NCBI RefSeq assembly: GCF_036365525.1
Contig: NC_090385.1
Span: 11,913,658 to 11,977,657 of the forward strand
Length of the DNA stretch: 64,000 bases
Direction: 5' to 3'
Source: Heterodontus francisci
Lineage: Eukaryota
This document shows positions 1 through 64,000 of this stretch, one piece after another. Every line of letters begins with the position of its first letter. The stretch's first letter is position 1. The notes below the pieces were generated by a model. It did not search any database. It was not told where the DNA came from and saw only the letters and a program-made list of their open reading frames with translations. Both the position numbers and the translations under genes were made by a program.

Positions 1-303
1 AGCCGACGGAGGAGGACGCAATGGAACCGGGACAGAAGGTAAGTTCAGGCAGCCTCACCAGGGGAATCGGTCGTGCCCTGGTGAGGCTAGGGTGGTAGTT
101 TGGGGGGAGGGGAGCGTCTTGGATCTCGGGGTTGGGTTGGCAGGCGGGGGCAGCCCTCAATCGGGCACCCTGTGCCCAATTGCCAGGCTAAACTTGGTCG
201 GAGGCGGAATCGGAGCGGTTAGGCCTCCCGGAGCCTGCCGCTCAATTTTACGTCACCCCCACGCCACCATCTGACCCGCTGGGGCGGCGCAAAATTCCGG
301 CCC
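1..303. mobile_element. End of a GC-rich non-autonomous DNA transposon (Harbinger-like MITE)
   Basis: GC-rich block ending in AAAATTCCGGCCC, similar to the TIR of the MITE at 12698-12971; left end lies outside the window. Confidence 0.5.
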
Positions 304-390
304 ATAGATCTGAAATGTTAACTTTGTTTCTCTCTCCACAGATGCTGCCAGGCCTGCTGAGTATTTCCAGCATTTTCTTTTTTTTATTTA
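304..390 (+). mobile_element. Penelope-like element terminal (pLTR) fragment
   Basis: CTGAAATGTTAAC...TCTCCACAGATGCTGCC...CTGCTGAGTATTTCCAGCA matches the pLTR at 36770-37165 and 40205-40615 in reverse orientation. Confidence 0.7.
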
Positions 391-2047
391 CTTAGAATCT
401 TGGATGGTTTGATGTAAAATACTATATGAAAAAATATCAGATGGGCATTGAAACTAAGCCTAACGAACTTGAAAAGGGTTTATCGAAGCTAGGCGACAAT
501 GGAACTGATGCGTGTCTGATGAGGATTTGGGTCTACAGAGTTCAGGTTTAGCTGAAAGGGTGGAAACGAAGAGAGCATTGGTCAATCGGTCGTCAAGATG
601 ATGGTGTGGCTGAGGGTTTCAGCAGATTTGAGAGGGAGATATGGGTGCAATGGTCAGCTGTTTCAGAGATAGAAGAGGACAGTCTTTGAGACTGACTGGA
701 TGTGTGGTTGATACCTCAGCCCAGGGTCAAAGGTTGTGCTGAAATTACACACTTCCTGGCTCAGCCCAAGTGAACAGCCAGGGCAATTTGATGGAGTCAG
801 CACCAGCGATTCATTGAGGTCCTGGTGAGAAGCAAATAAGACCCCTTGAGAGTAATTTCTGATTAGCCACCCATTATACACCCCGCCCTTTTTTTCCCTA
901 TGGAAAACTCGGTGCATAACAGGGAACTCATCCAATATCTCCCATTTTACACCCTTACCGAAGTTAAAAGTACTCTCAATTTTGTCGTTTGTTGACCTGC
1001 AACATGTTTTGATTCATTCAGGATTTGATGGCAGGTGGGCACTTGGACATTACAGCAGCAAAACTTTACCCAGAGGGTTAGAATGTGCAACTTGTAGTTG
1101 AGGCAAATAGCATAGGCGCATTTAAGGGGAAGCTAGACAAGTACATGAGGAAGAAAGGAAGAGCAGCATATATGCTAGTAGGGTGGGAGGAGGCACATTT
1201 GGAGCAAAACACTGGCGTAAACCAGTTGGCCAAATAGTCTGTTTCTGGTGCATTTTCAAGCGGACGTAATGAAGAATCACATAGATGCAGTAATCTAGTC
1301 GTAACAAAATAACATACTGATTTTGTGACACTTTTCAGTTATTTCATGTCTCTGACCTCTTTCTCCAAATTCCCAGTTTCTCTTGCAGCTTTTCCTTCCA
1401 GATGAATCTAATTTGCTTTATTTCTGATGTACTGGCGCATTCTCCTTTCTAACTATTGTTGTCATACTGCATCTGTCTTGCTCCTTATTCATCGAAGCTT
1501 GAATTTTTCTTTTACCCATTTCAGATTCCTCTATCTCTCAAAGCCCTTCTGGTAATCTTTGCTTCTCTGCTAATCTGGATTCCTTTCTTTTCCTTCCCTC
1601 TCCTCAGCTACTGCAATTTTTAAAAACTTATGAAACCACCTGTTTTGGGATTGATGCTGATTCAAAGATTGGGCAGAAGTGGGAGGAAGAAAACTGATTT
1701 GCCAGTTCCAACATCCCTGTTTTGGATAAAGACAAGAAACTGTTTGTTTACCTTTTACTCAGACTTCTTAGCAATACTATAAGTTTCCTGACCAGAATAA
1801 GATGTCGCTGAGAAAAAAAAAATTACTATTTAATAGAGAGAGAAGTGAGTAATAACAGAAATACACTATGTAAAGTTAACTTATAAGTAAAAGAATTTTC
1901 TTTGCAACTTGTAGCTGGAGTGGATTCAAACCCACATTTTTATTGCTACTGTTGACAGCTTGTTTCAACTGAAAAGTTGGGAATAAAGGGAAGTTTTTTT
2001 TATTTGTTTTGCCATAACAGTTTTCCAGGTTGAATGTTGTAAGATGA

Positions 2048-2353
<306 letters not shown>

Positions 2354-2534
2354 TAATAAATTCAACACACCAGTTTCAATTGAAGAATATGTTCAAAGAA
2401 TAAAGCCATTTTTCATTGGTACAAATATATCATCATTTTAAACACCACTGTAACTGCAGTTTCTGAGCTCTTTGTTTTTATGGACCTCTTTGGTGCATGT
2501 CATGGATCTTCAGCAGCCATGTATAACGTTTAAA

Positions 2535-3315
2535 TGGGATGAGAGGGCTGTCTGATGAGAGATTGAATGAGGCCTATAGCTGGTGGAGTTTTGAAGAATG
2601 AGAGGTGATCTCATTGAAATGTATAAAATTGGCAGGATAGCTCCTGAAAGGCTGTTTCCCCTAGCTGGAGAGTCTAGAACTAGAGGGTCACAGTCTCAGG
2701 ATAAGGGGTCAACCATTTAGGATTGAGGAGGAGGAGAAATTTCTTCACCGAGATGATTGTGAATCTTTGGGATTCTCTATCCCATAGAACAGTGGATGCT
2801 CAGTCAATATTTAAGACTGAGATCAGTAGATTCTTGGACACCAGGTGTATCAAGGGAAATGGGTATAGTGCAGGAAAGTGGAATTGAGGTAGAAGATCAG
2901 CCATGATCTTCTGGAATGGTCTTTTGGGGTGGCGCAGTGGTTAGCACCACAATCTCACAGCTCCAGCGACCCAGGTTCAGTTCCAGGTACTGCCTGTGCG
3001 GAGTTTGCAAGTTCTCCCTGTGACTGCGTGGGTTTCCGCCAGGTGCTCCGGTTTCCTCCCACAGCCAAAGACTTGCAGGTTGATAGGTAAATTGGCCATT
3101 GTAAATTGCCCCTAGCATAGGTAGGTGGTAGGAGAATTGAGGGAAGGTGGGGATGCGGTAGGGAATATGGGATTAATGTAGGATTAGTATAAATGGGTGA
3201 TTGATGGTCGGCACAGACTCGGTGGGCTGAAGGGCCTGTTTCAGTGCTGTATCTCTCTATGACTCTATGACCTAGCTCGAGAGGCCATATGGCCTATTCC
3301 TGCTCCTATTTCTGA
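2535..3315 (+). mobile_element. CR1 LINE 3' fragment interrupted by an HE1 SINE
   Basis: CR1 RT C-terminal motifs (ATGAGAGGTGATCTCATTGAA, AGAACTAGAGGGTCACAGTCT); tail resumes after about 3270. Confidence 0.75.
2926..3270 (+). mobile_element. HE1-like V-SINE
   Basis: tRNA-like head (GGCGCAGTGGTTAGC...GGTTCAGTTCC), V-domain GGAGTTTGCAAGTTCTCCCTGTG...GGTTTCCTCCCAC, CR1-derived tail ending in CTATGACT repeats. Confidence 0.85.
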
Positions 3316-3727
3316 TCTTACATCCATATCCCCACTCATTTATATACATTTCAGATACTGATATCAGATTTTCATGTTTAAAATTGCAGTCGATAAACCA
3401 GTATTAGAAGCAGAACAAATTAAATTAGTACAAATAGGATTGAGTTGCCTGGGCCTTTTAAGCTGGATTGCAGGTATTAGGGGCTGCCTGTCATCCACAG
3501 GTTACAATTTGGGTACTACTGATAGGAAAATTTGTAGGATACTTAGAGAAGTTTTGAGGTGTGTAGCATCCAATAGGATTCAAATTATGTACGATTAAAT
3601 TGGCTTTAAAAGAGACAGTTCATTCAGAATACTTGTACCCGACCCCAGCTCTATTTAGAAAATGCTTTCATATGGAGCCCATCAATTTTAGTCAGTCTTC
3701 TCTTAAATTAACTACTTTAACTAGCTT

Positions 3728-4295
3728 ATAGGATCATAGGAAATAGGAGCAGGAGTAGGCCATTTGGCCCATTGAGCCTGCTCCACCATTGAAGCAGATC
3801 ATGGCTGATCATCCACCTCTATGCCATTTTTCCCCACTGTCCCTATAACCCTTGATAGTATTCAGAAATCTGTTGATTTCTGTTTTGAACATGCTCAACA
3901 ATTGAGCTTCCACAGCCCTCGGGTAGAGAATTACACGGATTCACCACCCTCTGAATAAAGCAATTCCTCCTCGTCTCAGTCTTAAATGGCCTGCCACTTA
4001 TTCTGAGACTGTAACCCCTTGTTCAAGACTCACCAGCCAGAGGAAACATCCTATCCACATCCACCCTGTCACGCCCTGTAAGAATTTTGTAAGTTTCAAT
4101 GAGATCACCTCTCATTCTTTGAAACGCCAGAGAATACACGCCCAGTTTCTGCAATCCCTCCTCATAAGACAATCCCACCATCTCGGAGATTAGTCTGGTG
4201 AACTTCTGTTGCTGGCAAGTATGTCCTTCCTTAGATAAGGAGACCAAAACTGTACACAGTATTCCAGGTGTGGTCTCACCAATGCTTTATACAGT
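3728..4295 (-). mobile_element. CR1 LINE 3' fragment
   Basis: ORF 4023-4247 (GLSYEEGLQKLGVYSL...RMRGDLIETYKIL) is a CR1 RT C-terminus. Confidence 0.85.
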
Positions 4296-4404
4296 TGAAA
4301 CAGCTTTGCTGTTTTGTGTTAATATGACCCATTGAACAAATGAAGTGAATTTGGGGGGAGTAAGGGGGATACTCTGAATAAAAAGTATGAATCTATTGAT
4401 GTTT

Positions 4405-4945
4405 TATATTCATGCCCATGTTACCTCTAGACTTGACTATTCCAACGCACCCCTGGCTGGCCTCCCACATTATATCCCCCACAAACTTGAGGTCATCCAA
4501 AACTCTGCTGCCCATGTCCTAAATTGCACCAAGTCCTGCTCATCAATCATACCTGTGCTCATTGACCTACATTGGTTCCTGGTCAAGCAACACCTTGATT
4601 TTGAAATTTTCATCCTTGTTTTCAAATCCCTTCATGGCCTGGCCGCTCCCTATCTCTGTAATTTCCTCCATCCCCACAACCCTCCAAGATATCTGTGCTC
4701 ATCTGATTCTGGCCTTCAGCTGCCTAGGCCCTAAGCTCTGAAATTCCCTCCCTAAACCTCTCCAACTGTCTACCTCTCTTTTTCTTTAAGGCACTTCTTA
4801 AAACCTATCTCTTTGACCAAGTTTTTGGCCATCTGCCCTAATGTTGCCTTATGTGGCTCGGTGTCTAATTTTGCTTTATAATCCTCATGTAAAGCACCCT
4901 GGGACGCTTTATTGCATTAAAGGCACAATATAAATATAAGTTGTG
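4405..4945 (+). mobile_element. L2-clade LINE 3' fragment
   Basis: ORF 4387-4734 IHAHVTSRLDYSNA..L.GLP...KLEVIQNSAA...LHW is the L2 RT C-terminal signature. Confidence 0.85.
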
Positions 4946-6019
4946 GAACTTGGCCAACTTCACTGGTCAAATTCTCTCAGCTCTTGTTTGCATTGTTGTT
5001 TTTTTAATTGTTTGTTTGTGGGATATGTGTGATGCTGGCAAAGCTACCTTTTATTGCCTATGCCTGGTTTATCCCTGAAGGTGGTGGTGGACCACCTACA
5101 ACTGCTGCAGTCCCTGTGATGATGTTTCCACGATGTTGGGGAATTACAGGACTTTGACTCGGTGATGTTCAAAAGGGATGAAGATGTGTGTCAAGGTCAG
5201 GCTGGTGTATGTTAAGGGACTTTGGATGTGATTGCAGCCCCACTAGTATTGCTGCTCTTGTCCTTCTTGGTGTAGAGGTTGCAGTGAAGAGAGGGCCTAT
5301 TGAAGTAAACCTGATGTGGCATCGCAGGACTCCATCCTGGGGGAAATAGGGGAGGATGGGAGTGGGGGTAAGACTAATGAGACTAATCCAGTCCAGCATG
5401 AAGCCTTGGGGGATCGTCAGCTGGCATAACAGCAATGCAGAAGCCTAGAACCCTTTGACCTGTTGACTGAAGAAGGAGGCATGGTAGCAGGAGCAAATTT
5501 TATTTTGTAGGATTTCTTGTCAAAGCACATACTCCTCTGTTGGTTTATGTAATCTTTAAGCAATGCAGTGGTTGAAAAAGCACAAGTAGAATAGTTCATA
5601 ATTTTAAAACTGAAGATTGTAGAAGTGTACCGATCAGTCAGCATTTGTGTCGGGTTTCAGCATGACTAGAATTGATGAATAGTAGATGTTGCAGTGCAGT
5701 TCAATTAGGACTGATTGCTTCTCCAGCTATGCTTAGAGTCATTTATTTATAACATGGAAGGAGACCATTTGGCCCATCGAGTCCATGCCGACTCTCCACG
5801 GAGCTATGCAGTCAGTCCCACTCCCTGGCTCGATCCCCATAGCCCTGCAAGTCTAGGTTACCGATTTCAGTTCTTCCTTGGTCAAGACCACGTGGGCAGA
5901 CAGCAAATTAAGCTTTAAATTCTTCATTAGCACTTTGAGAAAAAATTCCCATCAATCTCATGTTGCTGTACAATATACACAATATATAAAAGGCAAGTAT
6001 CATTGATTAAATGTTGTCC

Positions 6020-6375
6020 CTGAGCCAGGAGGTTTAAAACACGATCTAGGACTTAAGCACGTAATCTAGGTTGTTACTTCAGTGTAGGTGACTGCTGCAT
6101 TACCTGAGATGCTTTCCATCAAACAAAGAATAAAACCAAGATCTGGTCTTGCCTGTTCACGTGGATGTTGAAGATTCCATGGTACTATTTAAAAACAAGC
6201 AGGAGGTTCTCTTGGTGTCTTAACTAACATTTAGTCAACACTACCAACAACTGATCATTTATCCCACTGCCGTTGTGGGATCCAAAATGGCAATAGTATT
6301 GTTGACAAAACTCCCACTACCTTGGCATATTTGAGAGAGATGAGATAAGGCACATTATAAATAAATGCAAGTCTT
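6020..6375 (+). mobile_element. Ancient Deu-domain SINE (SacSINE1/AmnSINE1-like)
   Basis: Degenerate ACTTCAGTG...GCTGCATT...GATGC...TAAAACCAAGATC...GTGGATGTTGAAGATTCCATGGTACTATTT, homologous to 12080-12480. Confidence 0.55.
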
Positions 6376-8044
6376 TTACTTGTCCATTTTTTTAGGATAT
6401 ATTTTTGCTTTAATTATGCAAGTAAATTGCCTGGAATGTGCAAATTGAAACCAGTAGATTTTCTCAGTTGTAATGCGCACACTAATTAGGGAGGTGGAAA
6501 AGAGAAATGGGGGAAAAATAGCAATTTAATAACAATGCACACAGGCACACTAATCAGTAATTGATTTTGTGTTTTATATTGGTGAAAACTTCAGTATCTT
6601 GCCATTGAATATTGTTGATTTAATTTTTCAGAACTCAGTTTTGTCAGGACGCATAATGCAACTGTTAGTTTTTTTTAATGCATCATTTAATGTTGCTTCC
6701 CTTGAGGAATAGTCTGGATCTTTTCTGCAAAGAGCATTGAAATTCAATCTATTTGATTCCCTGTTGGATTAAACTTTGTTCTTAGTTTTGTGTTTCCCTC
6801 CATTCAAACCATTGAGCTCTTGGTAAATTGAAATTACTTGTGCAGAGAAATGTGATCCTATTTGCCTGATCTTAAGAGCATTGATAAGCTACAGGCAGTT
6901 GTGGTTGGTGAGTCCTACTTTATTTGCATTAGGCTATGAAAATTCTTCATTTCAGGTTCCTACCTAAGATAGCTTCCAACAGAAAGTTACTGTTTACCCA
7001 TCTCCGACTGAATTGACAATGGAGTGTATATATCATTATGTCAATACTGAAAGGTCTTTATCCTCTTACAGTTTATAAATGCCACCTCTTTGGGACACGG
7101 GCTGTAATCTCAGTAAGGTACTTGACAAACAGTTGCATTAATATATTTTATTTGGCTAAATTCTAGTAGGTATGAAACTTTTCCGATAAGTATCATTCCA
7201 TTAGGTTTTGAATTTGTTAATCCTATGAATTTATAAACAATATTTGAAGGTTAGGTACTTTCTCGCACCCAATACTGCATTATCGATATTTCACCTAAAA
7301 ATTATTTGCTACTAGGCGATATGTTTCGATTGCAGGTGTTTTATCACAATCAGAAAGTCTGCTATTCTAACCCCCTCCCCACCCCCCAGCCAATGCAGCT
7401 AGTTTAGAATCATATGCTATGTGGAGGAAGAAAGGGAGTTTTTCTGGCTTTGTAAAGTCTTCTATGAATGAAAACACTCCCCACATAGTGATGTCACAGT
7501 GCCCTTAATCCTGCTATATTTATATTTATACATAGTTAAATTTATTATATTTTTTTATCTTCCTCCTCTGGGAAAGAACTCATGCACCTTTAAACAACAT
7601 AGGGTGGGAGAATCTTGGCATTATGACATCAAAACTGTCTTTAAGGTACTTTTTTTTATGTTGACCTTCCCATTGGGGCTTGCTCCTTTATTATGTAGAG
7701 GATGGTTTCATTTGAAAAATGAGGAAGCCCTTTCAAGGTAAGTAACTTACCTTCTGTATCTGCATGAGTATTTCCCATTTTCAAATAGATTTGCGAGGTT
7801 TTATAATTTCCATGTCTGCCTACATGTCTCCTTAAGCAAGTTATTGGAAGGTGAACCCCTAGCACCTTACACAGCAAGGAACCAATGTTTTCAGTACAGA
7901 AGGGAGCGAATTGGCAAAAAAAAAATTCAAATTGCATTGCAGTGTAACTTTATACAGAAATGGTAACATTAATATCATTAATTTAGTTGAAATTAATGTT
8001 TTCTCTAGGCGACATTCTTCCTTTAATATCAATCTGATTTATAG

Positions 8045-8123
8045 GACCAGGAGGCAGTCAAGCAGGCCAGAAATTATCTCGAGTTTACAGAAGACTCTGT
8101 CCAAGTACCGAGGAATCTAGTAG
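8045..8123 (+). CDS. FMR1: FMR1 exon (human exon 9 equivalent), KH1/KH2 junction
   Basis: tttatag|...TAG|gtaagc; 79 nt; [26 protein letters not shown](G). Confidence 0.96.
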
Positions 8124-8207
8124 GTAAGCCCATCATAAGAAATGCCCTTGAGTAAATATTATTCATTATTGAACTTATAAAATGGAACTGACCCATTCCT
8201 TCTCCAG

Positions 8208-8317
8208 GAAAAGTAATAGGCAAAAACGGGAAGCTCATACAAGAAATTGTAGACAAATCGGGAGTTGTCCGAGTGAGAATTGAAGGAGACGGTGATAAAA
8301 AGATTCCACGGGAAGAG
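8208..8317 (+). CDS. FMR1: FMR1 exon (human exon 10 equivalent), KH2 GXXG loop
   Basis: Follows an 84-nt intron; ctccag|...GAG|gtgtgt; 110 nt; [36 protein letters not shown], including the Ile equivalent to human I304. Confidence 0.96.
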
Positions 8318-9239
8318 GTGTGTTGTGCTTTTGTTATAGTTCAATGCATAATGTACTGCAGCTTGTTATTGAAGAAGATGTATCTGATCGAAGTATGATT
8401 CACTCGCCGAAGTCCAGTTACCAGACCCCAGATATATTCCCCACCCTCCACCTCCCTCAGGATCTGATGACCACCCCTCTCAGTGCTTCGGAGCCTGACA
8501 CTTTTGTTGGTGCTGTCCATTTGGCATCTGCTTCCCACCTTCCCCCCCCCCCACCCCACTGTTAAGCCCCCAGGAATCATCTAGTAACCTAAACCCCACA
8601 ATTTCCAGTAAATCAAACCCCACCTTCCACTCACTTGGTTATCACCATCCCAGGTTTCACCATAATGGTACTGTGGAACCCAACACCACACCCCAATGCT
8701 ATTGAAGCCTAGCCCCTTGTATATGCTACTAAACCTGGCAGAGGTATTGCTAAACTCAACATACCTGTCTCCAATCTGTTACTTGTTGCCCCCCATCTTC
8801 TGAGTATCATTTTTTTTTGAAGTGAGATAAAGATTAAATGCACAGGTAAATTCACACAATAATCAAGGCTTCTCACACAGGTTTTGCAGAAAAATGGAAG
8901 GAGTTGTGGAACTTAAACTCAAACACCAATTAAAAAGTTGCAGAAAACTGCAACAGGATCTGACTTTTCCAGTTGTCAGAAATCAGTGTCCCTCATAATA
9001 CCTGGCATATCGTCACTATCGTTCTAAAACAGCATATACCTAATGCCACAGGAAATACTCGTGATTTTTTTTAAAACTCACCTCCACTGTACATTTGCTT
9101 CTCTGGGTTACATCTTTGGTAAATTGAGATTTCTGGCTCAAACTAAATAAAGCAAAGTACTCTGAAATATCACCAAATATCAGAGCTGGAATGTCTGCAG
9201 TTTCGTAATTGATTTGTATGAGCTCACCCAGTGTTTAGC

Positions 9240-9580
9240 GTCAAAGAGAGATACAGCACCAAAACAGGCCCTTCGTCCCAACGAGTCCGCGCCAACCATC
9301 AACCATCCATTTATACTAATCCTACATTAATCCCATTTTTTTCCCCCTCTCTCATCCCCACCTTCCCTCAATTTTCCTACCACCTACCTACACTAGGGGT
9401 ATTTTTTTACAATGGCCAATTTACCTATCAACCCGCAAGTCTTTGGCATGTGGGAGGAAATCAGAGCACCCGGAGGAAACCCACATGGTCACAGGAAGAA
9501 CTTGCAAACTCCGCACAGGCAGTACCCAGAACCGAACCCGGGTCGCTGGAGCTGTGAGGCTGCGGTGCTAGCCACTGTCC
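9240..9580 (-). mobile_element. HE1-like V-SINE
   Basis: Reverse complement of the family at 2926-3270 (GAACTTGCAAACTCCGCACAGGCAGTACCCAGAACCGAACCCGGGTCGCTGGAGCTGTGAGG). Confidence 0.85.
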
Positions 9581-12079
9581 CATACTTAACAGCAATTAGA
9601 TTTTGTTTCTTAGATAAGTACACCTACCCTTTAAGAAGATTAATGCATTACATGGCATGTTTCTGTCCTTACAAAGCAGTGATATCTCTGACTTGCTGAG
9701 AGCAGTGCCACAAGAGGTTTGCCAGGATGAAATTAAAAGGCCTGAGCTGGTACACGTCATTACGCTACATCTTGGAAAGGTATCACTCCTGAAAGTGTGG
9801 ACTCTGTGGCATCGCATCTCAAGTGTCATGCCTCAGAGGTCACCCTTCCAAAGCATCACGTGTCCATAGAACAAAACAATCATAAATGGCTCAAATAACC
9901 CCTTTTTTATCAAATCACCAATTAAATATCTAATTAACTCAATCAAAATGTCCCAATGACAGAAAAGTAACAACAGAAAATCATACAAACCCTTTTTTTT
10001 CCCCTAAAGTTTTCACTCTTGAACCAGTAAGTGCAAGTAACCACTCAATAATAAAGTGGGACCTAAATTGCAGGGCCTTTTCTGCAACAACTGATGGAGA
10101 TTGTTGAAACTAGCTATATGACTGAACTGAATAAACTGATTTTATTTTTTAATTTACAACTCTGGTGTGAAGAGTTTGTTCTAAACTTTAATAGATACCA
10201 GAGAAAAATCTAAACACAGCACAAATTTTTGAGTTATTTCAGCAGTGAAATCACTGGCTTCCAGATTCCTAGCCACAAAATCCATGCCAATTTGCCCCAG
10301 GTCCTAGAATTCATCCTTCCCGAAAACTTGGCCCTTTTTGTTGGAGAAATTAAATTAATATCAGGAATAAGCATCACTTCTTTCTTCCTTACTCTCTCAT
10401 TGTCTCATGTTGTTAGTGATTAGAACCTTTTGTAGTTGTGACCAGGAGCCTTTTCTAACTCAAAAAAACATAGGTGCGATAAATGGTGGCTTTAAAATGT
10501 GATTTCTTTTTTTAATTGATGGAAAATTAACATAAGGAAGTCTTATTTTTCCTCTCACTGGTCAACGTGAAATTTATAGAACACAAACTGCAACAGATGT
10601 GTAATTAATTGTTTTTCGCAGTCTCACAACATGCATGTTTACAAGATACTCTATAAATTTTGCCTTAAGATTTTGAAATTTGTTCTCTAGTTTTTCATCA
10701 AATAATTTTGAAAAGCAACTGAGCAGAAACCGTTAGAAGCTAAAGAAAATATTGCATCAGTACAGCTTATTCAATGGTACTGATACATTCTGGGAAATCA
10801 GGTATGCTGCACATGCTCGGAGTGTACAGACAAAATTAATCACAACATCGTAACTCAAGGCAAAAATATTAGGTCTAGACCATGCTTTTCAGAAAGTCTA
10901 AGGTCTTTAACTAAACATTCTAATATAAAGTATTAAAAGGACAATTCAGTGGATAAATGTGATCAGGTAACTGCAAAAAAAATGATTTTTAAAGACAAAC
11001 TCTTATTTTAGACATTAGAAATTTTAGTTATGGGGGTTGAATTTCAAATGAGAAGCTTTGTGGGGAAAATATAGTAAAATATAATCCAGATCCTGCAACC
11101 ACAGTAATTTTAAATGGATTACCATCATAAAAATGGATATGGAGAAAAATTGACACATGTAGCAAAAGTGCCAACAGGAAGCAAGTCTTTGCGAGCAGGA
11201 ATTCTGCACAGATGCAAGATTTATAATATATAGGCAGATTTTTTAAAATGATGCCTGTGTTGCGCGTTGCACTTTTCTGTGTGCAAACTTTGTGTCATTT
11301 TTATTTTAATATGAAGCCAATCATTTGCAATCTCCAGAGAAGCTCCATGAGCAACAGAGAAAAACACTTGAAGAATGGACAGTTGGCTGTAATTAACATT
11401 AATTACACAACAACTATTGTGCATCTGTGTCTGTCACACTGGTATCGATTTTGACTCAAATGTCATATTGATAAAGTTAAAAATCGCAGCTATGCGGGTC
11501 ACAGGCCTACCAATATGCAAGTGACGTGGGAATGAAAACTGCTGATTATAAATCTACCAAGAGTTTAAAATGGGATGCAAAGCCAATCAAATCATTAAGT
11601 GTTCTTTTTTTTTAACAATAATCTTTTTAGATGCCATTTTTCATTTTCTGACTATACTGAGCATCCATTTCTAAAAGTAAGTTTTCTAAACTTAATGTTA
11701 CAACATTTATAATGAATTGATTAAACTTAGCTCTGCAGTTGCCTTTTGTGACATTTTCCATTGAAGGACTGTTCTTCTAAGAAATATACAGTTTGAGTTC
11801 ATGAAGCTTCCCAGAACGATCACTCTGCCAACTAAATGAAGCAGCAAAAGTATTCATCAAACTAAACCCCAAGAATGCATGTAAAGCTGTGCATTGCAAT
11901 TCCTAGAATGCTGTTAAGGGCTGCTGGTCTTCTGAATCAAATGAATGCAACCACATAGAAGTTGCTTCTGACACGAAGGTGAGCCATTCACCGAGATACA
12001 GAACTTGTTCCTTAAGCCCTTCCCTCTGCTCAATCTAATTAAGAGTGCGCCTGAAACATGAACAGATCATTAATCTTTA

Positions 12080-12480
12080 CCTCTGAAGTGCAAGTCCCAC
12101 TGAAGGACTTGAATACATCATCGCAGCCAACACTTCAGATCAGTACCAAGGCAGTGCTGCATTGTCAGAGGTGCCACTGTTCAGATGAGATAGTAAACCA
12201 CAGCACTGTCTGCTGGTTCAGGTAGTTGTAAAACATCGCATGACGCTATTCAAAGAAGATCAGGAAGTTCTGGTGTCCGGGCCAAATTTCCCTCCTCAAC
12301 CAATACGACCAAAAACAGAGTAACATAATTTATTCCATTTGCTTGTGGCACCTTGCTGTATGCAAGTTGGCTGCCACGCTTGCATATATAACAAGAGTGA
12401 TTGAAAATATTTTAACATAGTTGACTCTATATTGGGAGTTCCTTGGGATGTCCTGAGGACATCATATAATTATATAAATA
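12080..12480 (+). mobile_element. Deu-domain SINE (SacSINE1/AmnSINE1-like)
   Basis: Deu-like core ACACTTCAGATCAGTACCAAGGCAGTGCTGCATTGTCAGAGGTGCC...CAGATGAGATAGTAAACC followed by an L2-like tail. Confidence 0.65.
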
Positions 12481-12697
12481 GAAAGCTAATTCTTTGCACA
12501 AGAATTGGTTATACTATTTGTGGGTAACTGGTGACCATGGAACTAAATCCTTGCTAGAATCAACAAGAGAGAATGAGAAGCAGTTGGGGGAGGGAGGTGG
12601 GGTGAAGTTCACAAAGCTTTCTGCTAATTGCTGTTAGTGAAATCATAAATGCCGTGTAATGTTAGCCAAAAACTTTTCTGTCTGTTTGATTGACCTT

Positions 12698-12971
12698 GGG
12701 CTGAATTTTACCAGCCGCTCGACATCATGGGTCGTGGCGGAGAGGCCCATAAAATGCTAACGGGAGTGGGCCGCCACGACGCGAGAAAGCCCCGCCGGGT
12801 ATTAGCGGTGCGGCGTGGCCTTCATTAAAATATGGAAATCACAAAAATTAACATGTAAATGACCTTACCTGCTGGCGGCGGCCATCCCACGCCAATGTTA
12901 TGGCTGTCAATAGCAATTCGCGCGCCTTTGGAACTCCATACGGAGCGTGGCGCACTGATAAAATTCAGCCC
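12698..12971. mobile_element. PIF/Harbinger-type MITE
   Basis: 13-bp perfect TIRs GGGCTGAATTTTA / TAAAATTCAGCCC with 3-bp flanking duplication CTT; CpG-rich interior. Confidence 0.8.
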
Positions 12972-13589
12972 CTTGTGTGCTGGATGAAAATTCATAAGTC
13001 ATGACTTTGCAGGCATGGCTTTATTTGCTTTGAAGGCTCCCTTGTGCACAGTTTGCTGTTTTCCTTTTATTGACTGAAAAAGCTGGAAATGTTTCAGCAT
13101 TAACAACAGAAATCTATTCTATAAATCAATCTGGTTTAAAAAAGATTTACAGAAATATCAGACTATTCCATCTGTTTTAATTTGGTGGAAATAGAATGAA
13201 ATGTTCAAGGACTACTTCACAAAAATAACCAAGGCTGCTGGCCTCACCAGGTGGGAAAAATGAATGGAATCACTTGATCTGTCCTCCAAAACACCCGCTA
13301 AACATCCAGGAATCTTGCATAATTTAAAAAAACTTCTCAGCTGCCATAACCAGTGGCCCTGGGTGTGTATGTCATGGATTAACAAAGCTTCTTAAATGTG
13401 TGCTAAAAAAGCATGAACCATCTGTTTAAAAATAAGATTAAGATTGGTTTACAGCGTGTGTTGCAGTTTGGTCATGAGTGTTTAAACATTTTAGAATTTG
13501 TTATAAGTTTTATCCAAAAAATAACTTTCTATTTGAGAGGTTATTTGTATTAAACTGAGGTTTAAATATGATCTAAAAATCACTTTCAG

Positions 13590-13676
13590 GGCATGGTTCC
13601 TTTTGTGTTTGTTGGAACAAAGGAGAGCATAAGCAATGCACGTGTTCTATTGGATTACCATCTGAATTACTTAAAG
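13590..13676 (+). CDS. FMR1: FMR1 exon (human exon 13 equivalent), end of KH2
   Basis: tttcag|...AAG|gtaaga; 87 nt; [29 protein letters not shown]; joins the exon 10 equivalent in phase 0. Confidence 0.96.
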
Positions 13677-13929
13677 GTAAGAGCTGAAAGTTCCCTTAAC
13701 AGGACTGTGCTGATGGTTACTTTTTGAAATTTTAGCTTCTTTAAGTTTCTGTTGTTGACACTTAATGGAGGTGGGAATGTTTTGCTGATATATTGTCAAA
13801 AGTGAATAAAGTAGGTCAGATTAATCTCCTTTAACCAAATTTGATTTAACTATTTCCTCTTCTCAGTTTCTATGGTTTACCTGTGTGGATAGACAGTGCT
13901 GAAGGGTTTTCCATCCTACTCTGGCCTAT

Positions 13930-14605
13930 CCTTTGCTGACCCCATACGATGTTCCAATGAAGCTCAATGCAAACTAGAGGAACAACATCTCAGCTTTCTA
14001 CTGGGCACTTATAAAGCCTCCGGTCTCAACACAGCTTAACATGCTTTAAACCTTGAGCACCACTCCCATGGGCGAGCAGGTTCTGTTAGTGGAAGATGGC
14101 TGCACCAGAGTCGCTGGGAGTGGAGGAGGAGTAGGCTGCTACTTGGATTGAGGAATCTCCTATTTAATACACTGCCGGCTGGGTGGTCCACACCCTCGGG
14201 GTCTACCCACTTTTTTACGCCATGTTCCCAGGCCAAGGGAGACTTCTCCTTGCCTGATTTTTCCATGAGTCCCTCCTTTGCTATATTGCTGAAACCATTT
14301 ACACCTCCTCTGGACTCATCTTTTGTGTCTTAACTTGTCTTGTTACTGCCGCCTTTTGCTTTGCACTATCACTTTTGTCGTTTAATCACTCCTACCCTTC
14401 AGTCTGTCACAGATCTTGCCCTATGTTCTTTCCTCCCCCTTTTCCCTGACTGTATTTTCTAATAACTTTGCCCAAATGAAAGGTCATCGATCCAAAATGC
14501 TAACTCTGTTTCTTTCTTCACAGATGCAGCCTGAGCTGCTGAGCTTTTCTAGCATTTTCTGTTTTTATTTCAGGTTTCCGACATCCGCAGTATTTTGCTT
14601 TTGCT
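13930..14605 (+). mobile_element. Degenerate Penelope-like 3' end and pLTR
   Basis: CAATGAAGCTCAATGCAAACTAGAGGAACAACATCTC (GIY-YIG C-terminus) followed by pLTR-like CAGATGCAGCCTGAGCTGCTGAG...TATTTTGCTTTTG. Confidence 0.6.
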
Positions 14606-14751
14606 AAATGACATAACATTTTTGTTGCGCTTTTTTTATTTCTTTATCAGGTATTTGGCTGTATACTTGTATTGAAATCTAACCTCAGTAAATTACCCAT
14701 TTTTTATCCTAATGTGACTTCTGTTTCCTAACCTTAACTCAATTATATATA

Positions 14752-16210
14752 GCATAGAGTATAGAAACAAGGAAGTTATGCTAAACCTGTATAAAACACT
14801 GGTTCAGCCTCAGCTGGAGTATTGTGTCCAGTTCAGGACACCACACTTTTGGAAGAATGTCGTCAGGTAAACCCCGCATCCGCATTTCGCCGCATGAACA
14901 TCAAAACTTAAAATTGCAAGCCCCTGACTGGAAGGGCATTTGTCTAGTGCTAGCAGTGTTGGAACAAAAGAGACCCAGTAGTTACTTCCCCAATACACAG
15001 AAGTGGTCAGACCAGTTTTAGTCTCATGACTAACTGGCTGTTGCAAAGAATTTGAACTTCCAACAACAGATTTTGAAGAGACTGTGCCACATAAGTAGCT
15101 ACTCACATGACTAACCTGCTGGGCTACCTGGGAGTTTTTTTGCATTTAACTCCCAACAAAGGAATTGGAGCAGAGAACGCCGTGTGCTCATGGACTGAGA
15201 ACATCTCCTCTCCTGTCTGCCTGCCTCCATCTCTTTCCCACGGAACTGAATCTTGTGAAGACACGTAAACTCAAAGAGAGAACAGTCTCCTACGTGAACA
15301 AGGTTTAAGATAAATACTAGACCCCAACGAAATCCAAGACCATATCTTCAATCAAGTACTACAGCAAGTTCGAGAAACAGTAACAAGATATTGCCTCAAA
15401 CTGTTCTACTTATCTTTTCTTCTCTTTTCTGTCCCTATTTGCGTGTGTAACGTGGGCGCATCATCTATCTGTAGGCGTTAACCGCATTAGAGTTTAAGTT
15501 AAAGGTTTAATAAATTTCATCTTCTTTAAACCACAGAAAGCCTGTTTGTGCTCATTTCTTTGCCTTATAATTGGAAAGTTATGAACAAGGATTCACAAAG
15601 GGGGAGCTCAAAACATAGTGTGTTTAAAATTAAACCCTGTTACAATAAGACCAGGTGAAGATAGTAACAGACCCCTAGACATTGCGCACCTAGTCGTAAC
15701 AATATTAAGGCATTAGAGAGGGTGCAGAACAGATTCACAAGAATGATTCCAGGAATGAGGAACTTCAGTTATGTGGATAGGTTGGCGAAGCTGGGTCTGT
15801 TCTCCTTGGAGGAGAAGATTAAGAGGTGATTTGATAGAGGTGTTCAAAATCACGAGGGGTCTGGACAGAGTAGATAGGGAGAAACTGTTCCCACTGGCCA
15901 AATGATCCAGAACCAGAGGACACTGATTTAAGGTGATTGGCAAAAGAAACAACAGCAGCGTGACAAAAAACATTTTTACCCAGCGAGTGGTTAGGATCTA
16001 GAATGTACTGCCTGAGAATGTGTTGGAGGCCGATTCAATCGAGGCCTTCTAAAGAAAACTGGATTATTATCTGAAGAGAAAAAATATGCAGGGTTACTGG
16101 GAAAAAGCAGGGGAATGGGATTAGTTGACTTCTTGCAGTGAGCCAGCACAGACATGATGGGCCGAATGGCCTCTGTCTGAGCAGTAACCATTCTCTGATT
16201 CTATTCTATG
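14752..16210 (+). mobile_element. CR1 LINE 3' fragment split by a solo LTR
   Basis: CR1 RT (LYKTLVQPQLEYCVQF) at 14752-14857 resumes at 15702 (ALERVQNRFTRMIPGMR); tail ends in ATTCT repeats. Confidence 0.8.
14858..15701 (+). mobile_element. Putative solo LTR
   Basis: 844-bp insert with TG...CA termini (TGTCGT...GTCGTAACA) that cleanly interrupts a CR1 sequence; internal AATAAA; no clear TSD. Confidence 0.6.
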
Positions 16211-16972
16211 AATTATAAAAAGTCAAAATCCATTATACATTAAAAAGCCATGGGGGTGGTGGCTACGACCTTGCATGTAGCACTTTGCACATCGGTAGGT
16301 GGTGCTCAGATAAGGCATTATAAGCTTAAAATGTGGTGCTTCTTTCAAAAAAATTGATTTAAAAGTAAGCAGTGAAGCAAAATGTCCTTGGCAGTCTCCA
16401 AGTGATTTTAACACAGTCCTCTAGATGGCTCCAAAGGAGCATCACTTCTGGTTTCTTAAAGATTAGGAAATGCAATAACTACAAATCAAATTTAAACTAG
16501 GTCACTCTTATCTTTTAAAAGACACATTTTTTGACTGCACTCTGCTGAGTGTGTGTTCAAGTCCTGCTGTGTTGTTCCACTGGCCACGCACCATCCCACC
16601 AAATGCAATGACTCCTCCCACAGTTGTGTTTTTTCAGTCCTGTGGGCTGATCCTAATTCTGTCCCTCACCATGTGTGCTAATGGGCCTGTGAAGCCAATT
16701 TTAGCTCAGTCTTGGGAGATTTTTTGAAGTTGCAGTCCATTATCCATCTGGAAAAGATTTGAAATGTTGACCTAAACCCCATCACTTCAAGGAATGTAAA
16801 CCAGGCCCTTACCCAGCTTCTGCTGTGACAGTTTATTGTCTGCTCCTGAATGTGGTAGTTGTCCTATCTTTGTTGTTCCCACTTGCTTATGTTCTTATGT
16901 TAGAACCATAGAAAAATTACAGCACAAAAGGAGGCCATTCAGCCCATCGTGTCTGTGATGGCCAAAAACTAG

Positions 16973-17300
16973 ATGTTCCCGCCCTATCTCCTTTTCCATG
17001 ACCTCATCTCCAGCAGTCTCCTCTTCCTTTCCTGCTCAAAATCTCCATCCCTTTTTCTTCCTCCCTCTCACTTCTTCCACTTCTGTATGCCTCCATCTCT
17101 TCGTTGCCACCTCCATCCTCCCTTTACCATGCTACTCCTCATCGCTGTCTTTCCATTTCCCTGCATTTCCATCCCCTTCTTCCTCTCACCAGTCAGCCTC
17201 CCTCTGCCCTCTTCATTTTTGACATCAAACCTCTCACTCCCTCTTCCACATGCTCTTTTCACATTTCGCTTGAACCTTCTCTTTTCCTCTTCTATTCTGA
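16973..17300. repeat. CT-rich low-complexity tract
   Basis: About 330 bp strongly pyrimidine-biased on the + strand. Confidence 0.7.
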
Positions 17301-18589
17301 AGTTAACTGATGCTGCCAGTGTTTATCTGATTTGGAGTTTTGCATCCTTTCACAGATGTTAATATACATTTTTTTTCCTGAGGAAAATTGCATCTTCCCT
17401 GAATGTTATTTTCCACGTGTTTTAAGGCTGTCACTTGTATGCAAGTCCGTGATGTGAAAATTTACATTAAATAATGAATAAACAACATGAGGGCTACAGC
17501 ATTTCTAAAAGTAAAATTGAGATTTTTTTTTTCTTTCTCCAATCTGCACCATGGGCTTTCTGCTTCCCTAATTACAAGCTGAGGTTTTTTGGATCGAAAA
17601 AAATTCCACCCCCTAATATTCAAACATTAAACACCTGGATCCTCAATAATCTTAGCCCCCTGGTAACCATGTGGGTGTGGTGGCTGAGGCTTCCCTTTGC
17701 TATTCTGCATTTTCTCAGTTCAGTTAGGGTAGTTCTTTTGCATATCTTTGTTATCTGAGCGTCAGAAGCAAGTTTGTATGCAGGGTTTGTACTACTGCTC
17801 AAGTTCGTCTGATGAGCAAGAGAAGGCATAAATGTATCCTGTTCACAATATGGACCACAATTCCATCACTTGTCCTGTGACCTGTTTCTGTCCTGTAGAG
17901 CAGATTCCAGTAAGGAGACATAGACTAAGAAAGCGTTCTTCTCTTCCTACCACTCCCTACCCCATCATTTACTTCCTGCAATTTTCTCCCTTTTTTTTCT
18001 CAAGTAGCCATTCTTTTCCTTTGAAGCCAGTAAGAATCAGCAGGCTGTGCTTCCACAGGGGTCATCACAACCGAGCCTGAACCTTTCATTTCCCCGACGT
18101 TCATATATAAGTGCGCACTCAGCAGTGTGATGGTCAGCATAGAGAACACTAATGAGTTTTAATTCTTTTCATACTTTGCCCTACCCACATCCTGCAGCCT
18201 TAATTGACGGTTGCTGAAATCTGTAAAAATACTACAAATGGATGATTTGTACTTCCTTGCCAGTCGCACACATTCCAGGCATAAGTTTCAAATGAGACCT
18301 TTCAGCTGGCTGGATTGACATGAGCTAACTGGGAGTTTCCTAGCTTGTGTGGCTTAGTTACTTATTACCTTAACCAGCTAAATCATTGGGGAGCCTCCTC
18401 ATTCTCTGGAAGATAAAACAGACCAGAAATATCCTTCAGTGAGGCTGCTGAAGTTATCTGATTTCCCCATCCATTTGTACCACATGTTGTATACAATAAA
18501 CTACAGATAGTAAGGCTGATGGAAATTTCATCTCACTATAACCTGTGGAAATGGCTGATCGCACACACTTCCTGCACCAGTTATTGTTT

Positions 18590-19310
18590 TTTTTAATTCT
18601 TTCCTGGGCATCGGCGGCAAGGCCAGCATTTGTTGTCCATCCGAATTACCCCTCAGCAGGCGGTGGTGAGCTGCCTTTTTGAACCGCTGCAGTCCATGTG
18701 GGTGGGTACACCCACAGTGCTGTTCGGTCAAAATCCTGGAACTCCTTCCTAACGACAGTGAAGGAACGGCGATATAATTCCAAGTCGGGATGGTGTGTGG
18801 CTTGGAGGGGAACTTGCAGGTGGTGGTGTTCCCATGCGTCTGCTGTCCTTATTCTTCTAGATGGTAGAGGTTGTGGGTTTCGAAGGTACTGTCGAAGGAG
18901 CATTGATGAGTTGGTGCAGTGCCACTTATCAGCCCAAGCCTGAATGTTGTCTAGGTCTAGCTGTATGCAGGCATGAACTACTTCAGTATCTGAGGAGTCG
19001 CGAATGGTACTGAACACTATGCAATCTTCATTGAACATCCCCACTTCTGGCCTTATGATGCAGGGAAGGTCATTGATGAAGCAGCTGAAGACGGTTGGGT
19101 CTAGGACACTCACCTGAGGAACTACTGCAGTGATGTCCTGGGCTAAGATGATTGGCCTCCAACAATCACAACCATCTCCCTTTCTGTTAGGTATGACTGC
19201 AACAATGGAGAAATTTCCTCCGATTCCATTGACGTCAGTTTTGACAGGGCTCCTTGATGCCACACTGGGTCAAATGCTGCCCTGATGTCAAGGGCAGTCA
19301 CTTGCACCTC
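18590..19310 (-). mobile_element. CR1/L2-superclade LINE 3' fragment (same family as 54236-57010)
   Basis: ORF 18646-19263 has VPQVSVLDPTVFSCFINDLP and LDNIQAWADKW RT motifs. Confidence 0.8.
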
Positions 19311-20919
19311 CGTGCTGCTTCAAGTGAAATGTGCTGATGCTGAAGGATCAGACATGGTGTGCACATTCTGCCAGCTTTATATTGGGTACAAGTATCAGTG
19401 AATATGGAACAGTAACAGATAAATGGAGTTGAGATACAGATCAGGCATGATCTAATTGAATGGCAGAACTGGAATGAGGGCCTGTATGGCCTAATCCTGT
19501 TCCTTTGTTCCTAAAGGTCACATCCCTAACTACCTCAAACCTTCCTCATAATTTTGATCAATTTATGGCACCTGGAATTGTGTCTCAAGGAAGTAATATC
19601 TGTTCAAAAAGGTAATGTCTTTTCTATTATTAATTGATCAGAGTTGCCACAGGTCTTGTACAGCAACAATACCACCGCATTTAATCTGTACTTTGTCACT
19701 CAGCTTAGTAATCTTTGTTGATTTTGTTTTTAAGTACAGATGACTACTGGAAAGCTTAATAGCTTTATCTACCATAACCTCTGGATCTCCTTGCTGATTC
19801 CAGTATAGGAAAACTGTTCAGTTTCATGCATATCCCTTCCAATGATTCCTTGTCCCATTTATCCACACTGAGCTGCGTTTGACACAACTGAAAGATCCAG
19901 ATTTCCTCTGAACTAGCTACATTGTTTCTCCTTATTTGGTCTCCTTCCAGTTTTGCTATCATGTAGGTTTTGCTTACAATGCCTGCATTCAATAGCAAAG
20001 ACCCAATACCTGTTTCCTCCTGTCCAGGCTGAGCTTTCAAGCTTGAGAAGTTTCTTTTGATAGCTGTTGCCTTTTAAGCCACTTTAAAGCCAATCCTCTA
20101 TCCAGCGATTATACTTTCATCTCTTGTTCTATAATTCCTTAGAACAAGCAATATAGGACCTATTGAAATCTTCTGAAATCCAAGTACAAACAATTGTCTT
20201 TTACTTGACCATTTTATGTCCTCAAAAAAGTGTTGGGTTATTTCAGCATTGTTTCTCCTTCCTAGCATACAACATTTCTTTAATGTTCATCTTCTAGATC
20301 CATTAGAATTATTGCAATGGTTTTCCCATATTAAAATTACTGATTCTGTCTTGACACTTTAAGTAATGGAGGTTTAATGACCACTTTCCAGCCCTAAATA
20401 TCTCCCGAGTTTTTCATGTAATAAGAGCATCTAACCTATTCATAACCACACCATCTGGCATACAAATTCTAGTCGATTTGGATCAGCAGTGGAAAAAAGC
20501 TAAACTGTTGTCCATCTGCAGAAGCTTCATTACCAAAATGCCTATTTCTAAGGTTATTGCTAAGACTCGATATGTTATCTGGTCAATGGAAGGGGCAAGT
20601 GCAGTTTAATGTTTCATGTCCATTTTGGCACATGTACGTCAGTGGAAGTGGTTCCATATTGTGCCAACCTGAAGAATATTGTCCTGTAGCACTTTTTAAT
20701 TCTATATCTCCTGTGAACTGATTTGCAACAGGTTGGGCCTTGCAGATCTGTTTGCAGAAAACTGTGCCGAAATTTGTCACTCAATTGATGTTAGTGGATG
20801 CATTTCTCTTTCTCATCACACCCCTCCCCCCCAACAGCCCAATTCAGGTAGCCTGAATTATTATCAGCTAAATTAAATTTCAAGAATAAACTGTCCTGCG
20901 AGCATTGGTCAAGTCCCAA

Positions 20920-22014
20920 TTTGTAGGATCTGCAGATCCTGCTATGTGTCACGAGAGTTGTGTTTCTTTTTTAAAAAACTAAAAGGTCTGTGTGCCTTTA
21001 AGACTGAGAAAAAAGAACTTGCTTTGAACACTGAATGCTGACTTGGTGTTTCAAGTGTGCAGGCTGTAAAACTTGTATCCAAACAACAGGATGATTTATG
21101 ACTGTCTTGGAATTGGTTGTTGGAGAGTTTCAATTGCTGCTAGAGGCTTGGCAGGAAGACAGTGAAATTCTAATTTCTTCATGAAGTTAAAAGAACTTTG
21201 AAGAAGTTGCAAACCTAATGTATGGGAGTTAAAACCCTTGTTGCTGTTTATGCCTGAAGTGAGAGAAAAGACCCAAGAAAGAGGAATTGCTGTAGTGTCT
21301 GGAGGAACACTGCTTTGCAGAGAGGAAGTCCCTGCATTTTAAAGGTAACGGGATTTCTACTGCCTCCAGTCTCAAGAATCCCTGCCTCAAGAGTGATTCC
21401 TGTTACCCCTGTGTCGTTTTTGGGAGATCCTGAAATATCAAGAAAGTTTCTACTGTTAGACCACCACATCAAAATTCAAGTAGATCTGTTGCTACACCTT
21501 AAGCTAAAAGATCTGTGTGACACTTGCTGCGGATGAATTGCCTTGCGTGCCAACCCATCACAGATTGTTTATCAAACTCGCCTGGAGAGACTTCAAATAG
21601 TACCTGACTATTCGACTCTGGAACACCTCACTGATCCGTAAATATCCTACCAGAAGTTACAACCCAGTTATTTTATTATTCCTAAGAAGCCGTTGTAAAA
21701 TCAATACATCTGTTTTCCCCGGTTAACTGTTTAGTTTTTGAATGTATGTGTGTGTGCATGAGGGTTAGGAAGAATAAGAAGTTATAAAATCTTTTCATAC
21801 ATATAGATTTATCTCTATCGTTTAAAACTTGGTTTATTAATAGTTAATTTTGTTGTTGTTTAATGAAACCTGGTTTGGTGTGCTTCATTCTGGGGGTAAA
21901 TAAAGTGTTTAATTTGGCTAATTTCCAGTAGGTGAGAAACTTTACTAATATGCTGTGACCTTTGGAGTAGTGAGACTGAATTAACAGTGCATTACTCCCG
22001 CCTTGGTCGTAACA
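20920..22014 (+). mobile_element. Putative solo LTR (left boundary uncertain)
   Basis: Ends in GGTCGTAACA like the 14858-15701 element; a related inverted partial copy lies at 48661-49330. Confidence 0.55.
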
Positions 22015-22074
22015 TATGTAATTACAGTTCTGGTGAATTTAGCCATCCTAAAGGTCTTTGTGTTTTCTGTACAG

Positions 22075-22270
22075 GAAGTTGACCAGCTGCGCATGGAACG
22101 TTTACAAATTGACGAGCAACTTCGGCAGATGGGTGCAGGATTGAGGACCCCTGCAAACCGCCCCGACAAAGAAAGGGGTTACTCGACCGATGAAAGTACA
22201 AGTTATTTGCGTGGAGGCAGACCCTACAGTAGTCGAGGGCGTGGAAGACGAGGCCCAGGCTATGCATCAG
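22075..22270 (+). CDS. FMR1: FMR1 exon (human exon 14 equivalent), nuclear export signal region
   Basis: gtacag|...TCAG|gtttaa; 196 nt; [20 protein letters not shown]...[12 protein letters not shown](G). Confidence 0.95.
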
Positions 22271-22975
22271 GTTTAACATTCTTAATTTATATATACACCC
22301 AGTTTGAGAGAAAAATCGCTATTTCAAACAACAAAGTTTGCAACTGTTAATCATTTGCTGCTGTTAGTTTTCAAAACAATTTTACTTTTTCAAATTCTAA
22401 TAAATTAAACATGCAACTTTTTTTTTAACATCACTATTAGTTACCCAATTAAAAATTCACAAGTGGCAAAAGAGCTTGGATTCTCAACCAGAGATTTGTA
22501 TGTGATATTTGAGTCCCAGCCTCAGTAGTGATCCATCCTACCTGTCCTTATTGTCACAAGATAATTATGGATGAGTAAGGCCATTTGGCCCATCTTCATT
22601 CATCCATCGGAAAGACCATCATTGTGTACTGTCTCGTTAACGGATGGCGACTGTTGTGTTTATGCAGTAGATGGAATGGTTGGCTTATGGTATCACCTGG
22701 TCATCCTATCTTTCTGGCTGGAGAGACTGAGGTGAAGGAAATGGGAGAAAATGTTCAGCTGGGAGGAACTTTGCCATATCAATATCAATGTTTTGGAGCT
22801 ATCACTGTTGTATGTGTAGCTTAAGAAAAACTGGATTGGAATGGGGAGAGCTGCCAAAAAAAATCAAAGGATGAAGTTGGTCTTAATATCTTTTTTTTCA
22901 ACAAGGTTGCTGAGCTGCATTTAAGTGTTTAGTTATGATCCAAGTAAAAATTATTTCAGAAATAAGGGAGCTAAC

Positions 22976-23064
22976 GGCCGTGTGGTCTAATGGATAAGGC
23001 GTCTGACTTCGGTGTATTTCATGAGGTTATCAGAAGATTGTAGGTTCGAATCCTGCCACCGTCA
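22976..23064 (+). tRNA. tRNA-Arg(TCG) with 16-nt intron (23013-23028); possibly decaying
   Basis: GGCCGTGTGGTCTAATGGATAAGGCGTCTGACTTCGG[TGTATTTCATGAGGTT]ATCAGAAGATTGTAGGTTCGAATCCTGCCACCGTCA then TTTT. Full cloverleaf, A and B boxes, anticodon TCG at 23009-23011; C4:C69 mismatch and extra G:U pairs. Confidence 0.85.
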
Positions 23065-23068
23065 TTTT

Positions 23069-23410
23069 GGGGCAGCGCAGTGGTTAGCACCGCAGCCTCA
23101 CAGCTCCAGCGACCCGGGTTTGCTTCTGGGTACTGCCTGTGCGGAGTTTGCAAGTTCTCCCTGTGACTGCGTGGGTTTTTGCCGGGTGCTCCGGTTTCCT
23201 CCCACAGCCAAAGACTTGCAGGTAGATAGGTAAATTGGCCATTGTAAATTGCCCCTAGTTTTAGGTACGTGGTAGGAGAATTGAGGGAAGGTGGGGATGT
23301 AAGGTAATATGGGATTAATGTAGGATTAGTACAAATGGGTTGTTGTTGGTCAGCACAGACTCAGTGGGCCAAAGGGCCTGTTTCAGTGCTGTATCTCTCT
23401 ATGACTCTAA
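23069..23410 (+). mobile_element. HE1-like V-SINE directly after the tRNA-Arg terminator
   Basis: Near-identical to the 2926-3270 SINE; begins right after TTTT at 23065-23068. Confidence 0.85.
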
Positions 23411-23530
23411 ATAGAGGACATTGTGCTTTTTGCACAGTTGCTTACATAATGTGCAATACAGTAGCTTTCATTGAGCGAGGTTTTACAATCCCATAACTGA
23501 TTTTGCTTTTATTTCTTCCTGGCTGTTAAG

Positions 23531-23731
23531 GTAATAACTCTGAAGCGTCCAATGCCTCTGAGACTGAATCTGAGCACAGAGATGAGCTAAGTGATTGGTC
23601 ACTAGCGCCAACAGACGAAGAAAGGGAACCATATTCGCGCCGGGGTGACAGTCGCAGGCGGGGCAGTGCTGGGCGTGGCCGTGGTGGAGGCCGTGGCCGT
23701 GGGAGCAACAAAAATCCATCAACATCTTCGG
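23531..23731 (+). CDS. FMR1: FMR1 exon (human exon 15 equivalent), phospho-Ser region and RGG box
   Basis: gttaag|...TCGG|gtaaat; 201 nt, phase 1-1; [66 protein letters not shown]. Confidence 0.94.
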
Positions 23732-24064
23732 GTAAATGGCGAAAGCATCAGTTCCATTTCTATCATTATCTGCATGCATTTCAGCTGTTAAAGAGAGATT
23801 TACCAGTCTTTTTTGCCAGGTGCATCCAAATGAGGTAGGGTGTCAAGAATATTAAATAAGTGTATATGTAGCTGTTCTTTCAGTTTGAAACTTTGTGTAA
23901 TTTAAATTACCATTGATTAATGTTGCAATCCAAAGGACCTAAATCTGTAAAGTGGACTCTGAATAAGTGTGCAGACTGCAATATCCATTGTGTGGTCTGT
24001 ATGTGTGTCTAGATACCAGTGCTATTTTTTGACAACTGGATAGATGACAATGTCCTTGTCGTAC

Positions 24065-25060
24065 TTGTTGGAGGCCAATCATTTCAGCCCCAGGACATTG
24101 CTGCAGGAGTTCCACAGGGCAATGTCCTAAGCCCATCTTCAGCTGTTTCATCAATGACCTTCCCTCCATCATAAGGTCAGAAGTGGGGATGTTCACTGAT
24201 GATTGCACAACGTTCACCGCCGTTCACAACTCCTCAGATACTGAAGTTGGCCGTGCCTGCATGCAACAGGACCTGGACAACATTCAGGCTTCGGCTGGCA
24301 AGTGACAAGTAACATTTGTGTCACACAAATGCCAGACAATCTTCAACAAGAAAGAATCTTAACTATATCTCCCCTTCGCAATCATCAGCATTGCCATTGC
24401 TGAATCCCCCACAATCAACATCCTGGAGGTTAGCATTGATCAGAAACTGAACTGAACCAGTCATATAAATACTGTGGCTACAAGAGTAGGTCAGACCGAG
24501 GCAGGGAATTCTGCAGTGAGTAACTCACCTCCTGACTCCCCAAAGCCTGTCCACCATCTACATGGCACAAGTAAGGAGTACTGTTCGCTTGTCTGGATGA
24601 GTGCAGCTTCTACAACACCCAAGAAGCTCGACATCATTCAGGACAAAGCAAACACTTGATCGGCACCCCATCCACCACCTTAAACATTCACTCCCTCCGT
24701 CACTGGCACACAGTGGCAGCAATGTGTCCCATCTACAAGCTGCACTGCATCAACTCGCCAAGCCTCCTTCGACACCTTTCAAACCCATGCCCTCTACCAT
24801 CTAGAAGGACAAGAGCAGAAGACACTGCCACCTGCATTTCCCCTCCAAGTCTCCCGCCATCCTGACTTGGACCTATATTGCCGTTCCTTCACTATCACTG
24901 GGTCAAAATTCTGGAACTCCTCCGTAACAGCATTGTGGGTGTACCTACACCAAATGGCTGCAGCGGTTCAAGAATGCAGTTCACCACTACCTTGTCAAGG
25001 GCAGTTGGGGATGGGCAACAAATGCTGGCCTTGTCAGTAACACTCGTATTCCAAGAAGCA
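24065..25060 (+). mobile_element. CR1/L2-superclade LINE 3' fragment
   Basis: GGAGTTCCACAGGGCAATGTCCTAAGCCC...ATCAATGACCTTCCC RT region with a 3' tail shared with 18590-19310 and 54236-57010. Confidence 0.8.
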
Positions 25061-25300
25061 ATAGAAAAATTATTTGCATATGCATAGCTGGATAATATGG
25101 ACACGTTCTGCGACTGGACGATATTGTGTGTGCTTATATAGCTGGGTAACAGTATCATTTTGAGAATTCAACAGATTTAAATTAATTTTGTGTGTGTGTG
25201 TGTGTAGGCTTATCACTAGATGACAAGTGGACAGACTGCTCGAATAATTTTATTTTCTACTGTCCCAATCTGAAATAATTTTTTTTGTTTGGCATTTTAG

Positions 25301-25380
25301 ATGAATTCTTGAGGGCAGACATCCGTAAACGTAATTCATCAAGAGACTCAAAAACCAGGACGACAGATGGCTCATTGCAG
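25301..25380 (+). CDS. FMR1: FMR1 exon (human exon 16 equivalent)
   Basis: ttttag|...CAG|gtaacc; 80 nt; (D)EFLRADIRKRNSSRDSKTRTTDGSLQ; RTTDGSLQ matches the end of human FMR1 exon 16. Confidence 0.93.
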
Positions 25381-28300
25381 GTAACCTTTCAATTGTGGTT
25401 TTGGATTGCGCAGTTCAGACTGGTCTACTTTAATATAGTTTGTGAAGATTACATTCTGGTATTTAAGAGGTCTAGAGCTAATTCTGTCAAATTGTACGTG
25501 TGAAGATTGCTCTTTTTGACAAAACAAATGATCTGCAAAATCCAATAAAACTGGTCATAGTTTATTTTCTTAAATATACAAACATTAAATATTAACTAAA
25601 ACAGACTAAAAATTAGGATTCTCTGCATTTTAGATTTTATAAGTTTTCAAATGTCACACTCCTACTTGATCCCCCTATCATAACATCAGATACACTGTCA
25701 ATGACCCAAAGGTAAGCGTGCCTGTCACTGCAGAAAATATAGATCTGTTTACCAAAGTGAAAGATCAGCCATGCAAATAATGAAGTCTTGTAGACGAAGC
25801 AGGAAAGTTGTGTGTTGCTGAAATTAAGGGGTTAGGTTCTGAGAATTTGAGGAATAAGAGTATAAAAGGCAAAACGCAGAGCACTTCAGATAAGTGTTGT
25901 TTTTTGTTCTTGCATGGGATGTGGGCATTGCTGGCAAGGCCAGCAATTGTTTCCCATCCCTAATTTTCCTTGACAACTGAGTGGCTTGCTAGACCATTTC
26001 AGAGGGCAGTTAAGAGTCAACCACATTGCTGCAGGGCTGGAGTCACATGTAGGCCAGACAAGGTAATAATGGCAGATTTCCTTCCCTGAAGGACATTAGT
26101 GAACCAGATGGGTTTTTACGACAATCGATGATAGTTTCATGGCACCATTACTGAGACGAGCATTCAATTCGAGATTTTTATTAACTAATTGAACTTAAAT
26201 ACCACCATTTGAACCTCTGTCTCCAGAGCATTAGCCTAGGCTGAGTTCCGTGACATTACTGGTATGCCACTGTCTCCCTACGTGTAATAAGCTTACAGAA
26301 TGATCAGTTTTCCAGTGGCCGTTCATATACATGCTGTACTGCAACAACACCCACCACTTTGTCTCAACCCAGCCTTTACACAGCCAGTTTCCCTACTGAC
26401 TTGAAACAAAAGTTTCAATTTACATTATTGCACCTCGAAAAGTAGAAGATTTTTTTCTATTTCACTTTACTTGATATATGCATTATCTATGTGAAATTTT
26501 TGCTGCTTATTTAATAAATTAGTGGAATGGTATTATGATTAATCAATGTTTCCCAACCAGTATCAGAAGTATCAGTTAGAGGAAGTGGGTCATTGGGGTG
26601 CAATCCTTGATTGGTTTTGACAGCCGAACCTAGCTTTCCGATTGATTATGACTGTCCTTCATGGGTTCTGATTACCTGTAGGAATTCAACATGCACAGAA
26701 TTTGGCACTCTGTGGATTTCGACAACCAAATTTTGGTCAGACTTTCTATCTGGAGCCTGTTAATTTGCTGACCTATTATTGGTTGGGGTGTCCATCTCTG
26801 GCTTAAATTCACATATTACGTTACTTACAGGCAATCCTCCTCATTCTTCAAATTTTTTTTTAACTTCCAGTTTTTGTAATTAACTGTACTTGGCTTCCCT
26901 CTAACTTCCACATGAACATCTGATAGTGCAGTGTTTTCTGCCCTTTCTGATGCACTTGTTTGCAGCTTTGGGAGTATTAACCCCCATCTGTGTTGGAGGT
27001 GGGGTGTTGGAGATTAAAGACAGATGGCGTCAATGGTTGATCTAATTCCTGAATCTTGTGGCAATAGACCTGGTTGATGGGGTTTATTTGTACTAATGCA
27101 GTCAAAAAAATATTTTGCCCCATCTCGTTTCTGTTGAAGATGGCAACATGTGTTGAGATGCAGACCCGTTATCTGGATGCACTCTGGAACTCACCCAAGT
27201 AGTAGTCTTCATGTTTGATCCTGATCATTGAGCTCCAGCAGACAATTTGACCACTGGGATCAATGCAGCTGAATGTGATTTGTGACATCAGCCAGTGTCT
27301 ACATGTTCTCATCCAGGAATGATATTTGTTGAGATTGCTGCCAAATAGTGTTTCAGATGAGACATCTGGCTCCCCTCTCTCTGCCCTTGATGCCATGATT
27401 AATGCATGCAGTGCTACAATTAGTGTGCAAAAGAAGGTACATTTGGATGGCTATTTGCTGCATCCAGTGTCCTTGTAGAATGCTTAAAAACCTCCTAACT
27501 CTGCCACTGTGCCTGAACTCAATTTGGTCAAATCTCACCTGTATCATTAGTCTCTTTCCCAAAACAGCTCTAAAACAGCTGGCACCCATTTGTACTACAG
27601 GTATTCTTCAGAACGTGCCACTTGTCTGATTTTGGAATGAATTTGTGTTTTCCGATGGTAAGGAGGATCATATGAACAATGACTGACAAGAATCTGGTCC
27701 ATCCAGCCTGTCCCACACAATTGTGATGCTTTGCATATCACAGTATATACACGCTCACCTTGCCCACAAACCATGCAATCTTTTATTTCAATGTGAATTG
27801 TTTGATTGAAAATGTAATTGGTTGTAGTACCTCTGAAACAACAAAAACAAAAGCTACTAATCATTGTGGACAAATGAATTTCCCAAAATGATCATCAGTT
27901 TCAAGTCTATAGTGTACTGTGTTAAAGTGTTATGATACCAAAATCAAAGTTGCCGAGACTTGAACTGTCTGGTGTTTCCTTTTACACTCACATTCTGTCT
28001 CGTTTTTCTTTAAGGCAGAAATAAACTTAACCGATCTCTCCCTTAATGTTATTGCAATTGACATTTTGGAGCATGTCTCCAAATAGCTAGGCAATCTCAG
28101 CATATGTTTAAGTGGGCCTATAGAGTTTTTTTTAAATCATAATTTACAAAGTTCCTGAAAACTAGACCCTGTGGTGCAAATATGCTACGTGTAAACAGTA
28201 CAATATTCAAGTGATATTTTGATTGCTAAAAAGCCTCTGGTCAGAATGTAAAATTCCAATTCCTGTACATGGGTTTGAAATCTGCAGCTCTATAAGAAAC

Positions 28301-28778
28301 CAGCTGGATTGAGGATTTTACAGACAGAATAAAAGTGGGACAAAACTTTCAATAACCTCAATATAATGAGCCATCTTTTATATATAATGTAAATTACGAT
28401 GCCTTACAAAAAGCTTTTAAAAGGTTCTATGAGTTATTTAACCCAAGATGGGAATCCTTTACACTTAGTAACTGATGCTTTTTACTTGCTGTGTACATTT
28501 ACTAAAATATTCACTTGTATTTGATGGAATCATTTTTGGTCATTGGCATTTGATTTGCCTTCAGGTGGGTTGTTTTGTTTATTTCTCTGAGTATGGAAAT
28601 TTGGAATTGTGAAATTTGCAAAATGTGTTGTTAGCAAGACAAGTATTTGTCGTTCGAATTCTACATTTTTAACCTGCTGCTTAGGAAATTTCATGGAAAG
28701 TACACTTGTTTGAACTTTTGTTCCCAGCATGTTTTAAAACGTACTTTTACTTTTCTCTCTTTTTCTGACACGACCAAG

Positions 28779-28808
28779 ATTGGGAAGCCACTATATGGGG
28801 AATCACAG
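28779..28808 (+). CDS. FMR1: Candidate alternative 30-nt FMR1 microexon (IGKPLYGESQ)
   Basis: About 50-nt AG-free pyrimidine tract, ccaag| acceptor and CAG|gtatga donor; phase 0-0 and stop-free in the FMR1 frame. Confidence 0.5.
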
Positions 28809-29684
28809 GTATGAATGAACTGGCATCCTACCACATTATACTGCAGCACATCAAAACAACTTGTGTTTATATAGTTGCATTTATATAGTACCTTTTGATA
28901 TAGCCCAGTAAATTCTCCCAAGGGTGTTTCACAGACAAAGTACACAATAGTACAGGAGTTGGGAGGGGTGACTGAAAACATGGATTTGAGGAGGCTTTTA
29001 AATATGACGAAAGAAGTAGTAAGATGGAGGGAGCTCAACTAAAGGTGCGCTCACTGATGATAGAGCAGCAGAGGGGGTTAAGGGGCAGCTCGAATGCAAG
29101 GACCATTGGACATGGACTGGGATGTTAGACTGGCAGCAATTGGAAAGGGAGACTTGGACGAGTCCACAGAGGGGGTGGATTTGTGAACGAGGTCAGGGTG
29201 AGAGCCAAAGGAGGTCATCGAGGACGAGGGTAATGGGCGAGCGGGACTTAGTGTGGGGCAGGGTTTGTAGCAGAATTTGTATAGAAGGCTAGTGGTGAGA
29301 GACACTAGAGAAGTTGAAGGCCCTATCCTGGTGGAATATGTCTAACCAAGGTTGCATTCGATGGCTAATAAGTTCAAGATATCTCCATCAATAGAAAACA
29401 AGAATGGATATTTCACTTGACATCACCAGCATTTGCTCCATTTGCTTTGGGTTTGATCTGTTCATCTGTGTCAGGCACGAGCAGTGAAACTATCTAGAAC
29501 ATGTATGGAACATCTGTCCAAGTTATTGGCTGTGCTGAGCTCTAAAGGTTTAATACGATTCTAATTTCATCAATTTTTTTTTTGCAAAGTCCTCTTAAAT
29601 TCCAGTTTTACAACTTGTCTCTGACATACGATAAATGTTACGGGTTCAACATTTCATTTCTGAACAGTTTCTGATTTGTTTCAG

Positions 29685-29855
29685 ATCAGAATTGACAGCA
29701 ATAATGAAAGGAGTGTCGTGACGAAAGCTTCACACAGCCCAAATGTCTTTGGTGAGAGCACTCGACAGCGAGTGAGCAAGGAGCGCGCTCAGAAGAAAGA
29801 GAAGCCAGAGAGTCCCACAGACAACGAGCAAGTGCTGGTGAATGGAGTATCTTAA
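29685..29855 (+). CDS. FMR1: FMR1 terminal coding exon (human exon 17 equivalent)
   Basis: gtttcag| then IRIDSNNERSVVTK...QKKEKPESPTDNEQVLVNGVS*; resembles human IRVDCNNERSV...QKKEKPD...LVNGVP*; TAA at 29853-29855. Confidence 0.95.
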   Translation: MRIDSNNERSVVTKASHSPNVFGESTRQRVSKERAQKKEKPESPTDNEQVLVNGVS

Positions 29856-30755
29856 AGCGCATAACCTGTAGAGTGATGTTCTCTCTGAATTTCCTTTCAT
29901 TAACCATACAAACCGGATGCTTACATGTCATTTAGAGAAACCTATTAGGCCAAAGACATAAAACTCATTTGTGCACGATTGATGCACATGATCCACTTTG
30001 TCTTTTGGTGGACAGGTGGAACATTTGTGATGTAACCATTTTCATTTCACTTAGCAAAACTCCTTTTTAAAAAAAAAAATTTAAAAAGTATATTGTTTGA
30101 TCTGTGCCTTCAATATAACTTGCCAGAAGGGGGTAACCTTACTATAGTTGCAGAAATCAGGGAAGCTAAACAAGCAGAAGACAGTTACATTGTATTATAA
30201 ATGTATGTAGATAAAAAGTGTGGTTAAATATCGGGGGACCTTTACAGAAGAATGCATGCTTTTCATGATTTCATGATTTTCCTTATATATGCATCTAGCT
30301 GAACAGTAAAGGATCAGAAATCCTTGCACTGAAGTTTGTATGGCATTGATCAGTCAGTGTGGGAGGGCACTTTTTTCTTTACGCCTCTGCATTTGATGTA
30401 TAAGGGTAAACGTAAAGAATTAAATAGTGTACTGTTTGAAAGGCATAAAATGCCTGAAGATTGTTGCCAAACTGATGATTTGTAGTTATTTATTTTTGGG
30501 AATGTACAGAATTTGGGGAGGAAAAAGCTTTGTTTATGTACCTGTCCACTATGGGCTATTGTGTTAACTTAGTGTAGATGATTAACAAAGGTAGATTGAC
30601 CTTACAGTATATGAATCTGCAACAGGGGCAATATTTTTCTCTGTACATAGTAGTGAAAACAAATAATTTGGTTTTATGTTGATATTGTTCGGTTGAAGTG
30701 CAATATATTTTGTATGCAAGCAGTTTCAATTAATAAAGTTTGATCTTCCTCTGCT
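29856..30755 (+). other. FMR1: FMR1 3' UTR
   Basis: About 0.9 kb of repeat-free AT-rich sequence after the stop. It ends in ...GTATGCAAGCAGTTTCAATTAATAAAGTTTGATCTTCCTCTGCT, which closely resembles the mammalian FMR1 mRNA 3' end as I recall it. Confidence 0.8.
30732..30737 (+). terminator. FMR1 polyadenylation signal AATAAA
   Basis: Canonical hexamer within the conserved-looking terminal block of the 3' UTR. Confidence 0.8.
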
Positions 30756-31639
30756 GACTGTAGGACAGAAGTTACTTCCTGCTAATTTACTGCAAAGTCA
30801 CAATTTGAGTTGCAATGGTTATAAAAATGATAGGATATGTTATCGCAATGTACAAGACACAGGATTTGCAATGTTTTCTATTCCATCTTTAGTGGATTGA
30901 CCTGAATTTTTGTGTTAGGAATGATGGCGAAACTGTCAGCATATGCCGTCATTACTCGTATAAAACTGATGCAGCTTCTGGAGTCCGCACATGCGCAGTT
31001 AAACACAGAAATCCAGAAGTTACAGTGAGTGATTCTATGCTTCTCCAGTCTGTGTGATATTAAAGTCTCCCAAAATGCAGTAAATTGGAAATCACTGAAA
31101 TGACGAACACCTGCCCTTTTATGCTATTAACCTTGCTGTAGAAACCCTTGAAAAATGTACACCTTGTAGAATGAGGTGTAACTGCATTTTCAATGGCATA
31201 CTAAGTTCATAGTTACTGCTGAAAAACCTTTCTGTCTCTGAAAATCTAATTTTATATTTGTGGAATATCAAATTTCTCCATTATGATAAAACTCCATGTT
31301 TTTAAAAAAGTTGTTCATTTTTCAGCTTCTACCTTAATCCCATTTGTATGTCCCAGTCATTTCGCTTTCTGTAAAAGGTGAAGGATAATCAGTGCATTTT
31401 ACTTCCTGGTTTGCTGTCTGTGAGAATACTTCAGTGTGATTGGCTACTTACCCTACTTGATGCGATCACTGTTGTTGGATGCCTGAGGTCTCCCTTGACT
31501 GAACGCCAGCTTCAGTCGAACAACGAGATAGAGAAAAATCCTTGTCATTCGTCCAGGTTTTGCTGAAAAAATGGCAACATCTGAATGACACAAGCATTTA
31601 TTGATGCCCAAATCAGTCAGCAACTTGTAATAAGGAAGA

Positions 31640-34600
31640 ACACCAGGACACTTAATGTGTCTTTGGCGACCAAGTGGGTAGGAAGTGCCTCCAGCTGCTT
31701 CAGCTCAAGCTCAGGATTTCTGAGCTTGAGAGGCATCTGGAGTCACTGCGGCGGATCAAGGAGCAGGAGAGTCTCCTGGATTATACTTTCCAGGAGGTGA
31801 TCACTTCACAGGCAGTAAGAGTTCAGGATACTAGGTCGGTGGCCACCCAGAAGACTAGAAACAGGCAGGAGGTGCAGAAGTCTTTGGCATGTGTGCCACT
31901 GTCAAGCAGGTACTCCACTTTGGAGACTGCTGGGAGTGACGATACCCTGAAGAAGTGCAATCCAGACCATGATGCCAATGGAGACCATGACGACAAGGGA
32001 CTGCACAACAGGGAATGGCACAACAGGGAACGGCAAAGTGTAGAAACATAGTTTTTATAGGGGATTCCTTAGGGGAACAGACAGGCATTTCTGTAACCAT
32101 CATTGTCATTCCCGCGTGGTGTGTTGCTTCCCTGGTGCCAGGGTAAAGGACATCACTGAATGAGTGCAGGAACGGGAGTGAGCCAGAAGTTGTGTTACAT
32201 GGTACCAACGACACAGCAAGTGATCATATCATTGAGGTCCTACAGTCAGATTTTCAGGAGCTAGTGGGAAAGTTAGAGTAGGATCTCGAAGGTAGTAATC
32301 TCTGCACTACTCCCACTGCCACGTACTAGCAAGAGTAGAAATAGGAAAATAGGGAGGGTCAATGCATGGCTTGAACCATGGTGCTGGAGGGAGGCTTCAG
32401 ATTCTTGGGACATTGGGGCCAGTTCTGGGGCAGAGGAACCTATTCAAAAGGAACAGGTTGCACCTCAACAGGGCTGGGACTAATGCCCTTGCAGGGAAGT
32501 TCATTAGTATGGTTGGGGAGGTTTTAAACTAAATTGGCAGGGGTATGGGCACCAGCATCTAGAAGTAAGAAAGAGGAATAAGGTTCATAATCTAAGTGTT
32601 GGACAGTACCAGAGAAGGGAGTAGTTCCATATTAGATAGGAGCAGACTGAGAAGGGCTAGGAGGAATGCAAAGACAGGAGTACAATGCATGTATGTAAAC
32701 ACAGTGTAGTGAATAAGGTTGGTGAGCTACAAGCACAAATAGCAGTATGGGAATATGATGTAGTGGCAATAATGGAAAGTGGCTTTAAAATTGTGAGGAC
32801 TAGGCACTTAATATACAAGGATAAGAAGTGTTCAGAAAAGATAGAGGAGAGAAAAAGGGAGGTGGGGTGGCAGTACTGATTAGGGAAAACATTGTAGTGT
32901 TGAACAGGGGGGGATGTCCTTGAGGGGGTAAGGACAGGATCCATTTAGTTAGAGTTGAGGAGCAAAAAGGGTATGATCATGCTACTGGGGTATTCTGTAG
33001 GCCTCCAAATATTGAGAGGGAAAGAGGAGCAAATCTGTAGGCAGATAGCAGAGATGTGCAAGAACTATGGAGTGGTGATTCTGGGGGACTTCTATTACCC
33101 AACTATCAATTGGGATGATCTTAGAATAAAGGGAGAGGGGGAAGAACTTCTGAAATGCGTTCAGGAGAACTTCCTTGGTCAGTATCTTCTCAGCCCAATT
33201 AGAAAGGAGGCATTGCTAGATTTGGTGCTGGGAAATGAGGTGAGCCAAGTGGACCAAGTGTCTGTGGGGGAACATTTAGGTAAGAGTGATCATATCATAT
33301 AAGGTTTAGACTTGCAGAAAAGCAAAGAACAATATAAGACTGAATGGCCAGATTGGAAGAGGGCTAATTTCAATGCAATGAGAAAGGATCTAGCCAAGAT
33401 AAAAATGGAACCAAAGACTGACAGGAAAAACTGTAACAGAACAATGGGTTATCTTCAGGGAGATGCTTCAGGTACTGGCTAGGTACATTCCAACAAGGGT
33501 TAAAGGTAAGGGAAGCAAAGCCAGACTCCTAGGGTGATGAGGGAGGTAGAGATTATGATGAAATTAAAAAAAGATGGTGTATGATGCTTGTGAGGTGAAT
33601 TGTTCGTGATAACCAGGCCAAATATAGTAAGCTGAGAGGGGAGGCGAAGAGGAAAATAAGGCTGGAAAAGAGAGAATATGAGAATAGAATGGCAGTTAAC
33701 ATAAAATGGAGCTCAAAGATCGAATGGTGTGCAAATAGTAAGTGGGTAGTCAGAGGTGGAGTGGGGCCTATTATGCTTAGAGGCACAGGGCAAGGTTAGA
33801 AAACTTAATGAGTACTTTGTATCAGTGTTTGCTAAGGAAAGGAATCTGACAAAAATATCGTTAGAAGCGGAGCGAGTAGAGGCAATGGATAGGGTACAAA
33901 TTGAGAGGGAGGAGATACTGGAAAAGCTGGTTAGGCTTAAGGTAGATAAGTTACCTGATCCTGATGGCTTGTATCGCAGGTTGCTAAAGGAAGTGGGGAT
34001 GGAAATAGTGGAATGGCTTGCCATAATCTAATTTTCCCTAGATACAGGGAAGCTGCCAGAGGATTGGAGAGTGGCAAATTCAAGAAATGATGAAAGGACT
34101 ATCCTAGCAACTGCAGGCCAGTTAGTTTAACATCGGTGGATAAGGTTTTAGAGACAATAATCGGGAAAAAATCAACAAGTTTGAGTTAATTACGGATAGC
34201 CAGCACAGATTTATAAAAGGCAGATTATGCTTGACTAATCTAATTGAATTTTCTGATGAAGTAACAGAAAAGGTCGATGAAGGGAATGCGGTGAATGTTA
34301 TCTATATGGATTTTAAGATAGCATTTGATAAAGTACCACATGAAAGGCTGGTTAACAAAACTGAGGCTCATGGAATAGGAGGGTCAGTGTCCAATGGGAA
34401 AAATTTGGCTTAAGGATGGAAAACAGCAAACTGTCGTAAATGGTTGCTTTTCAGACTGTTGGATGGTAGACAGTGGTGTTCCCCAAGGGACAGTGCTAGG
34501 ACTACTGGTTTTTTTGCTATATATAAATGACTTGGCTCTTATTATACTGAGTAGAATTTCAAAATTTGCCGATAATACCAAACTTGGAGGTGTGGCAAAC

Positions 34601-35440
34601 AGTGAGGATGATACGAACTGCCTGCAACAGGACATAGGCTAGCAGAATGGGCAGAGAGGTGGCAGATGGAATTTAATACAGCCAAGTGTGAGGTGATGCA
34701 TTTTGGCAGAAGGTATAGGGTGAGGCAATATTGACTTAATGGTGCAGTTCTAAAGAGTGTGCAGGAACAGAGGGACTTGGGGGTTCATGTGCGTTGATCC
34801 TAGAAGGTGGCAGGACATATTGAGAGAGTAATTAGCGAAGCATATGGGATCTTGGTTTCATAAATAGAGGCATAGAGCACAAAAGCAGGGAAGGTATGCT
34901 GAACCTTTATAAAGCTCCGGTTAGGCCCCAACTGGAGTACTGCATCCACGTCTGATCACCACACTTTCGGAAGGATGTGAGGGTCCTTGAGAGGGTGCAG
35001 AGGAGATTTACCAGAATGGTTCCAGGGATGGAGGATTTTAGTTACAAGGTTAGGTAACAAAGGAGATTAAGGGTGACTTGATAGATGTGTACAAGATTAT
35101 GACAGGCTTAGATAAGTTAGACAGAGACAAACGTTCTCATTTGCTGATGGTACAAGGACTAGGGGACACAGATTGAAGGTTTTGGCCAAGAGATGCTGCG
35201 GGATTGTGAGGAAGAACTTTTTACGCAGCAAGTGGTAATGACCTGGAACTCGCTGCCCACGAGGGTGGTGGAAGTGGAGACAATCAATGATTTCAAAAGG
35301 AAATTGGATGGACACTTGAAGGAAATAAGCTTGCAGAGCTACAGGGAACGGGTGGTGGGACTGACTAGATTGCTCTGCGGACTGCCAGCATGGACTCAAT
35401 GGGCCAAATGGCCTCCTATGCCATAAATGACTGAATCTAA
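31640..35440 (+). mobile_element. Near-full-length decayed CR1 LINE (ORF1 leucine zipper and esterase; ORF2 APE and RT)
   Basis: ORF1 RKCLQLLQLKLRISELERHL and a GDS esterase motif near 32060; APE motifs (YDVVAIMES, ILGDFYYP, LLDLVLGNE, LGKSDH); RT motifs (YMDFKIAFDKVPH, GVPQGTVLG, KFADNTKLGG); many stops and frameshifts. Confidence 0.9.
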
Positions 35441-36829
35441 GAGATACCCCATGAATTGTGATCACCATAAGTATCTCTGCAAAAACAGAACTTAACCTCT
35501 CTGACTTTTAGAGTTGCTCTTGTGCATTTTACTTGCCCATTAAACTCCCCAAAAAGTGAAGTCCAATAATTATCAGCATAAGCACCCTTTTAACGACGTG
35601 ATGATTGTTACTGACTGTCAATCAGCCTCTCTGGCCCAGAAAGTAAATAATTATAAGTGAGACGTCTCATTCATTTCTGCGGGTTGTGAATGGTTTTTGG
35701 AGATTTAAAAAATGTCTTTTAAAATTTATTTTCCTTTTTTCCTCTCACAATCTATTCTTTCTCAAGCCCTCTTTCTGTGCCTGATTTCACATTGAATTCA
35801 CCCCCCCTCCCCTTTTTGGTTCTTCATCTGTTTATTTCTCAACCTTTTAATCTCATTGGTTAACAGGATACACCGTTGGCCCCGTCATTCACCACGTCCC
35901 AGATGCCCCATTGCCCTTGCTGTGCCAATATCAGCTCACACTTACAGAAACTTAGTGGGCAAAGTTTTAAAACTTAAATGTTCAACAAGTCTAACAGGGA
36001 AGACCACAAGGTGCCACATTCCATCAAAATCTGGCCTCATTGAGTCTTTGCACACAATTCAAACTGGCGCAAGGTAAAATACTACACTGGTATTACTGAA
36101 TTCAAGTGTAAGTTAAATGATTTCATCTTGGCCACACAGAGGAGGTTGGAAGTTGTTGGGATGATGTAATATCACTTTTGGGGAAAATAGCAAATATATT
36201 CTCAGACTCATGACAATGTCCTCCAATAAATACAACAGGCTTCGGATTTAGATCTCCATTTCCTGTCACCAGTGTTACAATCAAAACCAAATAAAGGAAA
36301 AAGGTTAAGTTCTATCTAAAATGACGTGAAAACAGCAAAAATAGATCAATTCCTTTTATTCTAATGGCAACATATTCTGGAGATAGTGGACAGTGCTTTT
36401 GTTCTGACTGATGAACAAATTAAGGAAAAAATATGAAATTTTCTATGCAGTATATGCACTACCCAAACATAAGTGCTTGGGTGTTTATTAAAAGAAGGAT
36501 AACTAGTACAATAAGTTGCAACCAAGCTGCTGCTACATTAACTGGTGTGCAGAGCCAACACATAACTGAAAACAAATGTTATTGTGAATTGAGGCATGTG
36601 AAACCATCAGCTGTTTTAGATGTTTTGTTAATCCCAACAAAAGTATATTCGATGTGGCATTCAGAAATCTCACTGATATAAATTTTCACAATGTCTATCT
36701 AATTTGACTTTAATAACAATTGGTACAGTGCCTGTTGATAGCAAAACTCACCTAATGATGAGCTGCGTATAAAAACAGAATGCTAGAAATACTCAGCGGG
36801 TCTGGCAGCATCTGTGGAGGGAGAAGCAG

Positions 36830-36866
36830 AGTTAACGTTTCAGGTCAGTGACCGTTCATCAGAATT
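36830..36866 (-). ncRNA. Second hammerhead motif in the other pLTR
   Basis: Minus strand AATT-CTGATGA-ACGGTC(ACT)GACCT-GAAA-CGTT-AACT. Confidence 0.6.
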
Positions 36867-38274
36867 GGCAAAGGTTAGAAATGTAATAGGTTTTAAGCAA
36901 ATAAAGTGGGGGTGGGGCAAGAGGTAAAAGGGAAGGTGTCACAGAGAATAACTGACCAGAAGGTCATGGAGAAAAGGCAAACAGTATGTTAATGGTGTGC
37001 TGAAAGACAAAGCGTTAGTGCAGAGCAGGTGTTAATTGACAGAAAACTGAACAGCCTTGGCCAAAGCACAAACATCAAAAATAAGTGGGTAGGCACATGG
37101 TAAAAAAAAATGAATGATGAGACAAACTAAAATAAAAGAAAAAATAACTGAAAATAAAAAGGGGGGCCCATCATGCTCTGAAATTATTGAACTCAATGTT
37201 CAGTCCAGCAGGCTGTAGTGTGCCTAATCAGTAAATGAGGTCCTGTTACTCGAGCTTGCATTGATGTTCACTGGAACACTAGCAAGCCCAGGACAGATAT
37301 GTGGGCATGAGAGCGGGGGGAGTGTTGAAATGCAAGCAACTGGAAGTTGGGGTCATGCTTTCGGACTGAGCGGAGGTGTTCCGCAAAGCTGCGTTTGGTC
37401 TCCCCTATGTAGAGAAGACCACTTTGTGAGCAGCGAATACAGTATACTAAATTGAAAGAAGTACAAGTAAATCACTGCTTCACCTGAAAGGAGTGTTTAG
37501 GGCCTTGGATAGTGAGGAGAGAGGAGGTAAAAGTGCAGCTATTACACCTCCTGTGATTGCATGGGAAGGGGATGAGGTGTTGGAGGTAATGGAAGAATGG
37601 GCCAGAGTGTCGCGGAGGGAACTATCCCTTCGGAATGCTGACGGGAGGATGCATTTGGTAGTGGCATCACGCTGGACGTGGCGGAAACGGCAGAGGATAT
37701 CCTTTGGATGTGGAGGCTGGTGGGATGGAAAGTGAGGACATGGGGAACCCTGTCACGGTTCTGGGAGGGAGGGGAAGGGGTGAGGGTAGGGGTGCGAGAA
37801 ATGGGTCGGACACAGTTGAGGGCCCTGTCAACCACAGTGGGAGGGAATCCTCGGTTGAGGAAAAAGGAAGACATATCTGAAGCACTGTCGTGAAAGGTTG
37901 CATCATTAGAGCAGATGCATCGGAGACGGAGAAACTGGGAGAATGGAATGGAGTCCTTACAGGAGGCAGGGTGTGAAAAAGTGTAGTGGAGGTAGCTGTG
38001 GGAGTCGGTGGGCTTATAATAAATATTAGTAGACAGCCTATCCCTAGAGATGGAAACAAAGAAGTCGAGGAAGGGAAGGGAAGTGTCGGAGCTGGATCAT
38101 GTAAAGGTGAGAGAAGTGTAGAAATTGGAAACAAAGTTGATAAAGTTTTTCAGTTCGGGATGGGAGCAGGAAACAGCACCGATACAGTCATCAATGTACC
38201 GGAAAAAGAGTTGGGGGAGGGGGCCTGAGTGGGACTGGAACGAGGAATGTTTGACATATCCCACAAAAAGACAG

Positions 38275-38625
38275 GCAGCACAGTGGCACAATGGTTAGCA
38301 CTGCAGCCTCACAGCTCCAGTGACCCGGGTTCAGTTCTGGGTACTGCCTGTGCGGAACTTTGCAAGTTCTCCCTGTGACCGTGTGGGTTTCCGCCGGGTG
38401 CTCTGGTTTCCTCCCACAGCCAAAGACTTGCAGGTTGATAGGTAAATTGGCCATTGTAAATTGCCCCTAGTGTAGGTAGGTGGTAGGAGAATGGTGAGGA
38501 TGTGGTAGGGAATATGGGATTAATGTAGGATTAGTATAAATGAGTGGTTGTTGGGCAGCACAGACTTGGTGGGACGCAGGGCCTATTTCAGTGCTGTATC
38601 TCTAAATAAATAAAATTTAAAAAAA
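38275..38625 (+). mobile_element. HE1-like V-SINE nested in the Penelope element
   Basis: Same family sequence with an A-rich tail; interrupts the PLE RT region. Confidence 0.85.
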
Positions 38626-40313
38626 CTAGGAGCCATGCGGGCACCCATAGCAACCCCTTTTACTTGAAGGAAGTGAGTGGAGTTGAAGGAGAAGTTGTTC
38701 AGTGTGAGAACAAGTTCAGCCAGGCAGAGGCGGGTGGTGGTGGATGGGTCTGGTTGGGTCTCTGTTCAAGGAAGAAGCAAAGAGCCGTCAAACAGTCCTG
38801 GTGGGGGATGGAGGTGTAGAGAGATTGGATGTCCATAGTGAAGTGGCCAGGAAACTGGAAATTATTAAAATGACGTAGGGCGTCAGAAGAGTCACGGATG
38901 TAGGTGGGAAGCAATTGGACCAGGGGAGTTAAGATAGGAATAAATAAGTTCAGTGGGGCAGGAACAGGCTGAGACAATGGGTCTGCCAGGACAGTCCTGT
39001 TTGTGGATTTTAGGAAGGAGGTGGAAGCCGGATGTCCGGGGTTGTGGGACTATCAGGTTGGAAGCTGTAGAGGGAAGATCTCCAGAGGAGATGAGGTTAA
39101 TGACCAAACTGTGGACAGTAACTTGATGTTCGGTGGTGGAGTCATGATCCAGGGGGAGGTAGGAAGTAGTGTCTGAGAGTTGGCGCTGAGCCTCTGCAAG
39201 GTAGAGGTCGGTACACCAGACAACAACAGCACCACCCTTGTCTGCAGGTTTAATAACAATGTCAGGGTTAGACCTGAGAGAACGGAGTGCAGCAAGTTCA
39301 GAGGGAGACAGGTTAGAGTGAGTGAGGGGGGGCAGAGAAATTGAAATGGCCGATGTCTCACCAACAGTTTTCAATGAAAAGATCAAGAGTGCGTAATAGG
39401 CCAGAGGGAGGGGTCCAGGTGGAGGGAGAATGCTGGAGGCGGGTGAATGGGTCTGCTGGTAGGGGGGAGGAGTCCTGATCAAAGAAGTGAGCCCGGAGGC
39501 GAAGGCGACGGAAGAAGAGCTCAGCATCATGCCAAGTGCGAAATTCATTGAGGTGGGGGCGTAAGGGGATAAAACTGAGTGCTGAGTACAGAAAGTTCAG
39601 CATCAGAGAGGGGAAGCTCAGAGGCTATAGTGAATACACGGCAAAGGGTCAGATCAGAATGGTTGGGGTCAGAGGGAAGTGACGGGGAAGAAGGATCTGG
39701 AGGGGCATTAGTCCCCATCAGCTGCTGGAGTTTGTGTTCCTTAACACCTGAAAGTTTTGTTAATGCGTCAGATAAGACAAAGGATGAAATGAAACCTCGG
39801 AGTAGAACAGCTGAGATAAGGTGAGGCAGTGCTTCTGGAGAGAGAGGTCCAGTGTGTACATGTGGCGATGCATGGCACTGAGTGTGGATCTCAGGATGTG
39901 TCAAGAACAGCAATCCGAGGAACGTTGTATTTCTCGGAGATACCTATAGCCCTGGGTGGATTCAAAACATGAAGGATGAAACTTCAGTTGGAATCCACGT
40001 AGAATAAGTCGGAACCGGAAACAATCACTGAGGAAGGAAATGTGGCTGTGAAAAGGGTTTTGGTAGACAATCTATCGAACACCAGGAGGGAAATAGAACG
40101 CAATGAAGGTGAACAAGGTAAAAGAGACAAACGAAAATCCCATCAAAGAGAAGAGCAGAACTTCTTCAAGATAGGCATTCCTGGAAGAGAAGTGGCAGTG
40201 AATTAAACACTAAAATAAAAGCAAAATACTTCAGATGCTGGAAATCTGAAATATAAACAAGCAATGCTGGAAATGCACTGCAGGTCTGGCAGCATCTGTG
40301 GAGAGAGAAGCAG

Positions 40314-40349
40314 AGTTAACGTTTCAGGTCAGTGACCTTTCATCAGAAC
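40314..40349 (-). ncRNA. Minimal type I hammerhead ribozyme motif in Penelope pLTR
   Basis: Minus strand GTT-CTGATGA-A-AGGTC(ACT)GACCT-GAAA-C-GTT-AAC: intact core, stem II, palindromic loop-less stem III, short stem I. Confidence 0.65.
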
Positions 40350-40619
40350 AGGCAAAGGTTAGAAATGTAATAGGTTTTAAGCAAATAAAGCGGGGATGGG
40401 GCAAGAGATAACAAAAGGGAAGGTGTGGATAGGACAGAGGGTCACAGAGAAGAACTGACCAGAAGGTCATGGAGCAAAGGCAAATGGTGTGCTGAAAGAC
40501 AAAGCGTCAGTGCAGAGAGGGTGTTAATTGACAGAAAAATGAACAGTCCTGGCCCAAAGCACAAACATGATTAAAAAAAAATCAATGGGCAAGCATATGG
40601 TTTAAAAAAATGAATAATC

Positions 40620-40910
40620 GAGCCACATGAGATATTAGGACAAATGACCGAGAGCTTCATCAAAGAGGTTATAAGGATCATTTTAAAAAAGGAAAGTAGT
40701 AGAAATGCAGAGAAGTTTAGGGAGGAGATTTCAGGACTTAGGGGCCTAGGCAGCTGATGGCACGGCCGCCAATGGTGGAACAATTAAAATCAGGGATGCT
40801 CAAGAGGCCAGAATTGGAGGAGCACAGGAATCCAAGGGTTGTAGTACTGGATGAGGTTACAGAGACAGGGTGGAGACAGGCCATGGAAACATTTGAAAAC
40901 AAAGATGTGA
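40620..40910 (-). mobile_element. L2 LINE 3' fragment
   Basis: Reverse-complement homology to 4680-4860 (LCSSNSGLLSIP...STIGGRAISCLGP). Confidence 0.7.
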
Positions 40911-41009
40911 ATTCCACAGCAACTAATTTCCTAAGTTTTGCTCTGAAGGATTGACACACCCAACCTCATGCTGCTCCACCCAAATATAGCACAGGCTCCC
41001 ATGCTGCCT

Positions 41010-41580
41010 TTTTTAATTAATTTATGGGATGGGAGCATCACCGGCAAGGGCGGCATTTATTGCCCATCCCTAATTGCCCTTGAAAAGGTGGTGGTGAGCT
41101 GCCTTCTTGAACTGCTGCAGTCCATGTGGTGTAGGTACACCCACAGGAGAGAGTTCCAGGTTTTGACCCAGCGATAGAAAAGGAACGGCGATAGAGTTCC
41201 AAGTTGGGATAGTGTGTGGCCTGAAGGGGAACTTGCAGGTGGCGGTGTTCCCATACGTCTGCTGCCCTTGTCCTTCTAGATAGTAGAGGTTGCGGTTTTG
41301 GAAGGTGCTGTCGAAAGAGGCATGGTGAGTGGCTGCAGTGCATCTAGTATATGGTACACACTGCTGCCACTGTGCGCTGGTGGTGGAAGGAGTGCATGTT
41401 GAAGGTGGTGGATGGGGTGCCAATCAAGTGGGCTGCTTTGTCTTGGATGGTGTTGAGCTTCTTGTTGGTGTATTCCATCACACACCTGACATGTGCCTTG
41501 TAGATGGTGGACAGACTTTGGGGAGTCAGGAGGTGAGTTACTCACCGCAGAATTCCCAGCCTCTGACCTGCACTTGTAGG
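41010..41580 (-). mobile_element. CR1/L2-superclade LINE 3' fragment
   Basis: Same 3' sequence as 18590-18900 and 54236-54800. Confidence 0.8.
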
Positions 41581-43734
41581 ACTGGGGGGGGGGGGGGGGG
41601 TGGGGAGGGGGAGGCGCTGAGGATGGAAGAGCAATTTAAATGGTGTAGGCTGAAGACAAGGGCTTGACTGTTTCCTGATCACTCACTCATTCGTTCGATG
41701 GACTGCTTCATCGTTCAGTATCCAAAATGAATAGTACTTTTACCTGAAGTGTCTTGATTTCCTCAGCCAGGGTGGTGAAGTGGAGCTGGTGCTGACATCA
41801 AGCAAGACACAGAATTAAGGAGCATGGAATTGGGAGAGATCATTCGATGAAAATGCAGTAATTGAAAGGGCATAAGAAGTAAATAACACAATAAGGTTCA
41901 GAGATCACTGGAGTGATTGAGAAAGCTTCGGGAATAACAGGAGAAAAGCATAGTTTAATTGAGAGAGCAAAAGTAAATGACTAGTCAGAAAAATAAGTCT
42001 TGGTTTTCACCCATAGTCGATGGGCTACAAACTTAGCCAATGGAGAAGTAGACAAGGAGTAACAGAAACACAGCAAGAAAGTGTTGAAATTTCCTGTCTG
42101 CTACAGCTAATTTTCTCTTATTACCTCTTTGTACTTTGGCGAGAAGCAAAGTGGAATTTGAACCACAGAGACACCCCCAACAGCCGAAGGAGAAGTTTTG
42201 AGAGGAAAGCACAGATAAAGGAGGAAGTCAATGGTTCTATCGACCTCATAAAAACCAGAATTGCGGTAACGTCCCGTCTGAATCTCACCGGAACCGATGG
42301 ATGAGTAAAGAAATTTCTCATTTCAGTGCTTCAGAGACAGCAAAGTGCAGTCATGGTAAAGCTTGGAAGTACAGCAGCCAATGTGCAAACAGCAAGGTAC
42401 TACAAACAACAATCCTTCTGCTTTGGTTGTGTCAGTATCACAGACTAACATCCTTATTCCTCCAACAGGCTGAAGAGGCAGGTCCCTGAGTCTATCGCAG
42501 GAATTGAACCTGTGTTGTTGGGTGTTATTTTGGACTAGAGGCTAACCATCCAGCTAACCAGCCCCAATGCAGCAAGTGATTTAGTGATGTTGGTTGAGGA
42601 ACAAATCGTCATCAGAATACTGGGGAGATCTCCTCTGCTCTTCTTCGAAATACTGCAGGGGCATCTTTTTATGGCACCTCTGGCAGTGCAGCCTTGCCTT
42701 GGGACTGCACTGAAGTGTCAGTCAGGATTATGTGCTCAAATATCTGAGATTTGAGCCTAAAATCTCCTGACTCAGGTGAGAGTATAACCCACTGAGCCAT
42801 GGCTGGCACCAATAAATAATCTCGCTGTCATTTATTGATTGCATTCAATCTTGTCTCCAAAATTAGATGTTAAGTCTCACTCATTTGCAAGAAAAACTAT
42901 GACCTATTTTGAAGCATTGGATGCTAAAAAAAACAATTTAAAATGGTTCAAACCGTGTTGTAACCTGTGTCAGTCTTTGGGATCCCTTCTCTCATTCAGA
43001 GTGAAATGATGGTGGAAGGTTCGACTGAGGTTCCCAGCGTTAAATTATCATTATTATGGAGAGGCGGTGCAGGTTAAAATATCACGTGCTTATGTTTCCG
43101 AAGTTCATATCAATGTATTTAGACGGGAGGAAATAGTGAGGCAACGTGTCATTATAGACCTGTGATTTGTGTTTCTTGCGTTCTGGAATTTTAAAGTAGC
43201 GATTGAGCATAAACTGCGACCAGGTCTAGACATGTGTGTTTATGAATGGAGAACAGAATAGTTTTAGTGGTTGCTGTGATCTATATTGCACTAGTGTTTC
43301 ATCGTTTGCATTGCGGGTAAGTCGATGGGAGAGTTGGTGAGTTTTGCGTTCAACTCTCTGCTCTTGCTCTAACCTTGAAGGGAATGGTCTTCACCGTCAC
43401 TTTAGGTTATTGTGAGGTCACTCGGTGACTTGGGGGTGAAAGCAGAGCGTATCCAAAACTGGGACTGACTTTTGCAACCATTAAACAGGGATTCTAACTT
43501 CATTTGATTCAGGCATAAGGCATTCGGAGAATTACCCACACGATTCTGATGCCTGGAGACCCAAGATCATTCCAATGAAGGGTAGCTGATTCCTGGAAAG
43601 TTGTGAAGATGCAGGACATTTCAGGTGGGTGTGTTTAGAGGTAAATGTGAGTTGAATGAGAGCAATTAGACTGCACAGTAAGTGGAGTTTTGGTGAGAGT
43701 CACATTTTAAAGTACAGCACTGTCAGTATCTAGT

Positions 43735-45214
43735 CTTCTTCTTTCTTCTTTGGCCTCCTTATCTCGAGAGACAATAAGACAATGGCCTGGAGGTGCTCAG
43801 TGGTGTGTGGAGCAGTGCCTGGAGTGGCTATAAAGGCCAATTCTAGAGTGACAGGCTCTTCCACAGGTGCTGCAGAAAAATTTGTTTGTCGGGTCTGTTA
43901 CACAGTTGGCTCTCCCCTTGCGCTTCTGTCGTTTTTCCTGCCAACTGCTAAGTCTCTTCGACTCGCCACACTTTAACCCCGTCTTTATGGCTGCCCGCCA
44001 GCTCTGGCGAACGCTGGCAACTGACTCCCACGACTTGTGATCAATGTCACAGGACTTCATGTCGCGTTTGCAGACGTCTTTAAAGCGGAGACATGGACGG
44101 CCGGTGGGTCTGATACCAGTGACGAGCTCGCTGTACAATGTGTCTTTGGGGATCCTGCCATCTTCCATGCGGCTCACATGGCCAAGCCATCTCAAGCGCC
44201 GCTGACTCAGTAGTGTGTATAAGCTGGGGATGTTGGCCGCCTCGAGGACTTCTGTGTTGGAGATACAGTCCTGCCACCTGATGCCAAGTATTCTCCGGAG
44301 GCAGCGAAGATGGAATGAATTGAGACGTCGCTCTTGGCTGATATACGTTGTCCAGGCCTCGCTGCCATAGAGCAAGGTACTGAGGACACAGGCTTGATAC
44401 ACTCGGACTTTTGTGTTCCATGTCAGTGCACCATTTTCCCACACTCTCTTGGCCAGTCTGGACATAGCAGTGGAAGCCTTTCTCATGCACTTGTTGATTT
44501 CTGCATCTAGAGACGGGTTACTGGTGATAGTTGAGCCTAGGTAGGTGAACTCTTGAACCACTTCCAGAGCGTGGTCGCCTATATTGATGGATGGAGCATT
44601 TCTGACATCCTGCCCCATGATGTTCATTTTCTTGAGGCTGATGGTTAGGCCAAATTCGTTGCAGGCAGCCGCAAACCTGTCGATGAGTCTCTGCAGACAC
44701 TCTTCAGTGTGAGATGTTAAAGCAGCATCGTCAGCAAAGAGGAGTTCCCTGATGAGGACTTTCCATACTTTGGACTTCTCTCTTAGATGGGCAAGGTTGA
44801 ACAACCTGCCCCCTGATCTTGTGTGGAGGAAAATTCCTTCTTCTGAAGACTTGAACGCATGTGAGAGCAGCAGGGAGAAGAAAATCCCAAACAGTGTGGG
44901 TGCGAGAACACAGCCCTGTTTCACACCACTCAGGATAGGAAAGGGGTCTGATGAGGTGCCGCTATGTTGAATTGTGCCTTTCATATTGTCATGGAATGAG
45001 GTGATGATACTTAGTAGCTTTGGTGGGCATCCAATCTTTTCTAGTAGTCTGAAGAGACCACGTCTGCTGACGAGGTCAAAGGCTTTGGTGAGATTAATGA
45101 AAGCAATGTAGAGGGGCATCTGTTGTTCACGGCATTTCTCCTGTAACTGACGAAGGGAGAAGAGCATGTCAATGGTCGATCTCTCTGCTCGAAAGCCACA
45201 CTGTGCCTCAGGGT
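43735..45214 (-). mobile_element. Young 5'-truncated RTE-clade LINE with intact RT ORF (43797-45167)
   Basis: 456-aa uninterrupted ORF (AFINLTKAFDLV, GVKQGCVLAPTLF, LLFADDAAL, C-terminal CSTCGRACHSRIGLYSH); (AAG)n-like tail; 10-bp TSD AGTATCTAGT at 43725-43734 and 45215-45224. Confidence 0.92.
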
Positions 45215-45492
45215 AGTATCTAGTACATTTAATAAATGGGTGGAAGGTTCCATTTCCTGTAACATTCAGTATGCTTCATTTTATATTTGGAATGATGTTA
45301 ACTTAGTGAATGCTGATGACGATATGGATCACTGTGCTAGCGTGTTCAGTATCTTAATTAATGTGCATGTCAAAAGCCACCCCAGGTTAGATTGGTACTA
45401 ACACTAACTTGATCAGCACCCCATGCACAATCTGAAACCTTCTTTCCCTCTGCCACTGGAGCACGGTGGCAGCAGTGTGAACCATCTACAAC

Positions 45493-45560
45493 AGGGTTGT
45501 CCAACCTTTTCGGGCAGAAGGGAGCATTATGACTTTTGCTTGGCCAGTGAGAACATTTCA
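45493..45560. mobile_element. hAT-Charlie-like terminal fragment
   Basis: CAGGGTTGTCCAACCTTTT resembles hAT-Charlie TIR starts; the other end was not found. Confidence 0.35.
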
Positions 45561-45909
45561 CATGATAAAGGCATTAAAAATTTATCTTACTAATAAAAAC
45601 AACAACAAATATGTATTTTTGTGAAGAAGCTTTAAATGAGAAGACTAATTTATTTACTTAATTTCTCGTCACTGTATTGAAAACTGATTTAGTGACTGTA
45701 CTGTATGGTTAAAGCATGACCTTGCCAAACGGAATGGCCTCACCTCTTCTACTTGAGCTGTGAAGAATTCCAGTACTCTCTGGAATCACTAATCCAGAAG
45801 TCACAGCATAATATTAGTGTTTTATTCAACAAAGGTTGATCGGTTAAGTCATGTCATAATTCTGAGTTAAATCATTTTTGCCAATTGCTATCAGATGTAA
45901 CTGTCTAAC

Positions 45910-46065
45910 AAGGGTTCTTTTATGTCGACCTGAGAGGGCAGAGACGTCCTCATTTCAATGTTTCATCTGAAAGAAGACACCTCCAACAGTGCTGCACTCC
46001 CTCTACTGTACTCAAGTGTCAGCTTGGATTATGTGCTCAGGGCTTTAGAGTGAGGCTGGAATCGA
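45910..46065 (-). mobile_element. Deu-domain SINE fragment (another at about 42565-42810)
   Basis: TTTCATCTGAAAGAAGACACCTCCAACAGTGCTGCACTCCCTCTACTGTACT...GTGTCAGC is the reverse complement of the Deu core. Confidence 0.6.
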
Positions 46066-46374
46066 GATTTAAATGTTCCTAAATACTCTCCTTGATCATA
46101 AGAATCTGTCCGTACAGATTTCTGAAACAGCACCAACCAAACCTGTGACCTTTCCCACTTCCATGGACCTTCCCGCCACGGGCTTAATTGGGGTGGCGGG
46201 GTCCCCACCTGCCACCATTCCGCCCAATGAAATGCTCTACCCGTCTTCAAACTCACCACTGGGAGAGCATATGTTTCTGGTTGATGATCATTTGGTTGAT
46301 TGTACCGTTTTCCCTGGGAATATTATTGAATGCACATTCATGGCTTATGTCATCACCATTCATTCCATTGATTT

Positions 46375-46710
46375 TATTTTCCAAAAATATACTTTATTCA
46401 TAACATTTGTAAAAATGCATTACATAATAGTTCAAATTTGACATTACATAAAGTGCAATACAGATCAGTTTCTTTCAATACAGCACATGATTTGCCTCAC
46501 AACCTTGTCTATACAGGTTATATTTACAATGTACATTTACATTTCATGTCAGACATTCTCTGGTGCATACAGACCGAGGGGTTTTACATGGATTCCAGCC
46601 CCTCGGTATACAATGGTGGGAGGGCCCAACACAGTGGCCTTTCCCCATTGAGCTTCTGTGGCAGCTGCCGCAGCTTTAGTACATCCCTCAGCATGTAATC
46701 CTGGACCTTG
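46375..46710 (-). mobile_element. L1/Tx1-like LINE 3' end
   Basis: Minus strand ends with AATAAAGTATATTTTTGGAAAA; preceded by a KVQDYMLRDVLKLRQ...QWGKAT-like ORF2 terminus. Confidence 0.5.
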
Positions 46711-47433
46711 GGAGTGTGTTCACTCCATTGCTGACCCTAAATAAATACTTTGCTCACCACAATTCAATCCAACTCAATGAATTAGAAGGTAGTTTGGCCC
46801 CACAAACCTGTAACCACTGCATTGTAAGTCTATCCTTTGTATTTACTTCAGTGACCTATGTAGTTGGTCAATGATACTTTGCCAACTTGCTAAAATGACT
46901 TTTGAGATGCAAAATGTTTGAAGGATTTTGCTTTGTATGTGATACGCAAGTGATTTCTGTTTTTGAAGACACTAACATTTTTATTCCTGGTTAGGAATGG
47001 CTATTTGATGGGTCTCGCTGTAAAGACTTGGTTGGTTCTACTATTCATTGGTTCTACGTATGTCACAACCTGTAAGTATGTTAGTCACTTTGAGAATAAT
47101 TTTTCTGTCTAATAAATTGAAGTTTGGTTTCTGTGAAAATGTACTCTGGCAATACATTCCAATTCTACAGTCAAGTTTAAATACAACAAAGGCACAGAAC
47201 ACTTTGTGTTCTGTAATCAAAGTGATTCCTGACAACGCAGCCGGCCGTTGACGTCATCAGGCTGCGCCAAGATGCACACATGCGCAGGTCGGCTCCTGCT
47301 CGGCGTTCCGACTTGCCAGGACTGCTTAGCACATGCGCCGATGTCATCACGCAACGTGTACATCTTCGTGCAACGTGCCTGGTTGGCTCCACTCCCCCCA
47401 CCTCACTCTCTCTGGCCACTCTGCTCCAGCCCC

Positions 47434-47538
47434 CACCCCGTCGCTTTCTCCGGCCGTTCCACTCACCACCCCATCACTCTCTCCGGCCGCTCCACTCACA
47501 ACCCCGTTGCTCTCTCCGGCCGCTCCACTCACAACCCC
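47434..47538. repeat. 33-bp minisatellite, about 3.2 copies
   Basis: Units (C/A)ACCCCRTYRCTYTCTCCGGCCGYTCCACTCAC at 47434, 47467 and 47500. Confidence 0.85.
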
Positions 47539-47883
47539 TACCCCCACCTCTCCCCCATCTCTCCATACGCTAGCTCACGGCGGCGCTGCGTCCCGCCTCT
47601 CTGCCATGTGCTCCTACATCGCCTTGCTTCTTAGGGAGGCACGGTGCAGGAAGGGAGCAGGGGGCAGAGAGCGAGCGGCCAGAGCGGAATGGCACTGAGA
47701 ACAATTAGAATTCTGCAGCACTGTCAGAGGTGCTGTACTTTAGATTCCTATTGCGTGCCGCCATAGGTTTACTTTGTCATTCTGTGATTATTCAGCAGTG
47801 CCATCTTTAGTCCCGGCCGCTGCCTGAACATCGCAGACTGTGACGTTTAAGTGGAACAGGCTACATTGGCACATGTGCCAGTA

Positions 47884-47899
47884 CAGCGCCACCTGGTGG
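47884..47899 (-). promoter_or_regulatory. Candidate CTCF binding motif
   Basis: Minus strand CCACCAGGTGGCGCTG matches the CCASYAGRKGGCRS core consensus. Confidence 0.4.
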
Positions 47900-48151
47900 T
47901 TGTATTGTCAGCAAATGCAGCCTTATATAATATGCCAATTTAAAAGTAAATCAGTCCATTTGTATCAATCCACCATTTCATTAAAATAGATGAACGGTGC
48001 TTTGTTCTGTTAATGATTTATGGATACCTTGAGGATAAAAGACCCAACTAATGTACAGGTACCTAATCAAAAGCAAAGCACAGCGGGCACTATATTTGCC
48101 TCCATGTATAGTGTTTGATCAATCGGACTCAGGCTATATTTGAAAACATCT

Positions 48152-48445
48152 GCACAGTGGCGCAGTGGTTAGCACTGCAGCCTCACAGCTCCTGGGACCC
48201 GGGTTCAGTTCTGGGTACTGCCTGCGCGGAGTTTGCAAGTTGTCCCTGTGACCGCATGGGTTTCCATCGGGTGCTCTGGTTTCCTCCCACAGCCAAAGAC
48301 TTGCAGGTTGATAGGTAAATTGGCCATTGTAAATTGCCCCTAATGTAGGTAAGTGGTCGGGAATATGGGATTACTGCAGGGTTAGCACAGACTCAGTGGG
48401 CCGAAGAGCCTGTTTCAGTGCTGTATCTCTAAAATAAAATAAAAA
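48152..48445 (+). mobile_element. HE1-like V-SINE (internally deleted)
   Basis: Family head and V-domain, tail ending in TAAAA repeats. Confidence 0.85.
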
Positions 48446-48660
48446 CATTAATCTATATTTTTAAAGCATCCAGCTGTTAAAAGTGATGATTTATTGCAGT
48501 TTATTCAAGGAGGATGATTTACTTGCAGATTAATTTGAAGATTACACTCGCTCTTCTGTTCCATTCCTAGCTCACTTTCCCACCCCATTTTAAATGTTGC
48601 AAAAGCAACATACTGCGGAAGCTGAAAATACTCAGCAAGTCTGGCAGCACCTGTAGAGAG

Positions 48661-49330
48661 TATTACGACCAAGGTGGGAGTAATGCATTATTAATTCAGT
48701 CCCACTGCAACACAGGTCATAGCATATTAGCAAATTGTCCCACCTACTGGAAAGTAGCCAAATTAAACCCTCTATTTGTCCCCCAGAATAAAGCACACCA
48801 AACCAGGTTTCTTTAAACAAAATTAAGTATTTAATAAATTAAGTCTAAACAATAAATGAGATAACACTACATGTGAAAGGATCATACCACACGAGGTTGA
48901 TGCAGTCTGTGATGGGTAGATCTTCAAGGCAATTTGTCTGCAGCAGGCGTCGCACAGATCTTTCAGCTAAGGATGTAGCAACAGGTCTACTTGGGTTTGA
49001 AACAGCAGACTAGCAATAGAAGCTTTCTTGAGCTTTAACGATCTCCCAAAACACAAAGAGGTAAAAAGAGAGTCACTTGAGGCTTCAGGAATTTGCAAAC
49101 TTTAAAAATGCAAGACTTCCCCTCTGCAAAGCAGTGTTCCTCCAGTGTGTAGCAACTCCTCTCTTCCCAAGTCTTTTCTCTCTCCAGGGGTCTTTGCCCC
49201 TCTCCAGCTAGACCATATCCACCATTGCAAATGTAGGTTTTCTTTTTTCAAGAGAGGCAAGCTTCTTACAGAGAATAGGTCTTTTTTTCTGGTCTTCTAA
49301 ACATGTCCCAGCCAGGTATCACTGCATGCT
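48661..49330 (-). mobile_element. Partial solo LTR related to 20920-22014
   Basis: TATTACGACCAAGGTGGGAGTAATGCA...GTAGCCAAATTAAAC is the reverse complement of about 21905-22014. Confidence 0.6.
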
Positions 49331-49779
49331 GCTGGTCCAGCCCACACTTCTTTCACAATGCAGAAGTGAAATTAATACCCACAAAAATCTTCTGTTATTT
49401 CCCTGTTGAGCAGCTTGGAAACAGGTGTCTTGCACTCTGTGCACACTTCACTCAGTCCACAATTCAACTATCAGCTCTTAATGTACTTTTTGAAAAAAAA
49501 AAAATATAGAAACACACATAAAAGAAAAACAGAGTTACCATCTCAGGTCAATGACCTTTTGTCAAAATGGTCAAAATGTCATAGACCTGAAGCAGTGACC
49601 CATTTTTTCAGCCCTGGCTCAGTAGTTAGCTATATAAATGCACATCTGTCTTTCTTCTTAATGCTGCTTGATAGAGGAAAAAGAGCTTGCATTTATATAA
49701 TACTTTTATCAAAGCTCTGTATTGGGGTTTATTTTGTATTGTAAACCCCCAGTAGTGTGATCATACACAAGAACTCCAA

Positions 49780-52060
49780 GCAGGAGTAGACCATATCACC
49801 CATCGAGTCAGCTCTGCCATTCAGTACGATCATGGCTGACCTTAGGATTCAACTTCACTTTCCCACCTGCTCGCCATATCCCTTGATTTTCTGAGACACC
49901 AAAAATCTGTCTGTCCCAGCTTTAAATCTATTCAACGATGGAGCATCCAAAACCCTCTGGGGTAGGGAATTCCAAAGATTCACCACCTTTTGAGTGAAGT
50001 AATTTCTCCTCATCTCAGTCCTAAATGGTCAGGCCCTTAACCTGAAACTTGTGCCCGTGTTTTATATTCCCCAACCAGCAGATTAATCTGTGTCTACCCT
50101 ATTCAGCCCCTTTAGAATCTTATGTTTCAATGAAATCACCTCTCATTCTTCTAAACTCCAGAGAATACAGGCCCAATTTATTTAGCTTCTCATCTTAAGA
50201 AAACCTCCTCATCCCAGAGACCAATCTAATGAACCTTTGCTGCACTACCTCCAATGCAATATCTTCTCTTAAATGTGGAGACCAAAACACACAGTATTCC
50301 AGATGTTGTCTCACCAAAACCCTGTACAATTGTAGCAATACTTCCTTATTCCTGTACTCCAATCCCCTTGCAATAAAGGACAACATGCCATTTGCCTTCC
50401 TAATTGCTTGCTGTACAAGCATGTTAACTTTCTGCATTCCTTGTATAAGCACACCCAAATTTCTTTGAACATTAACACTTACAAACTTCACACTTTAAAA
50501 AAAAAATTCTACTTTTCTATTCTTACCAGAGTGCATCTGCCATCTTGTTGCTCACTCACTTAATTTGTCTGTATCTCTTTGCAGCCTCTCTGTATCCTCC
50601 CCACAGCTTACCTTTCCACCTACCTTTGTATCATCAGCAAACGTAGATACATTACTCTCTGTATCTTCATCTAAGTTATAGATTGTAAATAGCTGAGGCC
50701 CCAGCACGGATCCTTGCTGCACCCCACTATTTACTGCCTGCCAACTTGAAAATGCCCTGTTTATGCTTCCTGTCTGTTAAACAATCATGTACCCACAATC
50801 CACAAGCCCTTACCTTGCCAATTAACCTTTTGCGGGGCATCTTATGGAGTGCCATTTAGAAATCCAGGTATACAACAAAGGTTCCCCTTTATCTACTCTA
50901 CTAGTTATATAATCTAAAACTTCTAAGACATTTGTCAAACACGATTTCCCTTTAGTAAAACCACATTGACTTGTTCTAATCATACTATTCTTTTCTAAGT
51001 GCATTGTTAAGACTTCCTTAATAATAGATTCCAGCATTTTCCCAACGACTGATGTTAGGCTAACTGGCCTGGAGTTCATGGTTTTCTCTCTCTCCCTCCT
51101 TTCTTGAAAAGTGGTGTAACATTTGCCAACTTCCAATCTGATGGGACCCGAATCCAAGGAATTTTGGAAAATCGTTGCTCATGCATTTACTATCTCTGCA
51201 GCTACCTCTTTTAGAATCCTAGGCTGCAGGCCATCAGGTCCTGAAGATGTGTCAGATTTTAGTCCCTTAAGTTTCTCCAATACATTTTCTCTGCGGATAT
51301 GAATTTCCTTAATGTCCTCTCTTTAGCCCCGAGGTTACTATTTCTGGTATGGAACTTGTGTCTTCTACGGTGAAGACAGACAAAATATTTGTTCAATGCC
51401 TTTGCCATTTCTTCATACTCCATGAAAATTTCTCCTGTCTCTGCTTCTAAAGGGACCAACATTTACTTTAGCTACTCTCTTCCTTTTGATATACCTATAA
51501 AAGCTCTTACAATCTGTTTATATTGCTGGCTAGTTTACTTACATTCTATTTTTTCCTTTATCAACTTTTTGGTGGCCGTTGGTTGGTTTCTAAAACACTC
51601 CCAATCCTCAGACTTGCTACGCTTTTTTTTTTCCAAATTATTAAGCCTGTTCTTTAAATCGAATAGTATGAGTGGGCCACAAATGGGTCTTTCTGGCTAA
51701 GGTTTTGTGTTTCAAAAGGATTATATTTTTGTTAAACATTTTGAATTGTTTCTTTAAAGGTTTCCCACTGTTAATTTACCAGCATACCTTTTAGTCTAAT
51801 TACCTGATTTACCTTAGCCAGTTCTTCCCTCATGCCTACGTAATTGGCTTTGTTTAAGTTTAAGATTCTTGTTTGTGATTGGAGCAAGTCACTTTCAAAC
51901 TTAACATGGAATTCAATGGTATTATGAATCACTGTTTTACTGTGACATTGCTAATTAACCCTGCTTCATTACACAATACTAGATCTAAGATAGCTTTATC
52001 CCTAGTTTGTTCCACAATGTATTGCTCCTAGAAAATGTCCCAAAAATCTTTCCACAAACT
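49780..52060 (-). mobile_element. Decayed CR1 LINE (RT half)
   Basis: ORFs with RPVSLTSVVGKMLESII, KGKSCLTN and KANGMLSFIARGLEY..KEVLLQLYRVLVR.HLEYC. Confidence 0.88.
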
Positions 52061-52869
52061 CTAGGCCACCCCTACCTTTTTGCTTCTCAACTCCAATCCT
52101 GTCCTTGCCCCTTCATTATGATCCTTTTTCCAACATTACAATGTCTTCCTTAATCAGTACTGCCACCCTGCCTTTTTTCCCCTTCCCTATCTTGTCTGAA
52201 CACTATATCCTTGAATATTAGGTGCCCAGTCCTTGCCATTTTTAAATCATGGTTCCGTTATTGCCACAACATCTATTCCCACACAGCTATTTGTGCAGCA
52301 CCTGATCCTTCAATTAGGCACTCGCCAGCCTTGCGGACTGAACATTGAGTTCAATAACTTCAGAGCATGACTGGTCTTTTTTGTATTTTATATATATTTT
52401 TTTTAAATTTTATTTTTTGTCACCTGTTTTTAATGCTGCTCATTATTCTGCTGTTAACAATCTCTCTGGACTAATGCTTTGTCAGTAGCTCAGGCAGCAT
52501 CTGCTGAGAGATAAGCAGAGTTAACATTACAGCCCTGTGACCTTTCATCAGAGCTGACAAAGGTTAGAAAAGAATTAGGTTTTAAGCAAGTGAAGGGGTG
52601 GTGTGGGGGCGGAGTGCGGGTGGTGAGGAAGAGAACAAAAAGGAAAAAAGGTTTGAGATAGGGCAGAGGGCAGGAGAATAAATAACAAAGCTGTCCTGGG
52701 ACAAAGGCAAAGAGTGTGTTGATGCTGGTGGTGAAAGACAAGCATTAGTCCAGAGAGAGTATTAATGGCAGAACAAGCAGCTCTGTCCACAAGAAAAACA
52801 GGCACATGGTTAAAAAATACAAGCAAAGAAAAAAAATTTTTTTTTTTTTTTTTTTAAATTAAAAGGCCA

Positions 52870-55800
52870 GTCATCAAGCCACTGTCTCCAGGACTGTCAC
52901 TGACTTAATTGCATCTGGAGATCTTCCCTCTACAGCTTCCAAACTCAGTCCCGCAACCCTGGACAACCTGCATCTACCTCCTTCCCAAAATCCACAAATG
53001 AGACGGTCCTGGCAGACCCATCGTTTCAGACTGTTCCTGCCCCACTGAACTTACTTCTTCCTACCTTGACTTTGTCTTTTCTCCCCTGGTCCAGTCTCTT
53101 CCCACCTACATCCGTGACTCTTATGACACCCTACGTCATTTTGACTCTTTCCAGTTTCCCGGTCCTAATCGCCTCATCTACATAACCTCTCTACACCTCC
53201 ATCCCCCACCAGGACAGTCTGAAGGCTCTCTGCTACTTCCTTGAACAGAAGCCCAACCAACCACCACCCTCCTCCGCCTGGCTGAACCTGTTCTTACATT
53301 GAACAATTTCTCCTTCAACTCCACTCACTTCCTTCAAATAAAAGATGTTGCAGGAGTCCTAGTTATGCTTGACTTTTTATAGGATATTTCAAACATTCCT
53401 TGTTCCAGTCCTACTCAGGCCCCCTCCCCCAACTCTTTTTCCAGTACATTGATGACTATCGATGCTGCTTCCTGCTTTTGTCCTGAACTGGAAAACTTCA
53501 TCAACTTTGCTCCTAATTTCCACACTTCTCTCAACTCACATGGTCTATCTCCGACACGTCCCTTCCACAACTTCTCTGTCTGCATCTCTGGGGATAGGCT
53601 GTTCACTAATATTCATCATAAGCCCGCCAAATTGTACAGCTACCTCGACTACACTTTAGTTTAGTTTAGAGATACAGCACTGAAACTTCCTCACACCCTG
53701 CCTCCTGTCAGGACTGCATCCCATTCTCTCAGTTTCTCCATCTCCAAGGCAAATGTCCTGATGATGCAACTTTCCACAACAGCACTTCTGACAATGTCTT
53801 CCTTTTTCTGCAACCGAGGATTTTTGCCCACTGTGGTTGACAGGGCCTTCAATAGTGTCCAACCTATTTTCCACACTTCTGCCTTCACCCCTTCTCTCCC
53901 TCCCAGAACTGAGACAGGGTGCCCCCTGTCCTCACTTTCCACCCCACCACCTCCAAAGGATCATCCTCCGCCATCTCCAATGTGATGCCACCAAACACAT
54001 CTTCCCTTCCCTGGTTACCATTCTGAAGGAATTGTTCCCTCAGTGATAGCCTGGTCCACTCTTCCATCACCCCTGACACCTTGTCCCTTTCCCACAGCAC
54101 CTTTCCATGCAATCACAGGAGGTGTAATACCTGCCCTTTTACATCCTCTCTCCTCACCATCCAAGGCCCCAAATACTCCTTCCAGGTGAAGCAGCAATTT
54201 ACTTGTACTTTCTTCAATTTAGTGTACTTTTCTTCTTTAATTAATTCATGGGATGTGGGCATCATGGGCTAGGACAGCATTTATTGCCCATCCCCAATTG
54301 CCCTTGAGAAGGTAGTGAGCCACCTTCTTGACCTGCTGCAGTCCATGTGGTGTAGGGTACACCCACAGTGCTGTTAGGAAGGGAGTTCTAGGATTTTGAC
54401 CCAGCGACAGTGAAGGAATGGCGATGTAGTTCCAAGTCAGGATGGTGTGTAACTTGGAGGGGAACTTGCAGATGGTGGTGTTCCCATACATTTTCTGCCC
54501 TCGTCCTTCTAGGTGGTAGAGGATGCGGGTTTGGAAGGTGCTGTCTAAGGAGCCTTGGTGCGTTGCTGTAGTGTCTTGTAGATGGTACACACTGCTGCCA
54601 CTGTGCATCGGTGGTGGAGGGAGTGATTGTTTGTGGATGGGGTGCCAATCAAGTGGGCTGCTTTGTCCTGGATGGCGTTGAGCTTCTTGTGTTGTTGGAG
54701 CTGCACCCATCCGGGCAAGTGGAGAATATTCCATCACACTCCTGACTTGTGCCTTTAGATGGTGGACAGACTTTGGGGGAGACAGGTGGTGAGTTACTCT
54801 TCACAGGACTCCTAGCCTGGTAGCCACAGTATTTATATGGCACTCCAGTTCAGTTTCTTGTCAATGGCAAGCCCCAGGATGTTGACAGTGGGGGATTCAG
54901 CAAGGGTAATGCCATTGAATGTCAAGGAGAGATGGTTAGTTTCTCTCTTGTTTGAGATAGTCATTGCCTGGCACTTGTGTGGCACGAATGTTACTTACCA
55001 CTTATCAGCCCAAGCCTGGATATTGTCCGGGCTGCATTTCTACACGAACTGCTTCAGTATTGGAGTCATCGCGAATTGTGCAGTCATCTGCAAACATCCT
55101 CACTTCTGACCTTATGATTTAAGGAAGGTCATTGATGAAGCAGCTGAGGATGGTTGGGCCTAGGGCACTGCCCTGAGGAACTCCTGCAGTGATGTCCTGG
55201 AGCTGAGATGAATGACCTCCAACAAACACAACCATCTTCCTTTGCGCTCGGTATGACTCCAACCAGCAAATTGTTTTCCCCGATTCCCATTGTCTCCAGT
55301 TTTGCTCGGGCTCCTTGTATGCCATACTGGGTGAAATGCTGCCTTGATGTCAAGGGCAGTCACTCGCACCTCACCTCTTGAGTTCAGCTCTTTTGTCCAT
55401 GTTTGAACTAAGGCTGTAATGAGGTCAGGAGCTGAGTGGCCCTGGCGGAACCCAAACTGAGAGTCACTGAACAGGTTATTGATATGCAAGTTCCGCTTGA
55501 TGGCACTGATGACATCACATTACTGATGATTGAGAATAGACTGATGGGGAGGTAATTGGCCAGGTTGAATTTGTCCTGCTTTGTGTACAGGGCATACCTG
55601 GCCAATTTTCCACATTGCTGGGTAGATGCCAATGTTGTAGCTGTACTGAAACAGCTTGGCTAGGGCGCTGCAAGTTCTGGAGCACAGGTCTTCAGTGTTG
55701 TCAGGGCCCATAGTCTCTGCAGTATCCAGTGCCTTCAGCCATTTCTTGATATCATGTAGAGTGAATCATATTCGCTGAAGACGGACATCTGTAATGCTGG

Positions 55801-57680
55801 GGACTTTAGGAGGAGGTTGAGATGGATCACCCACTTGGCACTTCTGGCTGAAGATTGTTGCAAATGCTTCAGCCTTATCTTCTGCACTGATGTGCTGGGC
55901 TCCCCCATCATTGAAGGTGGGGATATTTGGGGAGCCTCCTCCAGTTAGTTGTTTAATTGACTCCCACCATTCACTACTGGATGTGGCAGGACTGCAGAGC
56001 TTAGATCTGATCTGTTGGTAGTGGGATTGCTTAGCTCTGTCTATCACATGCTGCTTATGCTGTTTGGCATTCAAGTAGTCCTGGGTTGTAGCTTTACCAG
56101 GTTGACACCTCATTGAGGGATGCCTGGTGCTGCTCCTGGCATGGCCTCCTGCACTCTTCATTGCACCAGGGTTGATCCCCCAGCTTGATGAGCATGAGGT
56201 TACAGATTGTGGTTGAATACAATTCTGCTGCTGATGACCCACAGCGCCTCATGGATGCCTAGTTGAGTTGCTAGATCTGTTCAAAGTCCATCCCATTTAG
56301 CAGGGTGATAGCGCTGCACAACACGATGGAGGGTATCCTCAATGTGAAGACAGAACGTCATCTCTACAAGGATTGTGCGATGGTCACTCCTACCAATACT
56401 GCCATGGACAGATGCATCTGCAACAGGCAAATTGGGGAGGACAAAGGTCAAGTCTGTTTTTCCCTCACCACCTGCCGCAGACACAGGCTAGCAGCTATGT
56501 CCTTTATGACTCAGCCAGCTTGGTCAGTAATGGTGCTACGAGCCACTCTTGAAGTCTGCACCCTTGCCACCTTCTGTGCTTCCTCCAAGTGGTGTTCAAC
56601 ATGGAGTACTGACTCATCATCTGAGCAGGGGGTTTGTGAGGGAGGGGGTGGTAGGTTGTAGGTGATATTCTTCAGGAGGTTTCCTTGTCCATGTTTGACC
56701 TGATGCCATGAGACTTCATGGGGGCCGGATTCAATGTTGAGGACTCCCAGGGCAACTCCCTTCTGACTGTACCACTGTGCCGCCACCTCTGCTGGTGGTG
56801 TCCTGCTGGTGGGATAGGACATACCCAGGGATGGTGATGGCAGTGCCTGGGACATTGTCTGCAAGATATGATTCTGCGAGTATAACTATGTCAGGCTTGA
56901 CTAACCTGTGGGACAGCTCTCCCAACTTTGGCACAAGCCCCCAGATGTTAGTAAGGAGGACTTTGCAGGGTCGAAAGGGCTGGGTTTGCCATGGTCATTT
57001 CCGGTGCCTAAGTGCCCACTACAAGGCAGTCTCCTCTACATTTGGGAGACCAAATGCAGATTGGGTGACCGGTTTGCGGAACACCTCCGCTCAGTCAGAA
57101 AGCATATCCCCGAGCTTCTGGTTGCTGGCCATTCCAATACACCCCCTCTGCTCTCATGCCCACATTTCTGACCATGGCCTGCTGCAGTGTTCCAGGGAAC
57201 ATCAACGCAAGCTCGAGGAGCAGCACCTCCTGTTTCGATTAGGCACTGTACAGTCTTGTGATCTCAACCTTGAGTTCAACAATTTCAGGCATGACTGGCT
57301 TTTTTTTTGCATAATTTTTTTTTAATTATTTTTTTTTTTTATAAATGTGCCTGTTTTGTCATCTAGACATAGCTTTTCATTACTCTACTAGTAACTATCT
57401 CTCTGGACTAATGCTTTGTCTTTCACCACAAGCATTAACAGTCTTTGCCTTTGTCCCACGACAGCTTTGTTATTCAATCTCTCCTGCCCTCTGCCCTATT
57501 ACACACTTTCCCCTTTTGTTCTCTTCCTCACCAACCCCTCCACCACTTCACTTGCCTAAAAACTAATTCTTATCTAGCCTTTGCCAGTTTGATGAAAGGT
57601 CACAGACCTGAAACATTAACCATTTCTCTCTCCACAGATGCTGCCTGACCTGCTGAGTATTTCCAGCACTATTTTTGTTA
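52870..57680 (+). mobile_element. Penelope-like element (RT, GIY-YIG, pLTR) interrupted by a LINE
   Basis: LPKIHK and FQYIDD RT fragments at 52970-53460; GIY-YIG LLYI.ETK.RLGDRFAEHLRSVRK resumes near 57030; pLTR at 57380-57680. Confidence 0.8.
54236..57010 (-). mobile_element. Long CR1/L2-superclade LINE copy (APE and RT), decayed
   Basis: APE motifs (KPDIVILAESYL, IGRSDH) and RT motifs (QFGFRQGHSA, VTALDIKAAF, GVPQGSALGP..F..FINDLP). Confidence 0.85.
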
Positions 57681-57979
57681 CGTAGATTTCCTTTATCAAG
57701 CTTTTTGTCATTAGTACATGAGCTACAATAATGCAGCCCGTCTTCACAACAAAGCAAGGAAGCAGGGTTATGGCATCATCAGGAATTTTCCTGTTTCCAG
57801 ACTTGATTGAGGTTCATCAACATTCTCAATATTTATGGCCTTGGGGCACCCCAAAGTTCTTTGCAGTCAATGAAGTACTTTTTGAAGAGTCATTACTGTA
57901 ATGTAGAAAGTGTGGTGGCCAACTTGCTGATAGCAATCTCTCCCAAAGAGCAATGAGATAAATTACCAGATAACCAGAT

Positions 57980-58660
57980 GGGCGGAGTATTGGTAAATGG
58001 AATTTAATCCTGAGAATTGTGAGGTGATGCATTTTGGGAGAACTAACCAGGCAAGGGAATATACAATGGATGGTAGGACTCTACGAAGTACAGAGGGACC
58101 TTGGTGTACTTGTCCATAGATCACAGAAGGCAGCAGCACAGGCTGATAAAGTGGTTAGAAGGCATATGGGATAATTGCCTTTATTAGCCGAGGCATAGAA
58201 TACAAGAGTACGGAGGTTATTATGGGGCTGTATAAAACACTAGTTAGGCCACAGCTGGAGTATTGTGTACAGTTCTGGTCTCCACACTATAGGAAGGATG
58301 TATTGCACTGGAGGGTGCAGAGGAGATTCACCAGGATGTTGCCTGGGCTGGAGCATTTCAGCTATGAAAAAAAAGAGACTGAAAAGGCTAGGGTTGTTTC
58401 CCTTAGAGCAGAGAAGGCTGGGGTGGGGGGGGCGAAAAGGAGGTGCTGATTAAAGGTATACAAAATTATGAGGGGCATTGATAGGTTTAATAGGAAGAAA
58501 CTTTTTCCCTTAGTGGAGGGGTCAATAATCAGGGGGCATAGATTTAAAAGGTAAGGGGCAGGAGGTTTAGAGGGAATTTGAGGAAACATTTTTTCATCCA
58601 GAGGGCGGTTGGAATCTGGAACGCACTGCCTGAAGAGGTGATAGAGGCAGGCACCCTCAA
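57980..58660 (+). mobile_element. CR1 LINE 3' fragment
   Basis: [25 protein letters not shown]...RVQRRFTRMLPGL. Confidence 0.85.
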
Positions 58661-58729
58661 CAGACAATGTAATCATTTAGCTTCTCAGCCATTTCTCTAT
58701 TCCCCATTACAAATTCTCCTGACTACTTG

Positions 58730-60348
58730 TAATGGACCCACATTTGTCTTGAACAGACTGTAAAAGCGTCTATAGGTACACAAAAAGGAAACGTCTGGCT
58801 AGGTTTCTTGCTGGCTTACATTCATATTCTATTCTCCCTTTATCAGTTTCTTGGTCCTCCTTTTTCTGTAATCTAAAATCCTCCCAATCCTCAGGTTACT
58901 ACTATTTCTGGCAACTTATAGGCCTTTTCTTTTATCCTTATACAATCCTTAACTTCTCTGGTTAGCCACAGTTGACTGCCGTGACTTTGAGGTTTTTGTG
59001 CCTTGAAAGAATGTATAGTTGCTGTAAACTATGTAAGAATTATTTGAAGACTATGTTCTCTATGCACTGTCTTACCTTTTCATGTATTTTCCCAATTCTC
59101 AGCCAGTTTGCCCTTCATATCTTCATAATTTCCTTTGTTCAAATTAACACCCTGGCTTCAGATTGAACTACCTCATTTTCCTACGTAATGTAAATTCTAC
59201 ATATTATGGTCACTCATCCCTAAAGGTTCATTTACAACAAGATTATTAATTAGCCCTTTCTCATTTCATAATACTACATCTAAAATAGCCTGTTCTCTAG
59301 TCATTTCCTCACCATACTAATCTAGAAAACTATCCCTAACACTCCAGAAACTCGTCCTCCATACCATTAGTGCTCATTAGGTTTACCCAGTCTATGTGCA
59401 GATTGAAATCACCCATAATTACTCTATTACCTATGCTACAGGCTTCTCTAATCGCCTGATTAATACCATACCCCACACTACCACTACTGGTTGGTGGCCT
59501 ATAAACAACTCCTACCAATGTTTGCTTCCCCTTGCTGTTTCTTCAAGCCATCCAAACATATTCCTCATTTTGTTCTTCAGACCCAAGATCCTCCCTTACT
59601 AATGTACTGATCCCATCCCTTATCAGTGCAACACCACCTCCTTTTAGTCATAGAGTCATACAGCAAAGAAACAGGCCCTTCGGCCCATCGTGTCTGTGCT
59701 GCCCATCAAGCACCTAACTATTCTAATCCCATTTTCCAGCACTTGCCCCATAGCCTTGTATGCTATGGCATTTCAAGTGCTCATCTAAATACTACTTAAA
59801 CGTTGAGAGTTCCTGACTATCACTTCCCAAATGTTGAATATCATTGATTATTCAGTTCCCAGTCTTGATCACCCAAAAGCCATGTTTCTATAATGAAAAT
59901 TAGATCATACCCATTTACCTTTATTTGTGCCACTAAATCATCTACCTTGTTGCGAACACTGCGTGCATTCAGATAGAGTGCCTTTAACCTTGTCTTCTTG
60001 ACATTATTGTACAATCTAACCCTAGTTGGTGCTTGCCTTCGTTTCGCCTGCCTTCTAATGTTGCTTGCTACTTTTCTACCTCCTGTTACCAGCTTTACTT
60101 CCTTCCAATTTGAGCTACCCCTCAGGTTCCCATCCTCCTGACAAGCTAGTTTAAACCTTCCCCAATAGCACTAGCAAATCTCCCTGCAAGGATATTAATT
60201 CCACTCCTATTGAGGTGTAGCCTGTACATCTTGTACAGGTCCCACCTGCCCTAGAACTGGTCTCAATGTCTCCGAAATCTGATGCCCTCCCTCCTACGCC
60301 AATTCTCCAGCCACGTGTTCAATCGATCAATCCTCCTATTCCTATTCT
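58730..60348 (-). mobile_element. CR1 LINE 5' part (ORF1 end and APE), with a short inverted CR1 tail at about 59645-59815
   Basis: ORF 59336-59518 VGVVYRPP...VIMGDFNLHIDW is a CR1 endonuclease. Confidence 0.8.
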
Positions 60349-60349
60349 C

Positions 60350-63300
60350 TGAAAAGTATCACCCTGCAGAAATGCAGCTTTTATGTCAATGGATCTACAC
60401 TCCCATGAATATATGGCCAAAGAACTAAAAAGATTTTCATGATTACTTTTCTAACTGTAGGAGAGTCCACTCTAACATTGGTACCACCCAGTCGTCCTTC
60501 AAAACCCCTCTCAACTAGCCTCATTTTAGCCTTCCTTTCACAAATTCATCACCATTTCCTTGGACTCTGATTTCAGACAGTGGGCCTGAAGATACTTACA
60601 CTACATTGTCTGGCCTTCCACAATTTCACTTCCTTCTGCCAATCTATAGGTCTGATATCCTGTCCCTTGTCTCGCACATTCAGCCAATGTTTGTATTTCC
60701 TGGTGACCTTTCCTGCTCTTCCTATAATGGTGGCTTCCCTCCATTCATTAGTCCCTTCTGGCATATATGTCACTCTAGTCCCAACTTTTGTTAGTTGACC
60801 TTTGGGATAAATGGCCTTATCTTGATCTTCACTATAACTTGGTCCACTCTCAGTCAGCCCATTATCTGCCAAAATCTGTTGGTCTTAAAGGTCCGAAATA
60901 GGTGCATGCGAAGCACATGGTGGATCATCAGTATCCATCATTTACTCAGATTCTGTCAATGTATAATCAGTGCCAATAAGCTGGGAGGAATGTACTTTAA
61001 TGGTTTGGTTGCCATGTTGCAAAATCACCATTTTGCCATCAGTGCCTATAACTTTTCCTGGGCCTCTCCATTCTTGCTGCCCTTCTCTTTTGTAATACAC
61101 CATATCCCCGGTATCAAAATTCCTTTCTGATGGCCTGATCTGATACCTCAAAGCTCTCCTAATCTTTTCTGAAACCTACATGCTCTTCTTCCTGCATGCA
61201 TGGCATTCAAATGTTCCGCAAAAATTGAACTGATTGTTGTCCCCTCTAAAGCCGGGGGATGATCCCACATTACCAAAGGTATTTTTGGATTCCTGCCATA
61301 AACTAATTGATATGGGCTGTAGCCCCCAACCATTTGAAGTGTTTTTTTTCCCCACATATACTGCCCACACTAGAGCAGTCGTCAATTTACAATTTGGCTA
61401 GTTGGCTAAAATTTTCCGGAGCATTTAGTCAATCACAGCATGATTTCTCACAAATCCCATTACTGAAAGGACTTTCTGCAGCCACCTGCATTGCTACAAT
61501 ATTCATATTTTCACACATACTCCTGAACTCATCTTTGGTAAATTCTCCTCCATTGTCAGTTAGAAACTGAGCCGATGCTCCCAGACCCATTCCTATCCAC
61601 CTTTCCATTATCTTGTCCACTATTAATTTTTGTTTCTGTTATCAATGACAGACTGAATCTAGTCGCTAGGTTTATAAAGTGTAGAAGAAAAATGTTCTGT
61701 CATTATCCCATACCTTCAAGTCCATTACTACAGTTTCATTAAAGTCCCTTTCTAGTAGGAGACTCAGTGTCGCGATGTCGTCCTCCTGTATTTTTTTTAA
61801 TATAGATATCACATTTTCCACTGATATCTTCGATAAGTTTAGTGTAGTCATCATCTATTGCCCCTGCATCTTTTAACAGAATCTTCAACCTATGACAAGA
61901 TGGATGTGCAAACGGTCAATGTAGTTTTTAAATAATTTGCCTTTTCTCCTTTAAATCCCTACACCCAGATGCCATTAATACTTCTTTAACATCCTGCTTA
62001 CAGATGTTTGATCTCGCTAAAGAATACAATAATGTCCCGACTGTGTAAACCGCAAAGCTACAGATTTCCCAAAGACAATCACCTTATCATGTTCCATATC
62101 CAATTTCATCCGAGCCTTTCATAGACGATTTACTTAACAGCAAAGGTATATCACTGGAAACTACATCATACTAAAAATGGTTTACCCTTGATATTTTACA
62201 CGGAATTACCACTCTTCAGTGATTTCAACATGCTATCATCCCCAAACCTGAAACAGGCAGAACTGTCATTCTTTGACCTTACTTTGATCTTCCTTACTTA
62301 AAGAATTCATGTAACACCTTAACCAGTCCACTCCACATACTGTGGACGTACACCCACTGTCTAGTACTGTGCAGTTGAACGAATCTGCGACTAGGACACT
62401 CATTACCAGACTGAAGCTTCTCATGACCAGTACAATTTCTTCTGATTGATCAATAGCATCATCCTCGCCTTCCGAATCTTCCACATGTGTCATCTCAAAA
62501 ACCCTGTTATTCCTTTTTGGACAATGCAACGCATAGTAATACTTTGAGTCACATCGGAAACACCTGTTGACCACCCCTTGGTTATTCCTGGGGTTCATCC
62601 TTCTGCCATAATTGCTTAATTCCTGCCGTCTGTTATAGCTGCCAAAAGGGTCTCTATCCTCATTCGTTTTGTTTGTGATTCTCCTTTCGTACTGACGTTT
62701 GGGCTCCATATTTGAATAGCCTCAAAATGCTGCTAGCATTGTATCCTCCACCTTTGGTGTCATTGCTGAAGAGCCCATTTCCACCATGAAAACAGCTGGA
62801 AAGGAATGTTTTCAGGTGTCAGACATCTAATCAAAAAGCATATCTCTTTCTTTGAATGTAACTCTGGTTAATACCAAGAGCCTATCCATGTTCAATATCC
62901 TAGCACAATCCAACAGTTTGAAGGGAAGTACTGATATAGGAATGTCCAAGTAGAATTGCTGCAACCTTGCGTATAGTCAGTTAAACTCCAGAATATATTC
63001 TTCTATGGAAGAACCATCCATTTTTCTAAATTTATCAAAGTCTGACCACACCTCATAAGCACTCAATAAGTCATCTTTCATATAAATTTTATCCATAAAT
63101 TTTAAGAGATTGTCCAAACCTTCCTCATGGTCCAAATGATGAGCCTTTAGCTCGAAGAACACTTTGCACCTGATCTTGCATCTGGCAGGAAATGAAAGTG
63201 CAAGGGCTATTCCTTGCTTCCTTTTTGGTAAAAATGTAACCCATGTCCATAGATCAACTTCATTCTTCCATTGTTTATAAGATTCAGATTCACATAACAG

Positions 63301-63690
63301 TGCTGGAAAATCATAACCCAACACCTTACATCAGGTTTCAGCCATCTTTCTTCAAAGGCAAAACTCCAGTTACAGCATTCAAAAAAAAACAAAACTCCAA
63401 TTCTAATTGAAAACAAATATTAGTCTCCAATCTTCACTTTTAGGAAACCATCCCCTGGTACCAATGTTAGAGACACTTCCAAGCCTGTTTGCCACAAAGA
63501 CTAGGATGCTTTGCTGGAGACTGTTTATTGCTTATTTCTCCACTCCCAACACCCAGCCAGCATTAGCTGGCTTTTCTTTATATACACATATGAGTGCAAT
63601 TAACTAATTAACACCCAACACCTGTTCACCCTGTTAGCTTTAACTACTAGGTATTTAACTTCTATTAACAGAACTTATTAGATACTAACA
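60350..63690 (-). mobile_element. Ty1/copia LTR retrotransposon (GalEa-like), 3'-truncated and decayed
   Basis: 5' LTR 63465-63690 (TGTTAG...CTAACA); PBS 63444-63463 with 18/20 complementarity to the tRNA-iMet 3' end; gag with zinc knuckle CFRCDSKYYYALHC; protease LDSGCTSTVCG; integrase FLTDNGGEF...AESPFSNGICE; then RT IDIKAAFLQG (60361-60390). INT before RT is the copia order. Confidence 0.88.
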
Positions 63691-64000
63691 CCCTTCATCA
63701 GTATCCAACTCGAGTATCCAGTTCATAAAACACTATACTTCTGATTTTACTTTTGATAGGAAGTGACAACGTTAAGGCCATACCTTGTTTCCTCTTTGGT
63801 AGAAATGTAACCCGTGTCCACATATCTACTTCCTGCTTCCACTGGTCATAGGGTTCAGAGAACATCAGAGGGTAATAATACCCTGACAATTTCCACTTGC
63901 TTTCTGACATATTTTCCACAATAGCCAGTGAGATTTTAGTTTTCTATGTAAAAAAAAAAATTCCTAGTTTCCAACCTTCAGCTTTAGGCAACCATTCTCT
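63691..64000 (-). mobile_element. 5' gag of a second copia element of the same family (host of the nested insertion)
   Basis: ORF 63698-63919 (YDQWKQEVDMWTRVTFLPKRKQGMAL) is paralogous to 62977-63324; PBS-like AACCATTCTCT at the window edge. Confidence 0.8.

What the first reader, a model, noticed from the sequence alone, without database searches (positions are those of the whole stretch)
22976..23068. Intron-containing tRNA-Arg(TCG) gene inside an FMR1 intron
Seen: a complete Arg-TCG cloverleaf with a 16-nt insert exactly at position 37/38. The insert has the hallmarks of a TSEN-spliced intron. Its antepenultimate G (23026) can pair with C32 (the A-I pair), and intronic TGAGG can pair across the anticodon loop CTTCG. 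A TTTT Pol III terminator follows. Established: human intron-bearing tRNAs are essentially Arg-TCT, Ile-TAT, Leu-CAA and Tyr-GTA, and human Arg-TCG genes are intronless. Inference: this is an intron-bearing isodecoder class absent from humans (a possible tricRNA source), lying sense within FMR1 between the exon 14 and 15 equivalents. The C4:C69 mismatch suggests this copy may be decaying.
Basis: partly seen in the sequence, partly recalled or inferred. Interest (0 to 1): 0.7.

Follow-up and report, generated by a model that had tools for sequence, protein, structure and literature searches.

The report
Unspliced tRNA copy riding a SINE
This arginine-tRNA sequence with its intron still in place is likely a dead copy that a shark jumping element carried into the gene by accident, but it comes from a real family of hundreds of intron-bearing Arg-TCG tRNA genes, a kind not described for humans, whose splicing is still untested.

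Summary
In detail: a tRNA-Arg(TCG) at 22976-23064 has a 16-nt insert at 37/38, an A-I pair and TTTT. The genome holds 137 exact-core intron-bearing copies (525 by a looser motif), mostly in amplified tRNA/histone cluster units, against 2 intronless Arg-TCG genes. The window copy is one of 9 distinct dispersed leader-tRNA-intron-T-run-SINE units with unrelated flanks. A general motif found 25 of 40 hits (20 independent loci, 11 amino acids) with the same build. All 9 intron-class loci among the 20 kept their introns, and several units split an older repeat. So this copy is most likely a decaying retrocopy of a nascent pre-tRNA, fused to a SINE during reverse transcription; the FMR1-family intron is an incidental landing site. 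The intron class looks real (A-I base covaries; intron-bearing Pro genes also exist), but splicing was not tested and cluster copies show no excess conservation. It resembles known U6-SINE chimeras; this scan noted a similar Arg-TCT/LINE chimera in another genome.

The parts
22968..22975 (+). [quoted passage not shown]
   Evidence: homology to class B cluster genes stops at -8; further upstream is unique
22976..23012 (+). tRNA-Arg(TCG) 5' exon with A box; anticodon 23009-23011
23013..23028 (+). 16-nt canonical-position (37/38) intron; G23026 is the A-I partner of C32
   Evidence: (G at -3 in 69 of 71 copies)
23029..23064 (+). tRNA 3' exon with intact B box; C69 breaks pair 4:69; discriminator A73, no CCA
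23065..23068 (+). TTTT Pol III terminator = 3' end of the captured pre-tRNA and the fusion joint
   Evidence: sequence; same joint in other chimeras
23069..23413 (+). Near full-length tRNA-derived shark SINE (HE1/V-SINE type by recall), 8-nt deletion near its 5' end, LINE-type tail from 23386; 3' end approximate
22271..23530 (+). Host intron of the FMR1/FXR-family gene (landing site)

Best explanation
The tRNA-plus-SINE unit at 22968-23413 is likely a single, now decaying retrotransposition product: a nascent unspliced pre-tRNA-Arg(UCG) fused to the front of a full-length SINE. Inferred steps: (1) a cluster gene of the intron-bearing Arg-TCG family was transcribed by Pol III in the germ line, from about -8 to its TTTT. 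(2) The partner LINE's reverse transcriptase, which in CR1/L2-type systems needs its own 3' tail, copied a SINE RNA at a nick in this intron. (3) At the SINE's 5' end it likely jumped onto the 3' oligo-U end of the pre-tRNA and copied through intron and leader. (4) The insert has since drifted without visible selection. Shown: the structure, its recurrence with many tRNAs and several SINE subfamilies, and that such units split older repeats. The source family is a real genomic class of several hundred copies whose intron is likely TSEN-type; that it is spliced and decodes CGA is inferred, not shown.
For: (a) Nine distinct dispersed Arg-TCG(intron)+SINE units share homology only from the leader or +1 to the SINE tail; their flanks are unrelated. 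(b) Five carry a clear 6-9-nt match to cluster-gene leaders (window copy 7/8), two a partial match, two start at +1; different leader variants match different cluster sub-variants. (c) Joints differ: at the T-run in 7, and about 100-115 nt into the cluster gene's own 3' flank in L078 and L079. (d) A generic B-box..TTT..SINE-start motif gave 40 hits (reverse control 0). Of these, 25 are tRNA+trailer+T-run+SINE (20 independent loci, 11 amino acids); 9 of 9 intron-class loci (Arg-TCG 4, Pro 4, Tyr 1) kept the intron; none shows an added CCA; some are 5'-truncated. (e) An older repeat continues across the whole unit with a 0-8-nt gap in 5 of 20 units tested and in Arg unit L080 (gap 4, 8-bp duplication). 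In L108 and L007 an older reading frame appears to continue on both sides (motifs recognised by recall). (f) The SINE halves of Arg units are not one clade (0 of 200 bootstrap trees; 4-5 changes) and mix with solo SINEs. (g) Decay: tRNA halves differ 56/794 (7.1%) from their majority, against a mean SINE branch of 4.2%; 0 of 10 dispersed copies pass all structure checks. (h) Precedent: U6 fused to L2-mobilised SINEs in platypus and lizard (PMC4476161).
Against: For the window copy itself there is no convincing target-site duplication, no repeat in its flanks to show continuity and no empty orthologous site (one search had almost no intronic cover). Its A box, B box and TTTT are intact and it has only 3 differences in 89 nt, so it could still be transcribed. 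Template jumping cannot be told from RNA ligation by sequence alone. The starred branches of the SINE tree force only 2 changes. The reverse-pattern control does not model chance next to an abundant SINE: 15 of 40 hits were not tRNAs.
Confidence: 0.82

Rival explanations
1. One reading: a resident, possibly fading, tRNA gene of the FMR1 intron, with a SINE that later landed behind it by chance or by targeting tRNA terminators.
For: Intact A box, B box, T4 and anticodon arm; Rfam 50.7 bits; only 3 differences from the majority of dispersed copies.
Against: Leader homology ends at -8. The same junction recurs at 20 independent loci, some 5'-truncated. Whole units interrupt older repeats. Cluster genes of class B, Pro, Thr, Met and Arg-TCT examined are not followed by the SINE, so terminators in general are not targeted.
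Confidence: 0.06
2. A composite master: a SINE inserted once behind the T4 of a cluster gene (class A, present in many copies), and read-through transcripts spread as a dimeric SINE.
For: 38 inspected cluster copies have tRNA+TTTT+SINE and share T50 and the intron type with the dispersed units; T4 is a weak terminator (general knowledge).
Against: Class A SINE halves form their own clade (100/98) that contains none of the dispersed units. Class A keeps at most ~5-6 nt of the leader that dispersed units carry. Two joints lie elsewhere. The same build occurs with 10 other amino acids. Class A looks like one such chimera that landed in the cluster unit and was amplified with it.
Confidence: 0.08
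3. Same product, but joined at the RNA level by RtcB before retrotransposition, as shown for human U6/L1.
For: RtcB acts in tRNA splicing and joins U6 to L1 RNA (PMC6789731, passages); the orientation is sense and the joint is at the U-tract.
Against: That reaction needs a 2',3'-cyclic phosphate and a 5'-OH. A nascent pre-tRNA ends in UUU-OH and an intact SINE RNA starts with a triphosphate (general knowledge). The SINEs here are joined at their natural 5' end, though my motif selects for that.
Confidence: 0.12
4. About the source family: the intron-bearing Arg-TCG copies are a largely dead, passively amplified array. They are transcribed but not a working spliced tRNA class, and the two intronless genes do the decoding.
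For: Cluster tRNA bodies are not better conserved than their flanks (class B: exon free positions 47/989 = 4.8%, upstream 300 nt 2.1%, downstream 2.4%). Only 26 of 61 cluster copies pass all checks, in a sample biased to good matches. Neighbouring tRNAs and an H2A-like frame look decayed. No spliced copy of this isodecoder was found within 2 mismatches. Two clean intronless genes exist (L031 70.1 bits; L073).
Against: The insert sits exactly at 37/38 in 100 of 100 listed copies. The -3 base is G opposite C32 in 69 of 71 Arg copies, but A opposite U32 in four unrelated Pro intron types (5 of 5 loci; 81 of 93 listed by eye). The intron base facing G36 varies T/C in 70 of 71. A divergence peak over the gene and its first 60 nt upstream (5.8%) fits transcription-associated mutagenesis (PMC6130373, search listing only). 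Inherited retrocopies imply germ-line transcription.
Confidence: 0.3

Closest known systems
U6-SINE and U6-L2 chimeric retrocopies of platypus (Mon-1) and lizard (AnolisSINE2) (Doucet et al. 2015, PMC4476161; passages read)
   Same: A Pol III RNA ending in a U-run is fused in sense to the 5' side of an element mobilised by a 'stringent' L2/CR1-type LINE; short or no target duplications; template switching proposed.
   Different: The passenger here is a whole unspliced pre-tRNA with leader and trailer, from at least 11 amino-acid types, joined to the natural 5' end of the SINE; the host is a cartilaginous fish, not covered in that table.
Human tRNA/LINE-1 chimeras (PMC13174262; passages read)
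   Same: tRNA sequence and retroelement are inserted in one event.
   Different: Those are mostly tRNA halves in antisense (21 loci, twin priming proposed); these are full precursors in sense, on a SINE.
Pre-tRNA (tailless) retropseudogenes of mammals (Schmitz et al. 2004, seen only as cited in PMC4476161)
   Same: Retrocopies of unprocessed pre-tRNA, implying capture in the nucleus.
   Different: L1-driven and tailless; here the SINE supplies the required 3' tail.
Canonical TSEN-spliced vertebrate tRNA families Tyr-GUA, Ile-UAU, Arg-UCU, Leu-CAA (PMC10275265, PMC10485636; passages read)
   Same: Intron at 37/38, short, A-I pair, anticodon-intron helix; mixed intron-bearing and intronless members as in Arg-UCU.
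   Different: The anticodon is UCG on an Arg-TCG body (5 differences from the intronless gene L031), not a switched Arg-TCT gene; hundreds of copies in arrays; Pro-TGG/CGG/AGG also carry introns here.
HE1 V-SINE of sharks and rays with partner LINE HER1 (table row in PMC3747384)
   Same: tRNA-derived head, LINE-like tail, very abundant in a shark-like genome.
   Different: The name is recalled; no reference sequence could be compared.

Membership tests
TSEN-spliced eukaryotic pre-tRNA | Intron one base 3' of the anticodon (37/38) | tested here: met
   16-nt insert at this position in 100 of 100 listed copies
TSEN-spliced eukaryotic pre-tRNA | A-I pair between base 32 and the antepenultimate intron base, with a 3' bulge | tested here: met
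   C32:G in 69 of 71; MFE fold with 3-nt bulge; U32:A in Pro introns
TSEN-spliced eukaryotic pre-tRNA | Intact mature-domain cloverleaf | tested here: inconclusive
   window copy breaks 4:69; 26 of 61 cluster copies pass all checks
TSEN-spliced eukaryotic pre-tRNA | Intron excised in vivo; spliced, CCA-bearing tRNA | not testable with these tools
Functional tRNA gene at this locus | Conserved body and native upstream flank | tested here: not met
   native flank ends at -8; dispersed copies diverge 7.1%, 0 of 10 fully intact
Small-RNA/retroelement chimeric retrocopy | Pol III RNA joined in sense to a retroelement that has its 3' tail | tested here: met
Small-RNA/retroelement chimeric retrocopy | Inserted as one unit (target duplication or interrupted target) | tested here: inconclusive
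   not shown for the window copy; shown for L080 and 5 other-tRNA units
Small-RNA/retroelement chimeric retrocopy | Recurrent independent formation | tested here: met
   different joints, SINE subfamilies and tRNAs
Dimeric SINE family with one master | Monophyletic, self-propagating composite | tested here: not met
   0 of 200 bootstrap trees group the Arg units' SINE halves; only 9 distinct dispersed units found
HE1 / V-SINE | Conserved central V-domain and HER1-shared tail | not testable with these tools
   no repeat library; Ogiwara 2002 not held; label recalled

The most novel reading that the evidence does not exclude
Cartilaginous fish keep a wider TSEN repertoire than mammals: large cluster arrays of intron-bearing Arg-TCG and Pro genes are transcribed and spliced in the germ line, beside a few intronless genes. 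Their SINE reverse transcriptase routinely captures nascent pre-tRNAs, leaving a fossil library that maps start sites and terminators of germ-line Pol III transcripts, favours slow-maturing intron-bearing precursors (9 of 20 loci), and shows SINE head-swapping in the act.
Probability: 0.35. Interest if true: 0.65.

Novelty: new variant of a known kind. Interest (0 to 1): 0.45.

Why it matters
The set of spliced tRNA families is usually given as four for human and mouse. Hundreds of intron-bearing Arg-TCG and Pro genes in a shark-like genome would show that this set has changed within vertebrates, and would give new natural TSEN substrates and possible tricRNA sources. The pre-tRNA-SINE fusions are direct examples of the template-switch step proposed for the birth of SINE heads, and serve as inherited records of which tRNA genes were transcribed in the germ line. 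The FMR1 position itself has no evident significance.

Tried and rejected
ARAGORN without intron mode found nothing in the window and mis-called loci; with -i in a script it called Arg(tcg) i16. Whole-gene MFE z-score was uninformative (0.48). Anticodon switch from the intron-bearing Arg-TCT family was rejected: the body matches the intronless Arg-TCG gene, and the cluster Arg-TCT gene and intron are unrelated. A splicing test on reads was not possible. Laying the SINE and downstream flank (4 of 20 runs) confirmed the exon and SINE abundance but gave almost no intronic cover, so no empty site. An attempt to identify the genes beside the two intronless tRNAs from ORFs was uninformative. A full-gene count of intact copies was not obtained. 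The test for purifying selection on cluster copies was negative. Literature: 10 searches found no report of intron-bearing Arg-TCG/Pro genes in fish, nor of pre-tRNA-SINE chimeras in sharks. PMC13343379, PMC5499810, PMC8450103 and the zebrafish tRNA preprint 10.1101/2024.01.30.575011 (term finds) had nothing on this.

Full report
Observation. The window holds one Rfam hit, a tRNA at 22976-23064 (50.7 bits). Compared with an intronless Arg-TCG gene of the same genome (L031), it has a 16-nt insert at 23013-23028, exactly at 37/38. G23026 faces C32, and the MFE fold gives the anticodon-intron helix with a 3-nt bulge. C4:C69 is the only broken pair. TTTT follows at 23065-23068. The host intron (22271-23530) lies between two exons hitting Pfam FXMRP1_C_core (RNA contigs match 23529-23731); FMR1 rather than FXR1/2 is by recall. 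Directly after the TTTT begins a ~340-nt SINE that has five further long copies in the window and very deep matches in RNA contigs. I call it HE1-type by recall; PMC3747384 lists HE1 as the shark and ray V-SINE with partner LINE HER1 (table passage). 'Shark' is inferred from this and from earlier AI notes on the genome, not from a call that names it.

The family. The window lies in G000 (6.0 Gb). An exact core pattern with a 6-30-nt gap gave 137 matches; the 100 listed all have a 16-nt insert of one intron family. A 19-mer across the intron 3' end gave 525 matches at one mismatch, control 2; the 30 fetched, all exact matches, are intron-bearing copies. The intronless core gave 1 exact match and 3 at two mismatches: L031, a second Arg-TCG gene with a compensated anticodon stem (L073) and an Arg-ACG gene. 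Most intron-bearing copies sit in long near-identical units on C35, C28, C50 and small contigs, among other tRNA genes and histone stem-loops. Among 71 distinct gap-free copies, 23 are class B (cluster gene, own flanks, no SINE), 38 are class A (cluster copy followed by a decayed SINE) and 10 are dispersed (9 after merging one duplicate). This sample is biased towards good matches.

Is the intron real? It is always at 37/38. The -3 base is G in 69 of 71 copies, and the base facing G36 is T or C in 70 of 71, while neighbouring intron positions vary more. The same clusters hold intron-bearing Pro genes: 176 core matches, of the 100 listed 7 intronless and 93 with 15-20-nt inserts. Pro has U32, and four unrelated Pro intron types have A at -3 (5 of 5 fetched loci; 81 of 93 listed, counted by eye). 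This swap is what the A-I rule predicts (PMC10485636, PMC10275265; passages). Against a strongly selected family: class B exon positions not fixed by my pattern differ at 47 of 989 (4.8%), the intron at 7.9%, the 300 nt upstream at 2.1%, the first 60 nt upstream at 5.8% and the 300 nt downstream at 2.4%; class A is similar. Only 10 of 23 class B and 16 of 38 class A copies pass all structure checks. Neighbouring tRNAs and an H2A-like frame look decayed, and no spliced copy of this isodecoder turned up. The divergence peak on the gene fits transcription-associated mutagenesis (PMC6130373, listing only) with weak selection per copy, but also a mostly dead array. Splicing could not be tested. Lineage-specific gain and loss of tRNA introns is known in yeasts (PMC4090602, section 18 part 1 read). 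The reviews name four intron families for human, and my 10 searches found no report for fish, but GtRNAdb and the main review could not be seen.

What the window copy is. Its homology to other copies runs from -8 to the SINE tail and no further. Eight other dispersed Arg units (C1, C2, C5, C7, C15, C18, C19, C32) have the same build with unrelated flanks. Five of the nine carry a clear 6-9-nt match to class B leaders, in variants matching different cluster sub-variants; two match partly; two start at +1. Seven are joined at the T-run; L078 and L079 run about 100-115 nt into the class B 3' flank before the SINE. A generic motif (B box, T-run, SINE start) gave 40 hits. I examined all 40 (20 of them also by Rfam, 11 with a tRNA hit). 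Twenty-five are tRNA-trailer-T-run-SINE: Arg 5, Pro 9, Ala 2, Lys 2, and one each of Ser, His, Glu, Val, Asp, Tyr, Phe. Ser, His, Phe and the eight Pro rows were identified by eye. The other 15 are SINE-SINE joins (6), another SINE's head (2) or chance (7). Merging duplicates leaves 20 loci. All 9 loci of intron-bearing classes kept the intron, none shows an added CCA, and some are 5'-truncated. These are marks of nascent Pol III transcripts copied by reverse transcription.

One insertion, formed repeatedly. In 5 of 20 units tested an older repeat continues across the whole tRNA+SINE with a gap of 0-8 nt. With relaxed thresholds the Arg unit L080 does too (gap 4, plus an 8-bp duplication), and in L108 and L007 an older reading frame appears on both sides (motifs recognised by recall). 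The window copy has unique flanks and no clear duplication, so for it this is inference from its siblings. In a tree of 76 SINE copies the halves of the 9 Arg units never form one clade (0 of 200 bootstraps; starred branches force at least 2 changes) and mix with solo SINEs; class A forms its own clade without them. The tRNA halves differ from their majority at 56 of 794 sites (7.1%; window copy 3 of 89), against a mean SINE terminal branch of 4.2%. These two measures are not strictly comparable, but there is no sign of protection.

Mechanism. Shown: structure, recurrence, polyphyly and interrupted targets. Inferred: a stringent CR1/L2-type reverse transcriptase primes on the SINE tail, reaches the SINE 5' end and jumps to the oligo-U end of a pre-tRNA, as proposed for U6 fused to Mon-1 and AnolisSINE2 (PMC4476161, passages). 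RtcB ligation, shown for human U6/L1, needs a cyclic phosphate and a 5'-OH (PMC6789731, passages), which these ends would normally lack. Human tRNA/L1 chimeras differ in being mostly antisense halves (PMC13174262, passages). An unreviewed note of this scan describes an unspliced Arg-TCT fused to a LINE tail in another shark genome (e1-9869652); I did not check it.

Verdict. This copy is most likely a passenger retrocopy and FMR1 an incidental site (0.82). The intron-bearing Arg-TCG class, with Pro, is real as DNA and likely a true TSEN class (about 0.7), of unproven function. New variant of known kinds; interest 0.45.

Noticed in passing
L034:8216-8304 (+), L145-L149; Intron-bearing tRNA-Pro genes: TGG in the clusters (several intron types), CGG, and a clean single Pro-AGG on C27 with a 20-nt intron and a strong T-run; -3 base A opposite U32.
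   Followed up: partly
L031:1482-1554 and L073: Only two intronless Arg-TCG genes found; L073 has a compensated anticodon-stem pair. This mirrors the mammalian Arg-UCU set of intron-bearing plus one intronless gene; tissue use unknown.
   Followed up: partly
L032-L041 (C35, C334, C1402): Large amplified units with tRNA genes every few kb, histone 3' stem-loops and a decayed H2A-like frame; many tRNAs carry damaging changes, suggesting a birth-and-death tRNA/histone array spread over many contigs.
   Followed up: partly
L094, about 16-110 nt after the TTTT of class B genes: The class B 3' flank resembles (68-87% over 30-98 nt) a dispersed old repeat, by recall a LINE 3' tail; class B may itself descend from an old pre-tRNA-LINE-tail chimera.
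   Followed up: partly
L158-L159 (C39:16.898-16.909 Mb): A Pro(intron)+SINE chimera tandemly duplicated five times in two alternating variants.
   Followed up: no
L110, L114, L122, L128-L130, L134-L135: Heads of a second SINE family, and 5' pieces of the same SINE, fused in front of full SINE copies, some twice in a row; possibly the same template-jumping process.
   Followed up: no
L007 (C32): The chimera there interrupts what looks like an LTR/retroviral RNase H reading frame (motif recalled); observed only.
   Followed up: no
window 32000-42000 and 50000-64000: Strong GC and AT skew, positive then negative; not examined.
   Followed up: no
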